Numbered from the stretch's first letter, positions 1 to 64,000 are shown. The stretch is 64,000 nt of DNA from Candidatus Latescibacterota bacterium (GCA_963667175.2 CAXXXF010000014.1:256001-320000); one strand, 5' to 3'. The notes: generated by a model from the letters alone, not told the origin. Numbers and translations are program-made.

Positions 1-733
1 CGAAAACGCCTTCGCATACCAGGCTGATGACCTGGGCTTCGAAGGCCTGCGACATTCCCGTGTGATCCTCGATATAGTAGGACGGCCAGCCGCTGGCGGT
101 AATGGGATTGCCGCCGCCGCCAAAGTGGATGCCTACCGGCAGGTCGGCGGCAGCCGCCGCGCGAAAGATGGGCCTGAATTCGCGTCGGCCGTAGGGGGCG
201 TATGAGCGCACGAGCAGCAGCACCTGTACGAAGCGACGGTCGACGGCGAGGCGCTCGATCTCGGCCGCGGCGGCCTCTGCGTCCTGGATATTGACGACGA
301 TGGAGCCGCGCCAGCGCCGGTCGGCGTCAAGCCATGCCTCCCGGGTCCATTCGTTGACCGCCCGCTGCAGCGCGTTGGCAAGGTCGATATTTCGCACGGA
401 CGACACCGCGACGAGCGGGTTGAGGACCGCATAGTCGATATCCCACGTGTCGAGCAGTTGCTCCCGGGCGAAATCGGCGTCTGTCCCCGGCTTTTTTCCG
501 TTTGACGGCCACGCGTCGCGCCGGGCGGCCTGGGCATAGAGCTTCGGATAGATTGAAACCGACGGGATCGTAAACCCGGACTGCTTCACGTACGCCTGCC
601 ACCGGCTCGACAGATGGGGCAGGAGTTCGTCGATGCAGTCGGGATAATTGTGGACGTCCGCGTCGATCAGGGTCACATCGGACTTTCGGCCGTTTGTCGC
701 CGGCGCCTCGGATTCCGCGGTTGTTCGTACCAT
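1..733 (-). CDS. Amidohydrolase family 2 protein (3' end runs off the window)
   Basis: Hand translation from ATG at 733: MVRTTAES...TLIDADVHNYP (metal-binding DxH motif), later PYGRREFRPIFRAA..DLPVGIHFGG..GWPSYYIEDH..ISLVCEGVF; in frame to base 2. Absent from the ORF track, presumably because it has no stop in the window. Confidence 0.85.
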   Translation of the reverse strand, partial: MVRTTAESEAPATNGRKSDVTLIDADVHNYPDCIDELLPHLSSRWQAYVKQSGFTIPSVSIYPKLYAQAARRDAWPSNGKKPGTDADFAREQLLDTWDIDYAVLNPLVAVSSVRNIDLANALQRAVNEWTREAWLDADRRWRGSIVVNIQDAEAAAAEIERLAVDRRFVQVLLLVRSYAPYGRREFRPIFRAAAAADLPVGIHFGGGGNPITASGWPSYYIEDHTGMSQAFEAQVISLVCEGVF

Positions 734-773
734 GGATCGTTCCTTTACGCAAACGAGCGATGAGCGAATCGTG

Positions 774-1715
774 TCAATTCCCCAACGGCTCCCACACGGC
801 GCCGAAGATGTGTCTCAATCGCGCCATGTCTTCGTCCGGCAGCGGCGGCCCGAGAATGGCCTTCACGTTGGCTTCCAGGTGTTCGACGTTCGCCGTGCCC
901 GTAAGCACCGTACCCATCGCCGGATGGGACGCCACGTATTTGTATGCGGCGGCCGGCAGCGAATTCACGTGTCCCTTGACGAGCCAGCCCAGCGGATCCT
1001 CGTCCGGCACCGAATCCCTCTTTATCAGCCCGTTCTCCTTCGCGTAGGCGATGCGCTCGGCCAACACCTCCGGCCTGCTCAGCGCCCGGCGTACGGCCAC
1101 CATACAGATCACGCCCACGTTCTTTTCCAGGCACATCGGCAGGACGCTGTGCTCCGCCGTGGGACTGATCATGTTGTACCCGACCATTGCCGTATCAAAA
1201 TGGTCGTCAGCCAGCGCCATTGGAAACATCTCGTGTCGGGGATCCTGTGAATACGTCTCCGATACGCCCAGAAAGCGGAATTTCCCCTGCTCCTGCAGGC
1301 GCGTCATCACCGGCAGAAAGATGTCGATCGTGCGGGCGTAATCTTCCGGCTTTACGCCGTGAAACTGCATGATGTCGATCACGTCCACCCTGAGCCGCGC
1401 AAGACTTCGCTCCACGGAGGCGACCACGTCTTCGGGCCTGGCGGTGCGGTCGTCCCGCGCCACCTGTACCTTTGTGGCCAGCACGTAGTCGTCCCGCGGC
1501 ACGGCCGCCAGCGCCCTGCCGAGAATGGCCTCGCTTTCCCCGTACCCCGCGGCGGTATCGAAGAAATTAACACCCAGTTCCAGCGCCCTGCGCACCATCC
1601 GGCCGGCATCGGCCTCCGGAACGCCGGAACTCTGTCCGAATTGACTCGGGCCGCCCGTTCCGATGCCCAGCGCGGAAACGCGAAGACCGGTTCGTCCAAG
1701 CGTGCCGTATTTCAT
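774..1715 (-). CDS. Aldo/keto reductase
   Basis: LGRTGLRVSALGIGT, GVNFFDTAAGYGESE, LATK, SLARLRVDVIDIMQFH and GKFRFLGVS motifs. Confidence 0.92.
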   Translation of the reverse strand: MKYGTLGRTGLRVSALGIGTGGPSQFGQSSGVPEADAGRMVRRALELGVNFFDTAAGYGESEAILGRALAAVPRDDYVLATKVQVARDDRTARPEDVVASVERSLARLRVDVIDIMQFHGVKPEDYARTIDIFLPVMTRLQEQGKFRFLGVSETYSQDPRHEMFPMALADDHFDTAMVGYNMISPTAEHSVLPMCLEKNVGVICMVAVRRALSRPEVLAERIAYAKENGLIKRDSVPDEDPLGWLVKGHVNSLPAAAYKYVASHPAMGTVLTGTANVEHLEANVKAILGPPLPDEDMARLRHIFGAVWEPLGN

Positions 1716-2150
1716 ACAGGTATCCCCCGGAATTCGCGCTTTTTATGGCTATTGTCCCACTGTGCCGGTTTGCCGCGAAAAAACACAGGCCACAAAGGGC
1801 ACCAACACACAAGAGTTCACACCTGTCCAGGTTCGTCTTCTCCGAATTATGCTGGACGGCAGTGACTATTTATCAAATATGGCGCCAACCGTCAAGCGCT
1901 TCGGCAAGCGACGACTGACTGATTCCCGGCGCTGACCCCGGTTTCCGAGCCCCCGGGCCCTGCCGTCCCGGCGGTCCAAATTACGCTTGCGGATTCACCT
2001 CGCTTTCGAAATACTGATGTGCCGGTCATCGGTACCTCTTCGATGCCCGCGCGTGCGCAAACGGCGCCTCTGACAACTTCCCGCGCGTGGATGATCTCCT
2101 GCACGAAAGGGAACATCCGCGTTGGGTGTCACAGATAACAAGGAGCGCAA

Positions 2151-5100
2151 GTGAATCTCTACACACCGGAACAGATCCGACTCGCCCGGCAACGCGCGGC
2201 GGCTGACCCCGACGCGGAAAAAGTCGCCGGGCGTATCATTGAAGACGCGAATCCGTGGCTGGAGCGGGACCAGGACTTCATCCGTACGCTGATGCCCGGA
2301 CCCGAAATACCGCGGAGCTGGACGATCAACTTCGTCAGCGGGTGTCCCGTCCACGGCAGCGGACCCGACGGTTACGGCGGGTATGCGCAGGGCGGGTGGA
2401 TACACGACCCCTTCACCGACAAATGGCGCGTGACATGCGCCGTGGGCGGCGAGTCCTATCCCAGCAACGACTTCGAGGCGTTCTACCAAAGCGGCATGGA
2501 AGACCGGAGCCTGCTCACCGGACCCTACGCGGACGACGGATGGGGCTGGCGGGGCGAAAACGCGCCCTTTCGGCACTGGTTCATCGCCTATTGCTGTTGC
2601 AGTACGTGGAACGCCGTCGTCGCCGGCCTCACCTCACTCTCGCAGGCTTATCTGCTCAGCGGCGACTGCCGGTACGCCCACAAAGCGCTCGTCATTCTGG
2701 ACCGACTTGCCGAGGTCTATCCGCACATGGACTACAGCAGGCAATCCATGTACGCGCTGGAGTTCTCGCCGGGCTATACGGGGAAGATGAACGACCTTAT
2801 TTCCGAATCGGGCACCGTGCGCCGGCTGTGCCACGCCCTGGATGCCGTCCGCGGCGCCATCCCGTACGACCCCGTCTTCAGTTCGGACGCGGACGGACTC
2901 CGCCGAAAAATCGAGGCCGGCATTATCGGCGCGAGCCTCGAAGGTATCTACCGGGGCGACGTCCGAAGCAACTACGGCGGCCACCAGGAAGCCCTGTTGA
3001 TCGCGGCACTCGCCTCGGGAGACCGGAATGAAATCGAAAAAGCCGTCGACTGGACGATGAACAACACCGGTGAAGCCACGGAACTCAAGGAAATGCTCAC
3101 CCATTTCGACGGGTACATCTTTCGCGACAAGGCCGCGCACGCGGAAGGGATCAACTTCGCGCTGGACAACCTGATCTTCCGTGAGGGCATGGGCTGGGAG
3201 AGTTCCCCGAGCTACAACAGCAGCTGGGTCGCGCACCTTACCGTGATCGCCCGCCTGCTGGAAGACCAGGGCATTCGGCTCTGGGACAGGCCGAAGTTCA
3301 GGCGCATGTACCGCTGGGCGGCGGAAATGACCTGCCTCGACCGCTTCACCCCGTGCATTGGCGACGCCGGCGCCACGACGGGCGGCTACGTCGCCCCTGG
3401 AAGCGATACCCTGCAGGAGGCGTACAGAGCCACGGGAGACCCTTTCGTCGGCGAACTGGTGCGAAGGGAGAAAACCGGCTTCAACAGCTTCGAATCGCTG
3501 CTGGAAGAACCTGTTGAACCTTCACCGAACGCCGACGGCGCCGCTGCACTCAGAGAAATAAATGCCGGAAGCCGTCTCATGGGAGGTTTCGGCCTGGCCC
3601 TGCTGCGGTCCGGGCGAGGCCGTGAACGAACCGCTGTTGCGCTGTACTACGGAAGGGCGGCCACCGAGCACGCGCATTTCGACCGTCTCAACGTCGAACT
3701 CTTCGCGTACGGCCGAAAGCTCATCCCCGACCTCGGTTACGGCGAACACGCCGCCGAGGGCGACCGACCCGCGGTATGGACCAAGAACACCCTGGCCCAC
3801 GCAACGGTCGTCGTGGACGGCCGGCGGCAGGATACACAGGGGCCAGGCAGGCTGGAGCAATTCGTGAGGGCGGGAGACCTGACCTGGGTGCAGGTCGACG
3901 CACCGGAAACCTATCACCATACGTCCGAGTACCGGCGGACGCTCGCGCTCATCGAAGTCGGGAAGGACGCCCGCTACGTCCTCGACGCCTTCCGGGTGGC
4001 GGGCGGGACGCGGCACGACTACAGCCTGCACGGATTCGAGGGCGAGTTCGCGGCGGACGATGTCGCGCTCACCCCTCCGCAGCAGCAGGGCACACTGGCA
4101 GGTCCGGAAGTGCCCTACGGCGCCATATATGACGACGACGGCCTTACCGACCCGCTGAAGAAGGGCCGCTCGTATTATACCTACCGGGGCGGCGGATACT
4201 CGTATCTGTACGATGCGCAACGCGGTCATCCGATCGCGGCGTGGTCCTCGACGTGGCGCGACCCGAAGACCGGCATCGGCCTGAGTACGACGTTCCTGCC
4301 CTCCGAAGAAGCGATCGTCGCCCACGGTGACCCACCCAGAAAACCGGGCAATCCGAAGCAACTCACCTGGGTGCTGCTGCGCAACGAAGGGCAAGGCGCG
4401 GTCAGCCGCTTTGTGGCTGTACACGAACCCTTTAGAGGCGAAAAGAAAATCCAGGGCGTCGAACAACTGGATGCCGGCGGCGATACCCTCGCGCTGAAGG
4501 TAAGACATCGAACCGGCGAAGATACGGTCCGCCACGCCCCCGGCCCGTCCGGCGGCAGCTTCAGTCTGGCCCGTCACGACACCGAGGGAAGGCTGGTTTC
4601 CCTGCACCAGTCAGGCTCCGGATGCATCAGTGCCGGTGGGCATTCCCTCTCCATTGAAAAGCCTGTGCAGGGAAAAGTCGTGGAAATCGATCCGGGGTCT
4701 TCCTCGATTACCGTAGAACGCGCCCCCGGGAGCCAGGCCTTTCGCGCAGCGGGTCTCAGGGGTGAGGTCGCTCGCATCGGGAACCCCCGCCGCGCCACCG
4801 CCTACAATATCACGGCCGTGGAAGGCAAGGGGCGGCGTTATCGCATCCGGTTCGGCGACGACAGTTTCCGAATCGGCCGGTTCGAGATTACCGGGCGCAA
4901 CCCCGATGGATCAGGCCTGTCCACCAAAACGAACCTGTATATGGCGGCGCAGGGATATTATCGCGGCGCCTGGCTCACGGACAAGGACCACGCGGTCTGG
5001 CTGCCCGTTGACGACGTTACGCTCGCGCCTCACAGCCCCGGCGTGCGGCGCGATGCCGGCATCCGGCTGGTGGGCAGACACCTGTCTGCCGCGCCGGGCG

Positions 5101-5303
5101 CCTGTCTGCGTGCGGGCGACAGCACGCACAGGCAGGCGGCACAGGCAGACGACCTCGCCGCGAGGTTCAACGTCGGCGAGATTGCCTATCTTTACGACGT
5201 CGGGCCGGGAGACACGGTAGCGGTCACGCCGACGGCCACGGCCACCAGGCAAAGGGACGGGCGATTCCGAATCCGGTCCAACTGCAGGGCGACCCTGGAC
5301 TGA
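2151..5303 (+). CDS. Heparinase II/III-like polysaccharide lyase family protein (1050 aa)
   Basis: WESSPSYN, HAHFDRLNVELFAYGRKLIPDLGY and NTLAHATVVVDG motifs; AAGGAG RBS before the GTG start. Confidence 0.8.
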   Translation: MNLYTPEQIRLARQRAAADPDAEKVAGRIIEDANPWLERDQDFIRTLMPGPEIPRSWTINFVSGCPVHGSGPDGYGGYAQGGWIHDPFTDKWRVTCAVGGESYPSNDFEAFYQSGMEDRSLLTGPYADDGWGWRGENAPFRHWFIAYCCCSTWNAVVAGLTSLSQAYLLSGDCRYAHKALVILDRLAEVYPHMDYSRQSMYALEFSPGYTGKMNDLISESGTVRRLCHALDAVRGAIPYDPVFSSDADGLRRKIEAGIIGASLEGIYRGDVRSNYGGHQEALLIAALASGDRNEIEKAVDWTMNNTGEATELKEMLTHFDGYIFRDKAAHAEGINFALDNLIFREGMGWESSPSYNSSWVAHLTVIARLLEDQGIRLWDRPKFRRMYRWAAEMTCLDRFTPCIGDAGATTGGYVAPGSDTLQEAYRATGDPFVGELVRREKTGFNSFESLLEEPVEPSPNADGAAALREINAGSRLMGGFGLALLRSGRGRERTAVALYYGRAATEHAHFDRLNVELFAYGRKLIPDLGYGEHAAEGDRPAVWTKNTLAHATVVVDGRRQDTQGPGRLEQFVRAGDLTWVQVDAPETYHHTSEYRRTLALIEVGKDARYVLDAFRVAGGTRHDYSLHGFEGEFAADDVALTPPQQQGTLAGPEVPYGAIYDDDGLTDPLKKGRSYYTYRGGGYSYLYDAQRGHPIAAWSSTWRDPKTGIGLSTTFLPSEEAIVAHGDPPRKPGNPKQLTWVLLRNEGQGAVSRFVAVHEPFRGEKKIQGVEQLDAGGDTLALKVRHRTGEDTVRHAPGPSGGSFSLARHDTEGRLVSLHQSGSGCISAGGHSLSIEKPVQGKVVEIDPGSSSITVERAPGSQAFRAAGLRGEVARIGNPRRATAYNITAVEGKGRRYRIRFGDDSFRIGRFEITGRNPDGSGLSTKTNLYMAAQGYYRGAWLTDKDHAVWLPVDDVTLAPHSPGVRRDAGIRLVGRHLSAAPGACLRAGDSTHRQAAQADDLAARFNVGEIAYLYDVGPGDTVAVTPTATATRQRDGRFRIRSNCRATLD
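5082..5150. repeat. Nested CTG...CAG palindromic micro-elements inserted in frame (23 aa) in the heparinase-like gene
   Basis: AC|CTGTCTGCCGCGCCGGGC GC|CTGTCTGCGTGCGGGCGACAGCACGCACAGGCAG|GC GGCACAGGCAG|AC; encodes LSAAPGACLRAGDSTHRQAAQAD. Confidence 0.8.
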
Positions 5304-5340
5304 AAATCCGCCTGCAGTCGTCTCGACAGTGGTCTTTCCG

Positions 5341-5425
5341 TTCTGTGCATTTTGTGCTTTTTGTGGCGATTGTTCGTATTGACCGGCAAATGCAATAGCC
5401 ACAAGAGGCACAAAAACACAAAAAA
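5341..5425. repeat. Inverted pair of short tandem repeats (TTTGTG.. / ..CACAAA), REP-like
   Basis: TTTTGTGCTTTTTGTGGC versus GCCACAAGAGGCACAAAAACACAAAA; related sequences near 1740-1812 and 26457-26571. Confidence 0.6.
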
Positions 5426-5534
5426 GACCACACCTGTGTGAAGTCGTCTTATCCGTGATTATGGTCATCAGTGAAGGGAATTATAACCCAAAGTCACATT
5501 ACTTCGTCAATACCCGAAAGTTCGAAATATATAC

Positions 5535-5563
5535 TTGACAAGACATACAATCTCCGGTACTTT
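5535..5563 (+). promoter_or_regulatory. Sigma70-type promoter of the passenger gene
   Basis: TTGACA-17 bp-TACTTT, then a GGAGG RBS near 5580. Confidence 0.55.
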
Positions 5564-5592
5564 TCCAGTATACAAAACCGGAGGTTGCCTTG

Positions 5593-5835
5593 ATGAATAC
5601 GAAGTCGATTTTCAACGCCGACAACTTCCGCATGGCTATCTTCCTGCTTACCCTGATAGGTTCGACATGGGGTACGATGTGGACTTTTTCCTCAAGGCTC
5701 GAAGACAAACTCACGAGACGAATTGACAGATTGGAAGACAAGATAGACACGAGGTTTGATAAGATCGAAACCCGCCTCAATTCCTTTGGTGAACGTATTG
5801 CCAGAAATGAAACACGTTTGGACGCCTTGAAATAG
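5593..5835 (+). CDS. Small membrane-anchored coiled-coil protein (DUF1640/CCDC90-like)
   Basis: Hydrophobic segment MAIFLLTLIGSTWGTMW followed by heptads RIDRLEDKIDTRFDKIETRL; has an RBS and promoter. Confidence 0.65.
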   Translation: MNTKSIFNADNFRMAIFLLTLIGSTWGTMWTFSSRLEDKLTRRIDRLEDKIDTRFDKIETRLNSFGERIARNETRLDALK

Positions 5836-6042
5836 ACCCCCGCCTTACCACCTGCCATCCTTCAAGCCATACCGAAAATTCCCTATCGCTTTTTCCTGTT
5901 CCGATCCACGGTGTTCAATTCCATGTCCATAACCACCTCCCGCGCCAACTTTTGCGTGGTGTCAATGCTCACCTCTACTTCCATCTCCGGCTTCGGGGGA
6001 CCGTACCCCTGACACCCCGTTGATAAAGTCCATCCGGGCTGC

Positions 6043-6103
6043 CTGTCTGTGCGTGTCCGCCTGCCTGCGCAGTGCCCTGCGCTGCAGGCAGGCACGCAGA
6101 CAG
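6043..6103. repeat. Doubly nested CTG...CAG micro-elements
   Basis: GC|CTGTCTGTGCGTGTCC GC|CTGCCTGCGCAGTGCCCTGCGCTGCAGGCAG|GC ACGCAGACAG|GC; the inner 31-mer is the exact reverse complement of 26490-26520. Confidence 0.8.
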
Positions 6104-6201
6104 GCGCGTTTTGTCTTCGACCACAATAGATCGGCCTCGCCTGCAGAGCGACTTTTCAACGGACTGCGAAGCCAAATATGACTTTGGGTTACCTACTAAA
6201 T

Positions 6202-6234
6202 AAAGGGCGGCCGGGTTCTCCCGGTCGCCCTTTT
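6202..6234. terminator. Probable intrinsic (bidirectional) terminator
   Basis: AAAGGGCGGCCGGG-TTCT-CCCGGTCGCCCTTTT hairpin just downstream of the 6257-7075 gene. Confidence 0.65.
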
Positions 6235-6256
6235 CGTTTGCGCGTTTGAATGTCCG

Positions 6257-7075
6257 CTAACCTGAACCGCGCAACGCGGTGAAGAACCGAACGTCGGCCC
6301 TGGCCAGGTCGATGACCGTGTCCACCGGCTCCCCGCTGTACTCGCTGTGGAAGCTCAGGGGTCCGTCGAAGTTCACCGCCCGGAACGCGCGCAACAAGGC
6401 AGGCCAATCTCCGAACCCCTCGCCCAGCCGCACCACCCGCGCGCGCCAGCTCAATTTGCCGTTCTGCAGCAGCGGCTGGCGGATCAGGTCCTTGAGCGCC
6501 ACAACGGACAGATGCGACCTGACGATGTTCAGCGCCAGTTCGATCGGCTCTCCGCAGACGGAAAGATGCCCGGGGTCGGCAAACACGCCGATATGCCGCG
6601 GATCGAATCCCTTTACCGCGTTCATGGCCGCGCACGAGTTCAGGCCCATTGACAACCCCGAGTGATTGTGCACCACGGTCTGGACCCCGTGTCTCTCGGA
6701 GAGGGTCTGAAAGCCTTCGAGATGCTCCCGGACCGCGTCCAGTTCTTCCCAATAGTCCATCCCCGCGGACCAGTGCCAGTATCCCAGCTTGACGTGATTC
6801 ACGCCCGCTTCGCCACAGGCCGCGTACAGGCGCTCCGCGTAATCCATCTCCGGCCTGGTAAAGTCGCCCGGCGTGGTGACCAGGGGAATGGAAAGCCCTT
6901 CATCGGCAAACCGCCTGGCGGCGTCGGGCAGCGCGGTTTCCACGTTCTCCGGATGTACCGGATAGCCCGGGCGCACGCACAGGTCGGCGCCCTCTACGCC
7001 GACCGATTTCAACGCGCCGATGATGCCGGACACGTCCAGGCCCTCCAGGTGTTTCGTAAACATGATGGTTTTCAT
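6257..7075 (-). CDS. Sugar phosphate isomerase/epimerase (xylose-isomerase-like TIM barrel)
   Basis: GVEGADLCVRPGYPV, VVHNHSG, FADPGHL, VALKD and FDGPLSFHSEY motifs. Confidence 0.85.
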   Translation of the reverse strand: MKTIMFTKHLEGLDVSGIIGALKSVGVEGADLCVRPGYPVHPENVETALPDAARRFADEGLSIPLVTTPGDFTRPEMDYAERLYAACGEAGVNHVKLGYWHWSAGMDYWEELDAVREHLEGFQTLSERHGVQTVVHNHSGLSMGLNSCAAMNAVKGFDPRHIGVFADPGHLSVCGEPIELALNIVRSHLSVVALKDLIRQPLLQNGKLSWRARVVRLGEGFGDWPALLRAFRAVNFDGPLSFHSEYSGEPVDTVIDLARADVRFFTALRGSG

Positions 7076-7124
7076 TGGGTTTCTCCATCGGTATGCGACG
7101 GGCTTCTCTTATTCAGAAACCGAT

Positions 7125-7157
7125 CAGGATTTTCAGGATTAACAGGATGGACAGGAT
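7125..7157. repeat. CAGGAT repeat with 9-bp period (REP-like family)
   Basis: Four CAGGAT units at 7125, 7134, 7143 and 7152; the same family forms the intron target at 20526-20550. Confidence 0.6.
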
Positions 7158-7507
7158 AAGAACGAAAAAAACACGAGAAAGGCACGAGAAAACGAGGAAC
7201 GGCAGTGAATCGATTCACCACAGACCGCGCGTGGTCAATCCGGCCAACCTGACACCCCAACACTGCGCCGGCCAGCTCGATTCCAAATTCTTGAAGGTCT
7301 TCGTTACATTCTCCGCTAATGTTATTAAAAATTAGGGGCTTATATACTTAACTTGACAGCGTGATTTTGGGGTAAATCATTACGGAATTAATAGATAGGA
7401 GGTCGTCCTGACGGTGTTTTGGTGGCAAGGGGGGGTTCATCTGGAACCTGAATCACAGGAGGAGACTGAGGCGTTGTATCTATTGACTCATACGCTTTTT
7501 CAAGAAT

Positions 7508-7756
7508 TTAAAGGTCGTCGATCCTCGTGAGGGTTCTGTAGCTATTGACATCATTGAATCGGGCGATAAGTAGTCTGTCGTTCAGATCGATACAGTCGTC
7601 TATCATTCCTCTCAGTTTTTCAACGGTAGTTCCATATCGCTCGATTACCCAGACGGTTCTAAGAACCTTGACAGCCCCCAACCCCTCGAGCCGTTCATTT
7701 ATCCTATCGTGGTTTTGTCCAGGTTTCATCAGGTCGTAGCTGATTAGATATTTCAT
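7508..7756 (-). CDS. Small Cas2/VapD-like ferredoxin-fold protein
   Basis: MKYLISYDLMKPGQNHDRINERL...VLRTVWVI...DLNDRLLIA pattern; no CRISPR context. Confidence 0.6.
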   Translation of the reverse strand: MKYLISYDLMKPGQNHDRINERLEGLGAVKVLRTVWVIERYGTTVEKLRGMIDDCIDLNDRLLIARFNDVNSYRTLTRIDDL

Positions 7757-7759
7757 GTT

Positions 7760-8143
7760 CTATCCCTTTGATTGTTGAAGATCTCGTCGAAGTCCGCGAA
7801 GTTCCGTCAATACTTCTCCGAGTTCCGTTGGAGGGTCTTGGTCGTGAAGGAATTTTCGAAAAACAGATAGAAGATATTTTCGGTCGAATACGATCACTAG
7901 CTGTCGCCGATGACCATCATGGGACTGAGCATACGACTCATGAAATGGGATCATTTGTGGGCGTCCGTGGGAGTCCGGTTTTTCCTTATAGTGGGTGCAG
8001 TCTATCGTTAGGTGGAGATATTGAGGTGCTCCTAGAACCTCCTCAATGCGAATCGACTCTGAAAGCTGAACCGACGGCGTTTTTCCGAACCATTCTTGAG
8101 TGGGTTGTGCGAGTAAGGTGATGTGAGTAATGAGATCGTTCAT
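7760..8143 (-). CDS. Hypothetical protein
   Basis: ORF with GGAGG RBS before ATG 8143; ends 3 bp before the start of the 7508-7756 gene. Confidence 0.55.
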   Translation of the reverse strand: MNDLITHITLLAQPTQEWFGKTPSVQLSESIRIEEVLGAPQYLHLTIDCTHYKEKPDSHGRPQMIPFHESYAQSHDGHRRQLVIVFDRKYLLSVFRKFLHDQDPPTELGEVLTELRGLRRDLQQSKG

Positions 8144-8494
8144 TGTAAACCTCCTTCGGGAAGTTATGTATGTAATCGACCCATGAATATGGCAAAAATA
8201 CCTCAAACACACAACCTGAAATCCTCGCGAGCAAAACTAGGCATTTAGCTTGACTTCATTGTTGTTATTCTGTATCTTATTGGTGTACAATAATTTAGGA
8301 ATGTCGGGAGAAATGGAAGACCCTCGCAGTTTGGTAGACCGGTCATGAGGTGAACCGTCGAGACGTCTCCAGCCGTCTCTCGGACCTCTCCCATTGTCTT
8401 TATGGATCGAAATATTACATAATTAGTAGATAGGAGGTTGGAATGAAGAAGAAGGCGAAAGAGAGGATCACGATCATTATACGGGAACCGGGGT

Positions 8495-8707
8495 CTAAGA
8501 AGAGTCGGCCCTTATCTCTTCGATCATCTCCTGTAAACGAGAGATCAACTGAGACTTGGCGTACTTCCGGGCATCATCGAGAGACTCAACGCCCTCAATG
8601 TCCTCAATCTCATAGATAATCTGGATGTCCAGATCTTTCTTGAAGACGACATCAAATTGGATTCGGTATTTGTTGTCGTCTACCTCGTTTGCCAAGATGT
8701 AGAGCAT
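8495..8707 (-). CDS. Small acidic hypothetical protein
   Basis: 70-aa ORF with AGGAGG RBS. Confidence 0.5.
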   Translation of the reverse strand: MLYILANEVDDNKYRIQFDVVFKKDLDIQIIYEIEDIEGVESLDDARKYAKSQLISRLQEMIEEIRADSS

Positions 8708-9070
8708 TCTATCCTCCTACGGTTTGAGTGTGACGGACTAAAAACTAGGCATTTTAATTAACGTAGTCGTCTGGAGAGGAAGAGTCCTCCGGTGACGAAA
8801 TGCAGTGCGCGTCCCGATTTGGATGTTTCTTCATCGCCGAAAAAGACCATGAGTAGGACGGCGATTATCCAGATGATCAGGGTGAAGTCATTGCTGATTG
8901 AGGTTCGGAGTCCTTCTGAGGATGGAGGAGAAGATCTCTGACGAATTCATGGTTGCTCCTTGGACTGGAATAAAAAACCCTGACGCAGTCGTCAGGGTTT
9001 GCTATTGTGGAGAAAAAGGGAAAGCGGTATTTTGCTTTCAAACAATCTCAAAAGCTGTTCGAGGCAATAT

Positions 9071-9571
9071 ATGGAAAAAGATACGCTTGACCTATCCTAT
9101 GACATTGCGATTCGGGCTTATGAGACAGCTAGGGCTCGGTTGGACGAGGTAAATCGGTTTTTCAATATCGTAGCTTCCACTTCTCTGTCGTTGGCCCTTT
9201 CGGTACCCATTTTGGTAAGAGTTTTAAACATCGAGAAGTTCACATGGTGGTTTTTCTTCGCCCTGTGTCTATTTGTAGTGACGTATGGGTTGTGTGCCAT
9301 CGGCAGGCTATGGGGTCATCTCATTTTTCTGCATCCAGGACTCATCCATGAGAATTACCAAGACATGGATGATGTGTCGTTTAAGCGGGAGATCCTTTAC
9401 TGGTCTGGCGACCATTGTGGCAAAAACCTGAACCTCATAGAGAGCAAATGGAGGATGGCCGTAGGGGCAATGGTAACACTCGGCTGTCAGGCTATTTGTT
9501 CGGTTTTTTGGGTCCTTGACCTCGATCTGTTCCTCTTGGTGGAGCTGATGGTTGTCTTCCGACTACTTTAG
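9071..9571 (+). CDS. Hypothetical membrane protein (about 3 TM segments)
   Basis: Hydrophobic segments FNIVASTSLSLALSVPILV, WWFFFALCLFVVTYGLCAIG and AVGAMVTLGCQAICSVFWVL; GAGG RBS. Confidence 0.6.
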   Translation: MEKDTLDLSYDIAIRAYETARARLDEVNRFFNIVASTSLSLALSVPILVRVLNIEKFTWWFFFALCLFVVTYGLCAIGRLWGHLIFLHPGLIHENYQDMDDVSFKREILYWSGDHCGKNLNLIESKWRMAVGAMVTLGCQAICSVFWVLDLDLFLLVELMVVFRLL

Positions 9572-9868
9572 GATCTACACTTTCGGTATAATCTCTTGAT
9601 CTTACCTGTGCTCCCGGGTCCGGTTTATTTCCGTTCCCATTTTTCTTTTCGTCCTCTGACATTGCAAGAGCCTCCGGCGATTGTGGGATGGTCTACCTCT
9701 GACTTTCATGGTAATGTGTTTTTCTCTTTTTGTCAATGGTTTTTGGGCCGAAAAGGGATAGGTTGTGCCGTCTCTCCGCAAGACTACGTATTTAACTTGA
9801 CTTCGTCGTTGTTCTTCTGTATCTTATTGGTGTGCAACAGGTTAGGGGCCGATAGGATGGTGGAGAAC

Positions 9869-9991
9869 ATGGGACGGCATAATGAGACGCATAAGGGGTC
9901 TGGAAAGGCAGAACGTGACGGCATCTCGGTGATCGAGTTGGCGGAAGGGTTTCCGGACGAGGCGTCTGTGTACTCGGCAGTCACCTTGTGA
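9869..9991 (+). pseudogene. IS1595-family transposase N-terminal fragment
   Basis: MGRHNETHKGSGKAERDGISVIELAEGFPDEASV resembles the GK..R.GIS..EL..MFPDE start of IS1595-type transposases; lies directly behind an end/promoter repeat and stops after 40 codons. Confidence 0.65.
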
Positions 9992-10007
9992 ACTCCAACG
10001 TGAGAGC

Positions 10008-11116
10008 TTATGATTCGACTAAGTCACGTAGTGGTCGTCCCTCGGCGTCTCTCCAGACTCTTAGCCCATTTCTGCTGCCAGCCAAAAGGAAGCATGCCGC
10101 ACCAGACGAGGTATTGAAGGTCTGATCCGAACTCAACCTAAGCGTGGTACCCTCGTCTACCAGGATTCCCTCGTCCATCAAGGCCTTCCTCATCGTGGCG
10201 TACTGTTTCGGCAGGGTGGGAAGTTCGTCTTTCACGGCCTGCGAACCACTCAGCACCACAAAGCTACCTTCGCCGTCATAACGCGCTCTGGCTTGTACGC
10301 CTTTGGAGTTCATCAACAGATGCAACGGGTACTCCAGATCCTCCAGAGCCTCGTCGGTTTCTCCCTCCTCCACCTCAGGTTCATCTGCTAGCTCATTGCC
10401 ACGTTCCAAAGCGGACTTTAGTCGAGCGTCGATCAGGTCTCTTTTACGAACTGTGCAAAAGCCTGTTGAACCAGAGGAGTGAACTGCTCTATTCTCTGCT
10501 TTGTCTTGGATCCGGGATAGTCAATTCGGGTCAGGATTAGTCGTACAAAGTCGTCGCAAGGCTTCCTCATCTCCTCGGTAAGCGCACGTTTAATCTCATT
10601 GGTGTACTTCAGTTTTCGCGCAGTTTCCACGGTTTCCTCAGGATCAAAATTGTCCTTGTGGAACTGCTTGAGTTGGCCGACCTGCAAGTCTGTGAAGTCC
10701 AGCATGTTGAACTCGAAGAACGGCCTCATGTCCATTCTCCCTGAATCGTCCAGGTCGGAGTAGAAGCGATAAACGATGCCGTCTGTTAAAATGCCGAACC
10801 GGGCACTGGTGGCCGAAAAGTAACGGAAGAGTTGAGATTCCTGCTCCACCCTCAGGTTAGCCCCGTGCCTTTTCGCCTCGATGAGTACGACAGGCGTACC
10901 GTCCAACTTAAGGGCATAGTCCACCTTCTCGCCTTTCTTGGTGCCAACGTCCGCTATGAACTCTGGAACGACTTCGGTTGGATCGAAGATGTTGTAGCCC
11001 AGCATCTGAATGAAGGGCATAACGAGGGAGGTCTTTGTCGCCTCCTCCGTATTCAGATGTTCGAGCCGGGCCTCGTATCTCTTCGACCTTGTCCGCACAT
11101 CGTCTATGAAGTCCAT
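10008..11116 (-). pseudogene. HsdR-N-type PD-(D/E)XK nuclease fused to DUF4357, split by a 2-nt frameshift
   Basis: EEATKTSLVMPFIQMLGY..EVVPEF..EKVDYAL..LIEAK..GILTDG. Removing GA from AAAGAGACC (~10436-10445) gives VKDLIDARLKSALERGNE, continuous with the DUF4357-like ORF 10008-10409 (FVVLSGS..FNTSSGAA..SRNG..W). Confidence 0.75.
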
Positions 11117-11174
11117 TGCCAACTCCTTCCGAGATATTGTCAGCTGAACAGTGACACGCTACTAAGAAAGTATA

Positions 11175-12185
11175 CTATATCTGCGACTGATAGATCCTGT
11201 CGACGAGATCCATGGTCTTTACCGCATCGTCCAGGCACGTCTCCGGCTGATTTCCCGCTCGGATGCATTCCATAAAGTGACGGTTGGTATCGTACGCGCC
11301 GTACGCGCGCCAGGTATCGTCGCCGCCGCCGAGATGGAACGGATCGAGCACTTCCACCGGATCGTCCTTATTATCCGCGAATACCTTTCCGCCTTCTTCC
11401 GGGTCCCCGAATACCGAAATGCCGGGCGAGTGGATTTCCACGGAGAAGATGCGGCGCCCCGTCATCCAGTTGGTGAGCAGCACGCCGGTTGCCCCGGTAC
11501 TGAACCGCACCAGCGCCAGGTATATGTTGGTGTGGGTTGATCCCTCCCGCCGGACGTCGCTGGCCACGGATTCCACCTCGCCGCCGCAGAGATAGCGGAG
11601 CGTGTCCACCGCATGAATGGCGTCGGACGTCAGGATGTCGATCGCTCCCCGGTAGTACGGCGCCCCGCCCACGGCGTTCTTGTAGAAGGTGGACACGGCG
11701 CTGTGAACGGCCCCCCGCTTCTCGCAAAGCTCCTTGCCGTACCGGATCACCGGCGCAAACCGCCTCTGGAACGTCACGCCCGTAAGCACGTTGTGTTTCT
11801 TCGCAATCAGCGCCATCTGCCGGGTCTGTTCCGTCGTCATCGCAGGGGGTTTTTCGATGAACAGGTGGCAACCCATCTCCATCACCGTTGCCCCGATATC
11901 GTACAGATGATGGGGCGGCATGATGGCGTAGACCGCATCCGGTTCTTCCTTTTCGATCATCTCTCTGTAGTCCGAATACCGCCCCTGAATTCCGAACCGA
12001 TCGGCCGCGTCCGCCATGCGTTGCTCGCTCAGTTCTGAGACGGCCACCATCTCAACGCCCTCTAACGCCTTGAGAGAGGGATAATGCGCGCTGGTGGCGC
12101 GACCTCCTGCGCCAATCATCGCCACGCGGACGGTCTTCTTCGGCTGGGTCTCGCCTGCTGTTGCGTTCTTCCGGCTCTTGGCCAC
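11175..12185 (-). CDS. Gfo/Idh/MocA family oxidoreductase
   Basis: VAMIGAGG, HLFIEKPP, FQRRFAP and DAIHAVD motifs. Confidence 0.92.
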   Translation of the reverse strand: MAKSRKNATAGETQPKKTVRVAMIGAGGRATSAHYPSLKALEGVEMVAVSELSEQRMADAADRFGIQGRYSDYREMIEKEEPDAVYAIMPPHHLYDIGATVMEMGCHLFIEKPPAMTTEQTRQMALIAKKHNVLTGVTFQRRFAPVIRYGKELCEKRGAVHSAVSTFYKNAVGGAPYYRGAIDILTSDAIHAVDTLRYLCGGEVESVASDVRREGSTHTNIYLALVRFSTGATGVLLTNWMTGRRIFSVEIHSPGISVFGDPEEGGKVFADNKDDPVEVLDPFHLGGGDDTWRAYGAYDTNRHFMECIRAGNQPETCLDDAVKTMDLVDRIYQSQI

Positions 12186-12228
12186 ACTCGCCTCCAGTCA
12201 GCCCGACAGGGTAAATACACCGTTACGG

Positions 12229-13182
12229 TCAACGATAGACCGCCTGGATCAACGCCCGCATATACCCCACCACAAACGCGCGCCCTCCCCAGAACGTGGA
12301 GTCCGTGTTCGGGAAACCGGGCGTATGATCCATCATGAACGGTCCCTCGAAACCCACTTCCTTGTAGGTCCGCATCGCCTCGTACATGTCCTGGTCTCCC
12401 TCGTCCACGAAGACCTCTTGAAAGCTCCTGGATCCGCCCCGGATATTCCTGAAATGCACGTACACGATTTTGTCCCGGCCCCCAATGTCCCGGATCGCGC
12501 CGCATACATCCTCGTCCATCTCCGCGACGCAGCCCTGGCAGAACAACATAGCATTGCTGTGGCTGGGGACCATATCGAAAATGTGATGATATTGTTCGAG
12601 GGTGGACACGATCCTGGCAGCGCCTGCCATAGGTTCCGGAATCGGCGGATCGTCGGGGTGAAGCGCCATGCGAACGTCGTTCTCTTCCGCCACCGGGATC
12701 ACGCGTTCCAGGAAATACCGGATATTCTCCAGGATCTTCTCCTCGGAGATCGCCTTGTCGGGATAGTACGGCGGATCCACCATGAATTTCTCGTAATCGA
12801 ACGTACTGTACCGGGCGCCGCCCCGGCCGGGAGGTACGGACTCGGTTCGGAAATTTCCCGCGGGTTTGAAATTGTATCCCAGCGTGGGAATGCCGACCTC
12901 GCCCATACTTCTCAAGAGCTGGCGCCATGCGTCGATCTTCTCGTCGCGGTCATCGAGAGCAAGCGAGATCTCGTCCCATCCGGTTGCCGCCAGGTTGGTG
13001 AGCTTCAACCCGTGGGATTCGGCCAGCGTCTTAAGGTCCCTCCAGAGTTCCGTCCGGTCCCTGCCCTGGCGGACGTCCGGCGGGATGGCGTTCACCGTCA
13101 GATAATCCACTCCGATCGCCTTGAAAAAACTCAGCGTATCGTCGTTGATCTGGTCCCAGGGAAGCTGTTCCTGTATATACAT
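12229..13182 (-). CDS. Mannonate dehydratase (UxuA-like) family protein
   Basis: LGYNF, MALHPDDPP, FCQGC, YVHFRNI, FVDEGD and MMDHTP motifs. Confidence 0.85.
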   Translation of the reverse strand: MYIQEQLPWDQINDDTLSFFKAIGVDYLTVNAIPPDVRQGRDRTELWRDLKTLAESHGLKLTNLAATGWDEISLALDDRDEKIDAWRQLLRSMGEVGIPTLGYNFKPAGNFRTESVPPGRGGARYSTFDYEKFMVDPPYYPDKAISEEKILENIRYFLERVIPVAEENDVRMALHPDDPPIPEPMAGAARIVSTLEQYHHIFDMVPSHSNAMLFCQGCVAEMDEDVCGAIRDIGGRDKIVYVHFRNIRGGSRSFQEVFVDEGDQDMYEAMRTYKEVGFEGPFMMDHTPGFPNTDSTFWGGRAFVVGYMRALIQAVYR

Positions 13183-13218
13183 TTCGATATTCCTCCCGTT
13201 TGCGAAACTGAGATTCGT

Positions 13219-14190
13219 CTACCCGTAGACCGTCTGTATCAATGCGCGGATATATCCCACGGCATAGGCGTGCCCGGCCCTGGATTGAACGTCTCCCGGG
13301 ATGCCCGGCGTGTGATCCATCATGAAAGGTCCGTCGAACCCGACCTCCCTGTAGACCTCCATGGCCCGGCGCATGTTCACGTCGCCCTCGTCCAGAAACA
13401 CCTCCTGGAAACTGGGCAGGGCCCCGCGCACGTTTCTGAAATGCACGAATACGATCTTGTTGCGACGCCCCATCTCGCGGATGGTTTCATACACGTCCAC
13501 GCCCATTTCGGTCACGCAGCCCTGGCAGAACAGCATCCCGTTGCCGTCGCCCGGCGCGGCCGCGAAGATCCGCCGATAGTGGTCCAGCGTGGACACGATC
13601 TGGGCAACGCCGCCAAGCGGTTCCGGGATGGGCGGGTCGTCCGGGTGGAGCGCCATTTTTACCCCCGCCTTTTCGGCGGCCGGTACCGCACACTCCAGGA
13701 AAACCCTCATGTTCGCCCAGATCTCCGCTTCGTCGACCGGAGGATCATGGGGTTGGGGCCTGTTTCGTGAGAACGTCTCGTAATCGAACGTGCTGTATAC
13801 GGACCCGCCCCGGCCAAGCGGCACAGAGGGCGTGCGGAAGTTGCCCATCGGTTTGAAGTTGTACCCCAGCGCGGGTATGCCCGCCTCGCCCATACACTGC
13901 AGCATGCGGCGCCATGCGTCGAGCTTGTCGTCGCGATCGGGAAGGCCGAACGCCAGTTCGTCCCACCCGGCCATAAAGATGCTGTACAACGCCATTCCGT
14001 GGGCTTCCACCTTCTCTTTCGCGGCTTCGAAGAACGGGCGGCTGTCCCTGCCGTCGCGCAGATCCATCGTCGGATCCAGCCTGTGCATCGCGCGGATATC
14101 CAGGCAGATCATGTCCGCCCCGATCGCTCGCGAAAACCGCAGCGTCTCATCGTTGAAATCAGCCCAGGAGACGTGATCCTGAATCGTCAT
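13219..14190 (-). CDS. Mannonate dehydratase (UxuA-like) family protein, second paralogue
   Basis: Same motifs (MALHPDDPP, FVHFRNVRG, MMDHTP); ATG 14190 overlaps the upstream stop (ATGA). Confidence 0.85.
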   Translation of the reverse strand: MTIQDHVSWADFNDETLRFSRAIGADMICLDIRAMHRLDPTMDLRDGRDSRPFFEAAKEKVEAHGMALYSIFMAGWDELAFGLPDRDDKLDAWRRMLQCMGEAGIPALGYNFKPMGNFRTPSVPLGRGGSVYSTFDYETFSRNRPQPHDPPVDEAEIWANMRVFLECAVPAAEKAGVKMALHPDDPPIPEPLGGVAQIVSTLDHYRRIFAAAPGDGNGMLFCQGCVTEMGVDVYETIREMGRRNKIVFVHFRNVRGALPSFQEVFLDEGDVNMRRAMEVYREVGFDGPFMMDHTPGIPGDVQSRAGHAYAVGYIRALIQTVYG

Positions 14191-15344
14191 GTCCGTGATC
14201 CTCGGGCCAGAAGCCGTGAAATGCCGAACATCTCGCGGTTCGTCGCATCGGCTTCGCCGGTACACAACTTCGCCAGAATCTCCCCGATCGCGGATGAGAA
14301 CTTGAACCCGTGCCCCGAGCAGGGCGAGGCAATGATCACCTGCTCGACGTCGGGATAATAATCCACGATCCACCGCGTATACGGAAGATTCGTGTACATG
14401 CAGACGTGGCTCTCGACAACGGGTCCCGCGGCGTCGGGGATAAATCTCTCCACCAGCGGGCGAATCTCCGCCTCATCCTCCGGGGTGGTCGTCCGATCCA
14501 GCGTTTCGGGGTCTACGCCCGCACGTCCGCAGTGCAATGCCGCCTTGAAACCCCGCCCGAAATCCGGCTGGCAGTAAAACGAAACCCCGTCCTCACACAC
14601 CCATGTGTTGTTGGGACAGCACCCGGACGCGAACATCTCCGGGTTCCGCAGCGGCCGGAAGAAAAACAGCGTCATCCGCTCGATTTCGACCGGAAGCGCC
14701 AGATTCGCCACGAGCCGGGAGACCCAGGCGCCCGCGCTGACGACGAGCCTGGCTGCCGATATTTCGCCCGACTTCAATCTCACCCGCACCGCGCTTCCAA
14801 CCTGCGTCCAGTCCAGAACCGGGCAATCGAAGTTCAACTCCGCACCCGCGTTTTCCGCCAGACTCAGATGCGCGTTGATGCAGGCTTCGGGAAAGACGGC
14901 GCCAGCCCGCGGCTCGAAGATCCCCTCCCAGCCGTCATCGACCCGGAACATGGGATACCGCTGACGCACCGTTTCAGCCGGAACCTGCTCGACTGGAATA
15001 TTGAACGCGCGGGCGCTTTCCAGAACCCCGAGACGTTCGGCCCCGCCGGGCGGCCGCATGGACAGGTGGCCGTACGTCCGGACGAGCTCCGCGCCGCTTT
15101 CGTCTTCCAGCGCTTCCCACAGCGCGTAAGCGCGTCGAATCAAGTTTACGTAAGCCGGCCCGCTGGCATAGGCCTCGCGGATCACCCGCGCGTATCCGTG
15201 CGACGAGCCGTGCGCGTGCGGCGGACGATAGCGGTCGAACCCCGCCACCCGCAGTCCGCGCTTTGCCAGATGATAGACCGCCGCGCTGCCCATCGCGCCC
15301 AGCCCGGCCACCACCACGTCAACCGTCGACCCGCCGTTTCCCAT
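14187..15344 (-). CDS. solA: N-methyl-L-tryptophan oxidase / monomeric sarcosine oxidase family
   Basis: VVAGLGAMGS FAD motif, HAHGSSHGYARVIR, VCMYT (covalent-FAD Cys) and CSGHGFKF. Confidence 0.8.
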   Translation of the reverse strand: MGNGGSTVDVVVAGLGAMGSAAVYHLAKRGLRVAGFDRYRPPHAHGSSHGYARVIREAYASGPAYVNLIRRAYALWEALEDESGAELVRTYGHLSMRPPGGAERLGVLESARAFNIPVEQVPAETVRQRYPMFRVDDGWEGIFEPRAGAVFPEACINAHLSLAENAGAELNFDCPVLDWTQVGSAVRVRLKSGEISAARLVVSAGAWVSRLVANLALPVEIERMTLFFFRPLRNPEMFASGCCPNNTWVCEDGVSFYCQPDFGRGFKAALHCGRAGVDPETLDRTTTPEDEAEIRPLVERFIPDAAGPVVESHVCMYTNLPYTRWIVDYYPDVEQVIIASPCSGHGFKFSSAIGEILAKLCTGEADATNREMFGISRLLARGSRT

Positions 15345-15434
15345 AGGACGGATCATGTAGCCCGCCCCGAACAAAGTCAAGCCCGTAATGAAAGCACAGC
15401 CGACCGGCGACTCTTTGTGTACTCCCCTGTCCGG

Positions 15435-16799
15435 CTATCCTCCCAGCCTGCCCAGGACGTTGCGGGTGATCCGCGTGACGGGACCGTCGTCGCGGTAGAG
15501 GCCGTGCGACCATTCCATGGTTGCCGCCGTGAAGACGGTCCCCCTGAACTCGGTCTCGTTGACGGCGATGGTCGCATAGAACCGGTCGTAATGAATGCCG
15601 AGGTCGGCGTTGAATCCGTGGTCTTCGGCGTCTCCGATGGCGATGATCCGGTAGTGCGGGCTGATCCCGTCGCTGCCGGTGAAGTACGGCTTTCCTTCCC
15701 TGAACTCGATGTCGCCGCCGTCACATTCCACGCCGACGATCGAGTCCTCGCGCCCGAACTCGTCCCCTTCCTCCAAACCGGTCCCCTCGAACGCCCAGTG
15801 GTCGGGCCGGCTCACGCGAAAGAATCCGTACTCCCCGCTTGTGGGCGCGATGAACACGCCGGGCGTCCGGGTCTTCGCGTGGACGGCGGCCGAATAGGAA
15901 ACCCCGATGGTGCGCTGGCGAAGGTTGTCGATCCCGCGGAGTAAGGAGGTGTGCGGGTCATCAGGCGTGCCCAGCGGGTGTTTCTTGTACCGGGTCTTGG
16001 CGCAATAGAGCTGTCTCCCGTTGCCCCTCGTCTCCACCAGGTGCGAGAACGAGTTTCCCGCCAGCACGATCAGGTTCCCGCCGCGGGCCACGAACCGCTG
16101 AAGCTGTTCGCACTCCTCCCGGCTGGTATACTCGCCGTGTCCGATCCTCAGATGTGCCGCATAATTGTCGAGAAGCTCCGGTTCCCGGTCGTGGTCCGCG
16201 TTGATACAATAGTCCACGGAATATCCCTCGGCGTCCAGCCAGGAGGTGATGAACTGGTCCCAGGCGTAGAATCCGCCCATGATGTCCGGTTGCAGCGGAC
16301 GCTCGAACGTCACCAGGTCGCTGTGGGTTCGGTCGGTGGACAGATAGTGGAAGAGACTCTTGCCGCCCACCGGGTTGTAGGCGGCATAGGTATTGGTCTC
16401 GATGGTCAGAAGCATCGGGGCGGAGGGAACGCGAGGACGGACCACGAACAGGATTTCGCGGACCCCCTGGGCGGTGGGGAAGCCGGCGACGTAGACGCCG
16501 CTCTTCCAGTCGTTCGGGACGCGGAACGTCACCGTCTCGGGCCAGTCGAATCCGTCGCGATAGCCGAACGCGGGGATCGGAGGAAGCGCGCCGCGCAGGT
16601 TGGCGATCTCCTTGACAAGACGGCGGCGGGCGCCTTCGTGGTACACGAACACGTCGTAGTACGATCTGGAATTCGAGATATGGAAGGTGACTTCCTCTCC
16701 CTGAAACACACTCATCGGACTGGCGTAACCGCCCTCTCTCAATTTCCAGTACCGCGTTGCGTCCTGTTCGTAGTGGGCGAAAATGTGTTCGCGTTTCAC
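15435..16799 (-). CDS. N,N-dimethylformamidase beta-subunit-like protein
   Basis: WKSGVY, TNTYAAYNPVGGKSL, GHGEY, GGNLIVLAGN, HWAFEGTGL, VGVECDG and TVFTAATMEW motifs. Confidence 0.7.
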   Translation of the reverse strand: MKREHIFAHYEQDATRYWKLREGGYASPMSVFQGEEVTFHISNSRSYYDVFVYHEGARRRLVKEIANLRGALPPIPAFGYRDGFDWPETVTFRVPNDWKSGVYVAGFPTAQGVREILFVVRPRVPSAPMLLTIETNTYAAYNPVGGKSLFHYLSTDRTHSDLVTFERPLQPDIMGGFYAWDQFITSWLDAEGYSVDYCINADHDREPELLDNYAAHLRIGHGEYTSREECEQLQRFVARGGNLIVLAGNSFSHLVETRGNGRQLYCAKTRYKKHPLGTPDDPHTSLLRGIDNLRQRTIGVSYSAAVHAKTRTPGVFIAPTSGEYGFFRVSRPDHWAFEGTGLEEGDEFGREDSIVGVECDGGDIEFREGKPYFTGSDGISPHYRIIAIGDAEDHGFNADLGIHYDRFYATIAVNETEFRGTVFTAATMEWSHGLYRDDGPVTRITRNVLGRLGG

Positions 16800-16826
16800 A
16801 GGATCTCCTTAACCTGAATAATTCAC

Positions 16827-18547
16827 CTAAGGCGGCTTCGCTTTGCTCAGCCGCAACCAAAAAGGTGGTAGTCAAGAGCAGTTTGTTTTGTGGTATGAAA
16901 AACGGCGTTCGTCCTTTATGATGGTGGTCCCAACCGCCATCAACCCAAGGAGGAACGCCGTGAACGACTTCGTGGACCAATATAATGAAAAAATCAGTGG
17001 CGTGGTATCGTGTTTTGATCGGGTTTTGTTCAAGGGGTACCTGCCGCTGGGATTTGGCAATGCGATGGAGCGTTTCATGGGTAATCAGGGTTTTTTGTTG
17101 AAGGACTTCAAGCGTTTTGTGACGTCGCATTCCAAAACGATCAAAGCCCACGCGGAGGCGGTGGCGAGCAGGCACAAGCGCCCGTTCCTCTATCTCGACC
17201 GCAACACCGTCAGGAAAGAGGAGGAAGCGCGACGCATCGCCCAACGAGATGGGATCACCCGCGGCCTGGTCTGTGTGTTCCGCGCCGTGGAAGGCTGTCA
17301 GAGTTTCAAGCTGGTTCCAGGGGAAGGAAGGCCTCGCCTGCTCAACGCCCGGCGGAAGTGCCTGTGCTACTACTTCTACTATATCGACCGTGAGTTCGGG
17401 TTGCTGCATATCCGCATCCAGTCCTGGTTCCCCCTGGTGGTGCAGGTCTGTCTCAATGGCCACGAATACCTGGCGCGCAAGCTCGATAAAAACGGCATTG
17501 CCTATGAAAAAGCAGACAACGCGTTTCTATGGATCGACGACGTGGCCCGGGCGCAACGCTTTGCCGATCGTTTTGTCGAGAAGAATTGGCCGCGCATTCT
17601 CTCCGGGCTTGCCCGCAGGGTCAACCCCCTGCTCAAAGACCTGCTTTCGGGAATGGACTATTACTGGGTCGTTGACCAGGCTGAGTTCGCCACCGACGTG
17701 ATGTTCACAAGCCCCCACGCCCTGAAGGTGCTGTATGAAAATCTGCTCAGACATACGGTGCTGTGCTTCTCCCCCCAGGACATCCTGACCTTCCTGGGAC
17801 GCAAACTCCACGGCAACTTTCAGGGCGAAGTCCTCACGGACTTCAAAAACAAACGCCAACCCGGCGCACGGGTCAAACACCGGATGTGTGAGAACTGGAT
17901 GAAAATGTACGACAAACACGGGCGCGTACTACGCATAGAGACAGTGATCAACCATCCAAGGCAGTTCAAGGTCCGCCGCTGGGGCATACGCCAAGGACAA
18001 CGCGTGATGGGCTGGTATCCCATGGCCAAAGGCGTGGCCAACCTCTACCGCTATCGGGAAATCTCATTGAAGGCCAACCAACACTACCTTCATGCGCTGG
18101 CAGCAGCACCAGACACCGCGAAGAGCCGTCACAGCCTCACCACACTTGCCCGACCACGCAGGCACAGGGGGCGTACCTATCGGGGCTTCAATCCCGCCGA
18201 CACCCGCGACCTCGACCTCTTCACCGCCGTCCTGAAAGGCGAACACGCCCTGATGGGCTTCCGCAATCGGGACATCCGAAAACACCTCTTCAAACAACCC
18301 AGAACCCTCGACCAGCGCCGACGGCAGGCCAACGCCGTCAGCCGACTTCTCAAACGCCTACACGTCCGAGGCCTGATCGCCAAAATCCCACGGTCCAGAA
18401 GATGGCGCGTCACACAGGCCGGACACGTCACACTCGCGACTTCACTGACACTATACCACAAGCACACAAACCCTATCCAAGCAGCATGAACAAACTTCTA
18501 CGCATCTTGCGTTGAAGTCTTACTGTAAGACTCTAAACATTAACTAA
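16827..18547 (+). mobile_element. Unclassified IS-like element with terminal hairpins and no terminal inverted repeats
   Basis: Single large ORF. Left hairpin GCGGCT-TCGCTTTGCTC-AGCCGC followed by AACCAAA; right hairpins ACGCATCTTGCGT and AGTCTTACTGTAAGACT; CTAA at both 16827-16830 and 18544-18547. Confidence 0.55.
16960..18489 (+). CDS. Putative transposase with Rep_trans-like KxYDK/RxET motifs and a C-terminal winged helix
   Basis: GTG start after AAGGAGG; FDRVLFKG, YYFYYIDREFG, LNGHEYL, DQAEFATDVMF, WMKMYDKHGRVLRIETVIN and GFRNRDIR..RLLKRLHVRGLIAKIPRSRRWRVT. Confidence 0.6.
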   Translation: MNDFVDQYNEKISGVVSCFDRVLFKGYLPLGFGNAMERFMGNQGFLLKDFKRFVTSHSKTIKAHAEAVASRHKRPFLYLDRNTVRKEEEARRIAQRDGITRGLVCVFRAVEGCQSFKLVPGEGRPRLLNARRKCLCYYFYYIDREFGLLHIRIQSWFPLVVQVCLNGHEYLARKLDKNGIAYEKADNAFLWIDDVARAQRFADRFVEKNWPRILSGLARRVNPLLKDLLSGMDYYWVVDQAEFATDVMFTSPHALKVLYENLLRHTVLCFSPQDILTFLGRKLHGNFQGEVLTDFKNKRQPGARVKHRMCENWMKMYDKHGRVLRIETVINHPRQFKVRRWGIRQGQRVMGWYPMAKGVANLYRYREISLKANQHYLHALAAAPDTAKSRHSLTTLARPRRHRGRTYRGFNPADTRDLDLFTAVLKGEHALMGFRNRDIRKHLFKQPRTLDQRRRQANAVSRLLKRLHVRGLIAKIPRSRRWRVTQAGHVTLATSLTLYHKHTNPIQAA

Positions 18548-20525
18548 GTAGAGTCGAGATGTGGCGCGGTGGTTTAGGAGTGGCCTATCTGTTTCCGCCC
18601 CTTTCGTCTGGCGGTGCCTCAATAGCCGCTCCGTGCTCCGTTTCCACGTCCCGCTCATCGAACCGGACGTGCGGATTTACCGCATCCGGCTCTCGGACAA
18701 GGAGTCATGCGTTCGCCCACGGAAGGTTGCGCGCCTGTACTTCCAGCCGGGTCAGGCCCAACGTGTTGTAGAGGACCTGGTCGTGGAAGCGTGACCTTCC
18801 CTTTCCCGGTATTCGGTACTTGTTGCACAACCACCAGCGGAGCCGTTTCCGGGTGTGGCTGTCCACACTCCGATAGGCTTTGCTGGCCAGACCAAGACGG
18901 AAGTAGTTGCCCCACCCTGCCAGCATTCGGTTCAGGTGGGCAATCCGTTCTTGATGGTCTTTCAGCAACCACCGGCGCGCCGTTGCCTCGCTGATGGCCC
19001 GGCAGATGTGCCGGATGGCCTTCTTTGCCGGGCGCGTGCCGATATAGGCCTTTCCCGTCTTTGGCGAGTAACAGCGGCCGATGGTGTAGCCCAGAAAGTC
19101 AAATCGTCCTTCCGGGAGCGTGCATATGCCCGTCTTCTGCTCGTTCACCGTCAACTTAAGCGCTTTCATGATGGATCGCATCGCACGCATCGCTTCTTCT
19201 GCACTGCCGCGACAGCAGATCACAAAATCATCCGCGTAGTTGACAATATGAGCCTCCAGACGTTGCTGATGTCCCCGAAATTGCCATCCCAGAATGAACC
19301 GCCGCATATACAGGTTCGCCAACAGCGGGGAGATCGGGGCGCCTTGCGGTGTCCCCCTTCCCTGATCCTTGTTCGGCGTCGCTCGACGTTTGCGGCCCCG
19401 CTTGTCGGTCTCCTCAATCGGCGCGGTCAGCCACAGCTTGATCAGGCGCAGCATACGCCCGTCACTGATGCGTCGCGCCACCGATTTCATCAACTCGGCA
19501 TGCGGGATCGTGTCGAAGTAGCCGCTCAAGTCGGCGTCGATCACCTGCGTATGGCCGCGGCTCACCAGACTGTGAACCGCATTGATGGCGTCGTGCGCAC
19601 TCCGTTTTGGGCGATACGCATACTGTTCCGCCGGCAGGTCCGCCTCAAAGATCGGCTCCAAGACCAGCATCGCCGCGGTTTGCACCACCCGATCCTTCAC
19701 CGTCGGGATGCCCAACGGCCTTTGCTTCCCGTTCGGCTTGGGGATATATACCCGACGGATCGGAGACACCCGATACGATTTGCTCCTTACGGCTTCCGAC
19801 AGTTCGCCTAACCACCGCTTTTGCCCGTATGACTCGATATCCGCAAACGTCTCGCCGTCCGCGCCCGCCGCGCCGCCGTTGGCCTTGCAGCAGCGGTACG
19901 CATAAAGCAGGATGTCCTCGCGATATACTTTGTCATACAGCGCGTAGAATCGGTAGCCGGGCGATTCCTTCGCTTTGGCATGCAACGTCTTCTGCAACTT
20001 CCGAACCTTTTCCGGAGGTCTTAGGCTCATGCCAATCTCCAGGCTCTCGCTCCTTTGACGTTGCCCTTGAACCAAGGCCCCTTCCCTCCACCGGCATTAC
20101 CCGGCTTCTCGGGTACTACGGGCCTCTCCGCCACCCCACACGGCCCGGCCTGACCCTCACGGGCGTCCGGTTGGTGTCTTTACACCACCGAGGGGGCTTC
20201 CCGTGTTGCGTCGGAACTCCTTGTATACGTGCCTTCGCCATTACCCCGGCGGGACCGTTGGATGCGCGCGTTGCTCTCTTTTTCCAACGACGGCGGCCTT
20301 CCCCGATCCATGGGCGGGTCGGCTCCCGCATTACCTTTTTCGAGGCCTGCTCAGCGTTCACTCACGTTTCGGCCCGCATACTCGCCAGGTCGCCTTGCGA
20401 CCCTCTACACCGGAGGCTTCGGAGATGTCGTTGCCTACGTCCCCGCTCCGATTGCTACCGACCGCAGCAACACTTGTCGGGTGGGACTCTCACCCACTGA
20501 AGTTCCGCGCCTTTTCACGGCGCAC
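18548..20525 (-). mobile_element. Complete group II intron
   Basis: 5' end GTGCG at 20525; domain V GAGCCGGATGCGGTAAATCCGCACGTCCGGTTC; 3' end ...CTCGACTCTAC at 18548; EBS1 CATGGAT (20312-20306) is complementary to exon IBS1 ATCCATG. Confidence 0.92.
18705..20030 (-). CDS. ltrA: Group II intron reverse transcriptase/maturase, no endonuclease domain
   Basis: RRVYIPKPNGKQRPLGIPTVKDRVVQ, DADLSGYFDTIPH, GTPQGAPISPLLAN, NYADDFVI, FDFLGY and X-domain GWGNYF. Confidence 0.95.
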   Translation of the reverse strand: MSLRPPEKVRKLQKTLHAKAKESPGYRFYALYDKVYREDILLYAYRCCKANGGAAGADGETFADIESYGQKRWLGELSEAVRSKSYRVSPIRRVYIPKPNGKQRPLGIPTVKDRVVQTAAMLVLEPIFEADLPAEQYAYRPKRSAHDAINAVHSLVSRGHTQVIDADLSGYFDTIPHAELMKSVARRISDGRMLRLIKLWLTAPIEETDKRGRKRRATPNKDQGRGTPQGAPISPLLANLYMRRFILGWQFRGHQQRLEAHIVNYADDFVICCRGSAEEAMRAMRSIMKALKLTVNEQKTGICTLPEGRFDFLGYTIGRCYSPKTGKAYIGTRPAKKAIRHICRAISEATARRWLLKDHQERIAHLNRMLAGWGNYFRLGLASKAYRSVDSHTRKRLRWWLCNKYRIPGKGRSRFHDQVLYNTLGLTRLEVQARNLPWANA

Positions 20526-20809
20526 CATGGATGGGCAGGATGAACAGGATAAAGACCAAAGAGCAGGACAAATGCTCACGATTCCGGGCAAAACCGATGG
20601 ATCCATACCTCCGTCCGCGGCGCCACACGGTCGGTTCGCGAACCGCCCCTACGAAAAAACGGTCTCTCCGTTTGGCTCCCCCTCTCCCCTTGGGATACGG
20701 GGCCGGGGGGAGAGGTCGCGCACGAGCGGAGAGATATGGATGTTGAATTTGATCTTGGAATTTGACTCAAGCTGACTGCTGACCGCTGACCGCTGAAAGC
20801 TGATAGCTG
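20526..20809. repeat. Cluster of REP-like elements
   Basis: CAGGAT repeat (20526-20550); GGTTCGCGAACCGCCCCTAC (~20633-20652, second copy ~60387-60406); CTCCCCCTCTCCCCTTGGGATACGGGGCCGGGGGAGAGG (~20676-20714); GCTGACC heptamers (20771-20809). Confidence 0.7.
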
Positions 20810-20903
20810 TTTTTCGACTTGGGAAACGTGATTCGCCTTCGTATCTTGTGGGCGCACTCTTCCGCGGTTTTGTGCACGTTGACCTTCAACAAGGAGATCA
20901 TCG

Positions 20904-21929
20904 ATGAAACGGATGACCATTCGTTCGCTTTTCCTTGCGGTGGCCGGGTTTGCCATTACCGGGCTCAGTCACGCAGGCACACTTGACGACGTACGGGCGA
21001 GAGGGCACCTTCAATGCGGCATCAACACAGGGTTGGCGGGCTTTGCTTTTACGGACGATCAAGGGAACTGGAGAGGATTTGACGTCGCGCTGTGTAAAGG
21101 CGTTGCGGCAGCGGTATTTGGCGACGCATCAAAGGTCAAATACACCAACCTGACTGGAAAGACCCGTTTTGAGGCGCTTAAGGCAGGTGAAATTGACGTC
21201 CTCTCGAGGAACACGACGTGGACGTACAGTCGGGACGTCGATCTCAAACTGACTTTTCTGGGCGTGAGTTTCTACGACGGCCAGGGGTTTATGGTTCCCG
21301 CATCGTTAGGCGTCTCCAGCGCAACCGAACTCAGTGGCGCTTCGGTGTGCATCCAGACCGGTACGACGACGGAACTGAACCTGGCCGACTATTTCCGTCG
21401 CAACGATATGAACTACGAGCCTGTTCCAATCGAATCGAATGAAGAAGCGCGTCAGAATTACCTGAGCGGACGATGCGACGTCTATACGACGGACCGTTCG
21501 GGACTTGCCGCAACTCGCGCAGCCCTGGACAATCCCGATGACCACGTCGTCCTGCCGGAGACCATATCCAAAGAACCCCTGGGGCCACTCGTTCGACACG
21601 GCGATGACGAATGGGGTGACGTGGTTCGCTGGGTACTGAACGTTCTGATCATCGCTGAAGAAAAGGGGATCACTTCAGACAACGTCGCTGAAATAGCCGG
21701 TCAGATGAGCAAGGACGCTGAAATCAACAGAATGCTCGGCTCTGAGGGCGAATACGGCGCAATGCTCGGACTGAGCCCGGACTGGGCAGTTAACGTCATT
21801 TCTTCGGTTGGCAACTACGGCCAGATATTCGAACGATATCTCGGTGTGAAAACCGACATCGGACTTGAACGAGGCGTGAATGCTCTGTGGACCGATGGCG
21901 GCTTGCTGTACGCTCCTCCGTACCGCTAA
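20904..21929 (+). CDS. aapJ: General L-amino acid ABC transporter substrate-binding protein
   Basis: Signal peptide; GFDVALC, EIDVLSRNTTWT, GASVCIQTGTTTE, ISKEPLGP, VGNYGQIFER and GGLLYAPP. Confidence 0.9.
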   Translation: MKRMTIRSLFLAVAGFAITGLSHAGTLDDVRARGHLQCGINTGLAGFAFTDDQGNWRGFDVALCKGVAAAVFGDASKVKYTNLTGKTRFEALKAGEIDVLSRNTTWTYSRDVDLKLTFLGVSFYDGQGFMVPASLGVSSATELSGASVCIQTGTTTELNLADYFRRNDMNYEPVPIESNEEARQNYLSGRCDVYTTDRSGLAATRAALDNPDDHVVLPETISKEPLGPLVRHGDDEWGDVVRWVLNVLIIAEEKGITSDNVAEIAGQMSKDAEINRMLGSEGEYGAMLGLSPDWAVNVISSVGNYGQIFERYLGVKTDIGLERGVNALWTDGGLLYAPPYR

Positions 21930-22015
21930 GAAGATAGTGCATGCAATTTGTATGCGCCAACATTGTTCGAGCCCCGACAGAGAAAATTCATCGATTGTTT
22001 TTCCGTGTGAGAGTT

Positions 22016-23173
22016 ATGCTGGGAAACCTCTGGCGTGAAAAAAAGCCTCGGCAACTGATCATTCAGATCGTTGCGATTGTCGCCGCACTGTCGCTACTCG
22101 GCTTCTTCGGTCGGAATGCGCTCAACAACCTCGAACTGATTGGCCGAGACGTCAATTACGCATTTCTGTTCACACCATCCAACTACGACATCAATCAACA
22201 TCTGATCGAATACGACTCGCGCAGCACCCATCTTCGAGCGACCATTGTCGGTGTCATCAATACGGCTCTGGTCGCTTTTTTTGGAATCTTACTCGCAACC
22301 GTTATTGGATTTACCGCGGGTGTCGCGCGCCTGTCCTCGAACTTCCTGGTCAACAGGATTTCTTACGGTTTCGTTGAATTCAGCCGAAACGTTCCGGTTC
22401 TGCTGTGGATACTGTTGTGTCATGGGGTGATTGTTCACAATCTGCCTCACCCCAGGCAGGCATTGTCGGCGTACGATTTGTTTTTCCTGACCAATCGCGG
22501 TGTCTATTCGCCGAAACCTGTATTCGAACCTGCGTTCTGGGGTGTTGTTGCGGCGCTGGCTGTGGCTATTGGCGGCGCCTGTTGTTTTTACCGGTTCGCA
22601 AAACAGAGACAGGAACGGACCGGACAACAGGTTCCCGTGTACTGGACCAACGTCTCAGCGATCATTGCGCTTCCGCTGCTGGCGTTCTGGCTTCTCGGGT
22701 TTCCGGTTGAGTTCGAATTCCCTGCCTTCAAGAGGTTCAACTTTGAAGGCGGGTTGGTCCTGAGTCCGGAGTTTCTCGCATTGACACTTGCGCTCGGGGT
22801 CTATACGGGGGCTTTCATCGCTGAAATTGTCAGATCGGGAATCCTGGCCGTCAGTCACGGCCAGACCGAAGCCGCTTACGCATTGGGTATCAAGCCGAAT
22901 TTCACCATGCGGCTGATCATATTGCCGCAGGCGCTGCGGATTATCGTCCCACCGTTGATCAGCCAGTATCTCAATTTAACCAAGAATTCATCTCTTGCCA
23001 TCGCCGTCGGGTATATGGATATCGTGGCAACGATTGGCGGTATTTCGCTGAACCAGACGGGCCGTGCGTTGGAATGCATGTCCATCGTTCTGGCCATTTA
23101 TCTTTCCATCTCACTGTCGATATCCGCGTTTATGAACTGGTACAACAAGAGAATCTCACTGGTGGAGCGATGA
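22016..23173 (+). CDS. aapQ: Amino acid ABC transporter permease
   Basis: EFSRNVPVLL, AFIAEIVRSGI..GQTEAAYALG and NLTKNSSLAIAVGY. Confidence 0.88.
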   Translation: MLGNLWREKKPRQLIIQIVAIVAALSLLGFFGRNALNNLELIGRDVNYAFLFTPSNYDINQHLIEYDSRSTHLRATIVGVINTALVAFFGILLATVIGFTAGVARLSSNFLVNRISYGFVEFSRNVPVLLWILLCHGVIVHNLPHPRQALSAYDLFFLTNRGVYSPKPVFEPAFWGVVAALAVAIGGACCFYRFAKQRQERTGQQVPVYWTNVSAIIALPLLAFWLLGFPVEFEFPAFKRFNFEGGLVLSPEFLALTLALGVYTGAFIAEIVRSGILAVSHGQTEAAYALGIKPNFTMRLIILPQALRIIVPPLISQYLNLTKNSSLAIAVGYMDIVATIGGISLNQTGRALECMSIVLAIYLSISLSISAFMNWYNKRISLVER

Positions 23174-23177
23174 ACAG

Positions 23178-24296
23178 ATGACCGGGAGTTCGCCCGAGCA
23201 GGAAAACCATCAGGAATTGCCGCCGCCGAGGACCCAGGTTGGCGTCGTCGGTTGGATTCGCGGGAATTTACTTTCGAGCCCGACCGATATCGTACTGACG
23301 GCGTTGTCGATCTACCTGCTGTACGAGTTGATCCCGCCCATTGCCAACTGGATGTTCTTCGACGCGGTATTTGCAGACGTCGAACACCGAAGAGAGTGCC
23401 GGGAAATCGGAGCGGGCGCCTGTTGGGCCGTTGTGTGGAAGCGATTCGATCAGTTTATGTACGGATTCTATCCGGAACATTTACGCTGGCGCGTCAATCT
23501 GACGTTTGGGTTGCTTTTCGTCGCCCTGATCCCGTTGCTGTACGACCGCGTCAAAGGGCGGAGATACCTGCTCCGGTTACCATTGATCTATCCGGTCTTC
23601 GCGTTCTGTATGCTGTGGGGCGGGTGGTTCGGACTGGCGCCTGTCGAGTCATCCAAATTCGGCGGTTTCCTGCTGACAATGCTGATCGGCGTGACTGGAA
23701 TCGTCGTTTCCCTTCCACTTGGCGTTGCGCTGTCGCTGGGACGTCACTCGTCGATGCCGGTTGTCAGGACGCTCAGCATCTGGTACATCGAATTCATCCG
23801 CGGCGTACCGCTGATCACTTTGCTGTTCGTCGCCTCAACGCTGTTGAATTATTTCATGCCGCCCGGCACGTACTTCGATCTGTTGCTTCGCGTCATCATT
23901 ATCGTGATCATGTTTTCGGCTGCATATCTCGCCGAAGTCGTTCGAGGCGGTCTGGCGGCAATTCCGCAGGGACAGTACGAAGCAGCCGATGCGCTGGGTC
24001 TGAACTATGCAAAAAGCATCCGGTTGATCATATTGCCTCAGGCACTGAAAATATCCATACCCGGCATCATGAACACCTTTATCGGACTGTATAAGGATAC
24101 GACCCTGGTCATCGTCGTCGGCCTCCTCGATCCTCTCGGAATCGGCCGCGCGGCGCTTGCCGACTCAAGATGGCAGGGACTATCGACTGAACTGTACATA
24201 TTCGTCGCGATGGGCTTCTTCATCTCATGTTTTGCCATGTCGCGATACTCGCTCTACCTCGAACGGAAGCTGGATACCGGCTACAAGAACGATTAG
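23178..24296 (+). CDS. aapM: Amino acid ABC transporter permease
   Basis: [40 protein letters not shown] and KDTTLV. Confidence 0.88.
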
Positions 24297-24307
24297 AGGA
24301 TAATCAA

Positions 24308-25087
24308 ATGAACAGTGACGCAACAGACACAGCCGTCAGCGAACGCGACGACCGGATTGCGATCGAAATTACAGACATGCACAAGTGGTTTGGCAAGTTC
24401 CACGTCTTGAACGACATCAATCTCACCGTCGAGCGCGGAGAAAGAATCGTCATCTGCGGTCCCTCGGGCTCCGGCAAGTCAACGCTGATCCGCTGTATCA
24501 ACCACCTGGAGGAACATCAACGCGGGCGCATCACGGTTGACGGTATCTCGCTGACCGACAATCTGAAGAATATCGCGAACATCCGGCGGGAAGTCGGCAT
24601 GGTGTTTCAGCAGTTCAATCTGTTTCCCCACCTGACCGTCCTGGAAAACTGCACGCTGGCGCCAATCTGGGCGAGAAAGATGCCTAAACGGGAGGCTGAA
24701 GAAACAGCGATGCGGTATCTGAAGCGAGTACGGATTCCGGAACAGGCGTCGAAGTATCCCGGGCAACTGTCGGGCGGTCAACAGCAACGGGTCGCAATCG
24801 CCCGCAGCTTGTGCATGAACCCGAAGATCATGCTATTCGACGAACCCACTTCGGCGCTGGACCCGGAGATGATCAAAGAAGTGCTTGACGTGATGATTGA
24901 GCTCGCGAAAAGCGGCATGACCATGCTGGTGGTCACGCACGAAATGGGATTTGCAAAAACCGTCGCCAATCGCGTCATTTTCATGGACGAAGGGCGAATC
25001 ATCGAAGAGAACAGTCCGGACGAGTTCTTCGACAATCCAAAAAACGACCGGACAAAGCTGTTTCTCAGTCAGATACTGACACAATAA
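24308..25087 (+). CDS. aapP: Amino acid ABC transporter ATP-binding protein
   Basis: [33 protein letters not shown] and VTHEMGFA. Confidence 0.92.
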
Positions 25088-25297
25088 AGGAAGAAGGAAG
25101 AAGGGAAAAGGAAGAAGGAGGAAGGAAGAACGAAAATGTGTTGGTGACTATTTCGTTTGTGACGACCGTAATCGGAGTCTCATACGAGACCTACTCCCTA
25201 TCCCCCTTCCCGGGGGGAAGGGGGGAACTTTCATCCCTTGAAGTATGCCCGGTTCTGCTCCCCCTCTCCCCCTGGGAGAGGGGGCCGGGGGGAGAGG
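25086..25297. repeat. Purine heptamer run plus two C-run/G-run REP hairpins between convergent genes
   Basis: GGAAGAA-type units at 25089-25130; TCCCCCTTCCCGGGGGGAAGGGGGA at 25201-25225; CTCCCCCTCTCCCCCTGGGAGAGGGGGCCGGGGGGAGAGG at 25258-25297. Confidence 0.65.
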
Positions 25298-25315
25298 TCT
25301 GCATCCCGCCCAACG

Positions 25316-25747
25316 TCACCCCATGTCTTCCGGCGCGACAAGCGCGGCCATCATCTCGGCTTCCGCGACCAGGTCCTCGCCCACGAACGCCCTGCCGGCA
25401 ACGCGGCACACGCTACGCCGTTTCCGCAACACTTCCGCCTCGAGTCGCAGCTGATCGCCCGGCGTTACAGGACGTCTGAACCGGGCCTTGTCGATTCCCA
25501 TGAACATCGGTATCAGGCCGGACGCTTCTCCCATCAAGATACCGGCGGTCTGAGCGAGCGCTTCCACAATCAGCACGCCAGGCATCACGGGCCGCCCCGG
25601 GAAATGGCCGGCGAAGAACGGCTCGTTGGCGCTGACGTTTTTCAGCCCCACCACCCTGCGGTCCGGTTCCAGCTCCAGAATCCGGTCCACCAGCAGAAAC
25701 GGGTACCGATGCGGCAGGATTCTCTGAATCGCGTCTACGTCCAACAC
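25316..25747 (-). CDS. fabZ: 3-hydroxyacyl-ACP dehydratase
   Basis: [33 protein letters not shown] and [11 protein letters not shown]. Confidence 0.95.
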
Positions 25748-25792
25748 AGCCTGATCTCCTCTCTCATTCCGGACTCCGGGCAGACCAGAACA

Positions 25793-26371
25793 CTACCGGA
25801 TCGGACCGGCACCTGACCCCGGCCTCTGCCTGTCGCCTGCCTCCAGGTCTTTATTCAACTCGTCCAGCACCTTCTCCGTCAGATCGTAGTCTTCGTTGAA
25901 ATAAACCACGGAGGCCGCATTCAGCACAAAGTCGTAACCGTTTTCCTTGGACACCCGGGAAATCACCTCGTTGACGCGTTTCAGCAACGGCGAAAGCAAT
26001 TCCTGCTGCTTCAGCGCCAGCTTACCCCGCTCCGGATCTGTAATCTGGGCAAGAAACCGCTGCAATTCCTCCTCCTGCCGCTTCAGCGCCTGTTCCTCTT
26101 CCCGCCGCCTGTTCTCCATGTACATCACCTTCTGGCGTTCGAAGGTGGTCTGCTTCTTTCTGTATGCGCTCTCGAGCTTCTTGAGTTCCTTCTGCAGTTC
26201 CCCTTCATACTGGTTGTATTCTCTTTCGGCCTCCTGGAACGGCTTGTATTTCGTCCGAATCTCGTTCGGATCGAAATAGCCGATCTTCGCCTGCGCCCAG
26301 GCCGAGGACGCCACGACCAGACACGCCGTCAGGCCGCATAGGGAAACCAGGAAGCGATATCTGAAATCCAT
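25793..26371 (-). CDS. skp: OmpH/Skp outer-membrane chaperone
   Basis: Signal peptide, AQAKIGYFD, coiled coil, ENGYDFVL and DLTEKVL; directly downstream of bamA. Confidence 0.88.
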   Translation of the reverse strand: MDFRYRFLVSLCGLTACLVVASSAWAQAKIGYFDPNEIRTKYKPFQEAEREYNQYEGELQKELKKLESAYRKKQTTFERQKVMYMENRRREEEQALKRQEEELQRFLAQITDPERGKLALKQQELLSPLLKRVNEVISRVSKENGYDFVLNAASVVYFNEDYDLTEKVLDELNKDLEAGDRQRPGSGAGPIR

Positions 26372-26468
26372 AATGAATCTCCCTCCCACGTTTGGAAACC
26401 ACTTAAAAACTACGAAACACGCGAAAAAAACGAAAAATCCGTAGCTGAATTCAATGGCCGCAAGAGGC

Positions 26469-26558
26469 CTGCATGCAGCGCCTGTCTGCCTGCCTGCAGC
26501 GCAGGGCACTGCGCAGGCAGGCGTACACGCACAGGCAGGCAGGGCACTGCGCATGCAG
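26469..26558. repeat. Triply nested CTG...CAG micro-elements, each with a GC duplication
   Basis: GC[CTGCATGCAGC GC[CTGTCT GC[CTGCCTGCAGCGCAGGGCACTGCGCAGGCAG]GC GTACACGCACAGGCAG]GC AGGGCACTGCGCATGCAG]GC. Confidence 0.85.
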
Positions 26559-26648
26559 GCGCAAAACCACAATGTGGCACGTCAGCCTGGCAATGCCGCA
26601 ATTTTCATCATCGTTGGCGCCCCAACGGGGCATGGCGTGGCAACCGTC

Positions 26649-29045
26649 TTAGAAAAATTGCGGACCGAACTGGAAATGGGTTACCATCTGTGGCTTCTGG
26701 CCATCCACGCGCCGCCTGTCAAAACCCCAGGCGAAGTCAAATCCCATAATGCCGACAACAGGGGCAATCATTCGAAATCCGACGCCCATCGACCGTCTTA
26801 AATCGAAGATACTCGCTTCTGAGATACTGTCCCACGCATTGCCCGCGTCCGCGAACGCGAGGGCGTAGAACTGCTGTTTCACGATGGGCAGGGTGAGTTC
26901 AAGGTTGAAGAGCAGCTGCGAATTCCCTCCGTCCGGAACGCCGCTGATACGCGGACCCAGCGACTGTTCGGGATAGCCGCGAACCATCGTGCCTTCGAAT
27001 ATATTCACACCTCCGGGCACATAACGCTCGTTGAACGGCACGTCGGAACTGTTGTACGGCTTCACGAGACCGAGAGTCGTCTTCAGACTCAACGCGACAC
27101 GCCACGCGACCGGGAAATAGAAGCTGGTGATGAGATCGTGCTTGAAGAAATCCGTATTGCCGCCAAGGGGGCCGCCGGCAATTGTGGGAGAGTAGGAAAA
27201 CACGGATCCGCTGGTGGCGAAAACCGGCAGGTCCCGGCTGTTTCGCGTGAAGTTCAGATTCACGCTGCTGGTGACGTTGTCGCGAAATGCAGTATCGGAG
27301 GCCTGGTCGAAGTCTTCGGCGAAATTCCGGAATTCAACCTGCTGGATGCGGTACCCGATGGAAACCCGTGAGAAATCGGGCCAGACCAGACGGCGTCCAA
27401 CCGTGGCCAGGGCGCCCTGTCTGCGTTCGTCGAAACCGCTGTAGTACCGCCGGGTGGTTCTGAACAGCAGACCGGACAGACTCGTGGGCGTATTCAGCAA
27501 CCAGGGCTCCGTAAAGCCGGCCCTGAACGACTGCCGCCTGTCTCCGAACTCCAGCTGGAATTCCAGTTGCTGCCCGTTGCCCATGAAGTTCGGGACCTGC
27601 AGCGCGACGGTTCCCAGCAGGCCGTCGTACTGGCTGTAACCCGCGCCGACGGACGCCGTGCCCGTGGATTTCTCCTCCACCGCAAATATCACATCCAGTT
27701 CGGATGACTCCTCCACGGGTTTCAGCTCCGGCGCCACGTTGCTGAAATAGTTCAACTGTTGAATATTCCTCATGCTTCGCTCGATGCCGGACCTTCGAAA
27801 GGTCTGGCCCGGGCGTAACCAGAGCTCCCTGCGGATCACCCTGTCTTTTGTCTTCGTATTTCCCGAAATGGTAATCTGCCGAATCTTCCACGGCTTGTTT
27901 TCCACAATGTCGAAATGGACGTTGATCGTGTGCGGCGCCTCCGCCTGTCTTTCCTGGACCGCGACGGAAGCCGTGATATAGCCGATATCGCTGTACAGAT
28001 TCTGGATTTCCACCTGGGATTTGTCCTTGAGCTCGGAACTGTAAACGTCCCCGGCCTTGGCAACGATCATCCTGTCGATACCAGCGTCCCTGACGCGTTC
28101 GTTTCCGTCCCAGGTAATCTTCCCGAACCTGTGCAGAGGTCCCTCATCCAGGTAAATGTCGATAAAGAGATTCGCCTTCGCGTCGTCGTAATACAGGCTG
28201 TCGCGCAGAATCTCGGCGTTGCGGTATCCATTCGACTGGTAAAACGCCAGCAGCGCCTGCTTGTCTTCCTGATAGGTGTCGTCCGCGAACTGGTTCCGGC
28301 GCAGAATGCCCCCGACCTGTTTGGTCTCTTTCATCGCCTTGCGGAGTTTCTTGCCTTCGAACGCCTGATTGCCGAAGAACTGAATTCGGCGCAGCTTCAC
28401 CTTGCGCCCTTCGTTCACGGTGAACGTGAGCAGAACCTGACCCTCTTCATTCGGGTCGCCCTGCTTCCCCTCGACCCCGGCAAGGAGGTATCCCTCTTCC
28501 TTGTAAAGGTCGACGATCTTGTTTTCTGCGCGCCTGACGTCATGCGGCGACAGCCACTGTCTCTCAATGAATGCCAGCGTTTTCTTCAGTTTCTTGGATT
28601 TGATCCCCTTGTTGCCTTCGAAACGGACGTCGTCCAGCTTGGGATGTTCTTCCACGACGATCACAACGGCCACGCCTTCGTCCACGTTCGGATCGGCGTA
28701 GACCTGAATGTCCGAAAAGATGTTCAATCGGTGGAGATTGCGAATCACGCGCGGCGGGTCGTCCGGCAACGTGAGTCGCTGTCCCTCCGCCAGCCCGGAG
28801 GAAAACTTGATCAGCGACGCTTCGGTGATCCGATTGCCCTCGACCCTGATCTCGGTGATGACGGGCGCCTGTTGCGCCGTCGCCGTACCGGGAGACGCAA
28901 AGTCCATCAGCACCAGGAAAACTGCGAAAAAGAATCCGAACAAAGCCGCTCGCCTCCGCAACGCCAGACTGAAATATTCAGAGAATTTCAAACCCGGGCC
29001 CACATCGAACAAACGCTCCGTCAACCCAAAAGTTCCTGCCATCAC
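26649..29045 (-). CDS. bamA: Outer-membrane protein assembly factor BamA (start codon uncertain)
   Basis: POTRA repeats (ITEIRVEGN, GNTKTKDRVIRREL), MVRGY motif, FADAGNAW and C-terminal FQFGPQFF. Confidence 0.93.
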   Translation of the reverse strand: MMAGTFGLTERLFDVGPGLKFSEYFSLALRRRAALFGFFFAVFLVLMDFASPGTATAQQAPVITEIRVEGNRITEASLIKFSSGLAEGQRLTLPDDPPRVIRNLHRLNIFSDIQVYADPNVDEGVAVVIVVEEHPKLDDVRFEGNKGIKSKKLKKTLAFIERQWLSPHDVRRAENKIVDLYKEEGYLLAGVEGKQGDPNEEGQVLLTFTVNEGRKVKLRRIQFFGNQAFEGKKLRKAMKETKQVGGILRRNQFADDTYQEDKQALLAFYQSNGYRNAEILRDSLYYDDAKANLFIDIYLDEGPLHRFGKITWDGNERVRDAGIDRMIVAKAGDVYSSELKDKSQVEIQNLYSDIGYITASVAVQERQAEAPHTINVHFDIVENKPWKIRQITISGNTKTKDRVIRRELWLRPGQTFRRSGIERSMRNIQQLNYFSNVAPELKPVEESSELDVIFAVEEKSTGTASVGAGYSQYDGLLGTVALQVPNFMGNGQQLEFQLEFGDRRQSFRAGFTEPWLLNTPTSLSGLLFRTTRRYYSGFDERRQGALATVGRRLVWPDFSRVSIGYRIQQVEFRNFAEDFDQASDTAFRDNVTSSVNLNFTRNSRDLPVFATSGSVFSYSPTIAGGPLGGNTDFFKHDLITSFYFPVAWRVALSLKTTLGLVKPYNSSDVPFNERYVPGGVNIFEGTMVRGYPEQSLGPRISGVPDGGNSQLLFNLELTLPIVKQQFYALAFADAGNAWDSISEASIFDLRRSMGVGFRMIAPVVGIMGFDFAWGFDRRRVDGQKPQMVTHFQFGPQFF

Positions 29046-29051
29046 CTTAAG

Positions 29052-29262
29052 CAGTGGTCAGTGGTCAGTGGTCAGTTAAAGGCGGTGAGAGGGTAGACGT
29101 TAGACGTGAGATGATATGATTGCGCCGTGCGGTTTCATTGCTTGCCAAAGGCATATAGGAACATCCAGTCAGGCAATGACGTCTTCTACCGTCTCCCGTC
29201 TCACCGATTTCAGGCGCCCTCACCTCCCGGCCACGTAAAGGCAGTGGTCAATGGTCAGTGAG
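29052..29262. repeat. Heptamer tandem/inverted repeats (CAGTGGT; GTGAGA..AGACGT / ACGTCT..TCTCAC)
   Basis: Three CAGTGGT-type units from 29052; inverted pair ~29082-29110 and ~29179-29206; further units at 29242-29258. Confidence 0.55.
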
Positions 29263-29483
29263 AGCAGCCGTCACCTTCCATTTGTACCCTGGAGCGGCAA
29301 ATAGGCGACGTCCAGGCCCCACCAAAGGAGAGTATGAGGATCTAAAGTACAGGATGTTCCCCGTAATGTATCCACTGTTCCGTACCGCAAAATTGGGCCC
29401 GGCCGTACGTCCGGACCCAACTGGTCATGATCGCAGTGAAACGAGCGTAAATCCCGGTATACGCCCACGCGACAGGCGCCCCT

Positions 29484-31952
29484 TCATTCCTCCGAAACAC
29501 GATCCATCACTTCCCGGTCGGCGTTGGCGGCAACCGCATTGGCATCCACAAATTGGAGCCCGTCACCCTTCTTGCTGATGCGCACCTCGCTCCCGGCGGT
29601 GAACTTGCCCTGCAGTATTTCTTCCGCCATGGGATCTTCCACCAGCTTCTGAATGGTGCGCTTCAGCTGACGCGCGCCGTAAGTCGGGTCGTACCCCTTT
29701 TCCGCCAGCAGCGCCTTGGCCCCCGGCGTGAGGCTGATCGCGATCTCCCGCTCCTTGAGGCGATCGAATATCTCCGCAATTTCGAGGTCGACGATCTGGA
29801 TGATCTCTTTCCGTTCGAGGGGATTGAAGACGACCATTTCGTCGAGCCGGTTCAAAAACTCGGGATTGAACGTTTTTTTGAGTTCCTCCTCGACGCGCTC
29901 CACCATCTTTTCACGGATGCTCTTCTTGTCGGACCGTTTGAATCCGAGCCCTCCGGCATTGGCCAGGTCGCGCGTGCCGAGATTGGACGTCATGATCAGG
30001 ATTGTATTCCTGAAATTGACCTTCCGGCCGAAGCTGTCGGTCAGACGCCCCTCGTCCAGGACCTGCAGGAGCAGGTTGAACACGTCAGGATGGGCTTTTT
30101 CAATCTCGTCGAGCAAAACCACCGAATAGGGCTTTCTGCGCACCTTTTCGGTCAGCTGACCGCCCTCGTCGTATCCAACGTATCCCGGCGGCGCCCCGAT
30201 CAGCCGGGAAACCGCGAACTTCTCCATATACTCCGACATATCCACCGTGATGAGCGCTTCCTCGTCGTCGAACAGGTACCTGGCGAGCGCCTGCGCCAGA
30301 TAGGTCTTGCCCACGCCCGTAGGCCCCAGGAAAAGAAACGTGCCGATGGGTCGATTCGGGTCTTTCAGCCCCGCCCGCGTCCGGCGGATGGAGCGGCAGA
30401 CCGTATCGACCGCCTCGTCCTGGCCGACCACCCGGCTCTTCACCTTCTCTCCCATGCGGAGCAGCTTCTCCGATTCCTCCTGCGCCAGCCGGAACGCGGG
30501 AATGCCCGTCATGCTGGAAATCACTTCCGCGATATCCTGCTCGGTCACCTCCACCACTTCGTCGCGGACCTTCTGCTCCCACTCCTGGCGCATCTCGTCG
30601 ACCTGTTCCTTCAGCTTCCGCTCCTGGTCTCTGAGCTTGGCCGCCTCTTCGAACTGCTGGCTGTTCGCAGCCGCGTTCTTCTGCCGCGTAATGTCCTCGA
30701 TTTCGAGTTCGAGCGTCTTGATTTCTTCAGGCGGGTTCAACCGGCCGAGTCGTACGCGGGATCCGGTTTCGTCGATCACGTCGATCGCCTTGTCAGGCAG
30801 ATGCCGGTCGCTGATATAACGGTCGGCCATGCGAACGGCGCTCTCAACCGCGTCCTCGGTATAGGTGACCAGATGGTGGGCCTCGAATTTCTCTTTCAGA
30901 CCCTTGAGGATGTCTATGGCGTCGTCCACCGACGGCGAATCGACCAGAATGGTCTGAAAACGGCGTTCCAGCGCGCCGTCCTTCTCGATGTACTTGCGGT
31001 ATTCGTCCAGCGTGGTGGCGCCGATGCACTGGAGTTCGCCCCTCGAAAACGCCGGCTTGAACATGTTGGAGGCGTCCAGCGTTCCCTCGGCACTCCCGGC
31101 GCCAACGATCGTATGCAACTCGTCGATGAAAATTACGACGTCCTTGTTCTGCTGGAGCTCGTTCATGACCGCCTTGATGCGCTCTTCGAACTGACCGCGG
31201 TACTTGGTTCCCGCGACCATGCCGCCCATATCCAGCGTAACGATGCGTTTGTCCGCCAACAACTGCGGCACGCGGCGTTCCACGATGCGCTGGGCGAGAC
31301 CTTCGACGATCGCCGTTTTCCCCACCCCCGGTTCTCCGATGAGCACCGGGTTGTTCTTCTTGCGCCGGCTGAGCACCTGAGACACCCGTTCAATCTCCCG
31401 CTCCCTGCCGATGACCGGATCCAGCTTGCCCTCGCGCGCCAGTTCGGTCAGATCGCGACCGAAGTGGTCCAGATACGGGGTCTTGCTCTTCTTCTTTTCG
31501 CGTTTACCCGTCGGCTTCCCCTGCAAAACAGCAATCACCTCCTCCTTCACGGTCTTGTAGTCGACGCCAAATCCCACCAGAATCTGCGCGGCAATCGTCT
31601 CTTTGTCCTTCACGAGCGCCACCAGCAGATGACAGGTTCGAACGTCCCGGCTCTTCATCTCTTTGGCTTCGGAGGCCGCGATTTCGAGTATCTGCTTTGC
31701 CCTCGGCGTGAAGGGCACGTCGCCCATGGTCATCGACCCGCCGGAATACGCGACATAGTCGTCGATCGACTGTTTGATCTTGTCCAGGTTCAATCCCAGA
31801 TTCAACATCACGTTAACGGCCGAGCCCTTTCCCTCCCGGATGATGCCAAGCAACAGGTGCTCGCTGCTGATGTGATTATTGCCCAGCCGGGCCGCCTCTT
31901 CGCGGACCAGTCGCATCACTCGCTTCACCCGATCCGAAAATCTGCTGTTCAT
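29484..31952 (-). CDS. clpC: ATP-dependent Clp protease ATP-binding subunit ClpC
   Basis: Clp_N repeats, [11 protein letters not shown]-like segment ([13 protein letters not shown]), GPTGVGKT and YGARQLKR. Confidence 0.95.
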
Positions 31953-32032
31953 GGGATATGTCTCCTCCGAACCCTCATCTATGGCCGCAGGGCCGCGTCT
32001 CGACTGTCTGCTTCCGTGCGCGAGACCCGGCT

Positions 32033-32722
32033 TCAGCCCCCGCGTCCTTCATCGACGATTCTGCCGTCTTCCATCCGAATGATCCGATCGGCCCTCGCGG
32101 CCAGCGTCCGATCGTGCGTGGCGATGACGAAGGTCTGTTTCAGGCTGCCGGCCAGCCGCCAGATCAGATCGTGCAGTTCCCGGCTGTGTTCCGCGTCGAG
32201 GTTGCCCGAAGGCTCGTCCGCCAGCACCAGCCTGGGCCGCCCGACCAGCGCCCTGGCCACGGCCACGCGCTGGGATTCTCCGCCGGACAGTTCCGAGGGC
32301 AGATGATCGCGGCGCTCGAAGAGCCCCACGGCATTCAGCAGTTCCCCCGCCGCGGCCCGCGCTTTGGAAGCGGGCCGCCCCTGGATCATCAGGGGCAGCA
32401 TCACGTTTTCTTCCGCGGTAAAATCGTTCAGCAGATGGTGAAACTGAAAAACAAAACCGACCGACTCGTTTCGGAACCGCGCCCGTTCCGTATCCGACAA
32501 CGCAAAGACGTCGTTGCCATCGACGTGAACCGTTCCGCCGGTGGGGCGGTCCAGTCCGCCCAATACGTGGAGCAACGTACTCTTACCGACGCCGGAAGGG
32601 CCAATCACGGCAACCACTTCGCCCTGCGCGACGGAAAGCGCGACGCCCCTGAGCACCTGTATTTCCGAACGGCCGACCCGGTATCGTTTTACCAGATCCG
32701 CAGCCTCCAGCAGGCTACGCAT
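32033..32722 (-). CDS. lolD: LolD-like ABC transporter ATP-binding protein
   Basis: GPSGVGKST, GFVFQFHHLL, LSGGESQRVAVAR and DEPSGNLD. Confidence 0.8.
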   Translation of the reverse strand: MRSLLEAADLVKRYRVGRSEIQVLRGVALSVAQGEVVAVIGPSGVGKSTLLHVLGGLDRPTGGTVHVDGNDVFALSDTERARFRNESVGFVFQFHHLLNDFTAEENVMLPLMIQGRPASKARAAAGELLNAVGLFERRDHLPSELSGGESQRVAVARALVGRPRLVLADEPSGNLDAEHSRELHDLIWRLAGSLKQTFVIATHDRTLAARADRIIRMEDGRIVDEGRGG

Positions 32723-34259
32723 CGCCGTCTGTCTCCGGACGGCCCTCCTCGGGACGCATGTGAGGGAAGAGGATGACGTCCCGGATGGAACGCGCGTCGG
32801 TGAGGAGCATCACGAGCCGATCCACGCCAAAACCCATCCCGCCCGTAGGCGGCATGCCATATTCCATTGCCCTCAGGAAATCGGCGTCGAGAACCTGCGC
32901 CTCCTCGTCCCCGCTCTCCCGCAACGAGGCCTGGTGTTCGAAACGCCTGCGCTGGTCGATCGGATCGTTGAGTTCGGAGAACGCGTTGGCAGCCTCCCAA
33001 CCGCAGATAAACGGCTCGAACCGTTCCGTGAGTTCCGGGTTTTCCCGGTGCCGCTTGGCCAGCGGCGACATTTCCACGGGATAGTCCGTAATAAACGTGG
33101 GTTGAATCAGGTGCGGCTGTACGACCGCGTCGAAAATCTCATCCATCAGATGGCCGCGCTGCGCAGCGTCGTCAACCTCAAGTTCGAAGCTCCGGCAGAC
33201 CTCCCTCAACGCTTCAACAGAAGCGTCGGCCACGTCGACGTTGCCGTACTCCGCAATGGCATCCAGAAGGGTCAACCGCCGCCACGGAGGGCTGAGGTCG
33301 ATCTCCGTTCCCTGATAGACAACCGTGCTCGCCCCGGTAACCGACCTGGCGACCGAATCAAACAACGACTCGGTCAGCGACATCATGTCGTTGTAGTCGG
33401 CGTACGCCTGGTAGGCCTCCAGCATGGTGAATTCGGGATTGTGCGTACGATCGATGCCCTCGTTGCGGAAATCCCGGCTGAATTCGTAGACCTTTTCAAA
33501 TCCGCCGACAATCAGGCGCTTCAGATAGAGCTCGTTCGAGATCCGCAGATAGAGCTTCATATCCAGCGCGTTGTGATGGGTTGTAAACGGCCGCGCAGAG
33601 GCGCCGCCGTACAGCGGCTGCAGAACCGGCGTGTCGGCCTCCAGGAAACCCCGCGCGTCAAAAAAATCGCGAATGGCCGAAAAGGTCGCCGTCCGCTTCC
33701 GAAACACGTCCTTCACTTCCGGATTCAGCGTCAGGTCCAGGTAACGGCGGCGGTACCGCAGTTCCGGGTCGCCGAAGGCATCGTGGACAACCTTCTCGCC
33801 GTCTTTCACCTCTTCCTTGGGCACAGGCAGCGGCCGCACGGCCTTGGAAAGCATTTCGAAGGCCTGCGCCTTCACCGTCATCTCGCCCGTACGGGTCCGG
33901 AATACCGGCCCCTCGACGCCGACGAAATCTCCAATATCGAGCAATTTCCAAAGATCGAACGCCTCTTCGCCCACCGCGTCCCGTCTTACGTAGATCTGAA
34001 TCCGACCCGATTCGTCCTGGAGATCGGCAAAGGCCGACCTTCCATGGTCCCGTCTGGCCATGAGCCGCCCCGCCACCGACACATTCCGCCCGTCCTCTTC
34101 GAGCGTCCGAAACGCCTCCCTTATTTCCCCGGAGCGATGGGTCACTTCAAACCGATACGGATAGGGCTCCACGCCCATTTCCCGTATCGACGCCAGCTTC
34201 TGCAGACGCAGGGCAACCAGTTGCGTCTCCGGGGCGGAAGACGCCCCTTCCTGAGCCAA
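32715..34259 (-). CDS. lysS: Lysine--tRNA ligase (class II)
   Basis: RYRRRYLDL, YGGASARPFTTHHN, YLRISNELYLKRL, FRNEGIDRTHNPEFT and YGMPPTGGMGFGVDR; TTG start after GGAGG is inferred. Confidence 0.96.
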   Translation of the reverse strand: MAQEGASSAPETQLVALRLQKLASIREMGVEPYPYRFEVTHRSGEIREAFRTLEEDGRNVSVAGRLMARRDHGRSAFADLQDESGRIQIYVRRDAVGEEAFDLWKLLDIGDFVGVEGPVFRTRTGEMTVKAQAFEMLSKAVRPLPVPKEEVKDGEKVVHDAFGDPELRYRRRYLDLTLNPEVKDVFRKRTATFSAIRDFFDARGFLEADTPVLQPLYGGASARPFTTHHNALDMKLYLRISNELYLKRLIVGGFEKVYEFSRDFRNEGIDRTHNPEFTMLEAYQAYADYNDMMSLTESLFDSVARSVTGASTVVYQGTEIDLSPPWRRLTLLDAIAEYGNVDVADASVEALREVCRSFELEVDDAAQRGHLMDEIFDAVVQPHLIQPTFITDYPVEMSPLAKRHRENPELTERFEPFICGWEAANAFSELNDPIDQRRRFEHQASLRESGDEEAQVLDADFLRAMEYGMPPTGGMGFGVDRLVMLLTDARSIRDVILFPHMRPEEGRPETDGDA

Positions 34260-34381
34260 ACGGATCCCTCCCGAAATAAACAAAAATAACCGGTTGATGA
34301 TTTTACACCAACGCCCGGATTAACCGGTCGAAAATAACATAATCAATACATACGGGCAAGTCAAGCCCTTTGCCCCACAGA

Positions 34382-35498
34382 TTACGCCTCTCCCTTCTGT
34401 TCCAGAAACGCCCGCATGAAGCCGTCCAGATCCCCGTCCATGACGTCCTGAACACCTGACGTCTCGAATCCGGTCCGGAGGTCTTTGACGAGCTGATAGG
34501 GGTGGAGCACGTAGTTGCGGACCTGGCTTCCGAACTCGATCTTCTTCTTGTCCTTCTCGATCTCCGCGCGGGCCTTCTCTTCCTCCTCCCTGTAGTGCTG
34601 GTACAGCCTGGCTTTGAGGATTTTCATGGCGGAGTTCCGGTTCTTGTGCTGCGAACGTTCGTTCTGACACTGAACCACGATACCCGTGGGATGGTGCGTG
34701 ATCCGTACGGCCGAGTCGGTCTTGTTCACGTGCTGCCCGCCAGCCCCGCTGGATCGATAGGTATCCACACGGATATCCTCCGGCTGGATCTCCACCTCGA
34801 TATCGCCCTCCGCCTCGGGATACACGGAAACAGACGCGAAGGACGTATGTCGCCTGCGGCCGGAATCGAACGGCGAAAGCCGAACCAGCCGGTGTACCCC
34901 CATTTCAGATTTGAGGTATCCGTACGCGTATTCTCCCTTCATTTCGATGACCACGCTCTTGACGCCGGCCGTCTCCCCCGGAAGAAGGTCCAGCACGTCC
35001 GCCCGGAAACCGCGGCGTTCGGCCCAACGGCTGTACATCCTCATCAGCATCTGCGCCCAGTCGGCCGATTCCGTGCCGCCCGCCCCGGGATGGATTGCCA
35101 GGATGGCATCCAGACGATCCTCCTTATCGCCCATCATATGCCGGAATTCAAGCACTTCAAGCTCCGCCGCCAGCGCCCCGTGTTCCCGGTGAAGGTCCCG
35201 CAGCGTCTCGTCGTCCTTCTCTTCGCGGACAAGATCGTATAACTCCTCCAGTTCCGTGAGCCGCTCATCCAGCCCACGCCATCCGGTTGCCCAATCTTTG
35301 TGGCCATTCACTTCATCGATGATCTGCCTGGCGCGTTCCCGATCGTCCCAGAATCCCGGACGCTCCATCGACCTTTCGAGTTCGGCGATCCGGGCTTCCC
35401 GGGATACCAGGTCAAAGAAACCTCCGGAGATTTTCCAGCCGGTCGCGGCTTTCGGCCAACCCGGATTTCAAATCGGTAAACTGCAGATCGACTGCCAT
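34382..35498 (-). CDS. prfB: Peptide chain release factor 2 with programmed +1 frameshift
   Basis: Frame 0 reads [28 protein letters not shown]; the +1 frame continues [22 protein letters not shown]; SPF and GGQ motifs present. Confidence 0.96.
35411..35425 (-). promoter_or_regulatory. prfB autoregulatory frameshift site
   Basis: GGAGG TTT CTT TGA C: internal Shine-Dalgarno plus the CTTTGAC shift site. Confidence 0.92.
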
Positions 35499-35543
35499 AT
35501 CCGACAACTCCTTTCAGTGACAGAACAGAGCCCGACCTCTGTC

Positions 35544-36203
35544 TTACCTGAGGTCAATCACTTCGACACCGTCGGGCGGCACGAATGTGAACAGATCCGG
35601 TTTCAACTTCCCGTCCACTTTCAAACGGCTGATTTCGTACGTGGTCACATCGTCGTTCAGATTCAGGTACTCCGCCCGGCGGACGAGCCAGAGCTTTCTG
35701 TCTACCCACAGGCGGATACGGGAGATATAACTCTCTTCCTCCCTGGCCGTCAATTCCACGCGGTAACAGCGCTTGCCGTCAACGCGCTCTTCTCCCGCAA
35801 GCCGCGGGTCGTAGCGCGCCTCGTACCCTCCCAGCAGAACGAGATCGAAGAGCAGCTTCTCGTAACTCCTGTCGCCGGTTGCCCGATCGTAGCTGCTCAG
35901 CAGTACCTGTTCGTTCTCCGGCGTGTAGTTCCAGGCGCGTTCGCCATCGGACACCACCGTCTGCACCCGTGTCTCGAAGCGAAACTGATTCGGTTTCCGG
36001 ACGTACATGCGGCCGCCCAGTTCCGTCTTCTGATCGACGAGTTTCCAGTAGTGGCTCTTCCTGAACCTGGCGCTGATGCTCGTAAGCTTTTCATATCGCT
36101 GCTGTTGCCTGCGAATCACCTCTCGGCCGTCGATGCCGCGCACGTCCTCGGGCGCCAGAACCGCGCACGCGAAAAACAGCATTTTGAGCCAGCCGACGAC
36201 CAT
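35544..36203 (-). CDS. lolA: Outer-membrane lipoprotein carrier LolA
   Basis: SISARFRK, YVRKPNQFRFE, VVSDGERAWNYTPENEQV and FTFVPPDGVEVID. Confidence 0.85.
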   Translation of the reverse strand: MVVGWLKMLFFACAVLAPEDVRGIDGREVIRRQQQRYEKLTSISARFRKSHYWKLVDQKTELGGRMYVRKPNQFRFETRVQTVVSDGERAWNYTPENEQVLLSSYDRATGDRSYEKLLFDLVLLGGYEARYDPRLAGEERVDGKRCYRVELTAREEESYISRIRLWVDRKLWLVRRAEYLNLNDDVTTYEISRLKVDGKLKPDLFTFVPPDGVEVIDLR

Positions 36204-36292
36204 GCGCCTACCCTCGCGTAAATTGCCTGCCGGAACCACCTGGCGCGCCGTCGCCCGCCTCGGTCCGCCCTTCGCCGCTCGCCATCCGGCAT

Positions 36293-38644
36293 TCACGCCG
36301 CATCGGGATCGTCCTCGTCGTGCCGGTCCAGGTACTCAATGCCGACCAGCACCTCCCGCCCCTTGCTGCCGCCGTCCGACGGCCCGACGATTCCGGCCTG
36401 CTCCAGCTCATCCACCAGACGCGCGGCACGGGCGTACCCCACCTTCATGCGGCGCTGCAGCAGCGAGGCAGACCCCTGCTGATGCGTAACGACCAGTCGC
36501 AACGCCTCGTCGAACCGCTTGTCGCGGGTCCCCTCGGCAAGCGTCAGTTCGTTTTCGTCCACGCCGAGATCCAGCTGTTCCAGAGCCACGCCCTGTCCGC
36601 TCACCCATTCCACCAGGCGTTCGGTCTCCTCGGTTGTCATGTTCGCGCCGTGAACGCGCACGGGTTCCGGTTTGCCCGCGGGCATGAACAGCATATCGCC
36701 GCGGCCCAGGAGCTTCTCGGCGCCGTTGCAGTCCAGGATGGTGCGAGAATCCACTTTCGATGCCACGCGAAACGCGATGCGCGACGGGAAGTTCGCCTTG
36801 ATCGTTCCGGTGATGACGTTAACGGACGGCCGTTGCGTCGCCAAGATCAGATGGATCCCCACCGCACGGGCCATCTGCGCCAGCCGGGCCAGCGAATCCT
36901 CGATGTCCGCGGGCGCCGTCATCATCAGGTCCGCGAGCTCATCGACCACAACGACGATATAAGGCAACTTCGACGCCACCTCACGACGGTCTTCTTCGGT
37001 ATTCGCCTCCGCCCGCATCTTATCCAGTTTGTTGTTGAAGTCCGTGATGTTCCGGACGTTGTACTGCGCCAGGTTTCGATAGCGGTCCTCCATTTCCGCC
37101 ACCGTCCACCGCAACGCCTCGGACGCCTTTTGTGGTTCCGTGACCACCGGCGCCAGCAGATGTGGAATGCTGTTGTAGATCGACAATTCCAGCATCTTCG
37201 GATCCACCATGATGAAACGGACCTCTTCGGGTCGGCACCGCACGAGTATGCTGGTGATCAGCACGTTGATGCATACCGACTTCCCGCTGCCCGTCGCGCC
37301 GGCGATCAACAGGTGGGGCATGGACGCCAGGCTGGTGCAGACGGATTCTCCGGTGGCGGATTTGCCCAACGCCAGCATCAGCCTGTCGTCGGCGCCATGA
37401 AAGGCATCGGATTCCAGAATCTCCCGCAGGAAGACGGTTGACGGATTTGCATTCGGAACCTCGATTCCCACCGCCGCTTTGCCGGGGATCGGCGCCTGAA
37501 TACGGATGCTTCGCGCCTTCATCACCAGCGCGAGGTCGTCCGAAAGATTGACAATGCGGTTCACCTTCACCCCGCGCGGCGGCTGCACTTCGTATCCGGT
37601 GACGACGGGCCCCGGATTCACCTGAACCACCTTGCCTTCGATACCGAAACTGCTCAGACTGTGTTCGAGGGTCTGCGCCCCTTCCAGCAGAACCGACCGG
37701 TCGGGTCCCTCTTCCGTTTGCGCGGGCTCGTTCAGCAGTTCCGGGTCAGGCAGCCGGTACTCGACGTCTTCGCCTTCCGGCGCCTCCATCTTCCGCTTCG
37801 GTGCGGACGCGGCAGCTATTTCGACGGGGTCTGCAACGATTTCGGGATCGAGTGACGGCGCCGGTTCCTCATCCGGTTCATCCACGTTGTCGTAAGCGGG
37901 AAACGGCTCGGAGAGCGTGTCTTCGGGCACGACGACGGGTTCCGGCCCGGCCTCGTTCCAGGGCTCGTCCTCCTGCGGCGGCAGGACGGGTTGCGTCCGC
38001 TCCGATTCCCGGCCTTCCTCGCTTTGTGCCGGTTCCGGGACCAGGGATGCGGCCTCGCCGTTCGTTCCGGTCCGGTTTTTCTTCGCACGTGCCGCCCACA
38101 GGTCCGGAATCCGGGAAAAGCGAAGGCCGGTCAGGAGCATGAAGAACACCAGAAACAGGGCGCTCAATAGAATATACGCCCCGACAAGGCCAAGATAGGG
38201 AACCAGAATTCTGGACGCCAGGGTCACGCCCAACCACCCGCCCATCAGGAACGAAAGGTGGGATTCCCCTCGCGAAGGCACGCCCGTCGCGCCGCAATAT
38301 ATCACCACCAGGGCCAGCAACAAGAGGCTGCGGGAGACAAGAGGCAGGGCGGGATGGTCTCTGAAACGGTTCCAACCCCACATCAGGACGATGACGACCA
38401 GCACGTAGGCGCAATGACCGACCGCGAACAGAAGATAGAAGGAAACCTGGCTGCCGATCCATCCCGCCATATTCTCCGTCAGTTCCGGCGCACGGCCCGA
38501 ATTCGGGGGATCCTGAGGGGAATGCGTAACCAGGCTTACCGCCATCAGCAACGCGACCGCGAATAGGAGCACCCCGCTGACCTGATTGACCAGATCCGGC
38601 TTATCATCCAATTCTTCGGTGACTTCAAACGGTTCCTTTCTCAT
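36293..38644 (-). CDS. ftsK: DNA translocase FtsK
   Basis: N-terminal TM region, PHLLIAGATGSGKSV, DELADLMM, ATQRPSV and gamma domain SLLQRRMKVGYARAARLVD. Confidence 0.95.
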   Translation of the reverse strand: MRKEPFEVTEELDDKPDLVNQVSGVLLFAVALLMAVSLVTHSPQDPPNSGRAPELTENMAGWIGSQVSFYLLFAVGHCAYVLVVIVLMWGWNRFRDHPALPLVSRSLLLLALVVIYCGATGVPSRGESHLSFLMGGWLGVTLASRILVPYLGLVGAYILLSALFLVFFMLLTGLRFSRIPDLWAARAKKNRTGTNGEAASLVPEPAQSEEGRESERTQPVLPPQEDEPWNEAGPEPVVVPEDTLSEPFPAYDNVDEPDEEPAPSLDPEIVADPVEIAAASAPKRKMEAPEGEDVEYRLPDPELLNEPAQTEEGPDRSVLLEGAQTLEHSLSSFGIEGKVVQVNPGPVVTGYEVQPPRGVKVNRIVNLSDDLALVMKARSIRIQAPIPGKAAVGIEVPNANPSTVFLREILESDAFHGADDRLMLALGKSATGESVCTSLASMPHLLIAGATGSGKSVCINVLITSILVRCRPEEVRFIMVDPKMLELSIYNSIPHLLAPVVTEPQKASEALRWTVAEMEDRYRNLAQYNVRNITDFNNKLDKMRAEANTEEDRREVASKLPYIVVVVDELADLMMTAPADIEDSLARLAQMARAVGIHLILATQRPSVNVITGTIKANFPSRIAFRVASKVDSRTILDCNGAEKLLGRGDMLFMPAGKPEPVRVHGANMTTEETERLVEWVSGQGVALEQLDLGVDENELTLAEGTRDKRFDEALRLVVTHQQGSASLLQRRMKVGYARAARLVDELEQAGIVGPSDGGSKGREVLVGIEYLDRHDEDDPDAA

Positions 38645-38809
38645 ATGAGTTCCACCCTTGTCTTGTCGCGTCCAAGGGGACGAAAGAACGCGTGGGCCGT
38701 TCCTGAACGACACCCGTCCGCGGGATCAGGAGCGCGCGGGGCATTCCGAGTCGGCTTCTGAGACGCCGGCGCAGGGGATTCGCCGGTCCTGCAGGCTATG
38801 ACACAATCG

Positions 38810-40501
38810 CTAGAGTCCTCTCGCAAACACAACGGGAGCTCTGGTCCTAAAGATACGGTCTTCCAGCAAAGTCTCCAAAAATAAGATGTAAATGCCCGGC
38901 TTCAACGGCGCCCCGTCGTCACCCGTCCCGTCCCACGTCACACTTCGCCGGCTTCCGCCTTCGGCGGCATTCAGGAGCGATTTGACCGGGTGGCCGGACC
39001 TGTCGTAAACCCAGAGATTCACATCCGCGCGCGGGGCTGGAAGAAGGTAGCGTATTTCCACCCGATCGTAAAAGGGATTGGGTTCGGCAAGGAGCTGGAC
39101 GGCGTTGATGCCGCTTCCCTGCGCAACGCTGTTTTCACGGCCCGGCGTCGCGCCGTCACGGTGGGTGCTCGCCAACCAGTTCTGAGGGTCATCGCCGGAT
39201 CCCGACGCCGAAATCCGTTCGAGCGACAGTCCATCGAACGGCGCCTCGCCGTACGACATCCGATCCACAACCCCGCCGGTTGCATCCCGAACGACCACGG
39301 CGTCCCCGCTGTCGTTCAGGCGGGCCCACCGTCCGGGCGCAACAACGCGGACGGTCCGGTCGGGGAACCGGCTGTAGAACCGGTCGACGTCTTCGGCCAC
39401 CACCAGGTACGTATCCGGCGCCAGAAGAAGGGGTTCGCGTCCGAACCTCCCTCCAGAGGACGCCGCGTCGTCTATTCGCCACGCGACCAGGTCCAGCGCC
39501 TTCCCGGAACGGTTGAAAAGTTCCACCCATTCCGGGTCCCCTTCCGCCGGAGAAGCCATGACTTCATTGACAACCACGGCGCCGGGTCCGGCGCCGCCCA
39601 ACACCGTCCAGGTCAGCTGGTTGTTCGATGGTTCCTCATCGGCATCGAACGCGACCCGGGCCACGTATTCGTGCCGTCCGGGCGGTACGATTCCGATCGG
39701 CGTTTCGATCCGGAGAATTTCCGCCGGCCCCAGGCCCGGGAAATCCCGGCGCCAACCGGAGATTCCGTCGACCTCCACGGAGAACACAGACGCCGGTCGA
39801 CGCCCACGGTTTTCCACCGCCAGGACAAAATCGCGGGTCACGCCGGCCGGTACCGGAAACGGCGATTCCGATACCCTCGACAGCGCCAGATCGTAGTCCC
39901 TGGGGCTGACGCTGTTGGCGCGCCCCGGCGTCCCTCCCTCCCACCGTGAATCCGTCCAGTTATCCGGCCCGTCGCCTCCCGCGGGGTCGATTTTCTCTTC
40001 CGAGAACCCCGGTCTGTTTCCCGTGGTGTAGACCATCGCGCCAACGGTGTCGCCGGACGAAGAAACCAGCACGACCCGCTCCGGCGCCGAATTGCTCAGG
40101 CCGGAATTTCCGAGCGTGGCGTCTGAGACCGTGAGGATCAGCGCCGAAGCGGGCAGCGGATCGTAACGGGTCGAGTTCGCGAAATACCCCGCGTCCAGAA
40201 TCAGCCCGAATGCCCCGGGCGGCAGCAGAGACCCGCCGCCCTCGAAGACCAGTTCGTCCGCTTCGTCGCCGTCGCCGGCTTTCCATCCCGCCAGATTCAC
40301 CGGTTCGTCGCCGGTATTCTGAATTTCGATGTATTCGTCGGTAAACTCGCTGCCCGACGGATCGAACATCACCTCGCTGATCACCACGCGACTCTCGGCC
40401 CGTCCCCATGAAATCAGCACCGCAAGGAGCGCGATGCAGCCGAGTGCAAAGGACCCGTTGCAGCGAATCCACGGGGTCCGACGCGTCGCATACCCGATCA
40501 T
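38810..40501 (-). CDS. Secreted protein with two lamin-tail domains and a C-terminal FlgD-Ig-like domain
   Basis: VVISEVMFDP..EYIEIQN and VVVNEVM..EWVELFN; GTPGRANS and ATPGRENS; PNPF..WDGTGDDG..PGIY. Confidence 0.8.
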   Translation of the reverse strand: MIGYATRRTPWIRCNGSFALGCIALLAVLISWGRAESRVVISEVMFDPSGSEFTDEYIEIQNTGDEPVNLAGWKAGDGDEADELVFEGGGSLLPPGAFGLILDAGYFANSTRYDPLPASALILTVSDATLGNSGLSNSAPERVVLVSSSGDTVGAMVYTTGNRPGFSEEKIDPAGGDGPDNWTDSRWEGGTPGRANSVSPRDYDLALSRVSESPFPVPAGVTRDFVLAVENRGRRPASVFSVEVDGISGWRRDFPGLGPAEILRIETPIGIVPPGRHEYVARVAFDADEEPSNNQLTWTVLGGAGPGAVVVNEVMASPAEGDPEWVELFNRSGKALDLVAWRIDDAASSGGRFGREPLLLAPDTYLVVAEDVDRFYSRFPDRTVRVVAPGRWARLNDSGDAVVVRDATGGVVDRMSYGEAPFDGLSLERISASGSGDDPQNWLASTHRDGATPGRENSVAQGSGINAVQLLAEPNPFYDRVEIRYLLPAPRADVNLWVYDRSGHPVKSLLNAAEGGSRRSVTWDGTGDDGAPLKPGIYILFLETLLEDRIFRTRAPVVFARGL

Positions 40502-42666
40502 ATCATGCCCCGCCTGCGCCGGGCCGTCCACTCCGCGCCAAGCAGCAGGATGAGAACGAATAGCGGCCATGGTTTCCCCCAGAGCCGGGTCCGGTACGAT
40601 TCGGCTACCGGCTGGGGGGCCAGTTCGAGATCGTTCAGAACCGAGTCCAGACGGTCGGGCGACGCAAAGACGCCACCGCTTTGCACGGCCAGACCCTCCA
40701 GAAGATCCCGGTTCATTCGCATGTCTTCATACTCCAGGCTGTACCGGCCCACGGTGAACCGCCCGGCGCCGCTTCCAAGGTCGATGCCGCCCATGCGGGC
40801 TCGCGCTTCAAATCCATAGTCGCCCTGGGCGCCCGCTTTCAGTTGCCCGCGGTACCTACCCTGGCCTTCATCGTCCAACACGGTTTGCCGCACGCGGTCC
40901 CCGTCCACGACAGAGACCGACACGCGAGCGCCTTCCTGCGGCCGGAGCAATTCGTTGAAAACACGGGCGTGAAACGTGACCGGAGCACCGCTGCGATAGA
41001 CCGGTTTGTCCACTTCCACCTGTATGCGGGCTACGTCCTCCCGCTTTGTCAGCCACTGAACCGAATTCGCCCAGAACGCCTTCGACGCCTCGTCGTTCCT
41101 GCCGACACCCCACGTCATGAGACCGAGACGCCAGAACGTCCTGACCGTCACGGCCATCACCTTGCCCGCGCCCGCGCGACACACGGCAACCAGAGGCATC
41201 TTTTCCCGGCCGGCGCGTTCGACCGGATGAAATATCAGGGTTTCGGCATTCGGTCGCCGACCCTCGTTGAGGTTGCACGCCAGAAGCGGAGGAAGATCGC
41301 TCCAGGCCTGCCGGTCCGTCAAGGGGTCGTCCGAGACCCTGAGAATCGGATGCAAGGGTCCGGACCGCGGCACTTCGAGCCGGAATGACGCCTCACGATA
41401 CGTAATCTCGTCCGGAGAGCACAGGACCGGCAGCACCCGCGCCAAGGGCGACCGCGCGTATGCCCCGTTGAATCCGTCCCGTCCGCCCACCACGAGCAGG
41501 GCGCCTCCCGATTCCACGTATTCGGCCAGCCGACGGCCCGGCTGCCCCAGGAGCATCTCCCCGGGCAGATCGAAGAGGACGACGAGTTCCGACTCCCCGG
41601 CATCGCTCAACGCCGTCCGCATCCGATAGGGCCGATCCTCCGGCATTAGGGCAATGTGCGCGTCCATCTGCAGATTCTCGTTGGCCTCCAGCAAACGGCG
41701 CAGATAGGCAAGGTCGGCGTCCGGAGAACCTGCAACCATCAGAACCCGCAGACGGTTCTCCAAAACTTCCGCCGATACGACGGCGGTATTGTTCGCCCTG
41801 GAGCGTTCCGCCGGCTGCGCGGGGAGTTTCACTTCGTACACAGACCGTCCGGCCCTGTCCGGCGATACACGAAAGCGGACCTCCTGCTCGCCGTCCGTCA
41901 GCGTGACCGGCGCCTCCGCCAACCGGCGCCCGTCCTCTTCGACAACCAGAAAGGACGTTGCGCCTTCACATCCGCTCGATTTCAGTCCGACCGAAATCGA
42001 CAGCGGCCGCCCGACGTAACCCATCGGATCGCACACGGCGGACACGATTGCCGCATCCTTCGGCGCGTCCGCGTTCCCCACGCCCACCGCAATTACCGGG
42101 GCGCCCAGCGCGAGCGCGGCCCCTTCCGGCCTCGCCCCCAGGTTGTGAGCCCCGTCGGAGATCAACACCGCCGCGACCAGTCCTTCGCCGGCCGTCTCTT
42201 CTCGCAGCATATTCAGCGCGGCGGCCAGGTCGGTTGCCCGCCCGTCGAAGCGCAGCGAATCCAGGCTCGATGGCGGCACGGGCGCGGTCCATTCGGAGAA
42301 GCGATACCTGGCCACCCGGGCACGCGACGCCAGCGCTTCGAACGTACCGCTCTTCAGGAGGTCCATCGCACGGTCGCCGCGCGTCCGCCCGCCGTCCTCG
42401 ATCCGCATGCTCTCGCTTTCGTCCACCAGTACGGCCACGAGCGGCTTGCGTTCGCGCCGCATCGTGAGCGCAAGGACGGGTTCCATCATCAGCACCAGCA
42501 GAAGAAGAAACGCCGTGCACCGCAATACCAGCAACCAGCGTACCAAGCGAAATTCCTGTTTTCTGGCGCGGTACGCCTGCCAGACCAGGTATATGCAGGC
42601 CGGTACCAGCAGACCCAGCCACAATCCGTCGCGCAAACTCAGATCCAGATCTGACAACCGGAACAT
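40498..42666 (-). CDS. Membrane protein with vWA and glutamine-amidotransferase-like domains
   Basis: N-terminal TMs, LVDESESM MIDAS-like motif, LISDGAHN, GGALLVVGG and C-terminal EWTARRRRG. Confidence 0.75.
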   Translation of the reverse strand: MFRLSDLDLSLRDGLWLGLLVPACIYLVWQAYRARKQEFRLVRWLLVLRCTAFLLLLVLMMEPVLALTMRRERKPLVAVLVDESESMRIEDGGRTRGDRAMDLLKSGTFEALASRARVARYRFSEWTAPVPPSSLDSLRFDGRATDLAAALNMLREETAGEGLVAAVLISDGAHNLGARPEGAALALGAPVIAVGVGNADAPKDAAIVSAVCDPMGYVGRPLSISVGLKSSGCEGATSFLVVEEDGRRLAEAPVTLTDGEQEVRFRVSPDRAGRSVYEVKLPAQPAERSRANNTAVVSAEVLENRLRVLMVAGSPDADLAYLRRLLEANENLQMDAHIALMPEDRPYRMRTALSDAGESELVVLFDLPGEMLLGQPGRRLAEYVESGGALLVVGGRDGFNGAYARSPLARVLPVLCSPDEITYREASFRLEVPRSGPLHPILRVSDDPLTDRQAWSDLPPLLACNLNEGRRPNAETLIFHPVERAGREKMPLVAVCRAGAGKVMAVTVRTFWRLGLMTWGVGRNDEASKAFWANSVQWLTKREDVARIQVEVDKPVYRSGAPVTFHARVFNELLRPQEGARVSVSVVDGDRVRQTVLDDEGQGRYRGQLKAGAQGDYGFEARARMGGIDLGSGAGRFTVGRYSLEYEDMRMNRDLLEGLAVQSGGVFASPDRLDSVLNDLELAPQPVAESYRTRLWGKPWPLFVLILLLGAEWTARRRRGMI

Positions 42667-42696
42667 AGGGAACTCATCGTGTCGCGTGAGGCCGGG

Positions 42697-43752
42697 TCAG
42701 GTCAGCTTCATTCTGGGATCGGCATCCAGGTCCCGCCCCGACCGCTCGCCTCTGCCCAGCCGGAACCCTCCTGCGCAGGCGATCATCGCCGCATTGTCCG
42801 TACACAGGACCGGCGGCGGAAAACAGACCTCGGCGCCGAAGTCGCGGGCGGCGTGCCGCATCTCTTCCCGCAGCCGCCGATTCGCCGCCACGCCCCCCGT
42901 CAGCAGAATCCGTCTCAGACCCAGGGCGCGCGCGGCCTTTATGGTCTTTTCCACGAGAACGTCGACAACCGCGGCCTGAAAACTGGCCGCTATGTCCGCG
43001 CGTTCCGCAGCCGCATCGGCATCGGACCGGCTTTTCAGGTGGTACAGTACCGAAGTCTTGATCCCGCTGAAGCTGAACTCGAATCCCTCCCGATGCCGGA
43101 GCCCTCGCGGAAACGCAAACGCGTCGGCGTCACCCCGTTCCGCCAGTTCGGCAATGACCGGGCCGCCCATGGTCGTTTCGCCGGCCTTCAGCATGCCCAG
43201 CATCTTCGCGACCTTGTCGAAGGCTTCCCCTGCCGCGTCGTCCCTCGTTTCGCCGCGGATTTCGTACAAACCCCACCGGCGCACGTGGATCAACTGGGTA
43301 TGGCCGCCGGAAATCACCAGGGCGAGAAAGGGCGGGCACAGGTCGGGTTCCGCCAGCAGTCCCGCGAAGAGATGTCCCTCGATATGATGTACGCCGATCA
43401 GCGGACGTCCGCTTCCAAGCGCCATCCCCCTGGCAGCTGAGATACCCACGAGAAGACACCCGACGAGACCCGGCCCACGGGTGACCGCGATGCCGCCGAG
43501 GTCGTCCAGCCCGATTCCGGCCTGATCCAGGGCTTCTCGTACAACCGGCAAGATCTTGCGCACGTGGTTCCGCGACGCCAGTTCGGGAACGACACCGCCG
43601 TACAGGCTGTGCTCCGTTTGTGAAAAGATGATATTCGACAGAATACGGCCACCGGCAACGACCGCGGCAGCCGTTTCGTCACACGACGTCTCGATGCCGA
43701 GTACAGGACGATCCCATGCGGGCTGAACGGAGTCCCTGGATTGATCAGACAT
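42697..43752 (-). CDS. tsaD: tRNA N6-threonylcarbamoyltransferase TsaD
   Basis: LGIETSCDET, GGVVPELASRNH, HHIEGH, SGGHT, DDAAGEAFDK and CTDNAAMI. Confidence 0.96.
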   Translation of the reverse strand: MSDQSRDSVQPAWDRPVLGIETSCDETAAAVVAGGRILSNIIFSQTEHSLYGGVVPELASRNHVRKILPVVREALDQAGIGLDDLGGIAVTRGPGLVGCLLVGISAARGMALGSGRPLIGVHHIEGHLFAGLLAEPDLCPPFLALVISGGHTQLIHVRRWGLYEIRGETRDDAAGEAFDKVAKMLGMLKAGETTMGGPVIAELAERGDADAFAFPRGLRHREGFEFSFSGIKTSVLYHLKSRSDADAAAERADIAASFQAAVVDVLVEKTIKAARALGLRRILLTGGVAANRRLREEMRHAARDFGAEVCFPPPVLCTDNAAMIACAGGFRLGRGERSGRDLDADPRMKLT

Positions 43753-43997
43753 CTGGGCGTTAGAGAATCAAAGGGAGGCGGAAATAAGACACCACCCCCG
43801 CTGATCAGGGGATGGTCCCGCGCGAGGTGGAAAAAAATGAAATCCGGTTGAAAGAAACTTTCAAGAGATGAGCCAGCGTCCGGTGGCAGCGAGTCACCGG
43901 GGCCGCGAAGAATCCGTCCGCCGTCCTGGATATCGGATCTATCGGCGCCGGACGCGCGATGCGAGACCCTCAAGTGGGACGCGGCCGCATGTCCGGG

Positions 43998-44189
43998 TTA
44001 TTTGTACGACTCGGCGACGTTTCTTCCCATGCTGATCTCGCCGTTATCGATGCGCAGATTGAACCCGCAGTCCGGGCTGCTGCAAACCCAGGCCTTATAG
44101 TGAATGGGCGCGCCGTCGCGCCCGTAGTCGGACAGCGGCAGCAAAACACCCCTATCGCACTTCAGACACCGCGGCAGTTGATTTTCCAT
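43998..44189 (-). CDS. Small zinc-ribbon-like conserved hypothetical protein
   Basis: CLKC...WVCSSPDCGFNLRIDNG; GGAGG RBS. Confidence 0.65.
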   Translation of the reverse strand: MENQLPRCLKCDRGVLLPLSDYGRDGAPIHYKAWVCSSPDCGFNLRIDNGEISMGRNVAESYK

Positions 44190-44562
44190 CCTGACCCTCC
44201 CCTCCACGTGATTTGCGGCTCCTCCCGTAATGGGCCGCCAGGTACCGCGTATCCGCTCCGCACGACGTGAAAATACGCTGCGGCAAAGTGGATCGTTGAC
44301 GCCGGAAACGACTGGCCCACTTTATATTAACAGACATGCAAAATTACGTAAACGAGGCGTTAAAGTCAAATAATTCTCTTCGAAATCGTCACGGGAGCCG
44401 GTCGGTCGAAACCGATTGACAATGGGTTCCGCCATGCGTATCCTTAACCCGCCTTTGCAACGGCATTATTCTCGAAATTCCTTGCGGCAGGCAACGGCGT
44501 GCCGCAACGGGTCTCTGCCGACCCCCTTTCTCCCGGCGACCGTCCGCCTGTCTCTATCCTCT

Positions 44563-46266
44563 ATGTCATACAACGCCCAAAATCCACTCATCGTGCAGAG
44601 CGATATGACCGTTCTCGCGGAGGTCGGCGGACCGCGGTACGAAGCCGCACGGGACGTTCTGGCCCGCTTCGCCGAGCTGGAAAAAAGCCCCGAGTATATC
44701 CACAGCTACCGCATCAGCCCGCTTTCGCTCTGGAACGCCGCCGCCGCGGGGCTCACGGCCGACGAAATCACGGGCGCTCTGGAGTCCTTCAGCAAATACG
44801 AAATCCCTCAGAACGTCTCCGTTGAAATCCGGGAGACGATGGGGCGGTACGGCCGGATTCGCCTGGAGCGGTCCGGGAAAAATCTCGTCCTCTCCGCCGA
44901 CGATCCGCTGCTCATCACCGAAATCTGCCGGCACAAGTCGGTACGGCCGTATCTGAACCGGAGGATCGACGAGCGGCGCCTCAAAATCGACCTGCTGTAC
45001 CGGGGCCACCTGAAACAGGCGCTTACCCGCATCGGCTTTCCCGTCAAGGACCTCGCCGGGTACGTGCCCGGCCGGCGCCTGACGCTGCAGCGGCGCGCGA
45101 ACACCCTGGCCGGCGCGCCGTTTCACCTGCGCGACTACCAGCGGGAGGCCCTGGAAATCTTCCACGCCGGCGGCGGACCGGAGGGCGGCAGCGGGGTGGT
45201 GGTGCTTCCCTGCGGCGCGGGCAAGACCATCGTCGGCATCGCCGCGCTCGAACGCCTGCAGACGCAGGCGCTCATCCTCACCACCAACGTTACCGCCTCG
45301 CGACAATGGAAAGCGGAACTCCTGGACAAGACGGATCTGAAGCCGGACCAGATCGGCGAATACTCCGGGGAGGTCAAAGAGATCCGCCCCATCACCGTCG
45401 CAACGTACAATATCCTCACCTACAGGAAGAAGAGGGGCGATGCGTTTCCCCACTTCGCCATCTTCAACCAGGGAAACTGGGGCATCATCATCTACGACGA
45501 GGTCCATCTGCTTCCCGCGCCGGTCTTCCGCTTTACCGCCGAACTGCAGGCGAGACGCCGGCTGGGCCTCACCGCCACGCTTGTGCGCGAGGACGGCCTG
45601 GAAGCGGACGTTTTCAGCCTGATCGGCCCGAAACGCTTCGACGTGCCCTGGCGAGACCTGGAGTCCCGGGGCTGGATCGCCACCGCGGAGTGCCGTGAAA
45701 TCCGCCTTCCCTTGCCCCAGGACCTGCGCCTGGACTATGCCGTTGCCGGGGGCCGCGGAAAATTCCGGATTGCGTCCGAGAATCCGTCCAAAATCCCACT
45801 GGCCAAACAGCTCATCCGGAAACACGACAAGGACCAGATCCTGGTGATCGGCAAGTACGTCGACCAGGTAGAAACCTTCGCCAGAGAACTGAATGCGCCC
45901 GTAATCACCGGCAAGACGCCCAGCGAGGATCGCGACCTGCTCTACGATCGCTTCCGGAAAGGGGAATTACGGCTGATGGTCGTTTCCAAGGTGGCCAATT
46001 TCGCCGTCGACCTGCCGGACGCCAACGTGGCCATCCAGATTTCGGGCACGTTCGGTTCCCGGCAGGAAGAGGCCCAGCGGCTGGGGCGCATCCTGCGGCC
46101 GAAGGCCAACGGCAGCCTCGCCCATTTCTACACCCTGGTTACCCGGGACACCCGGGAACTGGAGTTCGCGCGCAAGCGCCAGATGTTTCTCACCGAACAG
46201 GGTTACCGGTATTCCATTCGGGACGCCGCCGATGTCTTCGAGGGATCCGGCGCCGCTCCGGTCTGA
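44563..46266 (+). CDS. XPB/Ssl2-like DNA repair helicase
   Basis: NPLIVQSD, FAELEKSPEYIHSYRI, VLPCGAGKT, YDEVH, LGLTATL and GSRQEEAQRLGRILR. Confidence 0.92.
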   Translation: MSYNAQNPLIVQSDMTVLAEVGGPRYEAARDVLARFAELEKSPEYIHSYRISPLSLWNAAAAGLTADEITGALESFSKYEIPQNVSVEIRETMGRYGRIRLERSGKNLVLSADDPLLITEICRHKSVRPYLNRRIDERRLKIDLLYRGHLKQALTRIGFPVKDLAGYVPGRRLTLQRRANTLAGAPFHLRDYQREALEIFHAGGGPEGGSGVVVLPCGAGKTIVGIAALERLQTQALILTTNVTASRQWKAELLDKTDLKPDQIGEYSGEVKEIRPITVATYNILTYRKKRGDAFPHFAIFNQGNWGIIIYDEVHLLPAPVFRFTAELQARRRLGLTATLVREDGLEADVFSLIGPKRFDVPWRDLESRGWIATAECREIRLPLPQDLRLDYAVAGGRGKFRIASENPSKIPLAKQLIRKHDKDQILVIGKYVDQVETFARELNAPVITGKTPSEDRDLLYDRFRKGELRLMVVSKVANFAVDLPDANVAIQISGTFGSRQEEAQRLGRILRPKANGSLAHFYTLVTRDTRELEFARKRQMFLTEQGYRYSIRDAADVFEGSGAAPV

Positions 46267-47107
46267 CCGTTCCGAAGCCGCCGCCTTCCGCGCGGGCCTG
46301 CAGATCACGCGCCCCCAGAACTGGGTGATCACCTTTGCCTCGGTGCTGATGGGCGGGTGGCTGGGGGTACACGCGTTGCCCGCGCCGCTCTGGATCGCCG
46401 CACTCTCCGCGGCGGCCGTCATGGCCGGCGGCAATGCGCTCAACGATCTGTGGGACCTGGAATCCGATCGCGTCAATCACCCTCACAGGCCCCTTCCGTC
46501 CGGCCGCCTGACCCCCCGCGCCGCCGGCATTGCGTGCATTGCCCTCTTCTCATTCGGCCTCGGCCTGAGCGTTCTCCTGCCACGCGAAGCCATCGCCGCC
46601 GCGGCCTGCGCGTGCGGATGCCTCGTCGTCTATAATCGCCGGCTGAAACACGTCCCGCTGGCGGGTAACGTCGCGGTGAGCCTCCTGTGCGGTCTGGCTT
46701 TCTTCTACGGCGGGTTCGCCGCGGGGGCGCCCCTGCCCGCCGCCGTTCCCGCCCTGTTTGCAGCCTTCTACCACCTCGGCCGGGAAATTCTCAAAGACGC
46801 TCAGGATATCCCGGGAGACCGAATGGCGCCCGGCGGCACCCTGCCCATGCGCTGGGGGCCGGCCAGGTCCTGCCGTCTTGCCGCCGGCGCATTCGCGCTC
46901 GTGGTTCTCCTCACGCCGGTCCCGTATTTGCTGGACATTTACGGCCTCCCGTATCTCATCCTGGTTTCCCTGCTCGACGTCCTGCTGATTGGTGTCATGG
47001 TCTCCATCCTGCGCGTCCCGGACACCCGACGGCTCCGGTTGATCAACCGATTTCTGAAGGCTGGCATGATGCTCGGGCTGCTGGCCATCCTCGCCGGCGC
47101 GCTGTGA
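46232..47107 (+). CDS. UbiA prenyltransferase, DGGGP-synthase-like subfamily
   Basis: RPQN, GGNALNDLWDLESDRVNHPHRPLPSG, YNRRLK..LAGN and REILKDAQDIPGD. Confidence 0.8.
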   Translation: MSSRDPAPLRSDRSEAAAFRAGLQITRPQNWVITFASVLMGGWLGVHALPAPLWIAALSAAAVMAGGNALNDLWDLESDRVNHPHRPLPSGRLTPRAAGIACIALFSFGLGLSVLLPREAIAAAACACGCLVVYNRRLKHVPLAGNVAVSLLCGLAFFYGGFAAGAPLPAAVPALFAAFYHLGREILKDAQDIPGDRMAPGGTLPMRWGPARSCRLAAGAFALVVLLTPVPYLLDIYGLPYLILVSLLDVLLIGVMVSILRVPDTRRLRLINRFLKAGMMLGLLAILAGAL

Positions 47108-47242
47108 CGCGCAGCAACCCGCCTTCCGCGCGCAAATAGCATCTCCTTCCTGACCGCCGACCCGGGCGAGAGACTTGCATCTGCCTCAAGTCGTTGATTA
47201 TATTGGTCCCACTACAAAGCCAGGTTCAATAAAGCGGCCTGA

Positions 47243-49249
<2,007 letters not shown>

Positions 49250-49327
49250 CAACCTGCGAAAGCCCGTCGCAGACCGCTCGACGGATTGTAATCCCCGGAC
49301 CGGAGCTCCCGACTCAGGCCTTTTCGC

Positions 49328-49356
49328 TTGACAGAAAACCGACGCTTTGTTACACT
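49328..49356 (+). promoter_or_regulatory. Sigma70 promoter of tRNA-Ala
   Basis: TTGACA-17 bp-TACACT with an extended -10 TG. Confidence 0.75.
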
Positions 49357-49377
49357 TCCACCACATTGCCCAGCGGT

Positions 49378-49453
49378 GGGGCTGTAGCTCAGCTGGGAGA
49401 GCGCATGACTGGCAGTCATGAGGTCGTCGGTTCGATCCCGATCAGCTCCACCA
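49378..49453 (+). tRNA. tRNA-Ala (GGC)
   Basis: GGGGCTG/CAGCTCC acceptor stem with G3:U70; anticodon arm CATGA-CTGGCAG-TCATG; GGTTCGATCCC T-arm; encoded CCA; 76 nt. Confidence 0.97.
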
Positions 49454-49462
49454 TGAAATCAG

Positions 49463-49503
49463 AAACAGGCTTGCGCCACGCGGCGCAAGCCTGTTTTGGT
49501 TTT
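49463..49503 (+). terminator. Intrinsic terminator after the tRNA
   Basis: AAACAGGCTTGCGCC-ACGC-GGCGCAAGCCTGTTT followed by T-rich sequence. Confidence 0.8.
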
Positions 49504-49510
49504 GGTGATG

Positions 49511-49559
49511 CCCTCACCCGACGTTGCGCGTCACCCTCTCCCAGAGGGAGAGGGTATGA
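49511..49559. repeat. REP-like element with a near-identical copy inside hsdM (50461-50509)
   Basis: CCCTCACCCGACGTTGCGCGTCACCCTCTCCCAGAGGGAGAGGGTATGA; 3 mismatches over 49 bp versus the intragenic copy. Confidence 0.85.
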
Positions 49560-49758
49560 TTGGGGAGGAGGTGAACCGGTGGAGGAATTCGGCATGTCAG
49601 CGCGTACTCGCCGCTTAGTGTCGCGAATCGCGACAGTTGTACGTATACGATCCCGGTTTCAATTAACCTGTTTTACGTTGACTGAAATTCCTGCGTGGTA
49701 TACTTTAAAGGTGTACATTAGATCAGCTAAGGAATGGTAAACCGGGGAGCTATACACG

Positions 49759-51399
49759 ATGGCGAAGGGTCGACGAAAAAAGACCAGGACGGATGCCGAA
49801 TCCAGCGAAGCTACGGATTTCCGATCCAAACTATGGGCGATGGCAGACGCGTTGCGGGGCAGCATGGACGCCGCCGAATACAAGCACGTCGTCCTGGGTC
49901 TGATCTTCCTCAAGTACATTTCGGACGCGTTCGAGGAAGCCCATGCCAGGCTCGTGGAAGAAATCGCTGAAGGAGCAGACCCGGAAGACCCTGACGAGTA
50001 TCGCGCCCAGAGCATCTTCTGGGTGCCGCCGGAAGCGCGTTGGAAACAGCTTCAGGCGCAGGCGCGGCAACCAGCCATCGGACGTGCGGTTGACGATGCA
50101 ATGGCCGCCATAGAACGGGATAATCCCGTGCTCAAGGACGTCTTGCCAAAGGACTATGCCCGTCCCAACCTGGACAAGACTCGCCTGGGGCAGGTGGTGG
50201 ACCTGGTTACCAACATTAACGTGGGCGGGGCAAAAGCCCGGGCGACGGACGTGCTCGGAAGCGTCTACGAGTACTTCCTGGAGCAATTCGCACTGGCTGA
50301 GGGCCGGAAGGGCGGCGAGTTTTACACCCCGCGCTCGGTAGTGCGTCTGCTGGTTGAGATGCTGGAACCCTACAAGGGGCGGGTCTACGACCCGTGTTGC
50401 GGCTCCTCGGGGATGTTCGTTCAGTCGATGGCGTTCATTGACGCCCATACCGGTGGGATACCCTCACCCGACGCTACGCGTCACCCTCTCCCAAAGGGAG
50501 AGGGTATGACTGTAGATAAGGCAGGCGGCGGAAGGGGCGATATCTCTATCTACGGACAGGAGTCCAACTACACCACCTGGCGAATGGCAAGGATGAACCT
50601 CGCGATTCGCGGCATCGACGGCCGAATCGAGCACGGGGACAGCTTCCACAACGACCGGCATCCGGACATGAAGGCCGACTACATCCTCGCCAATCCGCCC
50701 TTCAACGTGTCGGACTGGGGCGGCGACAGGTTGCGCGAGGACAGACGGTGGGAATTTGGCGTCCCACCCGCAGGTAACGCGAATTTTGCGTGGGTGCAGC
50801 ACTTCCTTTCTCACCTTGCGCCGCGCGGCATCGCCGGCTTCGTACTGGCCAACGGCTCCATGTCGTCCAACCAGTCGAACGAGGGGGAAATCCGGAAGAA
50901 TATCATCGAGGCCAACCTCGTGGACTGCATCGTCGCCCTGCCCGGCCAACTCTTCCGGTCGACGCAGATCCCCGCGTGTCTGTGGTTTCTGTCAAGGGCG
51001 CCCTCACCCGGGGGAGGCGCGAGGGTGCGCGGTGGCGAAACCCTCTTCATCGACGCCCGAAAGCTGGGTCATCTGGTCGACCGGACGCACAGGGACCTCT
51101 CGCCGGAAGACATCGCCCGGGTCGCGGACACCTACCACGCCTGGCAAAACGGAGAGGGCTACGACGACGTTCCAGGGTTCTGCAAGAGCGCATCGCTCGA
51201 AAAGATCCGTAAACACGGCCACGTCCTCACGCCCGGCCGCTACGTCGGCGCTAAGCCGCAGCCGGAAGATGGTGAACCCTTTGAGGAGAAGATGTCCCGT
51301 CTCGCGAAGCAGTGGCGCGAACAGCAGGTCGAGGCCGCAAAGCTGGATGCCGCTATTGAGAAGAATCTGAGAAAGCTTGGCTTTGGAGACGATCGATGA
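49759..51399 (+). CDS. hsdM: Type I restriction-modification methyltransferase subunit M
   Basis: [53 protein letters not shown] and VLTPGRYVG. Confidence 0.95.
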
Positions 51400-51614
51400 C
51401 CTACACTGACGATGAGATCAAACGCCAACTTCGTCTGGGCGAGGACAGCCAGTGGGAGTTCAAACGGAACGAATTTTCCGGGAACCGGCTGCGAAATCCT
51501 GGCCGCGATGATTGGGCCGACGAGATCGCCGCCTTTGCCAACTCGAACGACGGCACACTGCTTTATGGCGTCACTGACGCGGGGGATATTCAGGGCATGT
51601 CGCGCGAGCATTGA
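51396..51614 (+). pseudogene. Truncated copy of the AlbA_2/Schlafen-like gene
   Basis: [44 protein letters not shown] matches the first ~72 aa of 52406-54148. Confidence 0.85.
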
Positions 51615-51674
51615 GAAAGGCCGTCGGAAAAAGAACCGGCACGGGTCAACCCGGCAACGCAAAAGGAGGTCAAG

Positions 51675-51944
51675 ATGTCTGTCCAGAACTATCGGCCCGG
51701 GGAAATTTCCAGTCTGGGCAAGTCTATCTATCAGGAAAAGATCAAGCATCTGGTGGAACCTCAGGAAAATGGGAAGTTCATCGTCATCGACGTGGAAAGC
51801 GGCGAATACGAGATAGACGAACAAGACGTGGTCGCCTCAAGCCGGCTGCGAGAGCGTCGGCCCAACGCCGTTACCTATGGGGTCATCATCGGCTATCGCG
51901 TCGCGTACAGCCTCGGGGGAAGAATCGAGGCTACTGATGATTAG
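51675..51944 (+). CDS. Small protein (DUF5678-like), partner of a clan AA protease
   Basis: GKSIYQEKIK..GKFIVIDVESGEYEID..RLRERRP..IGY; AGGAGG RBS; overlaps the next gene. Confidence 0.7.
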   Translation: MSVQNYRPGEISSLGKSIYQEKIKHLVEPQENGKFIVIDVESGEYEIDEQDVVASSRLRERRPNAVTYGVIIGYRVAYSLGGRIEATDD

Positions 51945-52314
51945 GGGACGAGTAAGCCGTCGTCTGCGCGTCCGACTGCCTATTGAGTTAATTCTCAACG
52001 ACGCCTCTGTCCGATCTGTAGAAGTTGGCCTGGATACGGGGTTTACGGGTGATTTGACATTACCCTCAGAGGTAATACGGCAATGCGGAATGACACCGGA
52101 AGGTGAACGCTCGGTGGTCTTGGCCAACGGCGACGAGGTACATCTGAGGGTCTGGCAAGGCACGACACTCTGGCATGAGAGGCCGTGCCGGGTCAGGGTA
52201 TTCCAAGCGGAGGGTGAACCCTTGCTGGGCATGAACCTGCTACGGGGTAGCCGGGTTACTTTGGACGCTCTGGTCGGCGGTAACGTGGTCATAGAGGAAC
52301 TCGACAGAATGTGA
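51937..52314 (+). CDS. Clan AA (retroviral-like) aspartic protease
   Basis: [12 protein letters not shown] catalytic motif, LANG and PLLGMNLL. Confidence 0.85.
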
Positions 52315-52405
52315 ACGGCGAATGGCGCGAACAACAGGCGGAGGCCGCAAAGCTGGATGCTGCGATTGCGGTAAATCTCAAAAAGCTTGGCTTTGGAGAC
52401 GATCG

Positions 52406-54148
52406 ATGACCCACACTGACGATGAGATCAGACGCCAACTTCGTCTGGGCGAGGACAGCTACTGGGAGTTCAAGCAGATCGAATTTTCCGGGAACCGGCT
52501 GAGAAATCCTGGCCGCGATGACTGGGCCGACGAGATCGCCGCTTTTGCCAACTCGAACGGCGGCACACTGCTATATGGCGTCACTGACGCGGGGGATATA
52601 CAGGGCATGTCGCGTGAACAGATGAACGTGCTGGAACGCACGATCGTCGAGCTGTGTACTCAATCGATCAAGCCCCCGCTTTTCGACGTCGTAATCACGC
52701 GTCACGAACTGGATGGCAAAGCACTGTTGTCCGTCTCCGTAGCCAGAGGCGCCGCGCAATACGACAGCCCGGGTGGCAGTTTCCGGCGCGTGGGCAGTTC
52801 CAAACGTCAAATGGGCAGCGACGAACGCATGCGCCTGGCACAACAGCGCGGTCAGGCCCGTTTTCGCTGGTTTGACGAGCAGCCCCTGCCTCAGACCGGG
52901 TTCCGCACGCTGGACGAGGCACTTTGGAAACCCTTGCTCAGCGTGAGCGGGAGGGCCGAACCCCATACGGCCCTAGAAAAACTGGCATTGTTGGGCAGGG
53001 ACGAGGACGGCGCAGTTCGGGCCACTGTGGCTGGGATTCTCCTTTGCACCCACGCGCCTGAGGAGTGGCTTCCCAGCGCTTGCATCACCGCGACCCATTA
53101 TCGCGGCGAGGACCGGGCATCCGGCCAACTCGATGCGCAGATCATCACCGGGCCGATCAACCGGCAGGTGGCGGACGCAATGGCATTTGTAATGCGCAAC
53201 ATGCGCGTTGGGGCGTACAAGAAACCCGCCCGAATGGACCTTCCGCAGTACAGTGCCGAAGCACTTTTCGAGGCGATCGTAAATGCCGTCGCCCATCGGG
53301 ATTATACGATACGAGGCAGTCGAATTCGAGTGTCCATGTTTGCCGACCGCGTGGAAATCAACTCGCCGGGCGGGTTGGCCAACAACCTCACCATCGACAG
53401 CATGGCGGCACGGCAGGCAACGCGCAACGAAACCATCGCGTCCGCGCTCGGGCGAATGCCCGTTGGAGACATTCCCGGGTCTGAAATGCGTCAATTCTTC
53501 ATGGAACGCCGCGGCGATGGTGTTCCCATTATCCTGCGCGAGACCGAGGCGTTGAGCGGTAAACCCCCCAGGTATTGGCTACTTGGCGAGTCAGACCTCT
53601 TTCTTACGTTGCCCGCCAGGGACACCAGTGCCACGCCAGCCACTGTCGTGGTGACGGTACGACGAGATGGTCGCCCGATTTCGGGCGCCGATTCGCTGGC
53701 GATTTTTCCCGATAACACCTGGATACGGGCCACGACGGACGAGAATGGAGAAGCGGCGATGGACCTGTACGCGACAAATCTGCCCATGACCGTGTTCGTC
53801 GCAGCCGGGGGCTATAAAGCATACGTTGAACAAGGGTGGGTTCCGACGAACGGCGCGCTGGCTGTGGAAGTCAAACCGCTTTCCGGCGGCGGCGCGGTGA
53901 TTTTTCCCGAGGCAACCGGCAAGATTCCGGGGCTCAAGGGACAGCTTAATCCCATTCGAGACGCACATGACCGGACCTACCTTTATGCCTCGAACATCGC
54001 CATCAACCAGGGCCAGCCGCAACCCGTTCACTTTTCGTTCGGTGAAGACTTGCGGCTCATAGATTCGAATGGCGTCGAAACGTGCGTGCGCGTCGTCCAA
54101 ATCGAAGGCAGATCGGCATTGGTGGAATATCGGCCATTCAAGGCGTGA
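52406..54148 (+). CDS. AlbA_2/Schlafen domain plus HATPase_c_4 (RecG-C-like) protein with an extra beta-rich C-terminus
   Basis: [49 protein letters not shown] and MERRGDGV. Confidence 0.82.
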
Positions 54149-54230
54149 ACAGCAGGCCGAGGCCGCTAAGCTGGATGCGGCTATTGAGGCGAACCTGCAA
54201 CGGCTTGGATTTGGAACGGAAGAATAGAAC

Positions 54231-54653
54231 ATGCGCATCAACACCGATTTCCTGATTCGATGCATCAACACACTGGAGTCGGCCTTCAAGGAGTTGCAGC
54301 AGCGAGAGCCATCCGATACCTTCTACGACATATTCCGCGCAGCTTCGGTCAAAGAGTTCGAGATTGTGCTGGAACAGTCCGGCAGCCTGTTGAAAAAGCG
54401 CCTAAGGCCCTACCTGGCCAGCAACAGACACGCGGACAGGCTTACGTTCAAGAATGCGTTCCACCACGCCGCCAAACACGACCTCATCTCCGTGGAAGCC
54501 TGTGAACGCTGGTTTGCTTACCGGGACGACCGGAACGACACCGCCCACGACTATGGCGAAGCCTTTGCCGAAACCACACTCACATTGCTTCCGCAATTCA
54601 TCGTCGATGCCAGAAATCTGGCGAAAATTATCGCAGAGGTCGACGATGACTGA
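54231..54653 (+). CDS. HI0074-family HEPN-like protein (nucleotidyltransferase substrate-binding subunit)
   Basis: AASVKEFEIVLEQSGSLLKK; DRNDTAHDYG (R-x4-H); overlaps the start of the MNT-HsdS gene. Confidence 0.85.
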   Translation: MRINTDFLIRCINTLESAFKELQQREPSDTFYDIFRAASVKEFEIVLEQSGSLLKKRLRPYLASNRHADRLTFKNAFHHAAKHDLISVEACERWFAYRDDRNDTAHDYGEAFAETTLTLLPQFIVDARNLAKIIAEVDDD

Positions 54654-56694
54654 CAGATTGGACCTGCCGCAGAGATACCGGAGCATACTCGAGGGGCTGC
54701 TGCGTGAGCATGTGCCCGACGCCGAGGTGTGGGCCTACGGCAGCCGCATCACAGGCGAGAGCCACGAGGGCAGCGACCTGGATCTGGTGGTGAGGGGACC
54801 CGGACTGGAGCCCCTGGGCGACGGCTTCTTCAGCCTGCTGGAAGCGATCGAGGAATCGAACATCCCGATCCTCGTCCAGGCGCACGACTGGGCACTGTTA
54901 CCTGAGAGTTTTCACCCAGAGATAGAGCGGGACTACGTGGTGGTTCAGGGGGACCAAAGCGGAACAGAAAGCAGGTGGACAGCCACCACTTGGGGCGAAC
55001 TTGCAACGTTGGAATATGGAAAGTCGCTCCGTGGGTATGATTCGGCTGAAGGACCTTACAGGGTCTACGGAACCAATGGACCAATCGGCAAAAACAACGA
55101 GCCGCTCTGTCGGCATGCCAGCGTCATCATTGGGCGCAAGGGGGCGTACAGGGGTGTCCATTACTCCCCTGATCCGTTCTTTGTAATCGATACTGCATTT
55201 TACATGAAACCAAAGGTAGACCTCGATACTCGGTGGGCGTACTACCAACTGCTCACTCAGGATATCAATGGCCTCGATAGCGGCTCTGCAATACCGTCAA
55301 CGAGCCGTGAGGATTTTTATGGTCTGCCAGTTGAAGTCCCACCTCTGAAGGAACAACGTGCTATCGCTCATGTTTTGGGAACGCTGGACGACAAGATCGA
55401 GTTGAACCGGCGGATGAACGAAACGCTGGAGGATATGGCGCGGGCGCTCTTCAAGTCGTGGTTCGTCGACTTCGACCCTGTCCACGCCAAAGCCGCGCTC
55501 AGTCAAACTGCAGGTTCTTCATCGCGCGCCCACCCACCTATCACTCCCCCCTTGGGGGGGAGTCGGCAAGACGAGGGCGTCAGCCCGACGTCGCGCCGGT
55601 GGGGGGATATCCGTCGGAAATACACCCGAGAAACCCTCGAAAAAGCCCGCTCACTGCGCCAGACCCAAACCGACGCCGAGGGCCTCCTGTGGCACTACCT
55701 GCGAAATAAGCGATTGGGCGGATACAAATTCCGCCGCCAGCATCCCATGGGCAAGTACATCGCGGATTTTGTTTGTCTGTCGCGGAAGCTGATCATCGAA
55801 CTGGATGGCGGCCACCACGCGAAAGAGAACGACTACGATGAAGAGCGAGACCGCTTCTTGCAGAACGAGGGCTATCGCGTTATGCGGTTCTGGAACAACG
55901 AGATTCTTGAGAGTTGTATGGGCGTGTTGGAGAAAGTGTTCGACGCATTGGAGTTCCCCCCTCCGCCGCCGGAGGCGGCGACTCCCCCCCAAGGGGGGAG
56001 TGATGGCGAGGTGTCATCGGGTTGGACAATCGAACGGGCTCGCGCGTATCTCGACAAGATGGACCCGTCCATCGCGGCGCTGTTCCCCGATCGCTTCGTC
56101 GATTCGGAATTGGGCGAGATCCCGGAGGGGTGGGAGGTGAAGGCGTTGGGGGATGTAGCGAATCAACGGAGAAACGGACTAACTCCAGAGCAGATTGACC
56201 CAAGTGCGCCGTATATAGGGCTTGAACATATGCCCCAACGCTCCATTGCACTTTCGGAATGGACCAACGCGGATGGACTCGTTAGCGGAAAGAGCAGATT
56301 TGAAGAAGGTGACATCCTGTTTGGCAAACTAAGGCCTTACTTCCACAAGGTAGGCGTCGCTCCAGTCGAAGGAGTATGCTCGACCGATATAGTTGTTATA
56401 TCACCAATATCTGCGCATTGGTTCGGGGTTGTCCTTGGACACACGTCCAGCAAGCAATTCGTTGACTATACGGATGCCGCATCAACCGGTACCAGAATGC
56501 CGCGCACCAAATGGAAAGACATGGCATTATATGGGTTTGCGCTACCGGGCGTCGAAATCGCCTGTGGCTACAATGCACTCATCCAACCCTGGATTGAGAG
56601 AATGCTGTCAGCGATCCACGAATGTCGAATGCTCGCTAAGCAAAGGGTTGAACTGCTGCCGAGGTTGGTTTCCGGCATTGTGCGGATTGGATAA
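54646..56694 (+). CDS. hsdS: Type I specificity subunit HsdS with an N-terminal nucleotidyltransferase domain and an internal DUF559 nuclease
   Basis: WAYGSRITGESHEGSDLDLVV (MNT); IIGRKG..GSAIP..PPLKEQRAIAHVLGTLDDKIELN (TRD1 and conserved region); YKFRRQHP..IIELDGGHH..RFWN (DUF559); DSELGEIPEGW..ILFGKLRPYF..LLPRLVSG (TRD2). Confidence 0.9.
   Translation: MTDRLDLPQRYRSILEGLLREHVPDAEVWAYGSRITGESHEGSDLDLVVRGPGLEPLGDGFFSLLEAIEESNIPILVQAHDWALLPESFHPEIERDYVVVQGDQSGTESRWTATTWGELATLEYGKSLRGYDSAEGPYRVYGTNGPIGKNNEPLCRHASVIIGRKGAYRGVHYSPDPFFVIDTAFYMKPKVDLDTRWAYYQLLTQDINGLDSGSAIPSTSREDFYGLPVEVPPLKEQRAIAHVLGTLDDKIELNRRMNETLEDMARALFKSWFVDFDPVHAKAALSQTAGSSSRAHPPITPPLGGSRQDEGVSPTSRRWGDIRRKYTRETLEKARSLRQTQTDAEGLLWHYLRNKRLGGYKFRRQHPMGKYIADFVCLSRKLIIELDGGHHAKENDYDEERDRFLQNEGYRVMRFWNNEILESCMGVLEKVFDALEFPPPPPEAATPPQGGSDGEVSSGWTIERARAYLDKMDPSIAALFPDRFVDSELGEIPEGWEVKALGDVANQRRNGLTPEQIDPSAPYIGLEHMPQRSIALSEWTNADGLVSGKSRFEEGDILFGKLRPYFHKVGVAPVEGVCSTDIVVISPISAHWFGVVLGHTSSKQFVDYTDAASTGTRMPRTKWKDMALYGFALPGVEIACGYNALIQPWIERMLSAIHECRMLAKQRVELLPRLVSGIVRIG
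55540..56004 (+). mobile_element. 465-bp in-frame DUF559 module bounded by perfect 26-bp inverted repeats
   Basis: ATCACTCCCCCCTTGGGGGGGAGTCG (55540-55565) is the exact reverse complement of CGACTCCCCCCCAAGGGGGGAGTGAT (55979-56004); 465 = 155 x 3. Confidence 0.8.
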
Positions 56695-56747
56695 TCCAAC
56701 GAGAAAATGTCAGTAAATGTCAGTATAAGAAATATGAACCTCGAAGG

Positions 56748-59051
56748 ATGTTTGCAATTGAGAGTTGGTCCAACATGAAACGAAGACGAAGAGCGAAACG
56801 AAAACGCGGCGCAAGGAATACGAAACCTGAAGAGAACAGCTTCCAGGTTATCAGATTTTCACCTCCCCGACTCGACCGCGAAAAATCCGAAGGGCGTTTT
56901 CGTGTGAAAAAGGACGAATGTGAGGTCAAGTTTCGTGAGCTAGTCCATTCTCTGTCTGGTCGTTTTCGCAATAGATATCCACCACAGATTATATCGATTG
57001 TCGCGGCCTATGGGTTACATCGACAGGTAACTAGCAAGGGGGTCAGTGAAAGGGCGTTTGTCGACGTGATTCAACAGTATCACGTTGAGTTCCTACAGGC
57101 CTTGGCGCTTACGATTTCCAAAAACGAGTGGGGCAGTAAGCCAGTAACGCCAGACATTGTCCAAGCGACTATCGACGAAGTTATCGAGTTGGGAGAATCG
57201 TTCCGAATAATGCGGCAATCTGCATTGCAGAATGAACACGACAAGGAAGAACAAGCCGTGCTGGCTTTAAGAGATCGACTTCGCACACACACTCAGATTT
57301 CGCGCAACTGGGGATATCGTACAGCTATGGTGGAAGATTCAGTCGAGCTGTACAGCCCCTTGGACTCGACATTACAGAACCACTACGGATTCAGTGCAAC
57401 GGACGTGATTGAAGTAGCGATAACCCTCATCAGAGTGATGGAGAACCGCGCTGCTGAACATTGGACAATGGCCAGCGAGATTCTTCGATCGCGGAATGTT
57501 CGTCTGGTCGCCAAACGACTCTTTGCCCAATATTCGGACAGCGAGGTCGAACCTGGTGAATTCGAACGTGCATTTCCGGAAAGTCTTGATAACAACGCTG
57601 TAGAGGCGCGTATATGGTCACTTATGGACACCAATCTATTACATCTGTTTCTTTTCGACTGTGAGAGAGTTGCCGAAGAATCCGGCCGATCAATCGAAAT
57701 TGTATCGCGAGTACTACGGAAACTATCTATGGGTCCCGGTGATCTCGCCCAAAACAAACCACATGAATTTCTCCTCAACAACCCGATTTGGGTTGCACCT
57801 GGTGTTATCACCGCGGGAGATTTCTTTTTCCCGATGCCGCAGATTGTACTCAGCCACATCCACGGGCTCATGCGCATTCTCGCCAAGTGCGCGGGTTTTA
57901 CAGACAGACTATATAAGCGACGATCTAAATTTCTCGAAAATAGAGTGTATGACACGATTCGTCGAATTCTTCCTTCTGCCCATTTGACTAAGAATGTAGA
58001 ATGGCGAATTGATGGAACCCGTTTCGAGACGGACCTACTCGGCAGGGTCGATCGGGTTGTGTTAATTGTGGAAGCAAAGTCCGGAGCGCTTACTGCCCAA
58101 GGCCTGCGAGGAGTTCCCTTGCGGATAAAGCGTCATGTGCACGACCTAGTTGTTAGTCCAGCAAAGCAATCTGCACGACTTGAGCAATTGATCTGGCAAG
58201 CGAAGTCAGGCGAGACCGTTGCAGCGGACGCGATTTCCGCGTTGGGTTTGGAACCAGACAAAATAGACACTGTCATTAGAATGTCGGTGACGCTTGACGA
58301 TTTCTCCATGATGGCGATTGCTGAACGGGAACTGAGGGCAGCGGGATGGATTCCGCCTGAGCTCCAAATAGCACCTACATTGACATTCGCAAATCTTGCA
58401 ACCGTAGTCGACGTACTTCACGAGCCAGCGTATTTTCTGCACTATTTCGCCGGACGTGAACGCACTCAGAAAACGATCGATCTGATAGGCGATGAGATGG
58501 ATTTGCTCGGCCTTTATTTGGAGACTGGTTTCAATATTGCAGAAAAGGAACTTGAGGGGGGCCCATTCATCACCTCTGGACTGTCTCGACAAGTGGATCA
58601 GTTTTACAATAGTGCCGATGCTGGTGTCGAAGTACGTAAACCACGACCAAAGATCCATCGCACATTAGAAAAAATCGTCCTCTATATCCAGAATAAGCGG
58701 ATGGAGGCCTGGTCGACAATCGCGCTTGATCTTCTGCGCATCGGATCTCTTGATGAGCAAAGGATGATTTTTCAGGACGTTCAGAGGCTACGAAAACGAG
58801 TAGCCAAGACTTATCGCGACCCGGCACACATTTGCTCGGAGTTTGTAGTTCCCGCAGAACACATCGATGCGTTTATTATATTTTATGTATTTCCCAATGC
58901 AATAGCCGGCGGTCGTTTCAAAGTGGCTGAAGAATTAGCCCGCCGTCAATTCGCAGTTCACGATCGATCTCGCTGCATAATAGTCGGAAAAATGATCGAA
59001 TCCTGGGACAAGCCTTATCAGTTTGTGGCCGTCTATAACAATCCAAAATAA
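56748..59051 (+). CDS. Large hypothetical protein with a NERD/PD-(D/E)XK-like nuclease motif
   Basis: FLENRV..ETDLLGRVDRVVLIVEAKSG..AKQSAR; lower GC; lies inside the R-M locus; start may be ATG near 56775. Confidence 0.6.
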   Translation: MFAIESWSNMKRRRRAKRKRGARNTKPEENSFQVIRFSPPRLDREKSEGRFRVKKDECEVKFRELVHSLSGRFRNRYPPQIISIVAAYGLHRQVTSKGVSERAFVDVIQQYHVEFLQALALTISKNEWGSKPVTPDIVQATIDEVIELGESFRIMRQSALQNEHDKEEQAVLALRDRLRTHTQISRNWGYRTAMVEDSVELYSPLDSTLQNHYGFSATDVIEVAITLIRVMENRAAEHWTMASEILRSRNVRLVAKRLFAQYSDSEVEPGEFERAFPESLDNNAVEARIWSLMDTNLLHLFLFDCERVAEESGRSIEIVSRVLRKLSMGPGDLAQNKPHEFLLNNPIWVAPGVITAGDFFFPMPQIVLSHIHGLMRILAKCAGFTDRLYKRRSKFLENRVYDTIRRILPSAHLTKNVEWRIDGTRFETDLLGRVDRVVLIVEAKSGALTAQGLRGVPLRIKRHVHDLVVSPAKQSARLEQLIWQAKSGETVAADAISALGLEPDKIDTVIRMSVTLDDFSMMAIAERELRAAGWIPPELQIAPTLTFANLATVVDVLHEPAYFLHYFAGRERTQKTIDLIGDEMDLLGLYLETGFNIAEKELEGGPFITSGLSRQVDQFYNSADAGVEVRKPRPKIHRTLEKIVLYIQNKRMEAWSTIALDLLRIGSLDEQRMIFQDVQRLRKRVAKTYRDPAHICSEFVVPAEHIDAFIIFYVFPNAIAGGRFKVAEELARRQFAVHDRSRCIIVGKMIESWDKPYQFVAVYNNPK

Positions 59052-59472
59052 CCAACGAAGATTGCTGGTTTCCAAGTAAGTGCCGTGTTTTCTATCTGGT
59101 AATTTCCAGATCCGATCACCTTCGATTTGGAAACAAGCGGGATTAAGTGGACTATGAACTTCAAACCTGATCTGATTGACGGAGTGCGAGGCGAAGATTG
59201 CTTGAATCGAGAATTCTCTCAGATGGGCGTTGTCGTAGTGGAAGCTGCAAGGCGAACGCGATTGTGGTCACAGTCAAAGAAATGCAATAAACAAAGTTTG
59301 TCCGATCGCTTTCCAGGAGATCCGTTATCCAGAGGGTAGTCACAGCCGTCGTTCAGGCAGAAACGTCTCCGTCTGATCGGACACGTCACCCTTGGCCAGA
59401 TGCACTTGGGCGACACAGCTATATGTGTGTCGGCAACCAACGTATAAACCCATATTTGGTAGGTGGACTTTT

Positions 59473-59862
59473 ATGGCAATAAAACGAGCGTTTATCAGCT
59501 TTGATTTTGATCACGACGAGGAACTTCGTGACGCCCTGGTGGGTCAGGCAATAAATGCTGACTCTCCATTCAGAATCTCAGACTGGTCGGTACATGAACC
59601 CTTCGATTCCAACTGGAGACAGAAAGTAAGGGACAGAATCCGAAGAACTGACTTGACGATCGTGATTTGTGGTGAGCACACTCACACAGCGAAGGGCGTG
59701 GCAGCCGAGGTGTCCATCGCCCAAAAAGAGAATAAACCGTATTTCTTGCTCTGGGGGCGACCCAAAAAGATATGCAAGAAACCCGCCAATGCCTATGCAA
59801 ACGACAAGATTTACAAGTGGGATTGGAAAATCCTGAAGAAGCTGATTGCAGGAGAAAGATAG
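59473..59862 (+). CDS. ThsB-like TIR domain protein
   Basis: KRAFISFDFDHD, DWSVHEP, TIVICGEHT and GVAAEVSIA (catalytic Glu), followed by KPYFLL. Confidence 0.85.
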   Translation: MAIKRAFISFDFDHDEELRDALVGQAINADSPFRISDWSVHEPFDSNWRQKVRDRIRRTDLTIVICGEHTHTAKGVAAEVSIAQKENKPYFLLWGRPKKICKKPANAYANDKIYKWDWKILKKLIAGER

Positions 59863-59866
59863 GAAT

Positions 59867-60376
59867 ATGGGTGAGCCAAGTATGGTCCTGTTCAGTCAGG
59901 CGAAAGAGAACTATGGTGACTCTTTCAACACGCACCTTCTGGAGCAGTATAAGCTTTACGTGCAGTCGGCGGAGAACGTGAGCGCGCGGAGAGTGGCATC
60001 GAGCCGATATCTGCTGACACTCAACTCGGCCCTCGTCGCGTTGTACGGACTTCAGTCGGCAGATCTTGACCAGAACTATTGGGCGTTGCTGATTCCCGTT
60101 GTGGGAATTAGAATATCCGTGCTTTGGTATCGGATCATCAAGTCGCACGCCGACCTGAACCGCGTCAAGTTCAAGATCATTTACGTACTGGAGGATCATC
60201 TGCCAGCAGCGATGTATAAATATGAGTGGCATTTGGCTGAGGAGGGCAGAGGAAAGACCTATCGTACAGTAACAACCTTCGAAAAGTGGGTACCTGTTGT
60301 GTTCGGGGCGCTGCACGTGGCTTTGGCGATCACAATCGTCTTGACAATCGCAGGTTTATTGGATTGCGTTCAATGA
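59867..60376 (+). CDS. Membrane protein with about 3 TM segments (LLEQYKLYV...RR...N family), candidate effector
   Basis: LLEQYKLYVQSAENVSARR..LLTLNSALV, WYRIIKSH..LN..KF..I..LE..LP..EW and FEKWVP; starts 4 bp after the TIR stop. Confidence 0.7.
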   Translation: MGEPSMVLFSQAKENYGDSFNTHLLEQYKLYVQSAENVSARRVASSRYLLTLNSALVALYGLQSADLDQNYWALLIPVVGIRISVLWYRIIKSHADLNRVKFKIIYVLEDHLPAAMYKYEWHLAEEGRGKTYRTVTTFEKWVPVVFGALHVALAITIVLTIAGLLDCVQ

Positions 60377-60626
60377 CGGGATGCTGGGGCGGTTCGCGAA
60401 CCGCCCGCAAATCTTCGGTCATCGAAACCGACATGGCGAATTTGCTGTAATGACCAACCAGATCCATGCCATTACGGTAAAATACAGACGCCCGCGAGCA
60501 TCCAGTCGTGGCGCTACGAAGAGGAAGGTCTGTGCGCCGCAACGTCATCGCACGGAAAGCAAATCGCGGTTGATCCAGTGAGATCGTCTGTAATAGACCA
60601 AATCGACGTTCACCGGGAGAGCCACG

Positions 60627-60905
60627 ATGCAAGAAACCAAATCCCAACGTGTTTGGACCGTGGCCGAGGCGAAGGCCCGGCTATCCGAAATCCTGCGCCT
60701 TGCCGAGGAGGAGGGGCCGCAACGCATCGGCGCGCGGAAGCCATTCGTCATCGTACCCGAGTGCGTATGGAAGTCTCGAGACCAGGCGTCCACCCCCTTG
60801 GGTCAGTGGCTGGTTGAAAACACGCCGCGCGGCACGAACCTTGAAATCCCAAGGCGTCGCGAGAGTGGCCGCAAGATTCCCTTCATCGAGGAATCAGACG
60901 AATGA
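60627..60905 (+). CDS. Phd/YefM (prevent-host-death) antitoxin
   Basis: WTVAEAKARLSEILRLAEEEGPQRI. Confidence 0.8.
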   Translation: MQETKSQRVWTVAEAKARLSEILRLAEEEGPQRIGARKPFVIVPECVWKSRDQASTPLGQWLVENTPRGTNLEIPRRRESGRKIPFIEESDE

Positions 60906-61000
60906 GCGGTTATCTCCTGGATACGAACGTGGTCTCGGAGTTGACGAAGGAAAATCCGAACCCGGCCTACATAGACGATCTGAACGCCCAGGAGGGTTAG
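60902..61000 (+). pseudogene. VapC/PIN toxin 5' fragment (32 aa)
   Basis: MSGYLLDTNVVSELTKENPNPAYIDDLNAQEG*; ATGA overlap with the antitoxin gene. Confidence 0.75.
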
Positions 61001-61001
61001 T

Positions 61002-61229
61002 ATGAGGTGGCAGGACTATATATCGAGCAAGCCGGACGTTTGCCACGGCAAGGCTTGCATTACTGGCACACGGGTCATGGCAACGGTCATTCTGGACAGT
61101 CTGGCGGAAGGGTTGAGTGTTGAGGAGATCGTCGAGAACTATCCGTCAGTATCACGCGAGGCGGTGCAGGCGACCCTGCTCTACGCTGCCGAGTTGGCAA
61201 AGGAACGTCTAGTGCCCTTGAGCGAATAG
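61002..61229 (+). CDS. DUF433 antitoxin-like protein, copy 1
   Basis: ISSKPDVCHGKACITGTRV..GLSVEEIVENYPSV..ATLLYA. Confidence 0.88.
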   Translation: MRWQDYISSKPDVCHGKACITGTRVMATVILDSLAEGLSVEEIVENYPSVSREAVQATLLYAAELAKERLVPLSE

Positions 61230-61237
61230 GGTCCGCC

Positions 61238-61591
61238 ATGCTTTTCAAGCTGGACGAAAATCTCCCTACAGCGCTTTCCGGACGCTTCGCCGAGGCGGGT
61301 CACGATGTAGTCACCGTCACGGATCAGGCAATGAACGGCGCAAGCGACCCTGATCTCGCGGCCATATGCCGTAGCGAAGGCCGAGCCCTTGTGACGCTGG
61401 ATATGGACTTTGCCGACATCAGGGTCTATCCGCCGCGGAACTATCCTGGGTTGGTGGTCTTCAGGCTCGCGAGGCATGCCTCGGGCCATGTGTTGGAAGT
61501 CGCCACAAGACTGCTCAGAACGTTGCCCGACGCCTCGCTTCACGGGCAGTTGTGGATCGTCGAAGATAACAGGATTCGTATCAGAGAGTGA
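61238..61591 (+). CDS. DUF5615 PIN-like toxin
   Basis: FKLDENLP, GHDVVTV, GASD, RALVTLDMDF and GLVVFRL. Confidence 0.85.
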   Translation: MLFKLDENLPTALSGRFAEAGHDVVTVTDQAMNGASDPDLAAICRSEGRALVTLDMDFADIRVYPPRNYPGLVVFRLARHASGHVLEVATRLLRTLPDASLHGQLWIVEDNRIRIRE

Positions 61592-61594
61592 CGC

Positions 61595-61642
61595 ATGACC
61601 ACCCTCACCGAAGCGGACGTTGAACAGGCGGCCCTTCACTGG
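61595..61642 (+). repeat. hsdR 5' head fragment, copy 1
   Basis: ATG ACC ACC CTC ACC GAA GCG GAC GTT GAA CAG GCG GCC CTT CAC TGG = MTTLTEADVEQAALHW, typical of the HsdR N-terminus. Confidence 0.7.
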
Positions 61643-61705
61643 CGCGTCGACCCCGGCAGTGAGTATCCCAGGTTCCTTACCGCGCACCCACGCAGGAGGT
61701 GAGAA

Positions 61706-61948
61706 GTGTTCAAGGAACACGATCAAATAGTGCATACCGCTGATGTTCGTGGTGACGAGGGAGAGGAACTAAAACCGGGCGACGTGGGCACCATCATACA
61801 CGTCCATCGCGATAAAGCCGCCTTCGTGGTGGAGTTCATGTCACTGGATGGCGCCACGGTGGCTATTGCTACCGTGTTGGCCTCGCATGCGCGTCCCGTA
61901 GATGGCGCTGATCTCACGCATGCCCGAACGATTGCGGCGGCAATCTGA
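61706..61948 (+). CDS. DUF4926 family protein
   Basis: FKEHDQIV..LKPGDVGTIIHVH..FVVEFMSLDGATVA; AGGAGG RBS. Confidence 0.8.
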   Translation: MFKEHDQIVHTADVRGDEGEELKPGDVGTIIHVHRDKAAFVVEFMSLDGATVAIATVLASHARPVDGADLTHARTIAAAI

Positions 61949-61976
61949 TTGGACGCGGTGGCGACGGCCCCTCTAC

Positions 61977-62121
61977 CCTTCGACAAGCTCAGGGACCTCA
62001 GGATCACGGACCGGCTCGGCTTCTTCGACTCCCCCACAAGGGGGAGTGATGCAGAGGTGTTAACGCTTGTTCATCGTGCGACAGATGAGATCGATGCGGG
62101 CAGACAGGAATGTCTGCCCCA
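61977..62121. repeat. Cluster of REP-like palindromes including an orphan DUF559-module end
   Basis: CCTTCGACAAGCTCAGGG (61977-61994), CGACTCCCCCACAAGGGGGAGTGAT (62026-62050) and GGGCAGACAGGAATGTCTGCCC (62098-62119). Confidence 0.7.
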
Positions 62122-62264
62122 CCATCAATCCGCTTCCGTCAGTATCGCAGTACATTCGCACTTGTGACGGACGTATCTCCTGGATACGAACGTGGTCTCG
62201 GAGCTGACGAAGGAGAATCCGGTCCGGGCCTTCATAGACGATCTGAACGCCCAGGAGGGTTCGT

Positions 62265-62498
62265 ATGAGGTGGCAAGAGTACATTTCATCAGACCCCACG
62301 ATATGCCACGGCAAGGCATGCATTACAGGCACGCGGGTTATGGCGACGGTCATTCTGGATAGTCTGGCAGAAGGGTTGCGTGTTGAGGAGATCGTCGAGA
62401 ACTACCCGTCCGTATCGCGCGAGGCGGTGCAGGCGACCCTGCTCTACGCTGCCGAGTTTGCTAAGGAACGGATAGCGCCATTGAAGGGAGTCCAATGA
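62265..62498 (+). CDS. DUF433 antitoxin-like protein, copy 2
   Basis: Near-identical to 61002-61229 and preceded by the same vapC-like upstream segment (offset 1263). Confidence 0.85.
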   Translation: MRWQEYISSDPTICHGKACITGTRVMATVILDSLAEGLRVEEIVENYPSVSREAVQATLLYAAEFAKERIAPLKGVQ

Positions 62499-62569
62499 AT
62501 CCCGGTGATAGACTGCGACGGAGAGACGTGAGCGGTCGTCCCAATATGCCATCTCGAAATGAGCGAGAA

Positions 62570-62782
62570 ATGCACAAGTACGAAATTATCATCTATTGGA
62601 GCAATGAAGACGGAGCCTTTGTGGCGGAGGCGCCCGAACTTCCCGGGTGCACGGCCCACGGTCATACCCAGGAGGCGGCGTTGCAGAACATCAATCAGGC
62701 CGTGGACCTGTGGCTGGAAACGGCCCGGGAGTTTGGAGACCCGATCCCGGAACCCAGGGGCGAACGCTTGATGTTGGCATAG
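62570..62782 (+). CDS. HicB-like antitoxin (no hicA seen)
   Basis: YEIIIYWSNEDGAFVAEAPELPGCTAHGHTQEAAL..GDPIPEP. Confidence 0.88.
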   Translation: MHKYEIIIYWSNEDGAFVAEAPELPGCTAHGHTQEAALQNINQAVDLWLETAREFGDPIPEPRGERLMLA

Positions 62783-62789
62783 GTAAATC

Positions 62790-62837
62790 AGGACCAACCT
62801 TACAGAAGTGGACGTAGCGCAGGCGGCCCTTGACTGG
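62790..62837 (+). repeat. hsdR 5' head fragment, copy 2 (start codon degenerate)
   Basis: AGG ACC AAC CTT ACA GAA GTG GAC GTA GCG CAG GCG GCC CTT GAC TGG = (R)TNLTEVDVAQAALDW. Confidence 0.65.
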
Positions 62838-62870
62838 CAGGTGGCCTATTGACTGATCTGGTAAGGATAC

Positions 62871-62899
62871 TTGACAAGATGGATAAGTGGGCATATCTT
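62871..62899 (+). promoter_or_regulatory. Sigma70-type promoter
   Basis: TTGACA-17 bp-TATCTT; ATACTTGACAAGA (62867-62879) is identical to 5531-5543. Confidence 0.55.
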
Positions 62900-62955
62900 T
62901 TCCAGCAAGATAGCTCACAAGAGTAAACTCGAAAATCTTCTGAAGAGAGCATTCC

Positions 62956-63447
62956 ATGGGCTCCTCTATCCCGCATGTAATGCCTGCCGCAGATTTGTCG
63001 CCCGTAACAGAACAGCCAGTAAAGAAATGCGTGAATGTAATCTCGCAGCCCTCTATTGTGGAACAATTCCGGCACGGGCTCGAAGAGACGAATGAGCACG
63101 TTTTGCAGGTCATGGCTGACTGGTACGGGTTTTTGCAAATGCTTGAGCAGAATCCGCAGAACTACAGGGAAATGTGTCGAGACGGTGACGTGGAGTCAGT
63201 AATCACTGGCCTGGAGGAGTCTGGAAAGAGTCTGCCCAGAGAAACCTGGACTGCCATCGGAAAAGTACTCAGGGAATGCGACGCCGACACGTACGAGAAA
63301 TTCGAGGAAGTGGATGAAAACGTACGGGCATGTGGCGCACTCCTTCGAGAAGTGAGTTGGACGCTGTCACTATTGCACCTGGAAAAAACGCCAAGCACTG
63401 GCCCTACCTATCCAATAGGTGAAGTCATTGAAAGCCTGCGGCGTTAG
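62956..63447 (+). CDS. Hypothetical acidic helical protein, probable antitoxin partner
   Basis: 163-aa ORF directly upstream of the RelE-like gene; C-terminal GPTYPIGEVIESL resembles antitoxin tails. Confidence 0.5.
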   Translation: MGSSIPHVMPAADLSPVTEQPVKKCVNVISQPSIVEQFRHGLEETNEHVLQVMADWYGFLQMLEQNPQNYREMCRDGDVESVITGLEESGKSLPRETWTAIGKVLRECDADTYEKFEEVDENVRACGALLREVSWTLSLLHLEKTPSTGPTYPIGEVIESLRR

Positions 63448-63449
63448 AT

Positions 63450-63752
63450 GTGGATAGATCATTCTTTCCGCCCGTAAAGAGAATAGTATTTCAAGATGAT
63501 AGCGTCGTAAAAGTCGTAAGCAGATTGCCAGGACCAGTAAAGAAACGGCTTCGAGAATTCCTGAGTGATCTTGAAAACGGGCAGTTGTCAAAAAGAGGAA
63601 AGAACATTTCGCAAACATCTGGCGTCAAAAAGTACCGATTGAACGATCAATTTCGCATCGCATTTGTTTTGCAGGGAGATACGGCGAGAATATTACGCAT
63701 TGGGGACCATGACGAAATGGATCGATTGTTGGAAGTCCTCAGGCGCCTCTGA
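63450..63752 (+). CDS. RelE/ParE-superfamily toxin-like protein
   Basis: Basic 100-aa protein: IVFQDDSVVKVVSRLP..KKYRLNDQFRIAF..ILRIGDHDE. Confidence 0.65.
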   Translation: MDRSFFPPVKRIVFQDDSVVKVVSRLPGPVKKRLREFLSDLENGQLSKRGKNISQTSGVKKYRLNDQFRIAFVLQGDTARILRIGDHDEMDRLLEVLRRL

Positions 63753-64000
63753 AAAAACGCCACCCTCTTTTCCCTTCCCGCCTTTCAGCCTCCTGACAGC
63801 CCGTCGGAAAAGTCCATCCGGACTGCTAAACCACGATCGATTCGACCCCTCGCTGTTGCCCGTCTTGACAGCCGACGGATTTCGTGCAAACAACGCCCGA
63901 GCGACCTCTTCGGTGGTCGCGTCGATGCTCACGTCTTCCTCCATCTCTCCCCCTTTTTCGCGTGGCGCATAGAGCTTACGACCTTTTGCGCTACGACCGT
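63693..64000 (-). other. Probable 3' region of an IS1595-type element extending beyond the window
   Basis: MEEDVSIDATTEEVARALF resembles MEVEVSIDTTQKLAREVV in the 5484-6191 element; same convergent layout relative to the passenger genes. Confidence 0.4.

Follow-up and report, generated by a model that had tools for sequence, protein, structure and literature searches.

The locus under study is a type I restriction-modification (R-M) operon at positions 49759..63752 of the window, that is, of the whole 64,000-nt stretch of Candidatus Latescibacterota DNA that was analysed. Its features, together with the tRNA gene that precedes them, are as follows; an hsdM 3' end is called a tail, and the 5' end of a gene a head.

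49378..49453, + strand, tRNA-Ala(GGC) (ARAGORN, Rfam)
49462-49497, terminator-like hairpin 3' of tRNA-Ala (terminator scan); the R-M locus begins ~300 nt further downstream
49759..51399, + strand, intact hsdM, 546 aa (Pfam HsdM_N 3.2e-28, N6_Mtase 1.2e-100; PADLOC MTase_I)
51313..51399, + strand, tail 1, the native hsdM C-terminus, its stop overlapping the ATG of the AlbA stub
51396..51614, + strand, AlbA_2 head stub of 72 codons, the 5' remnant of an AlbA gene (Pfam SLFN_AlbA_2 2.7e-11); part of repeat D1
51675..52314, + strand, cargo pair: 89-aa ORF (51675-51944) and clan AA aspartic-protease-like ORF (51877-52314)
52311..52409, + strand, tail 2, a 32-codon mini-ORF with hsdM homology from 52323
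52406..54148, + strand, AlbA_2 + HATPase_c_4 protein, 580 aa, 82% identical to its homologue in locus L006
54069..54227, + strand, tail 3, a 52-codon ORF with ATG at 54069 and hsdM homology at 54142-54227
54231..54653, + strand, HEPN (nucleotidyltransferase substrate-binding) protein (Pfam NTase_sub_bind 8.4e-15)
54646..56694, + strand, MNT nucleotidyltransferase fused in frame to HsdS (Pfam; PADLOC Specificity_I)
56748..60376, + strand, lower-GC cargo (Pfam, GC, PADLOC), comprising the next three
56748-59051, + strand, 767-aa protein of no family
59392-59862, + strand, ThsB-type TIR protein
59846-60376, + strand, 8xMP membrane protein
60627-60905, + strand, Phd-like antitoxin (profile matches)
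60902-61000, + strand, VapC head stub, first copy, 32 codons; its ATG overlaps the Phd stop, and 1 nt separates its stop from the DUF433 ATG
61002..61591, + strand, DUF433 (61002-61229) and DUF5615/PIN_10 (61238-61591) (Pfam)
61595..61702, + strand, head 1: hsdR codons 1-16 (61595-61642) continuing as a 35-codon ORF
61706..61948, + strand, DUF4926 protein (Pfam 1.1e-12)
62174..62260, + strand, VapC head stub, second copy, with no start codon, decaying
62265..62782, + strand, DUF433, second copy (62265-62498), and HicB-like protein (62495-62782), the latter 88% identical to that of L006
62790..62837, + strand, head 2: hsdR codons 1-16, the ATG replaced by AGG, decaying
62956..63752, + strand, 163-aa ORF of no family and a weak ParE-like ORF

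The HsdM subunit is present (Pfam HsdM_N + N6_Mtase; PADLOC MTase_I 5.2e-204) and its gene holds an in-frame REP-like insert at ~50457-50521 (repeat D5), where the alignment to L006 is interrupted (50447/50533). HsdS has two target-recognition domains (Pfam Methylase_S at aa 110-262; PADLOC Specificity_I models at aa 109-681) and contains an in-frame DUF559 domain between the inverted repeats 55531-55565 and 55979-56013 (repeat I1); its activity is only predicted because of this insert and the MNT fusion. HsdR is represented by two 16-codon heads, with no long match anywhere in the window, which ends at 64000; an intact hsdR would, according to the original prediction, lie beyond that point. 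Pfam bore out the gene assignments HsdM_N + N6_Mtase, the AlbA_2 stub, AlbA_2 + HATPase_c_4, HEPN (NTase_sub_bind), MNT + HsdS, both DUF433 copies, DUF5615, the HicB-like protein and Phd; the label 'DUF5678' of the original prediction was not recovered for the 89-aa ORF, which has no Pfam match at E <= 0.01 and no NCBIfam match, and its protease-like neighbour gave a weak one (Pfam E 0.0046; TIGR03698 48 bits, under its cut-off). The cargo ORFs between hsdM and the hsdR heads are all on the + strand, so that non-system genes are nested between system genes in the same orientation, as they are in related loci. GC falls to 0.48-0.51 at 56-60 kb, a dip that speaks for a mixed origin of the modules. 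Promoter-like sites (8 against 7.8 expected) and terminator-like sites (14 against 14.4) show neither an excess nor a deficit that would prove one long operon.

The original prediction described three copies of the hsdM 3' end and two of the hsdR start. A repeat search recovers the former at 51314-51387, 52324-52397 and 54142-54215 (74-75 nt, about 79-85% identical; 84-85% against the first copy in this search), and the predicted tail peptides were found again by tblastn and translation. Each tail directly adjoins a coupled cargo start: the stop of tail 1 overlaps the ATG of the AlbA stub, that of tail 2 (52407-52409) overlaps the AlbA ATG at 52406, and that of tail 3 lies 3 nt upstream of the HEPN ATG (54231). 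Tail 2 is also coupled upstream, its GTG at 52311 overlapping the protease stop (52312-52314). The first repeat runs 211 nt past the tail into AlbA, and the resulting repeat D1 (51313-51610 and 52323-52620; 298 nt, 91% identical, longest perfect run 30 nt) consists of the tail and AlbA codons 1-72. Codons 1-16 of hsdR occur at 61594-61643 and 62789-62838 (41/50 nt identical). They are a genuine HsdR N-terminus: the head 1 peptide MTTLTEADVEQAALHW matches 15/16 residues at the start of L012 HsdR, and the head 1 DNA aligns at 90% identity with the beginning of hsdR in L012 and in L017. The head 1 ORF stops 3 nt upstream of the DUF4926 GTG (61706), with AGGAGG just before the stop; the head 2 frame ends after ~20 codons, with no gene directly behind it. 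Missed in the original prediction was a repeat ahead of each DUF433 gene (60911-61024 and 62174-62287), which is the N-terminal stub of VapC. Together with DUF433, it forms a repeat of 311 nt (87% identical, longest perfect run 41 nt), and the two DUF433 copies have unrelated partners. Cargo genes therefore leave stubs as well, and the duplicated ends are not specific to hsd genes, since they include AlbA codons 1-72 and, twice, VapC codons 1-32.

The locus was compared with 80 related loci (L-numbers) that span many phyla and come mostly from metagenome-assembled genomes, with gene calls that are crude longest-ORF picks. The source genome is not in this set, and HsdM identities are only 49-80%, so that no close sister locus displays a before or after state. 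For every module bounded by stubs there is a relative with a simple, colinear layout: L006 has a single hsdM-AlbA junction, to which both copies of D1 align, positions 54142-55490 are colinear with hsdM tail-HEPN-MNT::hsdS of L017 (73.5%), and positions 61041-61643 with DUF433-DUF5615-hsdR of L009 up to codon 16. Fragments homologous to the 89-aa/protease pair sit behind an hsdM remnant in L028, and the TIR and 8xMP pair is also found in L005, L008, L019 and L025.

The contents of the hsdM/hsdS/hsdR interval vary strongly among the relatives, as had been predicted, with differing genes between conserved flanks; they thus depart from the fixed gene order that had been named beforehand as a refutation. 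The cargo among their hsd genes, as surveyed by a Pfam scan of 185 ORFs out of 413 listed downstream, includes Fic, AlbA, HEPN/MNT, PIN, Abi, TIR, Gabija-like, Mrr, DUF4143 and others. Where a locus has an hsdM end as well as a long hsdR start (44 loci), the gap between the two is at most 1.7 kb in 4, 1.7-3 kb in 8 and more than 3 kb in 32, and in 40 of these 44 it holds more than hsdS alone. The host operon is, in our reading, a type I R-M system of a widely exchanged family that habitually nests defence and toxin-antitoxin genes between hsdM, hsdS and hsdR.

Gene-end copies recur in the relatives as well, with extra hsdM tails in 10/80 (a count that leaves out L018 and L060, where hsdM is interrupted, and L053 at E 0.3, and takes in L066 at E 0.12 only) and stray hsdR heads in 9/80 (leaving out matches cut at contig ends or within frameshifted genes). 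Head stubs are ~16, 33, 38, 40, 76 or 90 codons long, i.e., they end at at least six different positions; tail stubs range from ~19 to more than 50 codons, with edges several codons apart between loci. The left edges of 11 short tail stubs cluster at profile positions 19-31 of 50, and those of tails 2 and 3 in the window agree within ~2 nt of one hsdM position (W/REQQ).

Absence of an integrase and of attC sites, part of the original prediction, was borne out: the 18 ORFs scanned with Pfam at 49.7-63.8 kb contain no recombinase, integrase or transposase, and no IntI tyrosine recombinase beside the array; the three tails (both strands) and the two heads have folding z-scores of -1.2 to +0.6, with no attC-like fold; and Rfam, which may hold no attC model, finds only the tRNA in the window. 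An island that targets 3' ends would bring an integrase and direct repeats with a fixed core; the repeats here measure 298 and 74 nt, no integrase is among the 18 ORFs, and the tRNA-Ala 3' end has no second copy within the window.

We consider it probable (roughly 0.6) that recombination anchored in a gene of the operon, homologous on one side and illegitimate on the other, left the repeated gene ends as scars. The starting point is homology-facilitated illegitimate recombination (HFIR), in which a homologous anchor is combined with an illegitimate joint at a few bp; it is RecA-dependent and documented in transformable bacteria (PMC6382021, in its available text, citing de Vries and Wackernagel 2002 and others). 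As a process, HFIR has been defined in the laboratory, whereas here it is deduced from anatomy alone: the anchors are evident by colinearity with relatives and the joints are located in the sequence. Incoming modules (e.g., hsdM+AlbA, p89/protease+tail+AlbA, or cargo+hsdR) would recombine homologously on one side, inside the shared operon gene, and illegitimately on the other, a few dozen codons within the resident copy of that gene, the end of which would therefore be left behind as a stub. Only joints sparing every needed hsd gene would survive, which would give the polarity of intact hsdM, cargo and tail stub on one side and of head stub, cargo and intact gene on the other. The stubs would later be trimmed by deletion, would in many cases survive as mini-ORFs, since they retain the native start/stop overlap and so pass ribosomes from gene to gene, and could later act as short homology arms. 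It is from the repeats, the colinear modules, the variable cargo, the recurrence and varying lengths of the stubs, the lack of recombinase and site, the start/stop overlaps and the amino-acid conservation of one stub lineage that we infer scar formation and stub persistence. The clustering of the tail-stub edges counts against this explanation, as pure illegitimate joining does not predict it; trimming to a functional minimum, together with a detection limit, might account for it. The common cuts, one after codon 16 (both window heads and the L028 head) and one near codon 33 (two copies in L027, and L032), could likewise be inherited or preferred junctions, which would also count against scars.

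Several stubs appear to persist as small ORFs bridging translation from the cargo to the next gene. In EcoKI, the hsdM 3' end overlaps the start of hsdS and translation is coupled (PMC3510504, available text). The tails in the window keep exactly this overlap with whatever gene comes next; the difference is that a free-standing remnant of 32-52 codons, not a complete hsdM, provides it. Among 12 short tail stubs checked by script, 5 (window tail 2, L007, L033, L044 and L066) have an in-frame start that overlaps the stop codon upstream, and the L075 stub was added by eye as a sixth; the L028 stub at 13778-13891 (TTG) also matches, and is left out of the count since it depends on an unverified 68-aa ORF. 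The start is absent in 3 of the 12 (L013, L028 at 15830-15892, and L048). Head stubs in L019, L027 (two), L037 and L018, and head 1 of the window, end at most 13 nt from the next start. In the Fic-linked stubs, 9/11 differences between L007 and L033 are synonymous in 25 codons (P = 1.3e-4), as are 11/13 between L007 and L044 (P = 1.8e-5), while only 3-7 of the 25 nt in the adjoining spacer are identical: the stub keeps its amino acids and the spacer is randomised. The same pattern can also arise with no translation of the stub, if repeated crossovers with functional tails were to refresh it; its sequence is equal to that of the intact tails in L027, L038 and L041.

A further possibility, in our view a tentative one, is that the stubs, besides being scars, have been exapted: selection would maintain a free-standing mini-gene of 30-50 codons for the C-terminal helix of HsdM, and in the same way the opening codons of HsdR, VapC or AlbA, both as a portable adaptor passing ribosomes from whatever cargo is inserted to the operon gene behind it and as a short homology arm by which hsdM+cargo+stub units travel among type I loci in distant phyla. 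The stub peptide might still dock on HsdS and tune methyltransferase assembly. If true, exapted stubs would amount to a cassette system that needs no recombinase and brings its own expression adaptor.

The original proposal, in its strong form, is that hsdM tails and hsdR heads function as handles of an integron-like platform, RecA-dependent, which still stacks cassettes, exchanges them among type I loci and loops them out. That the stubs mark module boundaries and that the cassettes vary is borne out. The Fic+tail unit, ~80% conserved in L007, L033 and L066, precedes HsdS in L007, an unfamiliar ORF in L033 and ORF6N in L044, as a right-hand homology arm would give; in this group hsdM, Fic and stub are all ~80% identical, and identity falls to ~50% just beyond the stub, a drop that may have no other cause than the hypervariability of the first target-recognition domain in HsdS. 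Stubs resembling functional tails, with mostly synonymous differences, are what repeated tail crossovers would give, and the same cut recurs within one locus (codon 16 for the window heads, ~33 for those of L027). D1 and the VapC stub+DUF433 repeat could recombine, deleting a cassette. RecA needs 20-30 nt of identity; tail 3 shares with tails 1 and 2, and head 1 with head 2, only 11-12 nt of perfect identity, so these look like poor recombination substrates now. Moreover, the AlbA and VapC cargo stubs behave alike, stub lengths vary among loci, no structured site is present, and decay is seen in head 2 and in the second VapC stub. Handles still at work are accordingly doubtful, and 'integron-like' is an analogy that is borne out only in part: the locus shares with integrons co-oriented, largely promoterless, stacked cassettes with a repeated element at their borders, and differs in lacking IntI, attI, attC, folded sites and precise borders, its repeats being pieces of coding genes.

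The original prediction also held that the copies come from different alleles, which the data do not bear out. The window tails are mutual nearest neighbours among 68 tails (85%, 83% and 79%, with no relative above 79%), the two copies of D1 share 91% identity with each other and only 67-74% with relatives, and the L048 stub matches its resident tail at 59/60 nt. Such figures would suit copies made in place by unequal crossing-over or replication slippage and then diverging, with no foreign alleles. Duplication alone, however, would not bring in the differing cargo between the copies, nor modules that differ in GC, nor DUF433 copies with unrelated partners; and the L007, L033 and L044 stubs are closer to each other (pN 0.04-0.06) than to their resident tails (0.15-0.16). 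Purely local duplication is therefore improbable.

The joining of alleles from co-occurring strains into one contig would explain copies that are 9-21% different in a set of mostly metagenome bins; the unique flanks at every copy, the frames fitting to the nucleotide and the like structure in records titled complete chromosome assemblies (L012, L013, L048) make such an artefact very unlikely. Least credible of all is site-specific integration, be it of small elements that use an integrase in trans and target the hsdM 3' end with a replacement end, like tRNA islands, or of true integron cassettes, for the near-coincident edges of tails 2 and 3 and the clustered short tail stubs of relatives are outweighed by the lack of an integrase or transposase among the 18 scanned ORFs and of an attC-like fold or RNA/DNA family match, by edges several codons apart between loci, by long stubs, by the many head-stub ends and by the reach of the first repeat into AlbA.

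Embedding as such is already known. PrrC in EcoprrI and TgvAB in Vibrio cholerae VPI-2 are defence genes embedded in type I R-M operons (PMC3710099; bioRxiv 10.1101/2024.04.04.588119), PIN toxins and DUF433-PIN_10 have been described with type I subunits (PMC5499597, section 17), and a 'guilt-by-embedding' preprint reports that type I R-M systems often have embedded genes, 96.7% in the same orientation (bioRxiv 10.1101/2024.01.29.577857). The present locus is alike in its same-orientation cargo nested between hsd genes, much of it related to defence or toxins; what it adds is the gene-end stubs and their mini-ORF form. It differs in bearing on the route of cargo entry, which is not discussed in the available text of PMC3710099, PMC5499597 and the two preprints; the words 'recombination', 'remnant', 'hotspot' and 'exchange' have 0 occurrences in the main text of the embedding preprint. 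The minimal mobile elements of Neisseria also have variable content between conserved flanks and no mobility genes of their own, and homologous recombination in those flanks is given as the cause of their exchange (PMC3787668, available text). Here, in contrast, the flanks are genes of one operon, the joints lie inside them and leave partial duplications, and the exchange extends across many phyla, where simple homologous recombination is inefficient.

Nesting in restriction operons is now used to find new immune systems, and how a gene enters such an operon without breaking it is not addressed in the available text of the embedding papers cited above. The embedding preprint filtered out systems with pseudogenes (available text), and pipelines that drop such loci would miss those bearing stubs. 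Stray HsdM tails and HsdR heads are a practical marker, which could date and delimit insertions and tell cargo from system genes. Our results suggest that defence and toxin-antitoxin genes were added to this cluster in several rounds, each leaving behind a short copy of an adjacent gene's end, and the recurrence of such scars in relatives hints at how these clusters are built. The stubs offer a concrete and testable account of this process: entry anchored in an operon gene, survival of the joints that spare the hsd genes, and reuse of the gene ends to bridge translation and perhaps also to serve as homology arms.

The gene order between 49.7 and 63.8 kb was drawn from Pfam, PADLOC and NCBIfam. 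It is a co-oriented run of genes on the + strand, which starts around 300 nt past a tRNA-Ala gene and a terminator-like hairpin, and which comprises the following features.

Genes of the run at 49.7-63.8 kb, in order, each following the one on the line before
49759-51399, + strand, hsdM, intact, first in the run
+ strand, AlbA_2 stub (a leftover short gene end) of 72 codons
+ strand, 89-aa ORF of no family and a weak clan AA protease-like ORF
+ strand, full AlbA_2/HATPase_c_4 gene
+ strand, HEPN gene
54646-56694, + strand, MNT domain fused in frame to hsdS
56748-59051, + strand, 767-aa protein of no family
59392-60376, + strand, ThsB-type TIR with 8xMP membrane protein
+ strand, Phd-like antitoxin
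+ strand, DUF433 with DUF5615/PIN_10
+ strand, DUF4926
+ strand, second copy of DUF433 with a HicB-like protein
+ strand, two small ORFs, end of the run

No long HsdR match was found anywhere within the 64-kb window, and the label DUF5678, initially given to the 89-aa ORF, was reproduced by neither the Pfam nor the NCBIfam scan. Beyond hsdM and hsdS, PADLOC matched the AlbA protein alone, and this weakly, to pAgo-associated models. A scan of the window for promoters and terminators gave counts equal to the shuffled expectation. The GC content goes down to 0.48-0.51 across 56-60 kb, and it is in this lower-GC stretch that the 767-aa protein sits, for which Pfam, NCBIfam and PADLOC gave no match and the 80 related type I loci surveyed (numbered with an L below) no homologue. 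The TIR and the 8xMP octameric membrane protein, a pair to which no PADLOC model corresponds, are also embedded between hsdS and hsdR in L005, L008, L019 and L025. Elsewhere in the window, the GC content is 0.46-0.47 at 7000-10000 compared to about 0.6 around it, and this segment is possibly another acquired one.

The repeats in the window are real. The original observation of three hsdM 3' ends was confirmed by a repeat search, which placed them at 51314-51387 (tail 1, the native end), 52324-52397 (tail 2) and 54142-54215 (tail 3), the latter two being 84-85% identical to the first; the pairwise identities among the three are 64, 62 and 59 of 75 nt. The left edges of tails 2 and 3 coincide on hsdM to within about 2 nt, and tails 1 and 2 are part of a 298-nt repeat (91% identity) that continues through the first 72 AlbA codons. 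The first 16 codons of hsdR do indeed occur twice, at 61595 (head 1) and 62790 (head 2), with 41 of 50 nt identical. That the repeated peptide is an HsdR N-terminus is borne out by head 1, which matches the HsdR start of L012 at 15 of 16 residues and whose DNA aligns at 90% identity with the beginning of hsdR in both L012 and L017; head 2 has AGG at the start-codon position. Another repeat, which had been missed, lies before each DUF433 gene and corresponds to codons 1-32 of a VapC toxin; this stub matches the N-termini of PIN genes behind Phd homologues in L026, L051, L014, L011 and L062. Since the heads of AlbA and VapC are repeated besides the hsd ends, there are four kinds of stub in the window: the HsdM tail, the AlbA head, the VapC head and the HsdR head.

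The colinearity of the modules was tested by blastn against the related loci. In L006, the closest locus (HsdM 80%, AlbA 82%, HEPN 84% and HicB-like 88% identity), one hsdM-AlbA junction aligns with both copies of the 298-nt repeat. The segment at 54142-55490 (tail 3, HEPN and MNT::hsdS) has a colinear counterpart in L017, in which HEPN directly follows a full hsdM, and the segment at 61041-61643 is colinear with DUF433-DUF5615-hsdR of L009 through hsdR codon 16, which is where the window diverges. That the locus is a patchwork with stubs at its seams is thus well supported. Two remnants lie between AlbA and HEPN in L006, an hsdR head, now degenerate, and part of an MNT gene (13980-14075 and 13821-13911); since this hsdR head is upstream of hsdS, stubs can land far from the parent gene.

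The related loci come from an HsdM search with one genome per species, which gave 80 loci. They come from many phyla and are 49-80% identical in HsdM; the set does not include the source genome. Cargo, that is, genes nested between the hsd genes, is the rule in these loci: the distance from the end of hsdM to the start of a long hsdR is at most 1.7 kb (the bare hsdS spacing) in 4 of 44, 1.7-3 kb in 8 of 44 and more than 3 kb in 32 of 44, and thirteen further loci extend 9-10 kb without an hsdR. Pfam annotated 185 of the 413 downstream ORFs, the gene calls in the relatives being crude, and the annotated cargo includes Fic, AlbA, HEPN/MNT, Phd-PIN, HicAB, MazF, Abi, TIR, SIR2, Gabija-like genes, Mrr and DUF4143 ATPases, among others. 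One Gabija-like pair (AAA_15/OLD-TOPRIM and UvrD-like genes, L007 7291-9638) follows hsdS in an operon with Fic and a tail stub.

Extra hsdM tails were found in 10 of the 80 loci with a profile of 67 intact tails (tblastn gave 8), a count that leaves out two interrupted hsdM genes and one weak match and takes in L066 at E 0.12. An hsdR-head profile found stray heads in 9 of the 80, once matches in genes with frameshifts and at the ends of contigs are left out, and L027 has two such heads with the same cut. Independent stub lineages are few. The records of the stub-bearing L012, L013 and L048 are titled complete chromosomes. Tail stubs range from about 19 to more than 50 codons, the short ones starting at profile positions 19-31 of 50, and the cut in the head stubs is near codon 16, 19, 33, 38, 40, 76 or 90. 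On plasmids, tblastn with a 45-aa tail matched 57 records at one place each, all below 60% identity, a distance too great for short stubs to be detected. With the 52-aa ORF of tail 3 as a protein query, only 2 of 16 candidates reached E <= 0.001, and both are bare HsdM tails, of 35 and 39 aa. L044 contains a 40-codon hsdR head fused to an HTH-like ORF (14625-14993, where hsdR codons 3-40 are in frame with an ORF running about 80 residues more, by eye an HTH antitoxin) and, to judge from the sequence, this stub supplies the start of a cargo gene.

Some stubs have apparently been kept as small ORFs. Tail 2 can be taken as a 32-codon ORF whose GTG (52311) overlaps the protease stop and whose own stop overlaps the AlbA ATG; tail 3 is inside a 52-codon ORF, with its stop 3 nt upstream of HEPN. 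Three nucleotides separate DUF4926 from the end of head 1, an ORF of 35 codons with AGGAGG inside its end. The start of the first VapC stub lies on the Phd stop, and a single nucleotide separates the end of this stub from DUF433. No start codon is present in head 2 or in the second VapC stub. Among 12 short tail stubs, five (tail 2 of the window, L007, L033, L044 and L066) have, according to a script, a start codon that is in frame and overlaps the stop upstream, and L075 is a sixth such stub by eye, a further match of the script in L028 being left uncounted as it depends on an unverified 68-aa ORF; three of the 12 (L013, L028 at 15830-15892, and L048) have no start at all. By simple arithmetic, a TGA stop is preceded by A, G or T with a probability of 3/4; start/stop overlaps are therefore cheap by chance and only suggestive of translational coupling.

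The stronger signal for stubs as mini-ORFs comes from a group linked to Fic. L007, L033, L066 and L075 have the same Fic C-terminus, after which, in L007, L033 and L075, there is a spacer of 25 nt followed by the stub; L066 has a shorter spacer. In sequence this spacer is randomised, with 3-7 of 25 nt identical. The differences between stubs are synonymous in 9 of 11 cases for L007 versus L033 (P 1.3e-4) and in 11 of 13 for L007 versus L044 (P 1.8e-5). Moreover, the stubs are nearer to each other (pN 0.04-0.06) than each is to the resident tail of its locus (0.15-0.16), and between L007 and L033 the identity is about 80% in hsdM, Fic and the stub and about 50% directly past the stub. L066 and part of L075 are decaying. 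One reading that fits these comparisons is that the stub may be translated and under purifying selection. A second fitting reading is that crossovers with functional tails keep refreshing the stubs. The intact tails of L027, L038 and L041 have a sequence identical to that of the stub. The synonymous changes among the window tails (6/11, 6/15 and 11/18) give a weaker signal than the Fic group, and in these counts past selection in functional genes cannot be separated from present selection.

How might such stubs arise? In the mechanism favoured here, a module would enter with one side homologous, inside an operon gene shared with the resident locus (the anchor), and with an illegitimate joint on the other side, a scheme modelled by analogy on homology-facilitated illegitimate recombination (PMC6382021). 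Were the joint to fall past the anchor, the next hsd gene would be destroyed, whereas a joint inside the redundant resident copy of the anchor would be harmless and a stub would remain. The finding of an intact hsdM upstream of its stubs, and of an intact gene downstream of head stubs, would then follow because only joints in the redundant copy are harmless. Stubs would later be shortened by deletions. Ribosome binding and a start/stop overlap for the neighbouring gene would reside in the final 20-30 codons of hsdM and in the initial ones of hsdR, VapC or AlbA (the coupling of hsdM and hsdS is established in EcoKI; PMC3510504), and trimming would halt there in many lineages because the stub carries these elements for its neighbour.

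The stubs may later serve as short homology arms. The longest perfect runs are 30 and 41 nt in the two long repeats of the window and 11-12 nt for tail 3 and the heads. RecA requires around 20-30 nt. As homology arms in the window, the two long repeats alone look usable.

The hsd genes themselves contain inserts and fusions. DUF559, a Vsr-like endonuclease fold, is in frame in the central part of HsdS (55491-56079 within 54646-56694), flanked by 35-nt inverted repeats (55531-55565 and 55979-56013, 89% complementary); it is also present in HsdS of L018, L026 and L028 and inside HsdM of L075, and it looks like a mobile in-frame insert. A palindromic REP-like element with the core ACCCTCTCCCAGAGGGAGAGGGT lies past the tRNA terminator (49507-49571), a second copy is in frame in hsdM (50457-50521), giving about 18 extra residues that are absent from L006, and a similar element is in frame inside the tail stub of L075. 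The in-frame fusion of the MNT nucleotidyltransferase, the HEPN partner, to the N-terminus of HsdS (54646-56694) recurs in at least eight related loci (L002, L006, L009, L010, L016, L017, L028 and L058), and the MNT-HsdS linker region of L028 contains a remnant of an hsdM tail in another frame.

The end of hsdM and the start of hsdR had been proposed to be the recombination handles of an integron-like platform without IntI. For function, the analogy is a fair one; as a mechanism, it is not demonstrated by the data. The locus is not an integron, the tests for a recombinase and for attC sites both having come out negative. No recombinase was found among the 18 ORFs scanned with Pfam in 49.7-63.8 kb, Rfam matched the tRNA alone in the window, and the single-strand folding of the tails (both strands) and of the heads was no better than that of shuffled sequences (z-scores from -1.2 to +0.6). 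The 3' end of the tRNA-Ala gene was rejected as an island border, a second copy being absent from the window.

That type I operons can have genes nested in them is already established. Such nesting is described for PrrC (PMC3710099), for TgvAB (VPI-2 preprint, bioRxiv 10.1101/2024.04.04.588119), for PIN and DUF433-PIN_10 modules (PMC5499597), and in a guilt-by-embedding survey (bioRxiv 10.1101/2024.01.29.577857), from the main text of which the words "recombination", "remnant", "hotspot" and "exchange" are absent and which excluded pseudogene-bearing systems. Gene-end remnants in type I loci did not appear in the literature searched; similar maps may be contained in Supplementary Figure S7 (PMC5499597) or in the supplementary material of the embedding survey. 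The minimal mobile elements of Neisseria (PMC3787668) follow the same logic, in that their flanks are conserved and the content between them varies. What is new is modest but general, namely, that gene-end stubs lie at the seams where cargo is embedded, and that some of them have apparently been retained as small ORFs.
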